Positions 1 to 64,000 of a stretch of DNA of 64,000 nucleotides are shown here, piece by piece (within the stretch, counting starts at the first letter, position 1; each line of letters opens with the position of its first letter). The translations under genes and the position numbers were made by a program. This DNA comes from Cyanophora paradoxa CCMP329 (taxonomy: Eukaryota; Plantae; Glaucophyta). The notes beneath the pieces were generated by a model. It did not search any database. It saw nothing but the letters and a program-made list of their open reading frames with translations, and was not told where the DNA came from. The DNA is taken from NCBI GenBank assembly GCA_004431415.1, contig QPMI01000545.1, positions 1 through 64,000 on the forward strand, given 5' to 3'.

Positions 1-44
1 CGCTCCGAAATCACATTCTTCTCTATTTAGCACAACAAATCCAG

Positions 45-1182
45 GATGTTCCGCGCGTCTATCTCTCGCTACGCTCACCGGGAGAAGGAGAATTCCCAGC
101 GCGCCACAGCCGCAGAAGCACCTCCAGCTGTTATGGAGCGGCCCGGAGAGCTGCCTCCTTACCTTGCAGGCGGATACGACAAGCGCCGGTCGATGACCGT
201 CGCCGAGCCCTCGCTCAGCGACAGCGCAAGACCGCCAGCCCCTGTCAGCTTCGCTAGGGAGCGCCGGCCGAGCGAGACGGCTCCGAACCATCCAGCCGTG
301 CTCGCGCACGCAGCAGCCACTTTTCTGCCCGGCGAGGGCGTTAGGACGAGGTCGCACAGCGAGTACGTCGCCAGCTCGGACACGTCCTCCCCGATGCGCC
401 CGAAGCTGAAGCTCGGGCTCTCCGCCCTCGACCGGTGAGGCTCGCTGAGCGCGTGTGATCGTCTTCTGCTGACTCGTCGCTTCTCGTGCCCAGCACCACC
501 GCGGACCGTCTCCGGGGGGGCTCCTTCCCGATCCGCGGGAACCCCGTCGCGGCGCTCCAGTCCCTCCTCTCCCCCGCGCTGGCGTCTCTCTCGGGCGGCA
601 GCAACAGCTCCACGCCGCGGCAGCCCATGGAAGAGCTGCACCTCCCCGCCGCCCAGAACTCCTCGGTGCGCGCGCGCGCCCGCCCCTCGTGACGACCTTC
701 CCGCCTCGAGCGGCGGGGGCGCGGCGCAGGAGCGGACCTTCCTGGGCGAGCGCCGGAACTCGTTTTCCAGCAAGCTCCTCCCCGGCGCGTCCCCCGGCCT
801 CGCGGCCGCGATCGCGCCGGCCGCGGGGCCGGACGACATGTCCCTTCCGCCCCAGGCCCGCCCCGCTTCCTACCACAGCCGCCGCTCGGCGCCGCTGACT
901 GACGGCGCGGCAGCCGCGCGCAAACGTGCTGGAGCGCTCGTCGTCGCTGCGCGCGCTCGTCTCGCCGAGCGTCCGCGGCCTCTCGGGCCCCAAGTCCCCC
1001 ATCGAGGAGCTCTCCCTCGGCGCCCCCGCCCGGTCCGCCCGCTCGCCCGCCCGCCCCGCCTGCCGCGCCGGCGCCGCCGACGCTGACGCCGCCGGCGCAG
1101 GCCCACGAACATCCCCGTGACCGTCCCGGAGGCCGAGCCGCTCACCGAGCAGCACGAGGCGGCAGCCGAAGGCGACAAGTAG
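45..1182 (+). CDS. Low-complexity Ser/Pro-rich protein, spliced, probably the 3' part of a gene starting left of the window
   Basis: Exons joined by short introns (e.g. GTGAGG at 435 to CCCAG at 493; GTGCGC at 666). Ends ...EPLTEQHEAAAEGDK-TAG at 1180-1182, followed by an AT-richer 3' region. An acceptor-like CCAG precedes position 45. Confidence 0.5.
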
Positions 1183-1675
1183 GGCGGTCGCTTCGCTTTC
1201 ATCGAACTCCGCCTTGCTTAGAATCTCGCTTTTCATTTCGAAGCCCAGTTTATTCGGGATATCTAGTCGCTAGCTTATATTTTGCCCGGGTTCAATTCAG
1301 CCCTGTGATATCTATTGTGCAGTCTTAGCTATAGTGATAGCACTGGTAGATTGATGCACTTCTTCCCTTGGTCAGATTGGCGTGCTATTGATTCTTTTTG
1401 TTCAGTTCTCGTCACGGGGCGGCGTGGCTGGCCGCCCCTTCGTGATCATTCAAAGCTGTCAGGAACAGTAATATAATGTACGGAATTCGCATTCGAGAAC
1501 AATTCAAGCGGCGCCGGCGCCGGCGGGCCCTGCATCTGCCCCCCCTCGTTGACCTCCTACTAAAATAGCTACGTAATGGGACCCGGCTCCGGCTGCGGCC
1601 GCCCCCTCGCTGTAAACGGGGCGGCCACTGCAGGGGCGCAGGATCGGACCGGACGGCTGCGACTCCTGGCCCCGC

Positions 1676-4600
1676 TCAAGCGACGGGGATGGCGGCTGGC
1701 CCGGGCTGCAGGGCCGGCGCGCCGGCCGGGCCGGCCCTGGGCGCGGCGGCGGGGGCCGGCGGGGCGGCGGCGAGGAGCGCCGCGTCTTCGGCGGTGAGGG
1801 CGTAGAAGACGAAGCCGCGGCACGCCGCCACCTGCCGGCCCGGCTCGGCCCGGGGGGTACGGGCGCTAGCGCGGGGGAAGGAAACGGAGGGGGGTACGCG
1901 AACCTCCTCGATGGAGGCGAGGCGGCGGCGGGCGGCGCTGCAGAGGGCGACGACGTCGCAGCCGAGGAGGGCGCCGGCGGCGGAGAGCAGCTCGGGCATC
2001 GTGGCGGGGAGGCGCAGGCCCAGCTTGCGGCTGTGCGGGTGCAGGTCCGGCAGGCGCCGCAGCTGGAGGCGCCGCGCCCCCTCCTCCTCCGGCGCCGCCG
2101 AGGCGCCCGAGGCCGAGGGCGCCGGGGCGGCGGCGGCGGGCGGGGCCGGGTTCTGGGGCGCGGGCGCCGGCTCGGAGCTCGAGGGCCCCGCCGCGGGCGC
2201 GGCCGGCGGCTGCGCGAGCGCCGCGGCGGCGGCGAGGTCGTCCCTGGCGGCGGGGCCGGCGGGGACGGCCGGCGCGCCGCCAGCAGAGGCGAGGACGGCC
2301 CAGACGGCCGAGGAGGGGGGCGGCAGGACCGCCGCGATGGGCCGCGGCGGGAGCGGCGGCGGGGCGGGGGCAGCCAGTCCAGCTGCGGGGCGTGAGGCGC
2401 GGGCGGGGCGGGCGGGCGGGCGGGCGGCGGGGTGCACCGGGGGTCGGAGGCCTCGACGGGGGGCGGCGGGTTGACGGGGCCCGCCAGCAGGTCGTCCATG
2501 CGGCGGCGGAGCTCTGCGGCGACGCCAGGCGGGGCGCGGTGAGGCGCCAGGGCCGTGGCAGGCAGCGAGCCCAGCGCGCCCCGCCCCGCACGCACCGCGC
2601 TCGTCGACGACGCGGGGCCGCCACTCGACGAGCTCGGGGGGCGAGGCCGGCTCCTCCTCCTCCTCCCGCTCCCGCTCCCGCCCGCGCCCGCGCTCGCGGT
2701 CGCGCTCGTGCCAGGCGTCGGCCTCGCCCTCCTCCTCCTCCGAGTCCTCCTCGCGGAAGGCCGGCGGCTCCTCGAAGCCCAGCGGGCTCGGCGCCGCCCG
2801 CAGCGGCGCCCACGCGTCCTCCTGCCGGGGCCGCTTCGCCGGGCGCCCCACCTTTCGGTGCGCCGGCGGCGCCGGGGGCGGCGCGGGCGGCGCCGCCTCG
2901 TCCGCCGCCAACGCGGCGGGGGTCGAGGCGGCCGGCCGCAGCGGCCTCGGCACGGCGGGGGCCCCGCGCCCCGCGCCCCGCCCGCCGCGGCCGCGGCCGC
3001 GGGACGAGGGCGCTCGCTGCACTGCGGCGGCCGAGCTCGAGGCAGCGGCCGCCTCGGCCGCCGCTAAGAGCGGAGCGTCGGTGAGGGGCGGGGCGGGGCG
3101 GGAAAGGAGAAGGGGCGCACGGGGCTTGGGGGCGATCTTCGGCGGCGCGGCGGCCGGGCTCGCCGACACGGGCCACGGCTTGCCCGCCTGCGAGGCAGCC
3201 GCCGCCGGGGGCTTGGCCGGCACGGCCCCCGGCAACCGGCCCTCCGCCTTGACGGCACTCGGCTGGGGCTGGCGCGGCGCGTCGGGCGGTGCGGGGCGCG
3301 GCGAAGGGGCCGGCGCGGCCCGCCGGGGCGGCGGCGCGCACCTTTGAGGAGGCGGCCGCGGCCGCGGCCGCCTTCGCGCGCGCCTTCTCCGCATCCGCCG
3401 CCGCCGCGGCCGCCGCGGCCGCCGCGGCCGCCGCCGCCGCCTCCCGCTTCTTCTCTTTCAGCCTCTTCTTCTCGCCGTCCTGCTTCTCTGCGGGCGGCGG
3501 GGCTCCTCGGCGAGCGCGCACACGGCCGGTCGGGCCGCCGCCCCCGCAGCAGCAGCAGCAAGAGCGGACCACAGTAGGCGGCGATAGCCTTGGCGACGTC
3601 GATGCCGTGCCACGCGGCGGCCTGCGCGGGGCAGGGCAGCGCTCCCTCTGAGCAGGGCGCTCCGACGCTTCGAAGAGGAGAGCGAGCGCACGCGGGCGAC
3701 GGCGGTGACGAACGCGACCGTAAGGACGTCGTCGTCAACGTCTGCGGGGGCGGGGCGCCCGGTCAGGAGCCGCCTGGACCAGCAAATGGCTCGAGAAGCG
3801 CGGCGCACCGGGGGAGGAGATGCGCTCGGGGACGGCGAAGCGCTGGAGGTTGCCCCGGAAGCGCCGGCACTTGACCTTGTCCACCCACACGCTGCGGCCC
3901 GGCCGGGGGCGTCGGCCGCGGGGCGCGCAGTTGCGAAGAGAAGAAGAAGCGAGGCGAGGCGGGGCCGGGGGCAGGCGAAGGAAGGGGCGCACTACCGCTC
4001 TCGGACCATCTCGTTGCTGCGCGGCGGGGCGCGCGTGAGCCGAGCGGGGCCGGCTGCGGCGGGCGCGGCGCGGAGGGCGCACTGCTGGACCATGAGGCAC
4101 TTGCCGAGGGAGCACTGCCGGTCCTTGGCGACGGCGGCCGCGTGCGCCTGCTGCACGGCCTCCGGCGCGTCCGCGGGGTCCACGATCTGCGGGGGCCCGG
4201 GCCCCGGCCTCTCAGGGCGAAGAAGAAGGGCGAAGGGCGCTCGAGGGAGGGCGCGCCTGGCAGGGCCACGGGGGCAGCTCCTTGAGGCGGACCCATACGA
4301 ACTCGCCGAGGTCGGCCGTCCCCTTGTCCGCGTCCTCCCCATAGTTTTCGGAATTGAACGAGGCCGGGAACCGCAGGTCCTTCGGCACCGCCCCCTTCGC
4401 TGCGCGCGCGCCCCGCCCCGTCAAATCAAATCAAAGTTCGATAAACGTGGACGATCAAATTAAATTTAGTTGAACCGCCCCGTGAGGCGGCGTGCACGGC
4501 CGCGGGTCGAATGGAACCGAACGCACGCGTGACGGCGGCGGCGAGGGCCTTGGGGACGTCCACGCCGTAGTGGTGCGCGGCGACTTCGCGGGGCGGGGCG

Positions 4601-6998
4601 GGGCGGGGCGGGGCGGATCGGACAGAACTCGAGGGCGAAAGGAACACAAAGAGGGGGGGGTACCGGCGACGGAGACGGAGAGGGACTCGCGGATCTCGGG
4701 CTTGAGGGTCGCCTTGTCGCGCTCCGCGTCCGCGGCGAAGCGGGCGAGGTTCGGGAGGAAGCGCCGCGCCTTGTCCTCCTCCGCCCACACGCTGGCCCCG
4801 GTAGGGTCAGGCGCCGCCGCCTCCGCGAAGTAATTATGGGCGCGGCCGACGGCCAGTAAGGACGCACTACCGGTCGGACTCGGCGTCGCTGCGCGGGAGG
4901 GGCGACGCGTGAGGCGAGGAGGCGCGCTCGCTTATATATCGGGTGCGGGGGCCGGGCCGGCGCCGGGGCGCACTTGAAGACGTGGTGGCAGACGGCGAGG
5001 AGCTTGTTGGGCGCCGCCTTCGCCGCAGACTGCCGGATCACGTCCGGCGCCCTGCTCCCGTTCACGATCTGGGGCGGCCGGCGGCGAGGTTCTACACGAG
5101 AAGGCATTGCGACTCGCAAGCCGGGCGAGGCGTGGGGGCGGACCTCGCAGGGCCACGGGGGAAGCTCCTTGAGGCGGACCCACACGAAGTCGCCGACGGT
5201 GATGCTCTTCTCGCCCTTCTCGCGCGTCTGCGTGGGCGAGCGGGAGGCGCCCGAGGCCGAGGCCGAGGCCGGCGGCGGGTCCGCCGAGCCCGAGCCGGCC
5301 TCGAAGACCTTGTTGTCCAGCGTCGCCGCCTGCACGGGCCCCGCCGGCGCCAGCGCCGCCCGCATCGCCGTCATCAGCTCCTGCCGCACTTCTGCTGCGC
5401 GCGCCGGCACCGGGATCGATGTCAGGCCGACGCTCACAATGAAATTCCCGATGAAATTCGGGTGGCCCGCGCGCGCGCGCCTTCGCCTTCGACGGACGCG
5501 CTCGAGATGGAGACTGAGATGTCCTCGATGTACGACGTCGGCAGCATCGCCGCGATCGCGCGCGCCCCCTCCACGCCGAGCTGCGGGCCGCGGCGCGACA
5601 TCGGTTCCGACGCCGGTTCCGCCCGCGGCCGCCCGGCCCACCTTGACTTTGGTGAGTTTGAGGCTGGTGAGCTTTTTGCAGCTCGCGAGAAGCTGCAGCA
5701 GGGCCTCCGAAGAGCCCTTCGCGCGCCCCGCAGACGCCCCCTGGAATCCCACCTGCAGCCCCGGCCCGGCCGCCGCCTCAGCGTCTGCTCCATAAAAACT
5801 GCGCCAAGCCGTTCTCTGAAGCGCGGGTCGGGCTGACCTCCACGAGCTCGAGTTGCTGGACGCGCGACACGGGGAGGGCCGCCGCCAGCGCCATCCCGCC
5901 CTCGTGCGAGAACGTCGACCGCGCAATGCAGAGCGACTGGCGAGAGCACGCGCACGCGATGTCGATCGGACGGACGCAGCGAGCAGGCCGCAACGGCGCA
6001 TATCCCAAAGGCCCACCTGAAGGCGCTGCGCGCCGCGGAAGACGCCCTTCACAAAGCCGGGCGAGATGTCCGAGGCCTCCTCGATCCGCAGGCCCTCCAT
6101 GGCGGGGCTCGCCATGATCGCCTCGCCCAGGTCCGCCCTCAGAAGTTGCCCTGCCGAGGCACGATTTCCTTTCACGACAACAGCGCCGGAAAACATCGAC
6201 ACGCTCGGGATCGCTCTTGAAAAATTTCTCGCACCGAAGGCGCAAAGGCAGAGGTAGCTGACCTTGCTGTTCAAGAGAATGCTCCGAAGGAGCGCGACGC
6301 ATCGCTCGATGTTATCCTTCGACCAGTCCCTGCCGAGGTTTCCGAATAAATGATAACCACGGTTTTAATTACGGTCGCAACGGGTTTGGCGGTTGCTGCA
6401 GTTGCAACGAAAAGCCGAAAAAAAACGGAAACAATATATGTGAGGGTGAATGGGGCTTAAGTATGCATATATGTCGGGCTGCAGGCAGCCGCGCTGCTTG
6501 GGCGCGGCGGTCGCGACGTGCACGGGTTGCTGCAAATTAGAACAGCTGCAGGTATCTCGAATACGGAGCGATGCTTTCGGTCGATGCGCCTAAGATATGA
6601 CATAAAATTCGCTTCTTGCTTGTAGAGCCTCGATGCAACAAGACAAACCATCGAAATCAATCAGAACGCGCTCACCGGACCACGAATTGAATGCCTTCGC
6701 CGATTGCGCTTCCGGGGGAGCTCAGCTTTTCGAGCTGCTTCACGTTCAACTCGTAGTTGTCTTGTGATCGGATCGGCGTCTGTAGCGGGGTCAACGTCAG
6801 CCAGCTAGCGACAATCTGTCATGATCAGCCAAATGCGGCCAAAAGCTTTCAACGTAATCGAGGCGGGTCGATGTCAATTGCGAGAATTCGGCTTAGCGCC
6901 GTGGCACACAAATCCATAAAGCGTTGAAGATTAACATGCGCTGCGTATCAAAGCAAGCGCACCGCCTTGAATTGTGCTTTCGTGCCACGCGCTGCCAT
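1676..6998 (-). CDS. Multi-exon protein: RNI/LRR-like N-terminal region, two tandem PWWP domains, Ala/Pro/Glu-rich linker, C-terminal KHA/DCX-like (ubiquitin-fold) domain
   Basis: Spliced start MAARGTKAQFKA|TPIRSQDNYE... LRR-like segments LLASCKKLTSLKLTKVK and LGVEGARAIAAMLPTSYIEDISV. PWWP-1 VGDFVWVRLKELPPWPCE (~5145-5205). PWWP-2 LGEFVWVRLKELPPWPCQ (~4258-4312), joined in frame across an intron. C-terminus LPATMPELLSAAGALLGCDVVALCSAARRRLASIEE|VAACRGFVFYALT; TGA at 1676. Some N-terminal exon junctions are unresolved. Confidence 0.7.
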
Positions 6999-7349
6999 CT
7001 CGAAACCAATTGGCCGGCGAAGACGACCGGGGGAGTCAATGCCGCCGATCGCTTAATTTGATCAGTAGCAGTTGACTGAACTTGTGGTTCGCCGCGCGGA
7101 GGCGTGTCCGGCTCGGTCGACGAAGAGAATGCGTCTGCCGAGCGCGCGGGACAAGGGCACCCGGTTGTTTCGCCTCGGCCGCGTCGCACAGCCTAATCGG
7201 CTCCGGTTCCGCACTTCGCCAACGGGTGAGCAGTGAGCGGTAGGTTGTCGACGACCTCGCGATTTCGCCCCCCCTCCTCGACAGGGTACAGGAACAGAGC
7301 AGCTGTTCGCGCCAGAACCTGGGCGGACAGCGGCACGGCGCGGGCGGAG

Positions 7350-10300
7350 ATGCCGCACGAAGGCGAGCCGCCCGCCTCGAGCGCGGGCGCTGCGTCTGGG
7401 TCGAGCAGTTCCAGGTGCGCTGCGTCACCCGGGCGGATCGCGCCTGCGCCCCTGCCGCGCGGGGCAGCAACGCCCGCCTGCAATTCCCCGGTCGGTACCA
7501 CGCTCTTTGACTGATCCCCGCCCGCCTACGCGAAGGCAATCGAAGCCCATGAGAGCCTGGACTGTAGAGGACGTCGCGAACTGGTTGCGAAGACTCGCTT
7601 ACGCCGACGAGGTTATCGTGAAGTTCGTTAAGCAGAAGATCAATGGCGGTGCGCTCCCCCAGCCGCTGGCGAGTGCTCGCCTCGTCGCCTCACTTCTCCG
7701 GCGACTCCCAGAGCGCTTGATAAAGATTAGCGGACTGAAATACCATCCAAAATTCCTTTGTGATCTCGGGATTGGCAAGATACAGAAGGAAGACTACCAC
7801 GACGATCAGTTGGAGTTTCAAGAGTGCGCCTCTTGCTCGTCTTTCTAGCCGACGCTCAACACGGTTGCGACATAGGTATGTGCAAACGGTGCTCGACGAC
7901 GAAGCCAATCTGGAGCCTTCCAAGACTCCCGGACTCGGCCGGAGTGGTACGCATGCAGCCTCACGCTCACGCGGCTGCTGTTGATCTGCTCTCGCAGAAA
8001 ACTCTTTAAAAGATAGTTTGGTCAATACCACAGCGCGACCGGGACCGTCCAGACCAGCCGCGTCTCCTTCTCCCGCCGAGTCGCGCGATGATGTTTCTGC
8101 TAGAAGCGAGCCCGGTGCAGCTCCCTCGTCTCCGGCACCGCAGCAACCGCAGGAAGCCCCAGCTACGGCAGCGACCGTTCCCGTCGAGAAGACCGGCCCG
8201 GCTAGCCCGGAGTCTACTCCCGTCGCTGTGAAGCGGGAGAGCGCCGGCGAGGAGTCGAGCGCGTCGAAGGCGAACGGGGCGAAGAAGGCAGTCGCAAAGA
8301 AGGCTGGCGCCGTGCCGGTGGCGCCGCCCTCATCGAAGTCCACCCCGGCGCCGGGCGCCTCGCCCTCGGCCGGCGCCCCGCCGTCCTCCCCTGTGCCGGG
8401 AGCAGTTCTGGTGACGCCAGCGTCTTCTTCGGCGCTGTCTTTGTCCAGCGCAGCGCCGGTGGCGGCGCAGCAGCAGCAGCCGCCAGCGGGCTCGAGCGAG
8501 GCGGAGGCATCCAGCTCGGCGGCATCCAAGACGAAGAAGCGGAAAGGCGGCGGCGGCGGCGGCGGAGGTGGCGGCGAGCTGGCGAAACTGCTCTCACCGT
8601 GGTTTGAGGTCAAGATCCACGACAACGGCCGTGTGCGGAGGGGGCGGTCGGATGACCACGTGAGCGAGAGCGAGGCGGAGAAGGCGGAGAAGGCGGAGAA
8701 GGAGCGGGAGAAGGCGGAGCGGAAGGCCAAGCGGGAGGAGAGGCGGGAGCGGGAGAAGGAGAGGGAGAAGGAGCGGGAGAAGGAGAGGGAGACGGCGCCG
8801 GAGGCAAGCGGGGAGGACGAGTTCGAGGACGTGAACGCGGACGAGTCGGGCAGCGAGACGAACGACGAGGTCGACGAGGATTCGGAGGAGGAGGCGCGCG
8901 CGCCGGCCGCCTCCCCCGTCGGCTCCCTCTCCTCGGCCCCCAAGAAGCGCGCGCGCGTCTCGGGCCAGTCCCCGCCCACCACCGACAAGTCCAAGGTCCA
9001 AGTCCGCTCCGCCAAGCTACCCCACGGCTGCGCCTGGGGCCGGTGCGCCGCGCGCCTCGGCCCCCGGCCCCCGCCCCCTCCTCAGCTAAGTCCCTCCCAG
9101 CGCGCCCTTCGCGCGGCCGACTCAGTTCAAGCTCCTGATGTCCGAGGCTGTGCGTCCGCCCCGTTCGCGCCGCTGGCCCGCGGCCCGTGACGCCGCGCCC
9201 CACCCGCAGAACCGGCTGGCGGGTTGGGACTACAGCATCGTCAGGAAGTACACGGCCTTCTCGAAGGAGGTCTACGGCGAAGTCCTTGCGCCCCTCGTCC
9301 GCATCGTGCGCCCGCGCCCGGCCCTTCGCCCTCTTGCGGCCGCGCGGCCCGCCCACCGCGACGCCGGCAGATCATCAAGGAGCTCAAGCTGACGAAGGAC
9401 GACGTCTTCCTCGACATCGGCTGCGGCTGGGGCAACGTCGTCTTCCAGGCGCGGGCGTCCGCCGCGCCGTCCGGCCGTCCGGCCGGGGCCGGCTTCGCCG
9501 CTGACGCGGGGCGCAGGTGGCGGCAATGGTCGGGTGCCGCGCGGTGGGCATCGAGGTCCGAAAGGATCTCCACGAAGCCTCCATGAGCGTCCTCCCCCAC
9601 TTCGAGAGGGCACGCCGCCCGCCCCGCCCCGCCGCCGCCCCGCCGCCGCTGACCTCCCGGGGGCCGCAGCTGATGGCGGAGAACAACATCCAGGCGGGCA
9701 AGTGCGAGTTCTTCTGCGCGGACGCCTCGGAAGAGACCTGGGTCTTCAGCGAGTGCGGCCGACCCGGCCCCGCGCGGCGCCCTGCCGCCCGCTCGCGCCT
9801 CTGATAACGGGCGGCGCGGTGGCAGGTACAACAAGGTCTTCATGAACAACTTCGTGTTCCCCGAGGACATCTCCCAGAAGGTCCTCAAGCTCTTCGAGGC
9901 GACCCTCCTCGACGACGCCATGGCGCGTACTGGGGCCCCGCGCTCGGCTCGGCCCCTTCCTGCGGCCTCTGATACCTCGCCCCTCGCAGCTCCTCACCCT
10001 GCGCCACCTCGACAAGAAGTACAAGCCCATGTCGGGATTCTACGTGCGGCCCCGCCCCGCCTCGCCCGCCGGCGCCGCGGCCGCAGCTGACCCGGGTCGT
10101 CCCGCAGGCGGACTCGCCGCTCCAGATCTTCCGCTGGCCCTTCCGCCACTTCCGCACCCGCGAGAACGTCGTCAGCTGGACCGCCACCAAGATGGTCCGC
10201 GCGCGCCCTTCGCGCCCCGGGCGCGCCCCTCGCCCACAGCCGCGCCGCGCCGCAGGAGGGCTTCGTCTACGTCGTGGGCCGCAAGCAGAAGGCGCCGGAG

Positions 10301-12792
10301 GGCGCCGAGGGCTCGTCCCGGGGCTCGACGGCGCCCTCGAAGAAGCGCTCGGAGTACCGATCGAAGCGGGCGAGGACAACGGCGGCCTCGCCGACGCCAT
10401 CGGACGGCGGGAGCGCGCAGGCGGGGAGCAGCCGCGGCGACGAGGAGGACCCGCACGCCGACGCCGACGACGAGGGGCACACCGCCCCCTCCGCCCGCTC
10501 CGCCTGCCCTTCCCCTATGGAGATCGAGGCTTCCCGGCCTGACCCCGCCCAGCGCTCTCTCCTCCAGCCCGTCCCCGTCCCGGGCGCGGCCCCGAACCCC
10601 GGCTCCGGCGGCTACTACGGCGGCCGCGGCGTCCTCCCCGCGAACCAGGCCCGCCACCACGCGCCGGCGCCGCCCCAGCCGCAGCGTGCGGCGGGGCCGA
10701 AGACGGAGGGGCCGCACTCGCCGGACGAGAAGGCGGCGCTCTCCGGCCTCCTGGAGATGGGCAGCCTGGCGCCGAGCACGCCGCACGCGCGCCCGTCGGC
10801 GCTGCGGCCCACGATGGAGACCCCCTCGGACCGCTCCTCGCCCATGGCGCCGCTGGCGGACCCCGACACCCCCGCCGAGGCCGCCCACGCCTCGGAGCGC
10901 CCCCTCGCCTTCGCCGTACCCGGTGTCTTGGTCCAGGCACCCTCGCCGCCCGGCCAGCCGCGCGCCGCCCAGGCGCCCGGCACGCCGCCCCGCGGCGCTG
11001 GCACTGGGATACCGGACGCCACGGAGACGCCGGCGGGGGGCAAGCAGCTCCCGCGGACGCCCTCGCCGCCGCCGCGGCCGCCGAGCCCGAGCGCCTTCCC
11101 GAACCTCCACCCAACGGTCAAGTCGCCGCCGCCGCCGCGCCCGTCCGGGAGCCCGCCGCCGGCGCCCTCGGAGGCGGGGGACGGGGATCCGGAGGTGCTC
11201 ATCGACTCGACGACGGAGGCGGCGGGGAGCGAGGGGCAGCCGAGCTCGCCCCGCTCCACCACCACCGCCCGGCCGCCCCCGACGAGCTCGGCCCGCCCCC
11301 GACGAGCACCCGAGGCCGCCCCGGGCCCGGCCCCGCCCCGCCTCCGCTCCCGCTCCTGTCACCGCCACCGCCCCCGCCCCCGCCCCGCCCCCGAGCTCCC
11401 GCACCCCTCTCCCGAGCAGCCTTCCGCCCCCTGTCCGCCCGAGTCCGCGCCTCCGGCTCTGGAGCCCGCGCCCGCCCCGTCCGAGGCCGCCCCGGCACCA
11501 ATGGAGGTCGAGCATCCCCCTTCCGAGGCCGCTCCGGTCCCGGCCGAGGCGGCGCCGGCCCCTGGAGAGGCTGCGCCGGCCCTGATGGAGACCGAGCAAT
11601 CGCCTTCCGAGGCCGCACCGGCCCCGGCGAAGGCGGCGCCCGCGGCGCCCGAGGCGGGGCCTGTTCAGCCAGAGCCCTCGCCTTCCTCGCCAGAGGGCGG
11701 GCCCTCGCAGCCGCCGGCAGCGTCGTGCCAGCCCGAGGCCGCCCACTCCCCCCTGCCGGACGCCGCCCCGGCCGCCTCCTCCGAGGCGGCGCCCGCCTCG
11801 GGCGAGGCTGCGGCCTCCGTCGCGGCGGTCGAGGCGGCGGCGCCATCGGAGGCAAGGGAGGCCGCGCAGGAGCAGCGGCCGGAGCAGGAGGAGCGCGCCC
11901 GGGCCGGCGAGGGCGCCCGGAGCCACAGCAGCCGGAGTCGCCAGTGAAGGCGGAGGGGCACCCCGGCGAGCCGGCGCCAACCGGTGCGGCCGAGGGCGCG
12001 CCCGCGGTCGCCGCCGTCGAGTCGGAGCCGGTGGACGAGGGCTCGGGCTCCCGTCCCAGCTCGCCCCCGCAGCAGCACGCCCCGCCCGCCCGGGCCCCTC
12101 GAGCCGACGCGTCGCCCGCGTCGCGTCGGCCAGCGTCAAGCAGGAGCCCGTGCGCCCTCCCGGCCCCGCCGCCGCGCCCTGCGCCCGCGGCGCCCCGCCA
12201 ACCCGCCCGCAGGATTCCGCCCCTTCCACCGCCGCTGCTGCCGGCGCGGCCGGCGGCTTGGGTGCCCTTGCGATGCTCTCGGAGTACTCGAACGGCGAGG
12301 AGGAGGCCGGCGAGGACTCTGCCGGGCCGTCCGCCTCCCCCGCCCCGACCACGGCCTCCACCCCGGCCCCCGAAGCCTCCTCCGCCCCGGCGCCGAGCGC
12401 CCCCGCCCCCGCTTCCCTCTCTCCCCGCGGCGCCGCCACCTCCTCTCCAGCCCACGCCCCGGCGCCGGCGGCGCCCCTTTCCCCATTTGGCCGGCCGCCC
12501 CTCAACGGCGCTACCAAGACGGTCCGTTGCGCCGCGCACTCGCGGCCCGCGCCGCCCGCCTGACGCGCCACAGGAGAAGGAGAGAAGCAGCCCCGAAAGC
12601 CTGCACCCTTTGAAGAAGCGCCTGGTGGGCGCCTACTCCGGGGCCCCCGAGCCACCTCCATCCATCTTACGGAGTGGGCCCAACGGCGCCCACGACGCCT
12701 CCGGCAAGGCGCGCCCGCCCAACGGTCACACCCAAGCCCGGCCGGCGGCCTCCCGGCCCCTCCCGCCCAACGGGATGAATGCGAAGAAGTGA
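7350..12792 (+). CDS. DOT1: DOT1-family histone H3K79 methyltransferase with N-terminal SAM (sterile alpha motif) domain and long disordered tails
   Basis: Spliced catalytic core (~9210-10280): KYTAFSKEVYGEV, IIKELKLTKDDVFLDIGCGWGNVVFQ|VAAMVGCRAVGIEVR, KVFMNNFVFPE, ENVVSWT, all DOT1 hallmark motifs. SAM (~7550-7900): WTVEDVANWL...FVKQKINGERLIKI...LCDLGIG. Stop TGA at 12790. Confidence 0.9.
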
Positions 12793-13552
12793 GCGTTGGA
12801 CCTGATTCCTTGTTTCCGCTCGTCCCCTGCTGCCCCTGCGCCCTCTGCGCTCCCCTTTTTTCTGAGCGCGCGAGGCGGCCTCTCGGACAGTAGATGTGCT
12901 TGTACCTATCCACCAGATTTCTACTATTTCCTAGTCTCCATTGCCAGCCTGCGCTTCTTTTTCTCGGCTTCCTCTCGCGGGGGGCTTCAACGTAGTTCCG
13001 CTGCTCTTCAGACTCTGAGGTGTAGTCGTGTTTACTGATGATCGTGCCCTGAACGCCGAATATTAATACATGTACATGTCGCTGCCGGCGCTGCCGGCGC
13101 CGCCGCCTCTAGCTAGCGCTGCCGGCGTGCAGCGCCTGTTCCTGCGGGCCAGATATCGATCGGGCGACGACGACGTCGACAGGTCGCTGTGTCGTGCGGG
13201 CTGCGGTCGACCGTTAACGTTGGACGGGGGGGGATCGACGTCGTTGCCGTCGTTGCCAAATTCGCTGATCAATGATCTTGATCATGATCGAAGCTCGAGC
13301 TCAGCGGCTGAGGCTGAAGGCAGGTCGCGAGGTGGGGGGTACAACACCACACACCAAAGCCAAACACAGCATTCTTCAGCTCGCAGCACAGGCACTAGCC
13401 AGCGGTGTAAACGCGTAGCGGGAGGTATTGTGAGCACTGTAAGATCAGTCCTGGAAGCTCGCGAAGCCGTGCTCCTGTCATACCCATCGGCGGCACAACG
13501 GCATAGCAGCAGCCCGCTTGATCGTATCTGATTTAGTCGGCAAGCCGCAAGC

Positions 13553-15023
13553 ATGGCGACGGCGGCGGCTCCGGCCTCGTCCTCGCAACTGCCAATGTGA
13601 GTCGAGCTAGGTGGAGTTAGAGTGCATCCGAGCTGAAGCTAGCTGCTCCAAGTAAAACAGCTAGCTTGTCTTGCTGCTCCCGCCCAGCCCAGGATCGGCC
13701 AGGGGCCGCTCGTTGGCGCGAGTTGAAGCTGACGCTTGGACGCCGCAGGACGAACATGGAGAACGCAACAGATGTCGCGGAATATGAGGAATGGGAAAAG
13801 ACGCGGCCTGTATTCGATCTGGGCAAGCAGCGGCGCCTGGTCCGCCCCGCCGCCGTCGGAAGCACCCGCCCTTTACTCCTCCTGATGGGGCGCCCCGACC
13901 GCGCAGCGAGTCGCGAACATAGTGCTGGCCGTCTTGCATCTCGCGACATCGTTGGCACTGTACGGGGCGACACACCAGAACAAAGACAGGACGGCGGCAC
14001 GCCCCTCCCTCCGCCGCCCCGCCCCCGGACTCGCCCCGCCCCGGCTCACGTCCCCCGCAGTACCCCATATTCAGCACCTTCACGGCGGACCCGAAGCTGA
14101 CGAAGATCTGGCCGTCGTTCTTCGTGCCGGGAGTCAAGAAGGTGGCGACGGCGCACCTGGGCTTCTTCTCGGCGACCTTCCTGCTGCTCGCGGCGGTCGA
14201 CCACGCCGCCGTCGCCCTCCCCGGCCTCAACGCCGTCTACAACCGCATGCTCTCCCGCAACACGGTGCGCCGCCCCGCCGGCCCCGCCGCGCCCCGCCGC
14301 GCCGGGCCCGCCCCGCCTCACCGCCCCCGGCGGCAGAACTTCTTCCGGTGGATCGAGTACACGTTCAGCGCCTCGATCATGCGCGTCGAGATCGCCATCC
14401 TCTCCGGCGTCGCCGACATCCACACCCTCTGGTGCATCTTCGGCCTCACGTGCGCCCCCGTACCCCCCACCGCTTCCCCCCCCCCACCTTCGCATCCTCA
14501 CGTACCCCCGCAGGGCCGTGACGATGCTGATCGGGGCGATCTTCGAGGGGGAGAACCGCGCCTACTTCGGGAGCATCCTGGAGTCGGAGAGGATCCGGTG
14601 GACCACGTACTGGATCGGCTTCGTGCCCCACTGCTTCGCGTGGGCCGTTATCCTCTGGTGCGCTCCCCGCGCCCGCCCGCCCGTCGCCCCTCACCCCCGC
14701 GCCCTTGACCTCCCGTACCCCTCAGCCACTTCTTCCGGAACGTGAACGTGGCGGGGGCGCCGGGCTTCGTCTGGGCCATCATTGCCCTCGGTGCGTACCC
14801 CCGCGGGCGCGATTCGCCGGCGGGGCGGGGCCTGAGGCCGGGGCGGGGGTACGCGTGCGCAGAGATCGTGCTGGACGCTGCGTTCGCGATGAACCTGGGC
14901 TTCCAGTGGCTCAACCTCGGGCCCTGGCGCGACTACGTCTTCGGCGAGTGGATGTTCCTCCTCCTGAGCCTCACCGCCAAGCAGCTCCTCGCCTGGATAG
15001 CGTACGGCGGCGCCTCCCGGTGA
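13553..15023 (+). CDS. Heliorhodopsin, 8 exons: 13553-13596, 13749-13839, 13907-13996, 14061-14264, 14337-14449, 14514-14657, 14726-14790, 14863-15023
   Basis: All seven introns keep the frame. TM1 His (LAVLHLAT), TM2 His (AAVDH), TM3 NFFRWIEYTFSASIM, TM6 APGFVWAII, TM7 GEWMFLLLSLTAKQLLAW with the retinal-binding Lys at 14979-14981 (SxxxK motif of heliorhodopsins). Confidence 0.95.
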
Positions 15024-15732
15024 CGTGACCTACACTACTATAGTAGTACTTACATTTTAGTGATAGCGCAACCCTAGGCGCCAGGTAGTAGCGTTTCAGC
15101 ATTACTTGATTCGTTCTGTGATATAATTCAGCTCACTCCTTCTGTTCTGGCTGCTAGCGCCCGGGCAGCCGCGCCCGCAGCCTGCAGGGCCGGTCGAGAG
15201 CGCGGTGGGGCATGCTGGGCGCCCGGACTGAAAGAGCTCCGAGGCTCGGCGCGGATCAGCGCATTGCCAAGTTGCGCGCTGAAATTGAGCGCCGTTAAGC
15301 GAGGATAGAGTACGGCCGGCTTAAGCTTCGCCTCGCGAATTACATTCATATACGTACTACGTATACGGTATATATACGTATACGTATAAATTTGATCGAT
15401 GTACATGTCGACGTACGCGTCGACATCCGATGATCGAGCTTGCAGATCTGGGGGTAGCCAGTTGAGAGCCCCAGCCGCTGAGCAGATCAGCTCCCGTTCG
15501 ATTCTCTGTTAGCTTTGCCTGCTTTGCTTCTCAAACCGCGCTGGACCCAGCTGCCGTGCCGCCCAAAGGTCGTCGGTTCCTCCGAGCCCGCCGGCCGTCA
15601 TCGTCAGGGCGCCGGGTCGTAGCCTCGAGCTCTGACCGCGGCAGCGACTGCGTGCGATCAGGAACATGATCAATCGCTTATCCTAGCCATTTAGGATCAC
15701 AGGGTTGACCTCGCGGTCGCCTTCGTCGGTAC

Positions 15733-18510
15733 ATGTCGGCGTTCAAGGCTCCGACGGCGGCGGGCGGAGCCGACGAGCTCGAGGACGCCAGCCTGGAGCG
15801 CATCGATCTCAAGCTAGAGAAGCTTGCGCAGATCGTCGACCGGGTGCGCGCCCTTCTCGTCCTCTCGCAGCTTGCAGCCAACCTCCAGTGCCTCCACACG
15901 CGCAGGCGTCGAACCCCCTTCAGGATGCTTCGACGCTGAGCACAGCGAGGCGCCCTCCGTCGCGCTCGTCGACGATGTCGATCCCTCCGGCGGCCGCGGC
16001 CTCCGAGTGGACGAGCGCGGCGCGGGCGCCGGCGTTCCGGGCACGGCCGCGGACCGCATCGTGGAGCTCCGGGGCAGGGCCCGCCCGGGCAGACCTACGC
16101 CTTCCCCTCTCTTCCTCATTTTCCTACGGCCCCAACTTCGAGCGGCGCGAGCAGCAGCCGCCCGAGGAGCCGCCGCCGGGCGCGGGGACGGACCCGGAGG
16201 GGGCGAGCCCCTCCTCCCGGTCCCCGGCCTCGGGTGCCTCGGGCGAGCACGCGCCTCCCGTCGAAGAGCGCGAGAAGGCCTTCGTGCGCACCTCCCCCGC
16301 CCGCCTGCCCGCCAGCTCGCCCGCCCGCCGCCCGCGCCTGAGCCAGCCCCGGGCGCGGCGCGCAGGTGCGCGACTTCTCTGCCATCCGCGACAAGATGCG
16401 TGCGCACCGCCCCGGCCCACCTGCCCCGCCACCTCCGCCGCCCCCTGCCCCCTTGACGGCCCGTCCCCGCCCCGCTGCCCGCCCACAGGCCAGTCGAAGG
16501 TTTGGAAGGTGCGGGCAGCATCCCTCCCCTCCCCGCTCCTGAGCCTGCGCGCCTCGAAGCTAAGCGGGGCGGGGCGCAGTTCGAGGGGCACACGACGCTG
16601 GAGTCGGGCGAGCCGGTCGTGGGCCACCTCGAGGAGTCCGAGCTCAAGTTCTACCGGCGAGGCCCAGCCCGCGCCCTCCGCCGGCGCTCGGGCTCACGGC
16701 CGCCCCCGCGCCGCGCTCGCAGGTTCGACATGCCGAGGGGCGCCACGCGCGTCGTGGTCCGCCTTTTTGCCCTCTCGGGGAACCCCGACCTCTACGCCAG
16801 CTACCAGCACGAGATGCCCAACCTCGTCCGCCCGTACCCCCCCGGGGCCTCCCCCCCGTCCCTGATCCCTCCACCGCCCCCCGCCAGACGCAGCACCAGT
16901 TCGCGTCTGCGAACGAGGCGCGCAAGCGCCACCCCCTTCCCTGCCCGCCGCTGAAGCGCGCTCGAGCAGGGGGACGACGAGATCACGATCTCCGACGGCG
17001 ACGCTGGGTGGCGGCCGGACCCCCTCTTCGTCTGTGCGCGCGCGCTCGTCCCGTGCCGCCGTACGCGCTTAGCGGGGACCTGACGTGCCCCCCGCGCAGC
17101 GGTGCGCGGGCAGACGCGGTGCGAGTACCGCCTCGCGGTGCACGCGTCCACCTCCGCCCTCCTCGCCCCGCACAAGTGACTCCGCCCCGCCCCGGCGCCC
17201 TGCCCCGCCCCGCCCCGCCCCGCCCCGCCGCTCACTCGGGCGGGCAGGGAGGTGGCGGGGCGGTGCCTGCCGGGCATGCCGGCCTACTACCGCTTTCTCG
17301 TCGCCGAGCCCCGCATGGCCGCCCACATCCAGCTCCGTGCGCGCCGGCCGGCCGCTCCCGGCCCCGCCCCGCCGCCGCTCAGGCTCCTCCACGGGCATGC
17401 AGATCAGCGGGCCGAGCTCGAGGGGGGCCCGCAGCTCGCGCTGTACGTCTCGACGAGCGCCAAGTACCCGTCGCCGGAGGAGAGCGAGTGGCGGGCGCTG
17501 GACGCCGCGCGCGACGGCGGCCTCCTCATCGACCCCGCGCACCCCGCCTTCCGCGCCGGCTGGCTCTACGTCGCCGTCGACGCCGCCGGCGCCGGCCCCG
17601 CCGCGGCGTTCCGCATCTCCGCCGGCCAGAGGAAACGCGCGCCCCGCCACGCGCGCGCCTGCCTTATATGCGGCGCGCTCTGAACGAAGGAAGGGCGCGG
17701 GGCAGTGCCGGGCCCGCTGCTGGACAAGGGCGTCATTCACGGAATCGCCACCGCCGTCGCCGGCGGCTTCTTCGCCCGAGTCCGTGTACCCCGCCCCGCC
17801 CCGCCCCGCCCCGCCCCGCCAGGCCTTGGTCCGAGCCGCGGCGCCCGCCCGCCCGCCCTTCCCGCAGCTAGCATCGCTCTCCTCACCGGCGGACCGAGAA
17901 GGGGAGCGCGAGGCGGCCGCCGCCGGGCGGGTGCCGCCGCTGCGGGGCCTGCCCCCGAGCCCGAGCGCCTCTGCGCCCCGGCCCCGACCTCGCCCCGCGA
18001 GGCGCCCGGGCGGGCGCCCTCCGTCCCGGCAGCGCCAGCGCGACCTCCCCGCGCCTCCCGCCCTCCGCCTCCCTCCGCGCGGCGCCGGCGGCCGCGCCCG
18101 ACGCGGGGCCCACCACCCGCACCCCCGCCGGGGTCCCCCGCGACGAGGCGGCGCCGGCGCGGCAGCCCTTCGCCGTCCCGACGCCGCGGACGCACGCATC
18201 GCCCCGGGCGCTCGTCGCGGCCGTCCGCTACGCGAGCGCCTCGTTCGCGTCGCCCCGGCCCGCCACCAGCGCCGGCGCCGGCGCCGGCGCGCCGCGCCTC
18301 CCGGGCGCAGCTGCGCACGCGGCGGCCCCGCCCGCCCCGGCGCGGGGCGGCATCCGCAGCCGCTCCTTCGGCGAGGCGCACGCGATGTGGGGCCCCGCGC
18401 CGCCGGGGGCCAGGGGCACCGGGCCGCGGTACTCGCTACCCGGGGGCGGGGCGTCGGCAGGCGCCCACCTGGCGACTCTGCTGGAGCACCGGGCGCCGGC
18501 GTACACGTGA
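15733..18510 (+). CDS. Multi-exon protein with two PPC-like (pre-peptidase C-terminal) beta-sandwich repeats flanked by low-complexity regions
   Basis: Spliced repeat 1: TLESGEPVVGHLEESELKFYR|FDMPRGATRVVVRLFALSGNPDLYAS...GDDEITI. Repeat 2: PAYYRFLV...LALYVSTSAKYPS...GWLYVAVDA. The C-terminal frame, ending ...LEHRAPAYT-TGA at 18508, is less certain. Confidence 0.6.
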
Positions 18511-18922
18511 CGGCAGGCCGCTGGGCCGGCCGCGGATCCGCGTCGCGCCATACTAGGCTCCGCTCCCTTGAGCCCCCTTCTAGCTATCGATATTGTATCA
18601 CGTATCTATACTAACTCCGAGTTCGCTGGCGGCTACGTGCTCCCCAGCTGCAGCGCGTTCTTTTGCTTCCTTGAGGGGGTACAGGAAAGAAAGCTTGTTA
18701 GGGCTAAGCGGAGCACCGAAGCACGCGGCCGCGAAAACCTGAACACAAGCGTTGGACACTGCTAAAAGGCATTTGAACACTGCGAGGCAGCCTGCGCGAG
18801 TCTGGTAGACATAGCTAAACACATCGCGCCAGCGGCCTGCACCCTAGCTCCGCCAGAGTGGGAGCAGGTCAGAGTAGCTAGAGAAGGCAGCGGAAAGCGT
18901 TCATAGGCGGCGCGGCCATGCC

Positions 18923-20429
18923 ATGCCGGCCGCACTTCCCTTCCGAGTCGTCTTCTGCAGCTCAGAGGACGAGAAGCATCCAGCGAGCAATCTAGAGCCA
19001 GGAGGAGAGTCTGGCAGCTCAGATGGCTGGAGCTCCAGGAGGATGCCAGCCTACCCGGTGCGCCCAATCCAGTGCCGAGTCGCCGCCCCACCCGCTGAAG
19101 CCGCCCCGCAGGTCAAGATCGGCATCAAGTTGGAGAAGACATGCAGGATAAAGGCTCTGCGTGTGGTGAGCGGCTCGCGTCGCTCCCCCAGGCCCCGTAG
19201 CTAAGGGCCCCGCTTGGGGCCCCGCCGCCCCGTTGCAATCGCTGAACTGAAGCGGCCGCCGCAGCTCGCGCACGAGAGCAAGATCGCGTCGCTGGTGGAG
19301 GTTTTCACCGGGCAGACGGGGCTCGGGAAGACGCGGTGGCTGAGGATAGGCAACTTCGTGCTGGACGCCAACGACAAGACGCAGCACATGGCGCGCGAGA
19401 TGAAGACCGTCTACCTCAACGTCGTCTGCGACGTCATAACGCTCCTCTTCCACAAGGCAGGCCGCCCCGCCGCCCGCCCCGCCGCCCGCCCGCCCCCTTC
19501 GCGCGCCTCCTAACGCTCGCCCCCCCGCCCGCGCGCAGTGCTACCTCGTGCGCAGCGCCCCCGGCCCTGCTCTCGCCCGCCCCGCGCGCGAGCGCGCGCC
19601 CCGCTGAGCCTTCCCGCCTCGCGCCGCGCAGAACAAGTTCAACCTGGACCTGCAGGTCGGCCTCGTGCAGCTGATGCTCATCGGGGACCCCGTGCGGGAG
19701 CCCGGGGGCGGGGCATCCCCGAGGAGGAGCCGCCCCTCGAGGGCGCCGGGCCGGCCCCAAGGCGCCCCCAGCGTGGCGCCCATCCCGGAGGCCAGCCCGG
19801 CCGAGGAGGCGGGGGGCGCCCCCGCGGCGGGGGCGGCGCCGGGCGGCGTGGACGCGGGGGAGGTGTACGGCGGGGAGCGCCTGAGGCAGCTGCAGGCTCG
19901 CAAGGACGCCGCCGTCCGCGCCGAGGACTTCGGTGCGTTTTTAAGGGCGCCACGGCCGCCCCCGCCGTGCTTACTCGGCCCGCGCAGACGAGGCGAAGCG
20001 GCTGAAGCGGTTCATCGACCTGGCGCTGGAGGCCGGGGCCCGCCTCCAGCAGGCCGAGCAGCGCCGGCAGGACTGCGTCGCCGCCGAGGACTTTGGCGCG
20101 CCCCGTTGCGGTCGGCTTTCTCGCGCGCTCGCTCGCTCACGCGGGGCGGGCCGCAGACGGGGCGAAGGATGCCAAGGCCGAGGTGGAGCGGCTGCGGGCC
20201 GCCGTCGACGCCGCCCTCGCCGGCCGGGCCGCCGCCCCCGCCCCGCCGCCCTCCTCCCACGGGCGCGCCCGCCCGAGGGCATGCTGCCCCCATCGCCCCG
20301 GCCTCCCACGCCGTCGCGGACTCCGAGCGCGCCCCGCCGGCCCCAGCGGCCACTCCGCCTCCCTCCCGCCCCTCCCCCGGCCCGCCGCAGCGGCGAGCTC
20401 CCCGCCCGGCCCGACCCTCCGCCCCCAGT

Positions 20430-20460
<31 letters not shown>

Positions 20461-22399
20461 TGCGCCCTCGCCCCTGACGCCGCCGCCGCCGCCGCAGGCC
20501 GCCCCAGTGGACTACGACGGGGACGAGCGGCCGCTGCCGGCCCTGCAGAGGAGGCACGACTCCGGGGCCGGCGGGCCGGGCGACCCTCGGCGCCGGGCGC
20601 GGCGCCGGGGGCGGGGCGGGGGACGGCGCGGGGAAGCCCCCCGACGACGAGCGGCCCAACCTCGCGGTGCGCCCCCGCGACCCGAGCGAGCGCGCGCGCG
20701 CCCGTCCGCGCTCCAGCTCACGCCGCCGCCTTCGCCTTCGCCGGCAGAACCGGGAAGAGCTGCGGGAGGCTGTCGAGATGTTCGGGGAGGACGTTGTGGC
20801 CGACCTGCACGCCAAGGCCTGGCCCAAGCGCGAGGCGGCCCTGGCGCGCATGGCCGAGGCCGCCCAGTCGCTCCCGCAGGAGGCGGGGGCCATCCTACGC
20901 GTCTGCCGGGGCCTCCTCAAGGGCGCCCTGAAGGACAAGATCGCGCAAGTCTACGTGAAAGCGCTGGAGCTGGCCCGCATGCTCGCCGACGGCCTGGCGC
21001 CGCAGGTCCGGCGCGCCGAGGCCCGCTCGGCCTTCGACGCCGTCGTGGAGGCCATGCTCCAGCGCATGGGCGACACGAACCTGCGGCAGCGCGAGTGGGC
21101 GGCGACGAACGAGACGCTCCTCCACTTCGCGCGCTCCAAGGCCCTCGGGCCGGGCGCCGTGGCGCCGCTGGCGGTGGGCGGCGTGGCGGCGGCGGGGCAG
21201 CAGTGGCGGCCCGTGATGGCCCGGCTCTCCCTACTCCAGCGGCTCCTGCCCGAGTTCAAGATCAACGTCCACCCGGGCCTCTCCGCAGACGGTGCGATGC
21301 GATGCGCGCGTGGCGCCGCCGCCGCCCCCGCCGCTGACCGCGCGGCAGCGATCGTGCCATTCGCGGTGGCGGCGCTGGGGAGCGCGAACGCGGAGGTGCG
21401 GCAGGGGGCGGTGCGGACGCTGGCGCTGGTGGCGAGCCTCGGGGGCAAGGAGGCGCGGGAGCGCGTGCGGGGCGCGCTGCGCGTCGCGGGCAAGGAGCGG
21501 GAGAAGCACGCGGAGAACGTCGAGCGGGCGATCGCGGAGATGGACGCGGCCGCCGGGCGCGGCGCCGAGACGCTCGAGGCGATGGAGGCGGCCGGGCGCG
21601 AGGTCGGCCCCGGCGCCGGCGCCGGCGCCTCCCCGACGCACGCGCGCGGCGGGGCGCGCCGGAGCGTGGAGGGCCTGCCGGGGGCGGGCGGGGAGCTGGC
21701 GGCGGCGCGGCGGGTGCACGAAGGGGCCAGCGCGGAGGTGATCCAGGCCCAGCTGGAGGCCCTCCAGTCCGCGGTCATCGCCCCCGCCGCCGCCAAGAAG
21801 GGGCCCCCGCGCACCAAGAAGCCCGGGCCCGCCGCCCCGCCGCCCCAGGCGCGCAGCTCCCCCGCCCCATCCCCCCACCCCCCGCGCCGGCTGCCGCGCG
21901 CGTACCCCCGCCCTCCCGATCCGCGCCAGCTGATTTGCGCGCGTACCCCGGGCAGACGGTGAAGCGAATCGCGCCGCCGGACTCGCCGGAGCTGGTGGGC
22001 GAGTCCATACAGATCCCCGAGGCGCCCTCCGCCTCCGCCTCCGCCTCCGCCGCGCCCCGCCCCGCCAACCGGCGCGCCTCGGCCGGCGGCGAGGCGGAGA
22101 CGAAGATCCCCGTGCCGCGCACCGACTCGGCCCTATCGCCCGAGCGGGCGCGCCTCGTGCAGACGCCGCCGGGGGAGACCCCGGTGAGGTCGCGCATCCC
22201 GCGGGCCCCCTCGATGATCCGCACCAGCGCCGCGTCGGATTCGGCCGGCGCGTCCCCCGCGCCGGCCCCGAAGGCCCCTCCCCCCGACGCCGACGCCGGC
22301 GCCGACGCCGACGGGGCGCCCGCCGGCGCCGGGCCCGACGAGGGCGCCGCGCCCGACGCTGGCGCTCCCGCCCCCGCCGCATCCGAGGCCGCCCCCTGA
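18923..22399 (+). CDS. CEP104: CEP104/FAP256-like ciliary protein (jelly-roll N-domain, coiled coil, TOG domain); no C-terminal zinc fingers
   Basis: N-domain LAHESKIASLVEVF...AREMKTVYLNVVCDVITLLFHK|CYL|NKFNLDLQVGLVQLMLIGDP matches CEP104. Also two AVxAEDFDxAK-type repeats, the DERPLPAL motif, and a TOG region (FGEDVVADLHAKAWPKREAAL, LKDKIAQVY). Confidence 0.88.
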
Positions 22400-22634
22400 T
22401 CCGTATCTCCAGACATTTCTTCGCGTTCTCTCCCTTCGATCCCCTGCCCATCATCCACGTGTAATCAAAAAGCGTGTACTTGCAACTGATTCAAAACAGA
22501 ACGCAGCCGAGCCAAATTTAAAGCCAGTGCACGTGTCACTTCCCCTAAAGCTGCCCCTATAAAAATCTGATCGTAATCATCATGATCATCCATCTCGTCT
22601 GCGCTTCTGACCTGTGGATCCGGAATCGTTAACA

Positions 22635-23861
22635 TTAGATATACAGTGAATCGTGCACGATTGCGAGATTATTCATACACTTGCCTTGCGTGGCCTCCAC
22701 ATGCACAGCCGGTAACGGGCCGAGGAACACGAAGTGCGCCTCCTGGATCAGGCGGTGAGCTTGGTGCATGAACTCGGCCAGCTTGGCCTCTCGCAGAGCT
22801 GGCGAGTCGTTGTGCGCGGGATCGTACTTGTGGGCCAGAGCTTCCAGCTTTGGCTGAAGCTCTCTAGCCGCCTTGAAGTTCCGATGGCGCTCAGGGCCGT
22901 CTGTGTAGAGCTTGAACCGCCGATGCTCATCGCTGCACTGCCAATCTCCCCTTGACTCCAACTGGTATTCGAGAGCTTGCGTGATGTCCAGAGGTGTCAG
23001 GAGGCTCGGGTCCCGGTCGCACGCTCTATTGCGAGGAATGTTGGTGAAAGGGAGGAGGTCGTGGAGCACTTGTATGACGACGCCGAGGGAGTCTCCGTCG
23101 TAGGCAGTCATCAGCCCGTACTCCGTCTTCCGACGCTCTGCATAAGATGTGTACGAAGCCAGAAGGGACCGATACGAGGGGAGCCCCAGGATCCGCCCCT
23201 CCATGCCGATAACCTGCTCCAGGCTGGACAGCTCGGCGCTGGCCTGCTCCAGCAAACCCGAGAGCTCGCGCCGGCGCCGGCGGTCGGGGTCGGGCTTGTT
23301 GACGTCGACATCGTGGTCGTGAGCTGCGAGATCCCGCCTCCTTTTCTCCACCAGCTCCTTGGCGGCCGCCAGCTTCTGGACGGCTTGCTGGCAGCTTTCG
23401 ATGCGGGACGTGAAGACCAGAGACAAGCCTGAAGGCAGCGCACGGGCTCCCCGGAAGACGAGGTTGAACGATTGGAAAGAACCGTCGTCGTCCACGGAGT
23501 ACTCCGCAGGGTTGGTGCGGGCCAGGTGCTTGAGGTCGCTGATGTGGGCAAGGACGCCGGCTGGCCTGACTCGGAAGCCCGGGCTGGTGATGATGATGCC
23601 TCTGTCAACTTCGACGCCGACTAAATCCTCGTACTCGGGCGATGCACGTTCACGCTCCAACTGAGCCATTGTCTCTGCATATGCAGGAGCTGGATCTAGA
23701 AGCGCTCCAACACACCCCCTATCTGAACCTGAGCTGCCCGTAGATCTGTAAGGAGATTGAAATGCGTATTCGGCTGCAGCTGCGTGATAGTTCTGCTGCA
23801 TCAAGGCGGGCTGGCGGATCCTCCTCCCATTGATCACGATGCTGGCGCCAGCGCTTTCCAT
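22635..23861 (-). CDS. Intronless 408-aa hypothetical protein of unknown family
   Basis: Uninterrupted ORF with balanced, globular-looking composition and moderate GC, unlike the spurious GC-rich ORFs. Central coiled-coil-like segment. The true start may be the internal Met of MAQLERE. Confidence 0.7.
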   Translation of the reverse strand: MESAGASIVINGRRIRQPALMQQNYHAAAAEYAFQSPYRSTGSSGSDRGCVGALLDPAPAYAETMAQLERERASPEYEDLVGVEVDRGIIITSPGFRVRPAGVLAHISDLKHLARTNPAEYSVDDDGSFQSFNLVFRGARALPSGLSLVFTSRIESCQQAVQKLAAAKELVEKRRRDLAAHDHDVDVNKPDPDRRRRRELSGLLEQASAELSSLEQVIGMEGRILGLPSYRSLLASYTSYAERRKTEYGLMTAYDGDSLGVVIQVLHDLLPFTNIPRNRACDRDPSLLTPLDITQALEYQLESRGDWQCSDEHRRFKLYTDGPERHRNFKAARELQPKLEALAHKYDPAHNDSPALREAKLAEFMHQAHRLIQEAHFVFLGPLPAVHVEATQGKCMNNLAIVHDSLYI

Positions 23862-24881
23862 GGATGCGAGCTGTGCCGATCGAAGGCGCGTGATGCCGCT
23901 GGATCAGCTGCAGAAGTGTACTAGTACGTATACTGCTGCGACTTCCGAGTTCCCGCCAAGCTCCCGGTAGCTATATGTATATAGCTAGGTACAGCTCTGC
24001 AGCTGAATCTGCCGGGCCACGCGTACGATAACGTTAACCCTCGGGCTGCGCATGCGCGCCGCGGCGCGACTGGGAAAGCTTAAGATCTAGATCTAGATCT
24101 AGAGCTCGCGGCCGCGGCCGAGGTATTGAATCTCTTGCGATCATCTACAGCCGGCGCGCGCGCGCCAGCGCACCGCGCGTCGCACAGCCTTGCGGCCCGC
24201 CGGGCCGATGGTCCTGCAGCTGCGCTTTCGGCGATCGGAACACGATCAGCACGATGGCCATGCCATGATGGCGGCATTCTTGGCGCGCGTGATCGCCCAT
24301 TGGCAGCGCGTACCGGTAGCTAAAGGTCTATAGCTAGAGTTTTGTCTTGACTCGGATGGTTCGTGTCCGACGGTCGCTGATCATGAGCTGGAGTCTAACT
24401 GCCGCCCCGCTTTCCCCGATCACCCGCCCAGCGACCGGCTGCAGAGAACAGCAGCGAACTAATAAGCGCGCGGCGCGTCGTGACGCCGGGCGCTGGCCTT
24501 ATCTAGCTACGTATACCAAACTGTACACAAGCCGGGGTACTGTATATACGCAGCTAGGCGCTGCCACTGGGCCAGTATACGTACGCATATGCCCCGACCG
24601 GCCGCGGCCGGAGCTTAAAAGCCTCGAATTCATATATACTGATCATGATATCGATATTGATGTACTTCGACTCGGACCGGGTGCTCGATCGAGCGGTAAG
24701 GTTCCTCGGCCGGGCGCCCGCGGCCGGCCGCGGGCCCCCGCAACGTTGACGCGTACGCTGACGTTGACGTTGACGTTAATGCAAGCATGGACTTCGGGAA
24801 ATCGATATCCTGCAGCTGCAGCTGGCTTCCTGAACGCTAGCCTGTCGGTAATTACAATTACAAGAGACAGCTGGCGCTCCG

Positions 24882-27800
24882 CTACTTCGCCTTGGGCGCC
24901 GCCGGCCGCCCCGGCCCGGCGGCGCCCTTCGCGGGGGCGGCCGCGGCGGGGGCGCCCCGGGGGGGCGACCTGCCCCGCCTCGGGCTCTTCCCCCCCGCCT
25001 CGGCCTCGGGCGGCTTCCGCACCGGCGGCGGCAGCGAGTACGCCGACTCGGCCCGCCTCCTCTCCGCCGCCGCCTGCCCCGGGAGATATCGGTCGCGCGT
25101 GAGTGAGGAGTCCGCGCGCCCCAAACGCCCCCGCCGGATTCGAACCTTCTCTTCGAGGATGGCCCTCCGGCGGGCCTCGAGAGGGGACAGCGGGCACTCC
25201 TTCGGCCTCTGCAGCTTGCTCCGCGCCTGCGGGACGCCCGCGTGACTCACGGGGGGAGGGGGGGGGGGGGGCCTCCTCCTCGCCTTCTTCGCCTCCGCCT
25301 CCGCCTCCGCCACGTCGGCCTCGCCCGAGGGGCTCTTGGCCCCCCCGCGGCTCGGCGCCGCCCTCCCCGTGTTCAGCTGCAGCCGGGTGAGACCCGCGGG
25401 GGCGCCTCCGGGGGTACAAGGAAGAACAGGCACCTCGCCGTCGCCGCGGCGGGGCACGAGGCCGAGGGCGACCCGCGCCTGGTGCTGCTCGTCCAGAAAC
25501 TCCATCATCCTACCCCCCCGGGCGCCCCTCTAAGAGGACGCGTCCCTCTCAGCCCCGCGCGCCCCGCCCCGCGCACTTTCGGATGGCCTCCACTGTCCCC
25601 ACCGGCGGGTCCGCCTCGGGCGCTTCGAACTGCACGAATTTCAAATCGCAGCGAAGCGCGCGGGACTGTACCCCCCCTTCCGTACCTTGGCGAGGCCGCA
25701 GCGGCAGATGACCTCGTCGTACTCCTGCCGGTTCATCTGCGCCGCGGGCCGGCCGGCTCGAGGGGGGTACGCGATCGATCGGAGACGAGCGAGGCGGGGA
25801 GGTACGGCGCGCCTCCTCGAGGGCGTCGGAGATCTCATCCTTGAGGACGTCCGGCTGCGAGAGACGAAGCGAAGGGGGGGGGATGAGCGGGATCGGGGTA
25901 CGCCGAAGACAGGGGGTACGGGCGGGAAGGACGGGGGGCGGGGCGGGCCTGCTCCTGCATGGCGGCGTCGGCGGCGGGGTCGTTCTGTGCCATCAGGAAC
26001 GCCGCCTGCATCTGCGGGCCCCGGGCTTGAGCTTGGAACGCTAGGACTTGGGGGAGGAGCCGCGGGCCTCCTTGACGGTCAGCCGGTTGTCCAGCGCCCC
26101 GTAGTCCTGCGCGCGGAGCGTCGGCTCGGGGCGAGGCCGGCCCGGATCGAGCCGGGCCCCGCGGGCGGGCGCGGGGGCGGGCGGGCCTCGCAGAAGCGGT
26201 TGAACTCGCGGATGTTGAGCGTCGCCTTCGTCTCCGCGTTCCGCAGCTCCTGCGCCGGGGGCGGAGGGGTCAGACCGCGCGCCCTCCCCAGGCCTGAGGC
26301 GGGGCGGGGCGGGGCGGGCGGACGGCGCGGTAGTCCTTGCCGACGTAGACGTCGTAGAGCGTGTCCAGCAGGCCCCGGTACTCCACCAGCAGGCCCTGCC
26401 GAGGGGCGCGTCAAGGGCGGAGGGGACGGGCGTGGGGGGCCGGAGGGGCGGACGGCGACGGCGGGGTCGGCGATCTTCCGGCGGACGATGGACTGGTCGT
26501 CGAACTGCGCCCGCGGCAGCAGGTCCTGCGCGACCCGAGGCCCAAGAGGGCTCAAGAGGGGGCTCCGATATATGACGAGGCGAGAGGAGAAGAGGGGGGG
26601 GGGGGGGGGGGGGGGGGGGCGGGCCTGCTCGATGATGAGCTCGACGCGGCGGACGAGGTCGGCCTCCTTCGGGCCGCTTCCCGCCGGCGCCGGCGCGTAC
26701 TTCGCGTGCCCCATCCGGATCACGCAGTTCAGCCTGCCCCGCCCCGCCCCCGGTGAGCTGGGCGGGGCTAGCCGGGCCGGGCCGGGCCGGGCTGGAGCCC
26801 GGCCGCACCACTCGTGCAGCATGAGCGTGTTCTTGCTGTTCGTGTCGTCCTGCGCGGCGGGGGGTACGCGCCGTGAGCGCCGGCGCGCGCCCCGTACCCC
26901 GCACCGCCCACCTTCACGAACTGGCCCTGTGCGTTGCGGTCCCGGTTGGAGATGATGAAGATCAAATCCACGACCACTGCCGGGGTACTGAGCAGCGCGG
27001 AGGGCGGGGCTCGTGTACCCCCGGCGCGCGCACCCGGGGGAAGGCCCGCCTTGTCGTACAGCTTGCAGTCCCCGATGAACGACTGGAACTCATTCCGGTT
27101 CTGGGGGGAGGGAGGGACGAGTCGGCACGGGGTACGGGTGCGGGTGATGGGAGGGGGTACGGGATCGAGCACCATCGTGAAGAGGTCGTCGAGGATGTTG
27201 GTCTTCGCCTCGACGGCGTTCACGGCCGTCGTGTCCATCCGCGCTGTACCCCCCCGTCCGCCCGCGTCGGTCGGAGGGAGGCCGCCGGGGGTACGCGGCA
27301 CTCACCGTAGCACTTGAAAATGTTCTTCAGCTTGCCTGCGAAGAGCGGGCGGGCGGGGGCGGGCGCTCGGCGGGGGCGGAGGACGCCCCCCCCCCCCCTC
27401 GACGCCGGGTACCGTATTTCTTCCACATGAGCCCCTTGAGCCGGTTGTACACGTCGTTCCTGGCCACGGGGTCCTGCGGGGCGCCGGCGTCGGGGGCCGG
27501 GCGCGGGATGCAGGGCCCGGGGCCCGGGGGCAGGCCGGGGGTGCGCCGCAGCCGAAGCGGACCTTGGGGTACAGGTCCTTCAGGTACATCCTGCGGGTCG
27601 GAGCGAGCACTCGGATCGAATCGGAGCGAAGCCAGCGAGATCAAATCTCACGGACGGACCTGGCGAAGATCTCGAGGAACTCGTCGTAGACGGTCTTCCG
27701 CTTCCGGTCGCTCAGGTCCACCTGCTTGATCGCGTCTGCGGGATTCGAATTCAAATTCGAATTCGAATTCGAATCTGATCGAATTTGATCCGAATTTGAT

Positions 27801-28837
27801 CCGGCGCACCGTAGTCCGTCTCGTCCTTCCAGTCCGTCCGCTCGTCCACCATGATGCCCCGGCCCCCTGCGCCCCGCCCCGCCCCGCCCCGCCCAGGCGC
27901 GATTGAGCTCCCGCGACGCTCGGGATTCTCGCTGCTAAGCGCGGCGCACGGGAGTGCGTGCTGCTGTGGCGGCTCCAGCGGACGCGCTCCAGCGCGTCCA
28001 CGAAGGCCTCTGTGGGGCGGGGCGGGGCGGGCGGCTCGGGGGCGCCCCGGCGCAGCGCAGCGGACGGTGGACGGCGGCCGCACCGTCCACGCGGGCGTCC
28101 CGGGCCTGGCTGCGCTCGGACGAGGCGAGGTACGCGCGCGCCGCTTCGACCCACTCCTGCAGGTGCGCGTGCGCCTGCGCCTCCCGCAGCAGCGCCTGCG
28201 CCCGCGCGGCCTCAGAGGGCGGCCCGCGCTCGGCCGGCGACGCCCGGGCGCGCCTTCGCCACCTCGTCGTCGTCGTACTCCCGCGCGAGCCTCGCGTCCG
28301 TCGCCGCTTTCTGAACTGGGAGATAAGCACGCTTCACCAAACCAGATTGAAGCGCAACGCGCCCTGTAAAGCTGTAACCTCAGGTGCGCCGCTGATCGGG
28401 CCGTGTAAAGGCCGCCGCTGTCTGGCCCCTGTGCCTGCGCATGCAGCGGGCCGGGGCGTCGAAAGGGAGCGCAGGCGGCTGCAGCGGGGTCGCACGTCGA
28501 TGCCTTCGCTCAAGCTCATCAGCGAGTCTTCGTACTCCGCCCTCTCGAAAGCCTACGCGCACGCGGCAACCTCAACAACCGCTCGAGCGCCTGCCAGCTA
28601 AGCGCGGACCTTGAAGCCCTGGCGCTTTGCGGCTGCGGCCTGGGCGCAAGTTGCGCTTTAGCTATGGACCACAGAGCATGCAGAACAATCACTTAGCACC
28701 TTCCTAGCGCTCTCCTGCACCTCCTGCGGGCTCCGAGGCGACGAGAAGGCCGTAAAGCGGTCCGCCGCGCTGGACAGCGGGCGCGGTGGTGTCTCATCCG
28801 GCCCCGTGAATGCCAGGGCCGGCACGACGGCCGCCAT
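24882..28837 (-). CDS. N-terminal TPR repeats plus EF-hand-like helical domain protein, ~20 exons
   Basis: Spliced TPR: AAAAKRQGFK|AFERAEYEDSLMSLSEGID...LYTARSAAHLR...KAATDARLAREYD...ALLREAQAHAHLQEWVEAARAY. Downstream NEFQSFIGDCKLYD, VVVDLIFIISN, LNIREFNRFCE and MNRQEYDEVICRCG resemble degenerate EF-hand pairs of protist proteins. Stop TAG at 24882. Confidence 0.7.
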
Positions 28838-28898
28838 CAGCCGCTTGGTGGCTTCACTGTTCCGGGGGGGGTATACGTGCTCAACGAATGGGTCAGGA

Positions 28899-31411
28899 AT
28901 GCCGCCTGTGAGCCGCGCTTGCCCGTTCTCGCACAACGCTCTCCTCACTTGCCCGCGCAGCGCTTCTCCATCCAGTTCGTGAGGCCGCCGGTGCAGGCGG
29001 ATGCGAGTTCGAACGCCGCAGCCCCGGCAGTCGAACGGCAGCCTCAGGACCACGAGGCGACGCAGGCAAGCGACGAGAGCACCAGCGATGCGAACGCGAC
29101 GCAGCGACCCAAGCGTCAGAAGGTGCAGCAGATTTGATCGGACGCTTGCAGCGGCCGCACGTCCGCGGGACGCTCGTGAATGTGCTGCAGATCCTCGTGA
29201 AAGTTGATGCTCCATCCGCCTCGAAGCCAAGGAGCGAGGGCGATGTACTTGACGCCAGCGTATGCGCCAGCATCTCGGCTGCAGCGCGTGCAGCGAGCGC
29301 TAGCGCAAGCTCTGGCGAGAAGCAGACGCATCCAGCTGCAGGATGGAGCAGGGGGACAACTTCTTCCGCAGAGAAAGAAGATGGCGCATCTGCATCGGAA
29401 TCCGACACCGCGGCCGCCGGCGCCTCCGGGCCGATGCGAAAGCGCAAGGTTCGTGGCGCGGCTGGTGTACATATGCATGCGCACGCGAAAGCCAAGTCGG
29501 TCAGTAACCCTAATTGTGTCGCTCGCAGTTTGCACCGCTTCTCAACATCGCATGCTCCGCCAAGAAGCCAAGGGAAATCGAGAAAGCTCCCAATCCGGTG
29601 AGTCCCAGCTCAGAGATCTAGGCTTAAGCTTTGAGATGACGATTTCTTATTTCTCGCCTCGCGTCGCAGCTCCCTCAGACGCAGCCTGCCGATCCGCCAT
29701 CGCCCCCGCCAATGGCCACGCAAACGGTTCGGAGTTCGAGTGCGCGATTCGGCGTCCGGGTTCCTGATCATGCCCTTTCCCTGCGCAGAGTTCGAGTCTG
29801 AGCAAGAGCGCGCCGTCCAAGATCGGGCCTGGTCGCTTCCAGAAGCTCGTGCCCGTCGCTCGGGCGTCGGTGTCCGCTGCGGCCGCGAGCAACGTTAACC
29901 CGATGGCGGCACCCGCGTTCGCCGCGCCCCAGCCCGCGGCGCCGGCAGCAACCGCAGCGTCAGCGCGGGTTCAGTTCGACCTGATCTCCCGTTCGCTGGC
30001 GCCGGGCGCGCTGTCCGCCCTGCAGCCGTCCCCGCCGCCCGCTGCAGCCGGTCGCGGGCGGGGCGGGCCACGGAAGCAGGCCCGCAGCGCGCCGCGCGGG
30101 GCCCAGCCGGCGCCTGCTGCAGCCCCTCCTGCGGCCCCTCAGCCGCCGTCGCCCGCCCCCGGCAGGTTCCTGGGGCAGCCCGCACCCGGCGCGCGGGCCC
30201 CCGGCACCCCGCAGGCGCGCCCCGCGCCGCTACCGACCCCCGCGGCCCGCCCTAGCAGCCAGCCGCGGCCGCCAGCGCCCCGCGCTTTCCCACCAACCCC
30301 TTCCCCGTCGCCGGCCCCTCCGCCGGCTCCCTCTCCCTCCCCCTCGATCCTGCTCGACGACGATGCGGATTTCGAGGCGGCTCTGCTCGCCTTCGAAATG
30401 CCCCAGCCGTCCGCGCCCCCGCCCGCCCCGTCCCCCGCGGCGGCGGCGCCCTCGCCGCCACAGCCTCTGCCGCCGCCTCCGCCCCGCGTCAAGCTGGAAG
30501 AGCCTCCGAGAGCAGCGCCCGCTGCTCCTGTCGCCCCGCCCACGGTGCCGCCGCCGCCGCTGCGCGCCGAGCAGCCTCCACGATCGTACGTTCTGGCGAC
30601 GCCGACCGCGGCCGTCTCGGCGGCGCCGGCGCCGCCCCTCGTCCCTGCCCCCGCCCCTGCCCCCGCCCCTGCCTCTGCGCCGGTGCACGCCTCTCGCTTC
30701 CGGCCGAGCGACTTCGAAGAGGTTCGCAACCGCATCCCCGGGCCTTCTGGTCGCCTAGCGCCTGCCTTCTTGTCGCCTTGCGCGTGCCCTAAGGCGTGCG
30801 CGCCGCTCGCGCAGCCGTGCTTCGAACTGGACCTGGGCCTCGACGAGCCCGATCCCGACGGCGAGGCGGCGCCGGCACAGGCCCCGGAGGCGACCCCGGC
30901 ACTTCCGGGCGCCGGCGCCGAGCTCCAGCCCGCGCCGGCGCCCGCCGCCGCCTCCCCCGCCTCCTTCGCCCTGGCACCCGCCCCCTCGCTCTGCACCCCG
31001 GTGCGGCCCCCGTCGGGCCGCCGCCCCAAGCCCGACACGGAGTCGCTCGGGTCGGGCGGGTCCGGGTCCCCCGGCGCCGGCTTCACGGAGCTCGCGACGC
31101 CGACCGCGGCGTCGCGTGCCGCCCCCGAGGAGCCCTCGCCCGCTCGGGTCCTCGGCGCTGGCGGCCCCGGCACCCCAGAGGCCCCTCTCCATATGCATGT
31201 CGACCTCCGCACGCCGGCGCCGGGGGCGCGGTCCGCCCCGCGCCCGCCGGATCCGGAGCCGTGGGCAGAGCCGCCGGCCGCGGCCGCCGCGGCCGAGCCC
31301 GAGCCCGTGGCGCGGGAGGAGGAGGCGCTGAGCTGGGGCCTGGGCTGGGGCTTCCGCCTGCCCGACGTCCCCGACGACCTCCTCGCCATGATGCTTGCCC
31401 TTGCCGCGTAG
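28899..31411 (+). CDS. Pro/Ala-rich, largely disordered protein (spliced)
   Basis: MPP|RFSIQFV..., basic NLS-like RPKRQK and MRKRK, then long exons with acidic-hydrophobic islands (LLDDDADFEAALLAFE, PCFELDLGLDE, FRLPDVPDDLLAMML). TAG at 31409. The link between the 5' and 3' halves is not fully resolved. Confidence 0.5.
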
Positions 31412-31668
31412 CTGGCGCGCGCTGCGTACGCGTAGAGCTTCTCAAACAGTGAACCAGAAGTTGACCCGCAGCCGATCGCGAGCCAATTGCAAGCGTCGGA
31501 ATTGGGAGATCAATTCTTCGGCTTGCGGGCAAGCCACAAGCGCTAGCCGGAAACGGCTTGGTTGCTTGGGTACGGGATCAAGGCTTGTCTTCCTGGGTAC
31601 GCCAGGCAGCAACTCAGTGAAGGCTCGACGGCGACTTAGTGGTCGCCGAGCATCGACCGCGGCGAACG

Positions 31669-34600
31669 ATGGGAGACGGACGTGCGTGTTGGCCTGCGCG
31701 AATCGCTTGCCGGCTCGTCTCCCGCGGGCCGCGGCGCTGACTTCCCTGCCGCGCAGCCGCGCAATGCATAAAGTCGCAGGCGGTCATCCGGTACGCGCAG
31801 AACTAGCTCTTCTGCCTTCGCAGCTGACCTGGCGGCCCCGGGCGCGGTGCAGGCGGATGATCGCCCACAACATCGTCACGGCCGGTCAGGATGTCTATTG
31901 GGATTACGAGAACAAGACTTACCGCGGACTTGTCGGCGATGATGGCTGCATCCACCTGGGCATCGACCGCTTTGGGTCGCGTGCGTTCGCGGCGCGAACT
32001 TATCGGACCCGAGTTGGGCGCTGAACTTGACCAAAACGCAGCAAACGTGTTCGCCTCGTACATCTATCGCAAGATTCTCGACAACCAGGGCATCCGGTAC
32101 AAGCCCGAGAAGGCTATCAGAGATGGCTGGAAAGAGGTGAGTCGCCCGGAGCGCGGTTCCCGGAGCCGCTTGGCTAACGAGAAACAGATCTACAATGCGG
32201 CTGGAGTGTCCCTGTACGACCTCCGCATGAAGTTGCCCGAGAACCTGCGCGGCTTTGAGGACGAGGAGGTAGCCAGGGAGAAGGACAGGCTGAACTCGAT
32301 ACCGCCGCACTTGAGACCCCCGCCGCCGCCTCCGGCGGAGACGAGCAGTGCCGATCAGGAGGAGCGGAAGCGCGCGGCGAAGCGGAAGCGCGGGGAGGGC
32401 CCCGAGGGCGGCCGCTCGGGCAGCCGCGGCGGCCGCAGCGACGAGGGCTCGGAGAGCGGCGACGACGCGGAAGGCGACCGGGGGCAGGCCGGCGGCTCGA
32501 GCGCACAGGGCGACGGCGACGGCGGCGACGACGACGACGATGCGGAGGGCGAGGAGTCGCGGGACAAGGGTGCCCTGCCGCGAGGCGCGGGAGCCGCGCG
32601 CGGGAGCTGACGAGACGCGCGCGGCAGAGTCGCGCGCCGGCGAGGAGGAGGAGGAGGCGCCCGCGCCGCGGAGCCGCTCGAAGAAGGCCGCGCAGCCGGC
32701 GGGTGAGCCGCCGCCGGGGCCCCGCGCCGCCCGCCCACACTCAAGCGAGCGAGCGCAGATTCGGAAGAGGACGAGGACGAGGGGGAGGGGGACTGGCGGG
32801 TGCGCGACAAGGAGCTTTTCTTCCTGGCGATCAAGGACGCCGGCAAGGCGGACCTCAAGCACCTCCGCGGCGCCGTCCCCGGCAAGCAGCCCGGCGAGGT
32901 GCGCCCGCCCGCCCGCCCGGGTCCGCTCCTCTTCTTCTCCTGAGCGGGGCGGGGCGGGGCGCGCAGATCGAGAAGTTCTACGAGAGGATCTCGGGGGAGA
33001 TCCGGGAGTGGTACCAGCCGACGGGCTGCCCCTGCGGCCTCGACGGGGACGCCAGGGAGCAGGCCAAGTCCTTCCTCCTCTGGTGGGAGGCCATGAAGCG
33101 CCTGGAGTGGCTCACCGTGCGCCCCGCCCCGCCCCCGCCCGCCGGCCCCGCCCCGCCCCGCTCACGGGCGGGCGCGCAGGCGGCGAAGCGGGAGATCCAG
33201 TCGGACCTGGAGGAGGCCAAGGACCAGCTCGAGACCGAGATCGAGGAGAAGCGCGACCTCACCAAGTGCGCCGGGCCGGGCCGGGCCGGGCGGGGCCGGG
33301 CCGGGCCGAGCCGGGCTGGGCGGCAGGTCCAAGGCGAAGCTGGAGGGGGAGGTGAAGGAGCTGCGGAAGACGCTCAAGGCGGAACAGAAGGCGCGGCAGG
33401 GCCTCGAGGAGTCGAAGAAGCGGGCCGAGAAGGAGGCGGACAAGCTCCGCAAGGACGGCGACAAGTCCGTCTCCTACCAGAAGACCATCCGCAAGCTCGA
33501 GCAGCAGGTCCGCCGGGCAGGCGGGTGTGGTGTGGCCGGGCCCGTTCCTGACCCGCGGGGCCGGCCCAGATCGAGGAGATGAAGCGGGAGTTCACGAGCG
33601 AGAAGGACACGCGGACGGACTCGGACCGCCAGATCCGCCAGCTCCGCAAGCAGCTCGACCAGGAGCGCAAGGCCCGCGCCGACGACGCCGACACGTGCGC
33701 CCGGCTCAGCTCTGCTCTGCTCTGCCCCGCCCCGCCCCGCCCCGCTCAGCCCTGCCCCGCAGGCGGAAGCGGCTGGAGTCGAACCTGGAGAAGGCGAAGA
33801 ACCGGATGGAGGTGCTGTACGCGGACATCGACACGGCCCGCAGCGCCGAGGCCCACTCAAAGCAGCTCTGGAACGTGCGCCCGCCCGCGCCGGCGCCGGC
33901 GCTCCAGCCAAGCAACTCGGGCGCGGCTGACGCGGGGAGGGCGGCGGGCAGGACGGGCGGCGCAAGGTGGAGGCGCAGGTGGCGCAGATGCAGAAGGCCA
34001 TCGAGGGCCTCCGAGGCTACCGCAAGGCCCTCGAGGACCGCCTCAAGGCCCTCTCCGACAACCTCAAGGCCGTGCGCCCCCTGCTCCGCTCCGCCCCGCT
34101 CCGCTCCGCTCTGCTTTGCCCGCCCCGCTGAGCCGGCTCGCCGCGCAGGCCAAGCCGGACTGGGACGAGTCGCAGCTGCCGGCCCTGCCCGAGTTCCAGG
34201 AGCCTGTCGTACCCGCCTTCGACTTCTCGCTCCCGGCCCCCCAGGCCGCCGCCGCCGCCGCCGCCGCCCGTCCCTCCGGCGAGGGGCCCTCCGGCTCGTC
34301 CTCCGCCGCCGCCTCCGAGCCGTGCGTCGGCCGCCTCGCTCGGGCCTTTCTTGCGGGGTTACCGACGCGCGCGCCCGCGCAGGCCGGTGCCGAGCCCCAA
34401 GGACGGCAAGGACGCCAAGGAGGGCGCGGCGGACAAGGAGAAGGACAAGGAGAAGGAGAAGGAGGGGAGCAAGAAGGGCGACAAGCACGCGCCCCACACT
34501 CCCAAGCGTGCGCCCGCCGCGTCGCCCGCGGTCGATCGATCGAGCGGGCCCGGGGCCGGCCCTGACGCCGCTCCGCCCCCCGCGCGCGCGCAGCGGTGCC

Positions 34601-34730
34601 GACGCACCGGCGGAAGTGCGTGCCGCGGCGGGCGCCGCGGGCGCACGACACGCTGCCCGGCGGCGTCCTCGCGTTCAACTTCCGCGAGGTCGCCCCCGAC
34701 TTCGGCGGCGAAGAGGCGGACGAGGCGTGA
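31669..34730 (+). CDS. RAMA-domain protein (predicted modified-DNA reader fold) with acidic linker and long coiled coil
   Basis: Spliced N-terminus RRMIAHNIVTAGQDVYWDYENKTYRGLVGDDGCIHLGIDRFGS|PNVFASYIYRK...RDGWKE|IYNAAGVSLYDLR fits the RAMA pattern (DG.I...F.SP..FA...GW...G..L..LR). Coiled-coil exons ~33180-34070. TGA at 34728. Confidence 0.75.
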
Positions 34731-35555
34731 GGGGGGAGGGGGGGGGGGGCCGCGCGGCGGCGCGCCCCGGCCGAATGTACAAGCACCCCGGTTTTGCGGT
34801 AGCGTGTGAATGCACCAGATCAGGTTCAAGTGAAGGGGGGCGAAGCCCGGGGGAGCCCGGCCGCGGGGAGGGGGGGACTGTGGGGGTACGGAGTCCTTTA
34901 GGTTGGCGGGGGCTGGGCGAAGCTGGGCGTGGCTATAGTGCAGTGCACGTGCATGTCGTGGTCCTGGATAAAGCCTCTTGAAGGCTGGATTATCGCCGGC
35001 GGCCGGTCGTTGTCGTTCATGATCAACAGTTCACGAGCTCGAGTTCAACAGCTTCGTTCATGATCAGTTTGAACATTCAACAGTTCACGAGCTCGAGCTC
35101 GAGGCGCAAGCAGGTCGTTCAAGCGATACAGCGATCGCCGAGCCTCGGCAGGCTTAGCTTAGCCAATTAATTTCAAGGCGGCTTTTAAACGCGAAATTGA
35201 GGCGGCTCGGACCGTCGGACGCCGCGCTCGTTTGCGAAAACGCGTATGGGTACGCTAGTGCAAGTTGACTTTAAGTTTAGACTGCGAAATCGGGGCTCGA
35301 ACAGCCAGCTCGCTAACGTTAACCTCAGTAAATCTACTTTACTACCCATAAAGTTGGCTTGAATTATACCATGAAGGACTTAAATACCGCGCCACAAATT
35401 ACCGCGTCACGGCCGCGGCGTTACTAGTACCACCGTACTACCACGAGGGGACCCCGCGGTCCCCGCCGGCCGCCGGCCGGGCGCCGGGGTCGTTTGTGAC
35501 AAAATTTCTGCACCGGCCGCGGCCCGGCGGTAGGCGCTTTAAATTTAGCGCGGTA

Positions 35556-36038
35556 CCTCGATTCCTTTTAGACACTCCGCCAGCTTCGACTCTCCCCTCT
35601 AGTGGTGTCCTACGTTTCGCCTCTCCTACTGTTCTGCCGCCTCAAGATCTGCCTCCTGCGACTACGTCGATGTACGTCTTCTCAGAGTCTAGTTCTGCTG
35701 TTAGCTCTATCTTGTCGTCTTCGTCTAGATCTTCGTCTTCGACTGTAGTTCCTCGTGCTCGTTCTCCTTATTCGCTGCGCCCCCGTGCTCCTCGTCGTTC
35801 TAGTGTGACTAGTTATATATAGTACTTCTGCGTTGACGTCCTTGAGCTCTTCTACTCCTTCTCCTCGTGCTCGTTCTCCTTATCTTTTGCGTTCTTCTGA
35901 TCGTGTCCCTTCTCGTGATCCCTCTTAATTCTGTATTTTGTGCTAGTTTACTGTATCTTTGATTTGTGATTGCTTTGTTGTCCTTAATATCACTACCTAC
36001 GGGGGGTTCGCCCCACCGTGGTCTCTCAAAAAAAAAAA
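35556..36038 (+). mobile_element. 5'-truncated non-LTR retroelement-like relic (ORF tail, 3' UTR, stem-loop, poly(A))
   Basis: T-rich reading frame with T-ending codons, unlike host genes. Contains PRARSPYxLR twice (exact 21-bp repeat at 35751-35771 and 35863-35883), TAA at 35926, hairpin ACGGGGGG-TTCG-CCCCACCGT at 35999-36019, and A11 at 36028-36038. Confidence 0.55.
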
Positions 36039-36080
36039 CATGCCATACCAATCCAGAGGAAATTCTAGCGGGGCACAGTG

Positions 36081-36502
36081 AGCGATTGGCGCAGAAGCGA
36101 GCACGTCTGGAGTGCATTCTAGATCAGGCGAGATCGGGGATAATTTAACTTCCGCGCGAAAGCCGCTCTATGCAAAAGTCGGCGCTCTCCGGGGCCGCGC
36201 CCCGGCCCCCTCTTCAGCCCTCGACAGCGCAAGGCAGCTCAAGGCCCGCCCAGGCCCCCCCGCTCCCCCCAACTGCCCTTCCCGGGACTCGAACGCTGGG
36301 GCAATAAGACGCCGGCCGGGCGCACTGCTAGCTATAAATATAGCTCGGCTAACCCGCCGCGAAACTGGCCGGTTCCTCTTCGAATTCGTGTGGCCCTAGC
36401 TGCAGGAAAATCTCGTACCGCATCCGCGCGATAGTGAACATCAAATATGTATTAAAAGGCATCCTATCGCATACTAAACGCTTCACTTCTGCGCCAATCG
36501 CT
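36081..36502. repeat. 17-bp perfect inverted repeat pair bracketing ~390 bp (degenerate TIR element?)
   Basis: AGCGATTGGCGCAGAAG at 36081-36097 and its reverse complement at 36486-36502, with weaker similarity continuing inward. Confidence 0.5.
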
Positions 36503-36759
36503 TCTCCCAAGTTTATTAAGCGAAATCGTCCAGACGCGTACCTACGTATATACCTTCCGAGTCTAATCCGCGTACTAGGGTAGGTCAACGTTGTTAGTAA
36601 CTTGTTACGCAGCTTACGCTTCAGTCGTAGCAACTCGGACCGTCACGGCGTCCCGCTCCCAAAATTAAACGAAACGCGATTCAGTTCGAAGGAACTTCCC
36701 GGTTCAACGGTTAATTCCGACTCTCAGAGTCTAGATCATTATCTGATGATATAGATCTA

Positions 36760-36984
36760 CCGTAGGGCACTTATAATTAAGTACCGCGGGCACTTAACTA
36801 ACGCGGTACCAAATTAACGCGCCAAAAGTTTGTTAATCTGAGTTGCATGGTGCCGCGTTGATTTGCGGCTGAGAATTTTAAAAACCGCGTTAATTTGGTA
36901 CAGCGGTATTTCGCTCAGATCTATAGAGGAGGGCCATTTTTGAAACCGCGTTAATTAACGCCGCAGTAATTTAGTGCCCGACGG
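36760..36984. mobile_element. Degenerate MITE
   Basis: TA then CCGTAGGGCACT (36760-36771); right end AGTGCCCGACGG (36973-36984), 11/12 match. Internal inverted AATTAACGCG / CCGCGTTAATT motifs. Confidence 0.55.
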
Positions 36985-37439
36985 ACCGGCGACGGTACGG
37001 TACTGTACGGTCTGTACCGTAGTACCTAGTACTACGGTACTAGCTAGTTCCGACTCAAAGTACTAGTTCCGAGTCGTTTGAGGAATACTCAGTGACTATG
37101 ATATTAGGGTTGATTCTTTTTTTCGTAGTCGTCGACGTGCATGAACGACATATATGTATAATATACATATTCAACGTGAACGTGCATGCACGTACCGGTA
37201 ATACGTATACGGTCCGGTATATATGGCGGGCCGCGGCCCGCGGGGCGGCCGGGGCCGGCCCGGCGCCGGCGGCGCGGGCCGCCCGGCGGGCCGGCGCCCG
37301 GTTCGGACCGTCGGACCGTTCGGTACGGTCGACGTCTCAGTCACTGCATGAGTCTCAGTCTCAGTCTGTCACGTGCACGGACCCGGGGCCCGGGGGCCGG
37401 GAGTCCGGGACTCACGGTCCGAGTCACGAAATACGTATA

Positions 37440-37727
37440 CCGTAGAGCAGGAAAATACTGGACGCAGAAAATTACTGGAGCCCGAAAAACTTGTGGACCG
37501 AAAACTTGAGTCAGTCCACTAATTTCGGGCTCCAGTATTTCCCTGCTGCTAAGCTGCCCTATTCAGTACCCCCCATAATTACCGCCCCATACAAGCCTGA
37601 CAAGCTTTAAGATTTTGGTCCACTAATTTCGGGCTCCAGTATTTTGCCTAAGGGAGGGCCAATTAAGTTTTCTAGTCCACTATAATTTCCGGCCCACGGG
37701 CCACTACAGTATTTTCCTGCTCTACGG
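37440..37727. mobile_element. 288-bp Tc1/mariner-type MITE
   Basis: Perfect 21-bp TIRs CCGTAGAGCAGGAAAATACTG (37440-37460 and 37707-37727). TA on both sides (37438-37439, 37728-37729). Internal repeat GTCCACTAATTTCGGGCTCCAGTATTT occurs twice, plus an inverted partial copy. Confidence 0.85.
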
Positions 37728-38613
37728 TACCACGCCGGGCGCCGGCGTGACTCTGCCAGCTGCAGCCTGCAGGCTGCATGTGACGCCGCATGCGCACGGA
37801 CCGGCGGCCCGGCGGCGGCGGGCCGGCCGCCGGGCGCCGCGGCGGCGGCCAGGCGGCGGGCCGCGGCCGGCCGGGCGGCGGCGCCGCCGGGCCGGGCGCC
37901 GGCGGCGGCACGGTACTACGGAGTCTACGGTAGCACGGTCGACGTCCGACGGTCTGATCATCATGCATGAATCACAGGCTTCACAGCAGCGCTAGCATGA
38001 TCATGAGGCTCTGACTCTGTGACTCTCAGGCTAGCCTAGTAGAGCCGCTAGACTCAGTGCCACGGTGACTGTGAGCACTGACCGTCGGACTCAGCATACT
38101 ATGATATGTGCGCATTGCCGCAGACGTATACGTACTGGACAGTCTGGAGTCTCAGTCTGGACTGCAGTGCCAAAACTGCCAAGTTGCGCACTGCCGCAGT
38201 CACTGAGTGCCGCGGTACTAGTATACTAGTGCGCGTGCGATCATCGGATCGCGAGGCGACGCGAGCAGTCTGCACGCGCATATAATTATATGATCGTATG
38301 CAAGTCCGTCCGACGGTCGGACGCACGCGTACGGTATATATACAGCTGCAGCTGCAGCGCCGGCTGAGCCTGCACAGGCCCGGGGGGTGACAGGCCGTGC
38401 GTGGCTCTAGCTATAGCATCTGCTAGACTGCGCTAGTAGCCTAGTAGGTTAGCCTAGACGGACGGAAGCTCGCGGATTGCCGTACAAGTCACGAAGCGGA
38501 GTCGACGTCGCGATTGAAGTCGCGGAGTCTGCGAGCATCAAAGTTCTCGGGTGATCACATCTTTATACGTAGTACTAGTTCGGCGCACTCGCGCCGGGCA
38601 ACCAGCTGCAGCG

Positions 38614-41600
38614 ATGGACAACCGGCCGCTGCGTCGGTCGCGGTCGCGATCGCGGCCTGCTCCGGTGCTGCCTCCTGCACCTGGAGTTCGAGTTGCTATG
38701 AGTCGGGCGGTAGCGAACGCATCCATGCGCGTGCTGTTCTTGTGCGTGGTCTCTGCACTCTCTCTGCAGCCGGTAGCTGGTGAGCTCGCGACCATTCCTT
38801 TCTTCTGCACGTGCACGTGCACGCGCACGCGCGCCAGTTGAAGCCGGCAATCGTCCCCTGGCTAACAGAGGTTTGTACTCAGCTGCTCTTCCAAACGGCG
38901 TGAAGCCGCATATCACGGCGGTCCGTTTATTTCGAGACCCTGACTCCGTTTCGCTGGCATCATTCATAAGGAGTATCGCAGATCTTTCCGAACTACGGCA
39001 GCATTGTCGGCGGGACACGCTTCACGCTCAAAGGCTACGGATTCAGCAACGTGCGTTTCAGTCCTGACCCTATAACTGCGGACATCCGCGGCCGGCTTTC
39101 GACTTCGGCTGAACACGGAGAATTCGCAGTATTCTGGAGGATTTGAGAGCAAAAATATTGTACGCGCATCCTTGCATGCTCTGCCGCGACGCTCAGTCCC
39201 GATCATCGGTTAATATTGATGATATCGATGTTTCCCCTCTTTCCGCGCTGCGGCAAATAGGTCACGCTCGGCGGCGTAGAATGCGAAGTGGTAAGCATAT
39301 GCGCATGCGTGAGAAGTGTACATGTTCGTCCTTTCTTTCTCTTGCACCTTACTCTTCTTCCGCATGCGTGCAGGTCCTCTTTCCCGAAATGAAGCAAACG
39401 GACCCCTGCACCACCGCAAGTCAGATTGTCTGTATCACTGGCCCCAAAAGATGCGGGAGCCTGCCCTTGCACGACTGTCAAGGCCCTGTGCGTCGTATGG
39501 CCGAATAACGTCCTTCATTAATTATAAATGCCTGACCCCCAGCGCAGGTCCCTATCAATCTGCGGGTGCAGGAGAGTATCCTCTCTTTTGAGGACGCAAC
39601 TTTCGCGAGTGGCGTATCCACAACGTACGACTATCAATTCACGAAAGATCAGAATGGCAACGAGAGGAATCTCTGCTATATAGGTAGACTTTCCACGTAA
39701 CTCTTTCGGCCGAGTCCTCCCCCTCAAAAGCACGCAGGGAGCGTATGGCCTCCCTTCGGCAGTGCAGGCGACCTCGCGCGCGTCAACTGGGGAGGCACTA
39801 CAGCTCGATACGCGGGATATGACCCGTGCGCACCTCTCATGTAGTAGCCGTGGAATCTCCATTTAATTATATAATCTCTTTCGGGCAGTATCACCGACAT
39901 CGGCCCCCTCGACAATCTATATAGCATCGCTGGTAAGTAGTGAATAGACAGGCTTAAAGCACCGCGCCTTTGAGAATTTGTGACAATGAACTCTATATGC
40001 GCATATAATTATAAATTAAATGCTTTGCGTCCCACTCGGCTCTGCGCAGCGGGGCGTCAAGAAGGGCGCTTTATTCTCATCAACTCGACGTAAGCGCAAT
40101 CGATATCCCCTGTCCGGATCCACGTTAAGCGAACTTTGTTTTGTGATTGCGAAAAATCCTTTCCGATCAGGACCAATGCCGCATTTGCGCCTGTCGACAA
40201 CTATGCCGACCTGAACCGTAATAGGATTTTGATTGGATATGAAGACGTTTACTTGCGGTGCGATCCACGAAGCGATCGCGGAATGCGCTAATAGATGTGT
40301 CTTTACGTCTGACAATCGCTCATTGTCGATCATGATCATAACACTCAGATCCTCCGTCGCTGGTCTTGTCGGCGAGAGTGCTCCGGGGAACTACGAGCTG
40401 AAAATGCAGGTGTGATGCATGCCTATGCCTCGTCTCGTCTCAATCTCTCAATCTCTCGTATGCCATGTGACGTTTAAGCTCTGCCTGATGGCTTTCGTCT
40501 CTCAGTTTGAGAAAATGATTGACCAGTACTATCCAACAAATCCCGTCAGAGGATACTGCTACACGCCGCTAAGCGCCAAAAAGATCGATGGTCAGGGGAG
40601 GCTCTACTCGTTCCAGGTCCGGCCCGGCGGCCGTGCTATTGAAAACTCGAAGCCTGTAATTTGAATCCGGGTTTCGCGTCTGGTGACAGATTGTGCCTGC
40701 TGTGACCAGCATTAGCACCAGCCGTTCGTCTACAGAGGGCGGCCTCAAGCTGACCATTAAAGGTGAGTGTTCGGGCTCGCAATTTACTTGGCGTTGCACC
40801 CTTTCATTTGACGCTGGTCAAAAGGAACGAACTTTGCCGGAGTTGCCGAGAACACGACAGTCGCCGTTGCTGGCATAGATTGTCCCGTCAGCTACTCGAC
40901 GTACGGTACTCGAATTTCCGCGCATCGATGTTCATGATCAGACCATTGCGCGATCCTGAGCGTGCAGACACGGTCATCTGCACAACCGTGAGGGGGACGC
41001 CGACTGCGGTCGCCCCCGGCCAAAAATTCCTCGGAGGGCGCGGAGTGCTAGTGGAGCGCTGGTATGGGTCCTTTTCGAACAATCTCGGCGCGCTGAAGAC
41101 CGCGATAGCGGCTCGCCCCGCGGACCGTTCGTACATCGTGCCTTCGACTTTCGATGGCGGATTCCGCTTCGACCAGAATTACGGGCAGCGGATGACGGCG
41201 GTTTTCGTTTCTCCGTGGAACACTACCCTCACTCTGTTCCATTGTAAGAAGAGCTTGCTTGCTTGCTTTCCCGAAGAGCTTTCCGGCCCAGCCTTCTGGC
41301 ACCTGGCACCGATATCGATATCTAACACATTTGATTTCCGCTCCAGCCTCATGGCACGTTGGCGAGCTTTGGGTGGGACCCAATATGACCAGGTCCGAGC
41401 GCCCAGTCGCTGACGCGGCCGCAAGGTTTTCTAACGGTTTACCTAACGTTCTTTTATGTGTTCAGTTTATCGAGAGTGGCCTTCGCTACCTGGTTTCCTA
41501 GTGACGGGAAGCCTTACAAGTACACATCCGTGCGGCCTGCTCGATATTCCGAATATATATCTCTCAGATCGCAGCACTCACTCGTGACATTCGAAAGCAC

Positions 41601-44600
41601 TGGGATGACAGCTTCAAGTCGGAGCAGGTCTCCGCAAAGATACGCGTCAAGGCTGGCGAACCGCTCTATATGGTCTCGTATTACGAATTCCACGGCATTG
41701 CGCACGAACGGTCCTTCCAAGAGATCAGCGCTAAGATAGGGTGCGCATATATATAGATAAGTATATAGGCTCATGTACTTCAAAGTCTCTACATCTGTTG
41801 ACCCCGCCTCAGTGGTCCGATACTAAACAAGAAGGATCTCCCCAACGACCGGAGCGTCTATCCAGCAACGATGCGTTGGCCCAAGGAGGGCAGCAGCGAC
41901 GGGGGAGACATGCACTACGGTTCGGTTCTCCGACGCCCACTTAACGTGCTAGATTAGCAAGCTAACATGCAGGGCTCTACAGGCGGTTTCCCGTACGCGG
42001 ACGACGAGATGCAGGTAATTCAAGATCGAGTTTTGAAATGGATTATGATCACTTTCAGCACTCATGATCAATTGCAAGACGCAATATTAAGCGTATTTTG
42101 CAGCGCATCTACGCTTCTACAGCGATGACGGGGGACCTGCAGACCATCGTGCTCTCGGCAGACACATCCCTCTCCATGCAGATCGGGGGCCAGACGGTGA
42201 GCGCAGCGGTGGCCGCGGGGGCAACCGAGGAGAACGTCCGGTCGGCGGTGCTCGGCATGCTCAACTCACAGAGGACGACCGGTGCAATCCGCGGCGGTCT
42301 CGCGGCGCCTTTCGTGTACGACAGCTTCGAGAACACCACGATCGTGTACCCGGACGAGAGCTCTGGCGCCGGCTCCATCACGACTGGCACTGCTTTCTCG
42401 GGCTCTGCCTCGCTATCTCTCCCGAATTCAAAATCGCTGATCATATTCCGCGACTGGAGTGCGCCATTTTGCTTTTTCGTATACGTAGCTAGGTTGAGAC
42501 TCAGTTGTCATTCTCTGTCTTTGTTTGATGCAGATTTCCTGCGGCGCACAAGCCTGAATTACCGCCCCTACTCCAAGCAGATAGTGCGGTTTGGGTACTG
42601 GACCAATGAGTTTCCTGTGGTGCGCAAAGTAGACTTTCTCGATAGACACACGTTTTCGCCCATGCGCTGATGAGGACTGCGATCGCAACTTGCACACGTG
42701 CAGCTCTGCCTCGCGTACCGGATCTCTTCTGGGGGATCGATCACCATTCAGGGTACGTGTACGCAAGCCGACGATTAATCGCAAGCTCAAGCCAATCCTA
42801 CAGCCAAGATCAATGGCATCGACGCTCGTCAGACTGTCACTGTCTCCTTCACGACGGATGATACGTGGCGGTACACGTGCGTAGATGTTTTCGCGCAGGT
42901 ATGCACGTTCCTCAATCGCAAGCTTCCATTTAGAAATTTCTTATATTAGTAAAAGTTTGACCGGGGTACCTCTCCACTTCGAAGCTCGGGAAGAAACAAA
43001 TCACTGGCATGTGGATTCAAACGGGAGCCTCGGGCCAACACTACATTGACGATTTCAGCATCAACAAATATCCAATTGGTCTATAAGTCCTGCGCATGCT
43101 CCTCTATATAAATTGCTTCCATCTTTCGATTGGGGCCCTCGCTCATAAAACCTGGCCACAGACTGGGCCTTCAATGTCACTGTTACGCGTACGACAAGCG
43201 GCTCCGACTACCAGTACCAAATTACGACGGAAACGTGCTCACCCGTTCCTGTCATTGGCTTGACGGCGGGTACGGGTTCGACGGGCCTGGCAACCGCCGC
43301 TCCGCAAGTAACTGGATCGTTTACGATATCTTCCGACTGGGAGCCGCTTTCTCGCGCCAAAGTCTCCGCGGGTCTCGGGCCATTCACATGGGGCTCCTCG
43401 GCCGCCGCCGTCCGCTCGGCCTTCGCCTCTGCGGGGGTCGAGGCCGGCGTCGCGGCGGGTGGATGGACGAATCGGACGCATTGCCTTTACTACTACGAGG
43501 TGCGCTGCATTTTGTGATCGCCTGTGCACTTATATTTGCATCGGCATGCGATTGACGTCGTCGTTCAGTTCGAGTTCAACAACCTGCCGGGCGACCTGCC
43601 AGATGTGCCGGTGACGTTCGATTCCCTCGCCCTTTCATCGGGCTCGGGATCCATCGCAACGTGGGTTGACGAGGTGATTGAGGGTGGAACGCTGATATCC
43701 CCAATCGCTGGCGAGTTCTTGTATCTGCACGGTACATATCTCCTCGCACCACCGTTTCTCCTTGCTTCGGAGCCGTTTCAATAGTTTTGTGTCGATCAGA
43801 GTCCACGCCGCAAGTGCGCGTCGCGTCGAACGGCGTCGCCGCAACTTGCAAGCCAGTTGGCACGAGCACATGGCGGCCTTGCGCTTTCGACTACTCCGAC
43901 GGTCCGATCCAAGCCTTTTCAGCCCCTACATATACGCTTTGCCTTATAAACATTTGCTGATCATGGGGCGCTCTCTTCAGCTGCCACACCAGCTGTTGAG
44001 TCCGTCTCGCCCACGGAAGGCGCGGGCGGCGCAACTCTAGTGCTTACAGGAGATTTCAAAGGCCTCAATGAAACCTTTGTCGTTGTTGTCACGATTGGAG
44101 AGGGTATCTGCGACGTGCTTACGGCAGCAACGTCGAGCATCACCTGCCGCACGCCGAACCTGGCCGCCGGAGTCTACCCCATTGCGGTCAATGTGCTCGC
44201 CCTCGGATTCGCGAAGTCGAGCGCCACATTCAAGTACAATCTTGGCAAGCCTTGATTCGAGCTTGATTGCGCATCATATATACTAAACTACCGCGTCTTG
44301 CAGAGCTGTCTAGCGTATTCCCGACCACAACGGGCATTTACGGAGGCTCGAACTTCACGATCTCGGGCGTGGCGCTTGGTCCTCTCGCCGACACTGAGAC
44401 CGATGCTGTAATCACCGTGGGGAGCTCCCCATGTCCCGTGATCGGCGCTTCATACGCCGCAATCGTGTGCACAGCTCCAGCAAAGGCAACCGGATCGTAC
44501 GACGTCGCAGTGACCATTGGCGGCCAAACGGAGACATTGACGGCCGCGCTGATGACTGCGACTGGTGCGCTTGTTCGAAGCTTAAGGCTGAATATGAGGC

Positions 44601-47600
44601 TTTGAAACCTTTCGATTTCATGGCCTCATGATCACGCGCAGCGCGTACTCCATCGATCACCTCGATTACGCCGGATTCGATCGGCTCCGCCGCGACGACA
44701 ACTGTCTTCACCATCGTCGGCACGCAGCTCCTCGAGGCCGTTTCCGTTCAGATCGGGGCAGAGGACTGCGAGTTCGATACAGGGAGCGCCACAGACTCCA
44801 AGATCGTGTGCACTCTTTCAAAGCAGTTTTCAAGCGGCAACTACTCCGCTTTCGTGACAGTCGCCTTGCTGGGCAAAACGAACTCAATCAACATCGTTGT
44901 GGGAACCCGTGCGATTTTTGTCTAGTACTAGTACTCAGAATCCCGTCAACCCTATACATATATTGAGCGGTCAAAACCGCAGAAATCGCGGTCGTGAGCC
45001 CAACGGCTGGCTCGACTCTCGGCTTTGGCACCATCACGCTGACGGGCTCGGGCTTCCCGTACAACACCACTGCAACATCGATCGATCTCGTCTCCGCGGA
45101 TCTTAGCGTAGTCGTACCTTGCGTGCTCGCTTCTGCGCAAGCCTCGAAGCTGATTTGCTCACCAAGGCCGTCCTCTCCGCTCTCCACCTCTTCGATTACT
45201 ACTGTGACCATCGTGCGCTTCTCAGGCGCATTCAACACGAGCCTCCCTGGGAGCGGATACGACTTCGATCCAGCAAAGACGCCCACCGTCACGGGCCTTA
45301 CGCCCACGGAGTCAGCTACGCAGACGTCCATCCTCGTCATCGGCACGGGCTTCGACCTGTCCACTGATACTCCGGTTGTGACCATTGGATCCAGCTCGTG
45401 CAACGTCACGTCGCTCAATGCGACTGCCGTCGAGTGCACCACGGGCGACGAGCGGCCGGGCCTGCGCGCAGTTACCGTCGTCTTCCCGGACATCGGCAAG
45501 GCGACAGGCTCCGCTTCTCTCAAGTTCATCGCAAGTGCGTCTTGAAATTAACTTGTGGTTTCTTATGTTGCCTTCGATTTCGGGCCGGGGAAGGCTGATC
45601 ATGAATTGCGGTTCTACACGTACAGTTGTCACGGGTCTGTCGAGCCGCGAAGCTCTCTCTGGCGGTGGGCTGGACCTCGGCATCTCGCTCTCTGGAGGCG
45701 TCCAGCTCGCTCCGAACGCCAGCGTTGTGCTGGTGAAGGACTCGACGAGGGCCGAGTGCCTCGTGCTCAATTCTACGGTTGGATACCTGCACTGCAGGAC
45801 GCCCAAGTTTACGTTGCTCGGCAACTACACCGTCGCCTCAGTCGGAGACGCGGATGTCGTGTGCCGTGATGGCCAGGATCCGCCGTGCTACATCGATGTC
45901 ACAGCACGTGCGTTAAGCTCGCATATGCATTGTTCGCATTCTGGTCTGGCGTGCAGTTCTGACTTCTAGCATGTGCGCGCGCAGGCTTCTCTCTGACGTC
46001 GATAAGCCCTATTTCAGGAAGCCAGGGTGACGTCATCAGCATCACAGGCACTTTCTTCACTGGGGCGTCTTACAACATCACCATTGGGAGTGCAACCTGC
46101 GCTTCACCTTCTGTCACCGACACGGAAATTACGTGCACGCTTGGGTCTGGTGCCGCGGGAATCTACGGTGTGGAAGTAGCTGTCGGCGATCTTGGCCTGG
46201 TACCGTCCGATCCTCCGCTCAATTTTACCTACTTCCACACAATCGATAACACGAAGACCGGCCTCTTGAAGAACGACAACACCTATTCGCTGACATCCTC
46301 CATTAACGGCGGCGCATCCCTCTACATTCAGGGCACGGGCTTTGGCTTCGTAAAGGAGAACGTCACTGTTCTCGTAGGCTCGAATCCCTGCCCCGTGACA
46401 TCGATCACCCCGACCCGCATTCTCTGCTTGGTGCCGGCCGCGTCAGCCGGTGATGTAGCGATTTCTGTCCGCATTGCCGGAACAACAATCACCGGGCCAA
46501 CACTCTCGTATGCGTCTCCAGCAACGCCCTCAGTTTCTGCAGTGGCGCCCTCCGTCGCCGTGGCAGGCACACCCATTACCATCTCGGGGTCCTTCGGCAA
46601 CGGATTTGTCACTGGCGATGTCACGGTCACCGCTGGAACGGCGCCTTGTGTGGTCACCGCCTCCGCCGACACTCAAATCGTCTGCACGGTTGGAACTGGC
46701 CGTGCAGGCACTGGGCAAGCTCTCAAACTTCTGATCGCCGACCGTGGTCTTGCCACCGTCGCCGCTAGCGCTGAAACTGCGGTCGCCCTCGGCTTCACGC
46801 TATCCGCCATTGTACCCGCGGTCTCTGCCCGCAGCGGCGGGGCTCTGGTGACCCTCACCGGCACCGGGTTCGACACGGTCGCGACCAATGTGACGCTCTG
46901 CGGAGTTCAATGCAAGGTTTCGGCGATTACGCCCACTTCTGTGGTGAGCAAAGAAAATCGCTGGCTGCCGATCTGATCATACGAGATCGAACCTAAGCTA
47001 ACCACGGGAACAAATGCGATCAGATCTGTGTGACCGGGGCTCTCCGTAACTCTTCGTCTTTCATCTCGTACGCCGACGACTGCCCTATCACGCTGTCCGT
47101 GGCTCCGGGCACGGGGGCCGGGGCGAACACGACGACCTTCTACTCGAGCGGCCTGTTCGCGTACCCCGAGAACCTCACGCCCGTGGTTTACTCGCTGAGC
47201 CCGAGCCGCGGCTCCACTGCCGGTGGCACCGTAAGACCTTTCTGCTGCCCATGGGTTGTCGCCTCTCGCCGGTCTGCTGATAATGCGGCAGTGGATCACC
47301 ATGAGGGGTGAACACCTGAGTGGACTTGATGACGCGCTTCCCACGGTGACCATCAGCGGGCTCCCATGTAAAGTGGAACATTCAAACTCCACGGTGTTTA
47401 CATATTGCATTATCGCCATTCGCCGTGTTTTGTGGTGAGTTGCAAGCTCACGTTTATCCTCGACGCAGCACCTCATCTGCGTTACGGAAGCATCGAAAAA
47501 CTTTACCCCGGCAGTGCCCGTCGTTTTCATTCCTGGCCCCGGTTACGCCAACGTCTACGGAACGTATCAGTGGATCGACCTCTGGTTTGTTTCGGCTGTC

Positions 47601-50600
47601 GCTTATTGAAACTTTATCCAAGCTTACAGGGTTAACGTTCAGGTCGCGCCGAACGACCTGGGGAGGATTCGACATTCCGCAGGAAGGCGAATTCATCATC
47701 ATCGACAAAGATATGGTTTGCACGACCCGCGCTGACATAATATTAGCGGTCCCTCGCTCACAAAACTTTTCCACGCAGACGGTCCTGTTGGACGTCAGCA
47801 CCCCCAAGCTAAGCGTGCTGCTTGTCGAGGGCTCGCTCATCTTCGATGACAACCAGGACTTGGAGCTGAATGCAGGTGAGAATAGTCGGATCTGAAGCTG
47901 CGGGGCAAATAGCCATCGGGGAGTCAATGGTGTTCACTCTGCGACCCGCAGAGTACATTCTCATGCGAGGCAATCGATCTAGAATCGAGATCGGTACGCG
48001 CGACAGGCCATTCAAACACAAGGCGGTTGGTTCTGCGCCCCTATAGCTAGAGTCGATCTGAATTCTCTATATGCCGACATCGCACTGCAGACGATCACAT
48101 TGTATGGCACACCGGCGTCTCCGGAGGTCCGCTTCTGCGCATGCCGATGCTTCGATGATTGATTTTAGATATATATCGCTCAACCTCGGGGCGCCAGATT
48201 CCGAAATACGGCGCGAAAACTCTAGGACAACGCGGCGGAACGCTCAGCATGCACGGCACCCCGCGTCTCCCATGGACTCATCTAGGCGCCGTGCGTCTAA
48301 ACTCCTTATAATTACGCTCTCTCGCCATTTCTATTCTCACGAACTATACATGCACGCGCAGACTGCCTACATTGGCGATCGGAATATGTGTGCCGCCTGT
48401 CCTTGCATTTCTAGATCTAGATCTAGATCTAGATCTTTGGTCTTAAGCTTGATCGATCGCTCACTTCAATCTTTCAGCACGCTCAAGCAAGAGGTCGATT
48501 GGGACGTCGGGGGCGAGATCGTCATTGCCACGTCGGGCTTCGACGCCGTCGTCGAGTCGGAGAAGCGCAGGATCACCGGCGTCTCCGCCGACCGGCGCAC
48601 TGTATTCTTTGAGGAGCCTTTGAAGTATCGCCACCTTTGCGGTGAGAATTAATATTCACACGAAATTCATACACGCCTGCGATAAATTTCCTGATGCCTT
48701 GCCTGCAGTCATCGAGCGTTATGGTCCGCGGGAAGTTGACATGCGTGCCGAGGTGAGCGGCGCTAGATTAAGATCTAAGACTGCTTTGAAGGAAACCACT
48801 GAAAGCTTAAGCATCGTTCAGGTTATCTACCTGACCCGGAACGTGCGCCGGGTGTACACAAGCGATTGATAGAATCGTGATCTGAACGCTGACCGTGGTT
48901 CTGCACTGCTTTTGGACTCGCGATCGCAGATCAAGTTCCAGGGTGACCCGGAGTCGTTTGGGTACCGCTTCGGCGCCGTTCTATTCGTACACTCCATGCA
49001 ATCAATGCCTTCGATCACCCTCATCGGTGCTTTCCTCTGAAGTTGCCTGTACTTCGTCTATATTTCGCGCTGACGGTCTGCGCTTGCTCAATACGTGCAG
49101 ACAATGTTGGTGCGCATCGAGAGCGAAATGTTCCATTTTTACTGAGCTCACCAGTAAGCGATGCGCGCGCTTAAGCTTAGAGTTCCACAACGTCGGGCAG
49201 GCCTTTGCTCTGGGCCGATATGTGCGCATTTGCATTTATACCCTTCTCAACTATCTGCATCGCGCTGATCTTTACTCACATTCAAACACAGGCTATTCAC
49301 TTCCATATGTTCGTTCAGGCTGTTCAGTTCTCGGCAATTTCGCACTGTCGCGTCGCTAATATTAATCCCTTGCGCAATCGTGAGCAGGATGGACAGCATC
49401 TCGCAGTCATACTTCATGTCCAACTCCGTTCACCAATCGTGGAATCGAATTATTGCAATCCACGCCTGCAACCATCTGCGCGTAATCAGAAACGTCGCCT
49501 GTTCGTGCCTTTCAAATTCGCGTGCCAGCGGGCGCCTCTCCGTCCACATCGAGCAATACAATCTTTTAACTTTTTGCTTTCCAGACATGATCTTCGGCAA
49601 TGCATTCTTCGTGCGTGATCATGATTCGTGACGTGCAAGGTTGCGCTACTGACCAGTTCATGCGCTCAGACGGAAGACGGTGTCGAGCGGGGCAACATAC
49701 TGGACGGGAATGTTGTGATCGGTGCCCCGCAAATGATCGATTCGCACACAAATGGCATCTGTCTCATTTGGAGGGTTAGGGGTGCTGCCGTCGGTGTCGC
49801 TGCTGAGCGAGGACCAGGAGCCGGTGGGTTCAATGTAAAATGGTCCTGACGCCCATCCGTCCCTAATTCATGCATGCTGTTGCAGACCGCGTACTGGCTC
49901 GTCCACCCCGACAACATCATGTGCGGCATTTTGAGCACAATATCATCCCCTTGCTCTGTTCTATGTCTTGACTGCTGTGCGCAGCATCAATAACGTGGCC
50001 GTCGGCGGCATGTGGTCGTATTGGTACAGACTCAACTCGTGAGTACCATGCCTCCACCAACGTTGCCGCAGAAGCGATCGATTATATATTGCATCGCAGA
50101 GCTCCGATGGGAGCTTCGTTTGGCGTGCGGCCCACTGTGTGCGCTAGATACGACAAGCTGGGCACTTTCCGGTGCGCATGCATTCGGTCTCAATTCAATT
50201 TCTGCGGCCGCGCGGGTGCTGACCTTGTGAACTTCGCGTAGGAACAATACTGCCCATGTAAGTTTCGAAAACTATTCCGCCATTTAATTCGCAAGCTTCT
50301 GAGCCTGCTTGTTCCGGTTGTCAGGCCGCAATTCGATATGGCTTCCGTATCAATCCTGGTGTGTTCAACCTCACTTTAATTATGCTGCAATTGCAATCTA
50401 AATTTTTCGCAGACTACTATCCTTCAAACGATCCTTGCAACTCGGAGGTGGTCAATAACGGCCCCGCAATGCCCGCCAAGTACTTGGCCACGGCGGTTTT
50501 CGAGGTGCACTCAGCGCACGCGTGCATTGCTTCAGATTCGGTGCATTATCGTAACCGATTGCAGAATTTTACCGCGTACGCCAATGGAGAGAACGGCGCG

Positions 50601-53600
50601 GTCGCCTCCCACATCGGCTCCATAGTCTTCAAAGGGTTCAATCTCGTCGACAATGCGCACATGGGCATGGAGGTGACCGGAATCCATCCCGGTGAGAATT
50701 CAAAGACCTCTTGATCATATATAACTCGGCCCCGTTTAAACCCGCCGCCGCTCACGTCGGTGTCAACGTCCAGGTCCCGGAGGTACGCAAGGCCGGAGAA
50801 ATCACACATTTTAATCAGTCGCACCTGCCTGTCGTGATCCTCGTATGTTTTGTCTCGTTGCAGGTTCGCTCGACGGCTGCACGGGCGGAACTTCTGGGTC
50901 GGGCGACACGCACGTACGTACCTGACGTCTGTTTCCACGCACAACTCCGTTTATCCACATAATCGAGCTCTTAGAGATCGCGCGAGAACATTTCAAGGAT
51001 CGATGACGCGCTGATCGTCGGACACACTGGATACAACATTCAACCCGTCGGGAGCAAGTTCACAATTCGTGGGGGCATCTGGCTTCCGAAGTCGTTCGGA
51101 TTCTCCGTCAACAATGTGGCATGTTCTTTCCAATTTTGTTCCAAAGCGACACAGAGCGGGACTCAATCCTCTCGCAGACTTTTGTTAATTTTGGCGCAAA
51201 CACGGGGGACAGCGCCATGGTGCATAGCTCAAAGGCAGTGTCTACGGAGGGAGCTTTCAACACTTGGACATCGAACCTGACCTTCATCAATGTGGCGAAA
51301 CGTGTCGAACACCCTTGGGAGCAAGCAGGTGCTTGATCGCAGATCACAAATGGTTCTGATTCGTTTTAGATTCTTCTGCCGACGAGCGACTCTTCGCAGG
51401 TGTCCTGACTGACTTGGACGGGACCCTTACTGGCCAGAAAGGGGCGCAAGTGTTGGCAGAGACAGCGCACAGCCGTGCTCTCAAGGCGGAATGCACCCCC
51501 TACAACCCTATTTTCTCCGGGACCGTCTGCAACGGGACTGCTTGGCGGCGTCTGTATCTAAACAACGAGTGCGTTGAACTTTGGGCCGATTGGTCTCGTC
51601 ATTTTAAGTTTTCTGTCCGCCTGAGCCACGCGTAGTCTACTCCTACCCGCCTCAATGGTCAAGAAAGCCCTGCTGGTGACCGATGTTGAGACGAATGCCA
51701 CCATCTCTGTACAAGAGTTCTTTTTAAATGAAAACGGCCACGTGTTCTTAGTCAAGGTTGGTCGGACATATTCACTTCAGGTTCGAACTTTTTCCCTTGG
51801 ATTTGGCGCCTCTGGTTTCGTTTCGCTCACTGGAGTCGGGGGACTCTAGCTGGATGTCAACAGTAAGGGACAACCCAGCGTGCCTGCAACCGTCGAGTGC
51901 GTCTCCGAATGACCTCAGAGAAGCTGACCAGGGCGCTGATCGTTCTTGTGGCGATGTTCGCGCAGCCCGACACGAATGATGCTGAGGGCAAATGGATGGC
52001 GGGCCGACGAGGTGGCCTACGTCCGGCTCGACTTTGCTAAATGGCGACATCACGTCCACATCACACCAAAACTCGTCGGCACTGAACAAGCGCAAGATCC
52101 CTACTTCGCTGTCAGTATGGACACAATCTACGGAAAGAATGCCACCACGGCCATGAGCAGCGTTGTCCTTGCCAACGGCACATGGGTGCTGGCTATGGGT
52201 GCGCATGTATCTGTTTTATATGAGATGAGTGACAGAACTCAATTGAAGAAACCCCGCAATCGTCTTCAGGTGTGTACAAGGACACTACTCCAACAGAGAT
52301 CAAGTGAGCTGCAGCTGCAGCCTTTCTCCACACTCATCGTGACACTAAGATTGCCATTAATAATGTCTTCCCGCCGCGCAGGGCTGTCGTTCATGGTGCC
52401 TTGATGCATCGACCATGACGTTCTCTGTCGTTACATGGCGGACGTTAAAACTGACGCCGTTCGCAGACTGTCCGGACACTGCCGGCGGATGCGATGACCT
52501 GCTGCCGAAATCGCCAATCGGTGATGCGAATAGGTGGTATCTTTGGAGTGACCCCGCGACATGGAACGGTACCGTCCCCAAGGATGGTGACGACGTTAAC
52601 ATTCCAAGCTGGCAGAGAGTACTGATCGTGCGCTCCCGATCCAGTTCAGCGCATGCCTCGCACATGTGTAATCAACATGATCCGCGCTATGCATCTGACT
52701 GTTTTATGCAGGACACGAAAACGGCGTCATTAAGACGTCTCAGAATTTACGGCCAACTTGCGTTCGCGGAGGACATTTCGAATATGACTCTTTCTCTTAC
52801 CGCCAATATAATTATAGTCAATGCGGGCGCCAATTTTACAATTGGCAACTCCACGAACCCCTTCAAGAACAAGGCCGAGATCGTTCTGACGGGCTCCCAA
52901 GCAACCGGTGAGTAACCACCTGCAATTGCAAGACCCTTATATAATTAGAGCTTACACTAATACGTATACGTTTATACATTCAGCCGCCGGTGCCGCGTGG
53001 TCGGTAAGAATTTGCATGTATTTACCTTGAATGTTCTGATGTGATCATGAAACTGACGCACACTCTCATGTTGTCGCAGCTCAACAACGACGTCTCCGTT
53101 CCTTCTAAAGTGCTCGCGGTATTCGGAAAGTTCGAAGCATACGGAGTCGCCCCGACGCGCTCCTGGACGGTGCGTTTACCGTTTTTTTCGTGCGACGTGC
53201 ATGCATGTGCATATGCCATCGATCGCGACGCGCGCGCACTGACCTGTGATAACGCTCCAGCGCCTCGCTCGGAACGGGAAGGTCGGAGACAGCTCGATCG
53301 TCATAGAGAGCGCCATCGCCAAGGTCAACGACACGATTGTCATTGCCCCGAGCGACTGGAGTTTCCGCGAAAGCCAGGAGTTCGTCGCGCTGGCGGTGTC
53401 CACTGCTGGAGACGGCGCGTCCACGCTCACGCTCAACAAGCCCCTCGCCCACCAAGTCTGGGGTACCAAATACGTCATCAACCGCAAGGACGGGACAGTC
53501 GAGGTCATTGACATGCGAAACGAGGTTCGTATCTCAGAAGATGTCCGATTCCAATTCGAGGTGTCGGAACGATCGCGAACACTTCCGCAGGTCGCAGTGC

Positions 53601-56600
53601 TGACGCGCAGCGTGGTCATCCGCGGGGCGAACCCCTCCCCTGTGAACCCCAAAGAAGAGCTCTTCGGCGCAGGCTTGCTCGTCGGGAAGATGAATCAGTT
53701 TTCAGACATGGGTCAGCTGTACCTTGACGGCATCGCCTTTCAGTACTTCGGGCAGAATCTCTATGACTCGTACGGCGTGTTCTTCGATAGAATGGGCAAG
53801 GTCGTCAAAGGAAGTGCCACCGTCCGCCGTTGCACATTCCGCGACGGATACACCCACGCCATCTATGTTCGCGCTACCTCAGGCGCGGTGGTTGAGGACA
53901 ATGTCGTTTTCAATGCGTGCGTTCCATTCCGGGTTTTTTAGAAAATGTTAAGCAACGCATGTAATGTGCGTTGCAGGCAAGGACCAAACCTTCTCGTCGA
54001 TGAAGTGTCCTTCGGCTTCACGCTGAACAACAATCTCATGATCGGCAGTCGGATTCTGGCGGGAGATGACCTCCTGCGGGCGTCCACTCTCCACATCATG
54101 GGCTCTCTCGCCGGCTCTACAGTTGTCGGCAACGTCGTCGCTGGATCCGAGCGCCGTGGATTGAACTACGTCGGCCAGCCGTGCTCAACGAGCGTCACCA
54201 ACCCGTCTCTGAGCGAGCACGGAGTTTTCGCAAACAACACCGTGCACTCTGCAATCATCGGTCTTGACCTGCTCAACGCCAAGACCTTTGGGCCTTGCGT
54301 GCTCGTCCAAGGCCTCACGATCTACAAAAACTTCCAATTCGTGCGCGGGGCTTTAATTCAATTTTGCGAAACACGAATTCTCCATGTGAAGTGCTGACCT
54401 CACATCTTCCGACCGCGGCAGGCAATTTACGCGGCCCTCGATCAAGGCCATGTTGTGATAGATCGTGTTCGTTTCGTGGATAATAAATTCGGGCCCATGC
54501 TCTTGGTGCGCTCTCGGTCTCGCGTTACGATTAGTATTACGTGCGAAATTACCTCTCACATTGATCTTTCCCGTTTTCAAGCAATCTGACGATGTCTATG
54601 CTGGTGCGCTTTGCATATGGTCTAAATGGAAAGTTGATTAATTTAGCATTGGCCGCTGAGCGCGAGTTGCAGAGGGGAAGGAAACACGGATTCGCAACTC
54701 AATCTTCGTTGGTGCGATCCTGCGCATTTAACGTTAACTAAGTGCCTTTCAGAGAATATACATTTTACATGTGCGTATATACAAACAAAAGCTAATGCAC
54801 AGCATGCGGGCACAGGCTTCTCCCCGCAACGGAACTGCACTACTGCGCCGCCTGCAGACTTACCTTCCGCGGATTGGTGGGGGCTTCGGACGACTGGGCT
54901 CATCACCCCCATGTTCCCTGGAGGGCTTAACGACAAAATGGAGAGCTGGCCGCAGGGAAGCATCAAGGCCCCAGCTATCTACACCGGTGCTTCGCGATCT
55001 AATACGTTCATGATCAGTTGTAATGCTTTCTTAACTTCCAAATTTATGTATCAGGCACGGTCTGGATTGATTCGGTCGGCTTCTTCAACTTCCCAGCAAA
55101 CGATACTTGCGGGTTCGTTGTTTGCTGCCCCTTAAAACAGAACAATGCTCGCGTAAAGTGTGCGCGCGTGCCTCCGCAGCACCCCAAGCGCCGCAATCGC
55201 TTCGCGAAACGTGCTCTCCAACGACCGCTGCCCTGCAATCACTTTCTCGAAGATTGAACTCGGCAACGTAAGCCGCGCTGCATTTGCCTGTAAGCCCCTT
55301 GATTGCATTCAGCTGTTATACTAGCTACGAGCTGTTTGTGCTGCTTTTTAAATTGCTTAATTTAATTGCAGATTTCACGGCGCCTGGCAAAGGCGACTTC
55401 GGGCCTGATGGCTGTCTTGACATGCACTGCGGTCCGAACTTTGCATGCGTCCCTTCTTTTTCGAAAGCGAAGTCCAACTCATGGCGGTTGTAGACGGCAT
55501 GGCACACTGCCTCTTCAAAGACGCCGACGGAACGCTGACGGGCGCAGCCGGTGGAACCGTCATTTCGGGCCACTCCTCATCGCAGTTCTTACCGTGGATG
55601 GAGGACGAGCTCGCAGCAGCCGCCGCGAAGAACATGTCAGCCTCCCTCTCGGTACGCGCGAATTCCAAGAGGCTAGTAAATGCTTTTCATCCAACGCAAG
55701 GCTTTGACTGGGGCTCTTTAGATGTCTTGGATGCGGCAAAACCCAATCCCGTCACTGCGCGGAATTCCGCGAGCTGGATGCGAGTTTATTGAAGAGTCGA
55801 GCTCCTACTGGTGCGGATCAAGCTCGCTGAACCACCAGATGATGCTTCTTCAGTCGCTGGACGACGACCGCTTGACTCGCCGGTGCGCTGCTGGCTTAGC
55901 TTCTCCATTAGTTTTCCTCTGTAGACGTTTGAGAGCTGGCGCGCAGCTTCGGGCCTATGGGCGTGTACGCCTCGGACAGTCTCGACGTAGTCGCCGGCTA
56001 CGCCGCTTTCGGCTGGTGCCGTGGATACGCCTGCGGAACGCGGCCCTCTGCCTACAATGCAATCGTTCCTGTGAATCAGCGCATTAACATGTGAGCCAAA
56101 GCATCTTTTTCAGCTCTGTCTGCTTGCAATTGCACGCATCGCGCTGACGCAAAGCCGTCGCCTTCGATTCATCCGCAGCACTTTTACGGTGCACACATTT
56201 GTGCAGCGTGCCACGGTGGAGGGTTGCTTTGACTAGCTCTTTAGATCTAATATAATTAATATAAAGCTGGCGCTTTGGGTAAAGAAAATAGCGGCTGACG
56301 TCGTTATTCGTTCCAGGGCACCATGCCGACTGATCTTCAAATACAAATCGAGACAGGGTCAAAAAACGATGCCAACCGTGCGCTTGTCACAATTGCAACT
56401 GATTATAAACCGAGCCGTTGCCTCATTCTTCTGACCGTCTGTACCTCGGTTGCTTCAGTACTCGCTATCTGGTACAGCAGGGCGAACCAGATCGACACGT
56501 TTGTGAACACGCCAGGCAGCAGCAAGCCGACGTTTATCCCGCCCAGCAACTCGACTCCGGCGATTTCAGACGGCATCGGCGCGAACTTCCTTGACGAGAG

Positions 56601-59165
56601 GGCGAAGACGATGTACGTTGTTATCACGGGGGGCAACATCAAGGTGGGCTCTCAAGCTCCGACCCGCACACGAGTTTCGGGCGTTGATCGTGAGACTCGC
56701 TATCTTGTGCAGGTTCTGTTGCGGCAGGTCCCCGTCATCAAGCTCTCCGTGAGCGTGGATATGAGCGTGGACGACTTCTTGAATAGCGACACAACGACCT
56801 TCGTCACCACCCTCGCCTCTATCCTTGGCATTGACCCCAAGCGCATCAAGTTCTCCAAGGCGGTCGCCGGAACCAACCGTCGGCATTTGCTTCAGGGCGA
56901 GAGCACGCAGCTTGAAATCACGATCTTGCCCGAGGTGCGCAATTAGTTTATATATATAATAATCTTATTAAACATGATTGTGCGAATTAAAATGCGGCAC
57001 ATGCGCAGGGCTACACAACAGAAATCACGCTGAAGAACACGACCTCTACCGCTTCAGAAACTGCTAACGCAACCGAATCCGGTTCCGCCACGACATCAAT
57101 GCGAACGTGCAACGCTACGGAAATCGCGACGGGCCTTGCTGGAAAGGAGTGCGCGTGGAAGGAGTGCAACTCGACCGACATCGCGAACGGCCTCGCCGGG
57201 AAGGAGTGCAAGCTGAAGGAGTGCACGGCGACGGAGGTCAGTCAGGGCCTTGCGGACAAGTCGTGCGAGATGAGAGAGTGCACGCCGGGCGACCTTCAAA
57301 ACGGCGCCCACGGAAGCGAATGCGAGACTGCCGACGAGAAGTTGTACAAGAAGCAAAAGGCTCTCGCGGACCTCGTTGCAAATAAGACGGCCGAGGGGAC
57401 GCTTGTAAAAGAGCTCGCAGCGGCGACGGTAAGGACGATGGGCCTTCGCTTTACTCATCTAGATCTGATCACGGGTTTGCCAGAACATAACTGTCGCTGG
57501 CTTGAGTGTCGAGGCTCCTCCCGAGCCGGCGCCGCCGGTTGAAGCTCCGACGATTATTCCGACGACTCCAAGCCCCACTCCGACGCAGACGCCGAGCCCG
57601 AGCCCGTCGCCCAGCCCCAGCGCTCTGCCAATCGAGACGCCGAGCCCGAGCCCGTCGCCCAGCCCGTCGCCGACGGAGACGCCGAGCCCGAGCCCGTCGC
57701 CCAGCCCGTCGCCGACAGAGACGCCGAGCCCGAGCCCGTCGCCCAGCCCCAGCGCTTTGCCGACAGAGACGCCGAGCCCGAGCCCGTCGCCCAGCCCCAG
57801 CGCTCTGCCGACGGAGACGCCGAGCCCGAGTCCGTCGCCCAGCCCCAGCGCTCTGCCAACCGAGACGCCGAGCCCGAGTCCGTCGCCCAGCCCCAGCGCT
57901 CTGCCAACCGAGACGCCGAGCCCGAGCCCGTCGCCGACGGAGACGCCGAGCCCGAGCCCGTCGCCCAGCCCCAGCGCTTCGCCAACCGAGACGCCGAGCC
58001 CGAGCCCGTCGCCCAGCCCGAGCCCGTCGCCGACGGAGACGCCGAGCCCGAGCCCGTCGCCTATGGTCAGCCCCAGCGAGCTAGCACTGCCAACGGAGGT
58101 GCCCATCCCAAGCCCGAGCTCTGCGCCGTCTGTGGTGGACAGCCCTCAGCCAACGCCAACGCCGTCCGCGGACGTTGCTGCGACACCGAGCCCGATAGCA
58201 ATCCCGAGCCCGAGCCCAAGCGCGGTCCCCTCCGAGCAAGTTAGCCTAACGCTGAGCCTCGAGGCGGGATCGCCAGCCCAGTGCCAAGGATTTTTGCAAC
58301 GGAACTCGGAAGAATCCGTCGCGGCCGACATCGCGCGATCGATCAATGCGAACAGCGACAGCGTCGAAGTGACAGGTGCTGCCAGTCGAATGAACCGTTT
58401 GACGAGCGCTAGCCTTCCGCTGAATTCGAGCTCCGCCCCGCGATCGCAGGAATGCGCTGCGGGACGCGCAGGCTCCGGCGGCGGCTCTCCCAGGCCACGC
58501 CCATCCTCATCGACCTCCTCCTCACCAGCTCGACGACGGGAACCGGGGGGAGCGCCAGCGGCTCGGCGTTTACCGCCCCGACTGCCCTCCTCGAGAACAT
58601 CCAGAAGCTCGTCGCGAGCAAGGGCCTCGCGATCGACGGTATGGTCGCCCAGTCCGTCACGAACGTCGTCGTGACCGGCTCGAGCTCCACGCCGCAAACG
58701 GTCACTTCTTCGACGGCACCGCCACCCGCGGCCGGCGGCTCGGCGCCCAATTCCGTCGGACTCATCGTCGGTGTGTGCGCGGGCGTCGGCGGAGCGGCCG
58801 TCATCGCCGTCGCTGCCTTTCTTTTCGTGAGCTCGAATCGGAAGCACCGGGCGATGTCTGTCTCTGCCCTCCCCCGGTCCTCGGCGCGGCACGATCGGAG
58901 TCACGTGCACGAAAATCGTGTGGAAGTGGCAGTTGTTCAACACGACGGCAGCGACTTCGACACGAGGCCGAGGCCGCGCGCTGTGACTGTGCACCAGCTG
59001 GAGCCAGCGTCAGACGCCCCGCGCCTCTCCGAATTCGAGGAAGGAAACCCGTCGGGATCGGTGGTGAAGAACACCGCCGAAGTGCACGCGCACCCGGCGA
59101 GCTCTCGCATGAAGCATCGCCGCGGGAGCGCAAAGCTCGACGATCCGATTCGCGTCATCGCGTAA
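38614..59165 (+). CDS. Fibrocystin-L/PKHD1L1-like giant single-pass membrane protein: signal peptide, many IPT/TIG repeats, PA14-like region, two G8 plus beta-helix modules, SEA-like region, Pro/Ser/Thr stalk, TM helix, cytoplasmic tail
   Basis: Signal [28 protein letters not shown] (PA14 start, ~41030). IPT repeats (e.g. [12 protein letters not shown]...[22 protein letters not shown]). G8-1 TTWGGFDIP...[11 protein letters not shown] (~47650). GRY|AIHFH and TEDGVE. G8-2 [21 protein letters not shown] (~52540). [27 protein letters not shown] (~58755-58830). TAA at 59163. Many dozens of exons, not all delimited. Confidence 0.9.
57099..57326 (+). repeat. Four coding 57-bp (19-aa) Cys-pair repeats
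   Basis: [19 protein letters not shown] / [19 protein letters not shown] / [19 protein letters not shown] / [15 protein letters not shown]. Confidence 0.8.
57560..58230 (+). repeat. Coding tandem repeat ([16 protein letters not shown])n, extensin/mucin-like stalk
   Basis: About 11 variable-length GAGACGCCGAGCCCGAGCCCGTCGCC units in frame within ORF 57502..58674. Confidence 0.9.
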
Positions 59166-59797
59166 AGCGATGAATGATATATATATCGCGATATCGATTG
59201 ATATCAGATCAACAGCCCTTATGTGCACGTGTGAGCAGCGTGCGCGTAGGCATATTCACGTCTGCTTATAATAATGCCCATGCAGCCACAGCGCTCTTAG
59301 TATAGCTCGCCCTTTTTTCGCGAATCGACTATGTTAATGTACTGAAGAATCAACGATAGACGCACTAATAGCTATAGGCCCACGCGCGTATATCTGTGAC
59401 GTATATGTGTACGCGCGCAGCAAGAACGTTTATCAGACCCTGCAGACTTTTTTATTTATGGTACAATTATCTTATGCTCTTCTAGCGATCAGTATAGTCG
59501 ATCGCGAGTGGCAATAAAATAATTTTTATGATTCTTCTTTTCATGAGTTGTATTATCTTTTGCGTCCGAATTCGAATACCCGAATGCAATCACGTTTTTG
59601 CAATCAGAAAGTAGATCTGCTGCGGCTCGCTATTCTCGCCACCGTGGCATGGGCAGCAGAGGCGCAGCTGACCCACAGCGATAATCATGATACCCACACT
59701 GCGCGTGCACGCGGCTCGAGTGTTTCAGGATCCAGAAGGAATATATTGTATTTTACAGGAGCAATGTCATGACAAGCGGCCGCGCGCGCGGGCCCGG

Positions 59798-62700
59798 CTA
59801 GACGCGGGCCTCCTCGATGATCTGGGGGCGCAGCACGGGCAGGGGCGGTGAGACGCGGGCAGGGGGCCTAGGGAGAAAGAGGTGCGGGCGCTCACGTCGC
59901 GCAGGTTCTCGCGGCTGTCCATCCACCTGCCGGCCCCGCCCCGCCCCGCGTCAGGCCGGCCGCTCGCTGGCTCAGCCAGCGAGCCCCCGATCCTCAAAAG
60001 GGCGCACGAGACAAAGGAGCACCGCCACCCCAGGGGCGCCTCCTCCCGCAGGTACGCCTGGGGGCGCGTCAGGCCTCGTCCGATCCGTTTCCATACGGCG
60101 CACTAAGATACACACAAGGCACACGGCTATTAGGGTTTCGCCCTCTTAAAATTTATCGAGGCACCTGGAAGCAGATAAGGTAGAGGTAACGCTCCAGGAA
60201 GTCCCGCGCCCGCTTCATCCCTGCCGGGGCGAACTCGTTTTTAAGATAGGGGGGGGGGCAGGTTCGGGGGGGGGGGGGGGGGGGGGGGTGTACGCCGCAC
60301 AGAAGTCGCGCTCCGCGGCGGTGTGCTTGTGCTCCGCGTCGGAGCGCGCCTTCCAGATCACGTCTGCGCGGCGCCGCCGGCCTCGGCTGGGGGCGGGGCG
60401 GCGCCCCGGGTCTCGAAGCGGCGGCACCTCGGATGTTCTGCTGGGCAGTCAGAGAAGAGCGGGGCGGGGCGGGGCGGGCGGGGCGGGGCGCCTGCATGCG
60501 GGAGCAGGCGTCGATGGCGGCGTCAAGCGCGTGCTGCGCCGCCTGCCCGTCCGGCAGCGCCGCCACCAGCCGCTCCACCGCCGGGTGCACCTGCCAGAAG
60601 TAAGAGGAGGAGGAAGAGGGGCGAGGAGGACGGGGGAGAGGGGCGCGCGTCGGCCTGGGTCTTGGCCCCCGAGTGGTGCGGGGCATGCATGCCCCGCGCG
60701 ACGAGCACCATCACCGTGACCACCATCGCTGCGCCCGAGGCGCGCGCGCTCGGCGGCTCCAGAGCGAGCAGGGCGCGCGGGGAGGCGTACCCGTCGTGGT
60801 CCGTCTGCAGGGGGGGAGAGCGCGGGGCTAAGGGCGGGCGTAGGGGGCGCGGGGCGGGGCGGGGCGGACCCGCGGCCCATCTGGCAGTTGAGGACGAAGG
60901 CGGTGCCCTCGGCGGGCGCCGCCCGCAGGATCCCGCACAGCTGGTCGAAGTCTTGCTCCTGCGCCCCGCCCCGCCCTCGGCCTCGGCCCCGCGCTCCCCA
61001 CCGCCACCACCCGCCCCTCACCTCCGGGGCGCGCTCGTCGGTGACGGGCACGCGCTCGAAGTGCAGCTGCGGCGTCCGCGCCATCTGCGCCTCGTACATC
61101 TGCAGGGGGGTACCGGCTCAGAGGCGGGGGGATGGAGATGCCAGGGGGGGTGCCCACTCGCCTCGCGGATCGTGTGGATGCCGTCCTGGCCCACTGAGGG
61201 GTACCGAGAGCGTGAGGAGGGGGACGGGGGGGGGGGAGAAAAGGCGCGGGGGGTACCGCACCGTGGACGTGGTGGGGCTCCTCGGGATCGACCTGCACCC
61301 GAGCGGGCGGGCCTCAGGGGGGGAGGAAGCGGAGGGGGGTACGTACCTCGGGGAAGACGGCGTGGAAGCAGACGGCGCGCCCGCCGTTCCGCGCCGCCTT
61401 GCTCAGCAGCTCCTCCTTGAGGGCCCGCTGGGGTCCGGCGCGGGGCCCGTGAGACCGCGCGGGGCGGGCCCGCGAGAGAGCGCGCCGGCCTCTGACTGAC
61501 CTCCTTGCGCTCAAGCTCGGGGGCGGTGATGCCCGTGTCGACGAGGTTCTCGATCACGTGGTCCGGGTTCCGCGGGGAGTAGACCAGGCCCTCGGGGCCC
61601 ACGCTGCGTGGGGGGGCGCGGCGGCCTCAGACGGCCGGCTCCTGGGAGGGGCGAAAGATACAGAGCTCCCAAGAGCACCAGAGGGCCGGCTCCTCGCGCA
61701 TGCTGACGCTGATGATGCGCTGCGGCGCGGCGATCAGGAAGAGGAAGGGGGGGACGGGGACGGGGACATGGGGGGGGGGGGGGGGGGGGAGGGAGGGGAG
61801 GGGAGGGGCGAGAGGGGGATGAAGTAGAGGGGGGTACCTTGGCGCCCTCGGAGAGGAGTCGCGTGACGACGCGCTCCAGGGCCGGCCGCGTCGGCTGCGC
61901 CATCCCGTACACTGCGCCGTCCGCAGCGGCCCGGTTCGAATCCCGCCGGAGACGGGGCGAGGGGGGAAGGAGGGGTAAGGGGGCACCGGGGAAGTGGTCC
62001 ACCTTGCCTGCGAAGGGCGAAAAAGATGAGGGGAGGAGAAGGGAGAGAGCGGGGCGGGTCGAGAAGGGTGGGGGGAGGAGGGCGAGGGGTAAGGGACGGG
62101 GCGGGGCGGGCGGGATCGAGGGGGGCTACGCACGCCAGTTGGGGACGCCGGCCTGCGGGTCAGATGAGCCGTCAGGTCAGAGGGAGACATGCAGGGCCCA
62201 GAGCTCATATGAGAGGCGCGGGCGCGCCTCGTCCTTGGTGCCGAGGACGTCGATGCCCTTGAACATGTCGAGCACGAAGTAGTGGCCCTTGACGCACGCG
62301 AGCTCGTTCAGCTCGTGCTGGTCCTGGATCCACACGTGGAAGGGCCGCGCGTCCGCCCCGTTGTGGTTCAGCTGCGCGGCCCCTCCCCGAGGGCCCGGAT
62401 CAGAAAGGGGACGGGACGGCCGGCGGCGGCGGCGGGGGCGGCGGGGGGATCCGGGGGCGGCGGACCGCCCGCTTGAACTTGGCCGCGGCGAGAGCGACGA
62501 CCTCGACGTCGCGCACGAAGCGCTTCTCGCCCTTCGCCCTGCGCCGCCGGTGCTCCCCGAAGCACGCGGCCAGCGGGCCTGCGGCGAGGGAGCGGGCAGA
62601 GCCGGCGTCAAACCGGCGCCGGCGACGAAAAGGACGCAAGGCGCTAGACTGGCGGCCCCAGCCGCGCTTGGACCTACTCACGGCAAGTGAGACAGTCCAG

Positions 62701-62813
62701 GCCAAGACGGCCGACGGGCGGCGACGGCTAACGCTTTCGAAACGGCGCAGAGAACGGTTTTAAGCCGTGCCGACAGACGCACCGTTCGACCAGCAGCTGA
62801 AGAGGCCTGGCAT
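59798..62813 (-). CDS. Paladin-like protein tyrosine / inositol phosphatase (PTP-like phytase fold), single catalytic module
   Basis: Spliced motifs AGVPNWR, VYGMAQPT, SMREEP, ERVPVTDERAPE|EQDFD, AFVLNCQMGRG|RTTT|AM (intact CX5R), AIDACSRMQ|NIR, LERYLYLICFQ|AYL, WMDSRENLRD|IIEEARV-TAG at 59798. Confidence 0.9.
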
Positions 62814-63028
62814 TGTCGGACGAGTTACCTTAAGCAGCGAGGTCCTTAAGTAACCCAGCTCAGAAGCCCTTCGATGTCGGCTCGCACGGCGACTACAGGA
62901 TGCAACGCCGGCGACGGTCAGAGCGGGGCGGCCAGCAGGCGTTGAACTCGCTCCCCCCCCCCCCCCCCCCCCCCCCCCTCGAGAATTTGATCCCGTCCCC
63001 CCTCTCTGGCCAAGCGGAAGCCGGCGAC

Positions 63029-64000
63029 ATGGAGAGCGACGACCTGCCGCCCGGCGTCGAGCACGCCCAGCATTCGCATGCACCAGCGGGCCCCGCATTC
63101 TTCGCCAGCGCGCCGCTCTTCGCTAGCGCCCCAATCCAGCGCCAACACGACATGGACGCGCCTCCGGGAACGGCGGATTACGTAGATTTGGACGAAGTTG
63201 TCCAGCCTGAGCCGCCATTCGTCGCACCGGAGCCCCCTCCTTACACGCCCGAACCTGCCGCTCTCGCAGCACCGCCTCAGCCGCCATCGAACTTCGCCAC
63301 CCTCCCACATCCGCCTTTCGCGTCCACGCCAGCGTTCCCGCAAGCCTCCTCGCCCCAGCCCCTCGTGCACGTCTCGCCAGCCGTCGCCGTGTCGCCGATC
63401 CCGGCCGCGGCGATCCCGCTCCACCATCCCGTCGAAGCCGCACCGGCGGAGATGCAGCTCGAACAAGCGCCGACCCACGCTCCCGAGCGGCACGCGGAGC
63501 GCAAGAAGACGGCCGAGCAGCGCTGGTCGGGAACCGTAATGGCGCGCCCCGCCCCCGCCCGCGCGCCGCTCGAAGCTGAGCGCCTCCGCAGGTGCACCAC
63601 GCGACTGCGGACCTCGCTGAGGCATGCGCCGCCCCGCCGCGCCGCGGGACGGGCCGCCCCGCCGCGCCCCGGCGCTGACTCCCGGGCAGGTCTGGCGGAC
63701 GGCGTACGCCGCGGACGGCTTCGATGTTGCGGGCGCCGACCGCGCCACCGTCTCCGACTGCCTGTGCGCGCGAGCGCGCGCGCGAGCGGGCGCCCCGCCT
63801 GCCGCCCGGCAGGCGGCGCTGAGGCGCGCCGCGCAGGCCCGAGGAGCTCGAGGGGAACGTGCGCGTGCCGCACCTCTCCGCGCTGCGGACGCTCTCGCGC
63901 TCCGAGCGCTGGACCTGCGCCCTGGCGCTCCTCTTCCGCGGGCCCGAGCGCTCGGGCCCCGACGCCCTCCTCGCCTCCCTCTCCTCCCACGCCCGCGTAC
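63029..64000 (+). CDS. 5' part of a gene: Pro-rich N-terminus followed by a possible SPOC domain; runs off the window
   Basis: MESDDLPPGVE... open to ~63541, then short exons RWSGTVM|VHHATADLAE|VWRTAYAADG...SDCL|PEELEGNVRV, resembling the SPOC W.G...AY...LP..L...R pattern. Confidence 0.5.
   Translation, partial: MESDDLPPGVEHAQHSHAPAGPAFFASAPLFASAPIQRQHDMDAPPGTADYVDLDEVVQPEPPFVAPEPPPYTPEPAALAAPPQPPSNFATLPHPPFASTPAFPQASSPQPLVHVSPAVAVSPIPAAAIPLHHPVEAAPAEMQLEQAPTHAPERHAERKKTAEQRWSGTVMARPAPARAPLEAERLRRCTTRLRTSLRHAPPRRAAGRAAPPRPGADSRAGLADGVRRGRLRCCGRRPRHRLRLPVRASARASGRPACRPAGGAEARRAGPRSSRGTCACRTSPRCGRSRAPSAGPAPWRSSSAGPSARAPTPSSPPSPPTPAY

Follow-up and report, generated by a model that had tools for sequence, protein, structure and literature searches.

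The biflagellate glaucophyte alga Cyanophora paradoxa has a nuclear heliorhodopsin (HeR) gene that is intact, transcribed and correctly spliced. Its product has five chargeable residues in the outer half of the protein. According to the alignment of its relatives, three of them (R159, H220 and D255) are a trademark of the HeR subfamily to which the protein belongs, and two (E161 and E251) are rare extras. The protein has the TM3 motif ESE and belongs to a eukaryote-type subfamily of HeRs that lack the fenestration. It is a reasonable, though unproven, candidate for proton transport by a cellular HeR.

The physiological role of HeRs is largely open, and ions are moved by one known viral branch only. 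As of 2025, this branch is the only one that transports among more than 3,000 HeRs, and most HeRs are taken to be sensors working through partner proteins (PMC12873467). The Cyanophora protein is a cellular HeR that unites a glutamate at the hallmark position of transport with a glutamate at the classical proton-donor position. This makes it a cheap and sharply defined test case. Natural controls are available: its paralogue, which has no E161, and relatives that have one of the two glutamates.

The subfamily is meaningful in its own right. About one third of the 245 closest relatives, mostly eukaryotic, have a co-evolving triad instead of the fenestration residues beside the retinal ring. Such polar-triad HeRs would fall outside the proposed rule that HeRs are two-antenna, carotenoid-binding proteins. 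A charge pair in their chromophore pocket would be relevant to colour tuning and to optogenetic engineering. In the literature that we searched, which comprised sources outside subscription, we found no description of a Cyanophora HeR, of the characterisation of a choanoflagellate HeR or of the basic/His/acidic triad.

Data and methods

The window is a stretch of 64,000 nucleotides of contig QPMI01000545.1 (C. paradoxa CCMP329, assembly GCA_004431415.1, positions 1 to 64,000, forward strand). The reference protein for all comparisons is the 303-residue product P0001, which was used after an exon-by-exon and split-codon check against the window. Protein searches were made with single exons and with one stop-free open reading frame of the window that runs through the in-frame 72-nt intron 4.

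Relatives were collected by two independent searches, and 245 sequences of at least 200 amino acids each were aligned. Residues were mapped by phmmer alignments to 48C12 and TaHeR and by equivalences printed in the literature. The features that characterize fenestrated HeRs with a carotenoid-binding site were taken from bioRxiv 10.1101/2025.11.27.691015.

Gene structure and expression

The gene consists of eight exons (Table 1). All exon translations and split codons of the window are identical to P0001, which is EukProt gene tig00021073_g18008.t1. The first-pass annotation had proposed an intron-bearing nuclear HeR gene of a flagellate, and with seven introns in C. paradoxa this proposal is borne out. 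All the residues that it singled out, and the coordinates that it gave, are correct as well.

Table 1. Features of the heliorhodopsin gene and positions in the window
Feature	Position	Strand	Content
Gene	13553-15023	+	Eight exons; product P0001
Transcribed span	13450..15143	+	Spliced contigs (records of 1214-1233 nt); 5' UTR extends past 13450; 3' end near 15131-15143
Exon 1	13553..13596	+	ATG 13553-13555; residues 1-14 and 2 nt of codon 15; joint 13596/13749 in runs X1, X5, X8
Exon 2	13749..13839	+	Residues 15-45; presumed cytoplasmic N-terminal region, start of TM1
Exon 3	13907..13996	+	Residues 46-75; TM1; His56 (48C12 H23) at 13937-13939; followed by GC..AG intron
Exon 4	14061..14264	+	Residues 76-143; AB beta-hairpin, TM2; Asp122-His123 at 14199-14204; His123 is 48C12 H80; Pfam PF18761 match
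Exon 5	14337..14449	+	Residues 144-181; TM3; R147-W148-x-E150-Y151; counterion E150 at 14355-14357
Flagged codons of exon 5	Arg159 14382-14384; Glu161 14388-14390; His172 14421-14423	+	
Exon 6	14514..14657	+	Residues 181-229; TM4, DE loop, TM5; Glu192 is 48C12 E149; His220 (48C12 G169) at 14629-14631
Exon 7	14726..14790	+	Residues 229-251; start of TM6; last base G14790 is first base of Glu251 codon
Exon 8	14863..15023	+	Residues 251-303; rest of TM6, TM7; AG14863-14864 completes Glu251; Pfam 60 bits on this exon
Codons of exon 8	Asp255 14874-14876; Gln265 14904-14906; Glu279 14946-14948; Ser286 14967-14969; retinal Lys290 14979-14981; stop TGA 15021-15023	+	
Introns 1-7	13597-13748, 13840-13906, 13997-14060, 14265-14336, 14450-14513, 14658-14725, 14791-14862	+	Absent from spliced contigs

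All seven introns are missing from the contigs of three sequencing runs (X1, X5 and X8), which come from three studies, and the joints are identical. The RNA nature of these runs is our guess; we regard their contigs as spliced transcripts because seven GT/GC..AG intervals are precisely removed, for which there is no other possible source. A further run, X15, is unspliced: 94% of the sampled words are found in it, introns are included, and thus it represents genomic DNA. No sequence differences were reported in any run.

Intron 3 is of the GC..AG kind and therefore exon 3 ends at 13996, which the first-pass annotation overlooked. A GT donor at 13960 was considered for this intron and rejected: it breaks the frame, and the transcript contigs show the GC donor at 13997. 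The TM6 glutamate is split by the last intron, as had been noticed from the sequence. The joint that completes its codon is present in the contigs of X1, X5 and X8.

Family membership and fold

The gene encodes a heliorhodopsin. P0001 matches Pfam family PF18761 (Heliorhodopsin) with 213 bits (cut-off 26.7), with residues 45-301 aligned to profile positions 1-241, and the NCBIfam family HeR (NF038020) with 175.6 bits (cut-off 100). Retinal binding and a photocycle are predicted from the sequence.

The core residues of the family had been described as intact, and indeed H56, H123, R147-W148-I-E150-Y151, E279 and S286...K290 are all present. S286 and the lysine K290 of the TM7 SxxxK motif, and R147, W148, the single TM3 glutamate counterion E150 and Y151 of RWxEY, are invariant or nearly so among the relatives. 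P0001 has the His pair of TM1 and TM2 together with the cytoplasmic polar cluster (H56, H123, E192, Q265, Y275, E279). In 48C12 numbering, H56, H123, R147, W148, E150, Y151 and S154 correspond to H23, H80, R104, W105, E107, Y108 and S111, while M158, E192, Q265, Y275, E279, S286 and K290 correspond to M115, E149, Q216, Y226, E230, S237 and K241.

An AlphaFold2 model built with 150 relatives has a mean pLDDT of 91.7 and a pTM of 0.87. It predicts seven helices, and the AB loop forms a beta-hairpin in it (strands 75-80 and 101-107). The best ten matches of this model in Foldseek are all TaHeR or 48C12 (TM-target 0.84-0.91, rmsd 2.0-3.3 A). With regard to the inverted topology of HeRs, whose N-terminus is cytoplasmic, lysines and arginines number 11 in the presumed cytoplasmic segments versus seven outside; the AB loop, with six alone, is unusually basic.

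Charged residues in the outer half

The extracellular half is described as wholly hydrophobic in 48C12, TaHeR and Cv06 (PMC9448325; bioRxiv 10.1101/2025.11.27.691015). More generally, canonical HeRs are hydrophobic in 92-96% of cases at positions 159, 161, 220 and 255 and in 68% at position 251. The Arg/Glu/Glu/Asp set of P0001 lies in precisely this half, so the observation that started this work holds.

In TM3, R159 corresponds to 48C12 I116 (generic position 3.54) and E161 to L118. The latter is position 3.56, where bacteriorhodopsin has D96, and it supplies the last of the three letters of the TM3 motif. HeRs are described as having ESL here (PMC9601134; PMC13739731); with Glu at 161, P0001 is therefore ESE. 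In TM5, H220 takes the place of the fenestration glycine (48C12 G169, TaHeR G171; position 5.54). In TM6, E251 corresponds to 48C12 L202, TaHeR I199, V2HeR3 E191 and bacteriorhodopsin T178, and D255 (position 6.50) corresponds to 48C12 F206, TaHeR F203, V2HeR3 W195 and bacteriorhodopsin W182. The likeness of the TM6 glutamate to a glutamate of V2HeR3, which had been suggested earlier, is thus exact: through 48C12 L202 and TaHeR I199, E251 is the homologue of E191.

F206, G169 and C166 border a lateral fenestration, through which the beta-ionone ring is exposed (bioRxiv 10.1101/2025.11.27.691015). The TaHeR mutation G171W prevents retinal uptake (PMC13739731), and TaHeR F203 is sandwiched between I199 and the retinal (PMC9448325). 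D255 and E251 are spaced by one helical turn. They would belong to the face on which I199, F203 and the retinal are stacked in TaHeR, a geometry to be expected of a proton wire.

Two other residues that had attracted attention are present but are less unusual. The histidine of the ADIH segment (H172) corresponds to 48C12 V129, an extracellular contact at the dimer interface (bioRxiv 10.1101/2025.11.27.691015). It is His in 55 of the 81 relatives with an acidic residue at 255 and so is a subfamily trait. The aspartate before the TM2 histidine (D122) is no oddity, as Asp occurs there in 61% of the relatives. Scanned systematically, the helices of P0001 show no other unusual polar residues.

A basic/His/acidic triad marks a subfamily

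An acidic residue at position 255 is found in 81 of the 245 relatives. In these 81 sequences, position 159 is His (36), Arg (27), Lys (10), Asn (7) or Gln (1), and position 220 is never Gly (His in 40, Phe in 13, Trp in 10, Tyr in 8, Gln in 6). Position 255 is Phe or Tyr in 156 relatives; among them, position 159 is hydrophobic in all but six (Thr or Ser), and Gly is at position 220 in 135.

We ranked 23,038 column pairs of the alignment by APC-corrected mutual information. The pair 159-255 is at rank 1, 220-255 at rank 4 and 159-220 at rank 9, although such ranks are inflated by shared ancestry. Known contacts of 48C12 served as positive controls: T59-Q291, which corresponds to the Q26/S242 cluster, is at rank 2, and H172-H230, which corresponds to V129'/Y179 across the dimer, is at rank 11.

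A FastTree phylogeny was built from the alignment with the columns in question removed and with viral V2HeR3 and the tested algal HeRs left out. In this tree the Phe/Gly type is one clade (81 rows, support 100), and the acidic type is the rest. A joint reversion at both 159 and 255 is seen in the lineage of P0019 and P0130. A tree-based independent-pairs test had two contrasts only and is not significant alone.

The best reading of R159, H220 and D255 is a buried triad of a basic residue, His and an acidic residue in place of the fenestration. This reading is suggested by the co-variation pattern, from charge complementarity and from the known proximity of G169 and F206. By homology, the triad would adjoin the beta-ionone ring, at the place where canonical HeRs have the fenestration. 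The set of three residues is a mark of a large, mostly eukaryotic HeR subfamily and not a peculiarity of this gene. The named triad-type HeRs are all eukaryotic and come from choanoflagellates (Salpingoeca, Microstomoeca, Choanoeca), Lapot, Chaetoceros and Cyanophora.

The first-pass annotation envisaged a network of Arg, Glu, Asp and His near the retinal. This idea is weakened: R159, D255 and H220 co-evolve as a triad found in 81 of the 245 relatives, so they belong to the subfamily and are no network private to this protein. The histidine of the FVPHCF segment, which is H220, is part of this triad.

Fenestrated HeRs with a carotenoid-binding site are characterized by aromatic residues that face each other at 48C12 positions 162 and 206, and by Gly169 with no bulky residue at 166 or 210. 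Neither arrangement is found in P0001. Y213 is the aromatic residue at the first of these positions, and D255 is at 206; H220 and F217 are at 169 and 166, and the residue at 210, A259, is small.

Two rare glutamates

E161 occurs in five and E251 in 17 of the 245 relatives. Each of them accounts for about five changes on the FastTree phylogeny and arose independently in other lineages. The two positions do not co-vary (rank 15,075 of 23,038 pairs). The combination R-E-E-D at 159/161/251/255 is found in P0001 alone, and P0001 alone among the 245 relatives has ionisable residues at all five outer-half sites. The idea that the R/E/E/D set might define a clade is thus refuted: in the alignment and in the tree this set is a singleton.

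The closest sequence to P0001 is its Cyanophora paralogue P0002; the two are sisters in the tree (support 99). No orthologue of P0001 closer than this paralogue, which has 47-52% identity, was found in the 5.8 billion proteins of both protein collections. P0002 carries a EukProt accession of Cyanophora paradoxa, and its pattern at 159/161/220/251/255 is H-M-H-E-D. In P0002 the TM1 His is lost (Q56 in its place), and residue 122 is Asn (N122). The pattern H-M-W-E-D also occurs among the relatives of P0001.

Possible functions of the protein

The most likely reading, by base rates, is that P0001 is a non-transporting photosensor like the other cellular HeRs tested, since one viral branch transports and Cv06 is silent. 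We give this reading an even chance. In the subfamily, a basic residue (R159), His or an aromatic residue (H220) and an acidic residue (D255) replace together I116, G169 and F206 of 48C12, which line the lateral fenestration in canonical HeRs. They may be in contact as a buried ion pair or a hydrogen-bonded triad, which would close the fenestration, abolish the carotenoid and retinal-entry motif and tune the chromophore. In such a slow-cycling sensor the Schiff-base proton would move to the conserved cytoplasmic-side cluster (E150/H56/H123/E279/Q265) and then back. E161 and E251 would presumably remain protonated or form hydrogen bonds with the triad. Their influence would be on colour, on kinetics and on proton rearrangement within the protein, with no steady net transport of ions.

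P0001 has kept every one of the proton-accepting residues on the cytoplasmic side, which speaks against transport. The unique set of five ionisable outer-half sites speaks against the sensor. The same is true for the combination of E251 with a glutamate at 3.56, which is known from no tested non-transporting HeR.

The chief alternative is inward proton transport, which we consider rather doubtful. Once the Schiff base has given its proton to the cytoplasmic acceptor group, it would regain one from the extracellular side via protonated E251 and/or E161, and the R159-D255 pair would be a polar link beside the retinal; P0001 would then be the first cell-encoded ion-transporting HeR. The relevant precedent is V2HeR3, in which E191 carries a proton in the dark and has been compared to bacteriorhodopsin D96, the mutation E191Q abolishes the current, and E205/E215 is the proton-accepting group (PMC9448325). 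P0001 has E251 at this position, which is the hallmark and prerequisite of transport, and its Q265 and E279 correspond to the acceptors E/Q205 and E215. E161, owing to which the motif is ESE instead of ESL, is at the proton-donor site 3.56 of outward pumps (D96/E108). Further points in favor of transport are the five ionisable sites themselves, the A155/T181 pair and the proline pattern of helix E, which are shared with viral HeRs, and the distance of one turn between D255 and E251 on the side of helix F that faces the retinal.

However, E191 is "essential but not sufficient": EhHeR of the host alga and McHeR of Micromonas have this Glu but do not transport, and W195 and E/Q205 are considered necessary as well (PMC9448325). 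P0001 has D255 in place of W195, and Trp at 255 is found in none of the 245 closest relatives. Viral transporters have Thr/Ile and not Arg/Glu at 3.54/3.56, a single branch of more than 3,000 HeRs transports, and a buried Arg may block cations.

The more specific claim appears unlikely to us, namely that P0001 is the first cell-encoded ion-transporting HeR and that its proton path consists of E251, E161 and the Arg-Asp pair in place of the retinal-flanking Phe/Trp. If true, such a path would be built unlike that of V2HeR3, and the eukaryote-type triad would be the scaffold on which transport evolved. The ion conduction suggested by the first-pass annotation is a minority reading: E251 is at the hallmark site, but the E191 glutamate is insufficient in EhHeR and McHeR, and P0001 lacks Trp195.

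It is much less probable that the outer-half cluster is a metal or small-ion site with His, Asp and Glu ligands, which would modulate colour or the photocycle and make the protein an ion-regulated sensor. H220, D255, E251 and E161 are of the classical ligand types, and 16 members of the subfamily have a His-His-Asp combination. There is also a precedent among HeRs, the reported chloride binding of TaHeR (PMC9385722). However, position 159 alternates between H, R, K and N, which fits a charge or hydrogen-bond partner of D255, and the arginine at this position in P0001 is no metal ligand.

Finally, P0001 might be a drifting duplicate, whose charged substitutions are damage under relaxed selection and which binds retinal poorly or not at all, as its sister paralogue and the lack of a closer orthologue might suggest; this is very improbable. 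P0001 retains every invariant residue of the family, among them the Lys, the counterion and the two His, while P0002 is the copy without the TM1 His. Three studies show expression and correct splicing of the gene, the AlphaFold2 model is confident, and other lineages have acquired E161 and E251 on their own.

Comparison with known systems

V2HeR3 and the coccolithovirus and Tara HeRs are similar to P0001 in fold, in the core residues and in the Glu at the E191 position (E251). P0001 also has Q265 at the E/Q205 position and E279 at the E215 position of V2HeR3, and its A155 and T181 form the same Ala/Thr pair at the SNap-bond positions. Its helix E resembles that of viral subfamily 2, with Pro at 48C12 position 168, no Pro172 and no Gly169. 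Unlike V2HeR3, P0001 has D255 and not Trp195 at 6.50. It is also encoded by a cellular nuclear gene with seven introns, and it is a candidate transporter only. In the transporting Tara viral HeRs VTara8957 and VTara4616, positions 3.54 and 3.56 are Thr and Ile (Arg and Glu in P0001), and TM6 has E...W (PMC9448325). In TM3 and TM6 only the TM6 Glu and the Gln are common to P0001 and these two proteins.

Bacteriorhodopsin and the proteorhodopsins, i.e., the DTD/DTE pumps, have carboxylates at 3.45 and 3.56, as P0001 does (E150 and E161). Nevertheless, they belong to a different family. The topology of P0001 is presumed to be inverted, and P0001 has Ser instead of the TM7 counterion Asp and Asp instead of Trp at 6.50.

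The canonical HeRs 48C12 and TaHeR (PDB 6SU3, 6IS6) have 27-30% identity to P0001, and its model superposes on them with TM 0.87-0.91. The H23/H80 pair, RWxEY, E149, Q216, E230 and SxxxK of these proteins are all found in P0001. In contrast, the outer half of P0001 is not hydrophobic, with I116 replaced by R, L118 by E, G169 by H, L202 by E and F206 by D. P0001 lacks the fenestration motif, and its AB loop is basic, whereas theirs is acidic.

Cv06 of Chromera velia (PDB 9VFC) is the only solved eukaryotic HeR, and it matches P0001 in sequence with E = 1.3e-21. Unlike P0001, it keeps the F254/G219 fenestration, and its outer half is hydrophobic apart from one Thr; no transport by Cv06 was observed (bioRxiv 10.1101/2025.11.27.691015). 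With its fenestration and hydrophobic outer half, Cv06 is thus of the canonical and not of the polar-triad type.

The polar-triad HeRs, namely those of Salpingoeca rosetta (PTSG_08586), Microstomoeca roanoka, Choanoeca, Lapot gusevi and Chaetoceros and the paralogue P0002, have 38-52% identity to P0001. They have in common with it a basic residue at 159, His or an aromatic residue at 220, Asp at 255 and usually His172. They differ from it in the rare glutamates: Microstomoeca has R-E-H-L-D, and none of them has Glu161 and Glu251 together.

Residues co-varying with the triad

The substitutions at the triad R159/H220/D255 of P0001, the 303-aa product of the heliorhodopsin (HeR) gene, do not stand alone. 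In the alignment of 245 P0001 relatives of at least 200 aa, further residues round the beta-ionone ring co-vary with the triad, namely T184, P219/A223, and A297. T184 is equivalent to M141 of the canonical prokaryotic HeR 48C12, and the co-variation at P219/A223 corresponds to a shift of the proline from 48C12 position 172 to 168. Judged from aligned sequences, this pattern suggests that helices D-G were remodelled in concert within the eukaryote-type HeR subfamily.

Gene structure and surrounding sequence

Coordinates of the features discussed are collected in the table.

Features of the HeR gene and the surrounding window
Feature	Window positions	Strand	Description
Intron 3	13997-14060	+	GC..AG, non-canonical GC donor
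Intron 4	14265-14336	+	72 nt, in frame, stop-free
Prokaryote-style ORF	14124-14708		
AB loop codons	13979-13996, 14061-14156		
Match of minor X1 contig	13552-13857		
AT-rich repeats	15340-15400		imperfect, TATACG/TACGTA-type
Region of reduced G+C	36000-56000		~20 kb

A GT at 13960 was considered as the donor of intron 3; it is donor-like but breaks the frame and was rejected. Since intron 4 is in frame and has no stop codons, the prokaryote-style ORF runs through the whole of it, and then continues into intron 5. Read-through ORFs of the GC-rich Cyanophora genome can mimic longer proteins.

The sequencing run X1, which provides spliced contigs of the gene, also contains a minor contig (depth ~2.6 vs 60) matching its 5' part. 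The match begins directly 3' of the AG at 13550-13551, ends 18 nt inside intron 2, and is flanked on both sides by unrelated sequence. This contig may be an assembly chimera, or may reflect rare use of an alternative donor or 5' exon.

The AT-rich repeats lie ~320 nt 3' of the HeR stop codon, immediately past the transcript 3' end. Further downstream, G+C falls to 0.52-0.58, compared with 0.63-0.82 across most of the remaining window, and few long ORFs are found in this region.

Comparison with related heliorhodopsins

A sister paralogue of P0001 with ~50% identity, P0002 (tig00022104_g23814.t1), is encoded on a different contig of the same Cyanophora genome. In P0002 the TM1 His is replaced with Gln and Asp122 with Asn, and the five outer-half sites (159, 161, 220, 251, and 255 in P0001) read H-M-H-E-D, which makes it a natural partner for comparison with P0001.

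The presumably extracellular AB loop of P0001 (residues 70-107) includes six Lys/Arg and just two Asp/Glu, whereas HeRs of the 48C12 subfamily have been described as "negative-outside", the opposite pattern.
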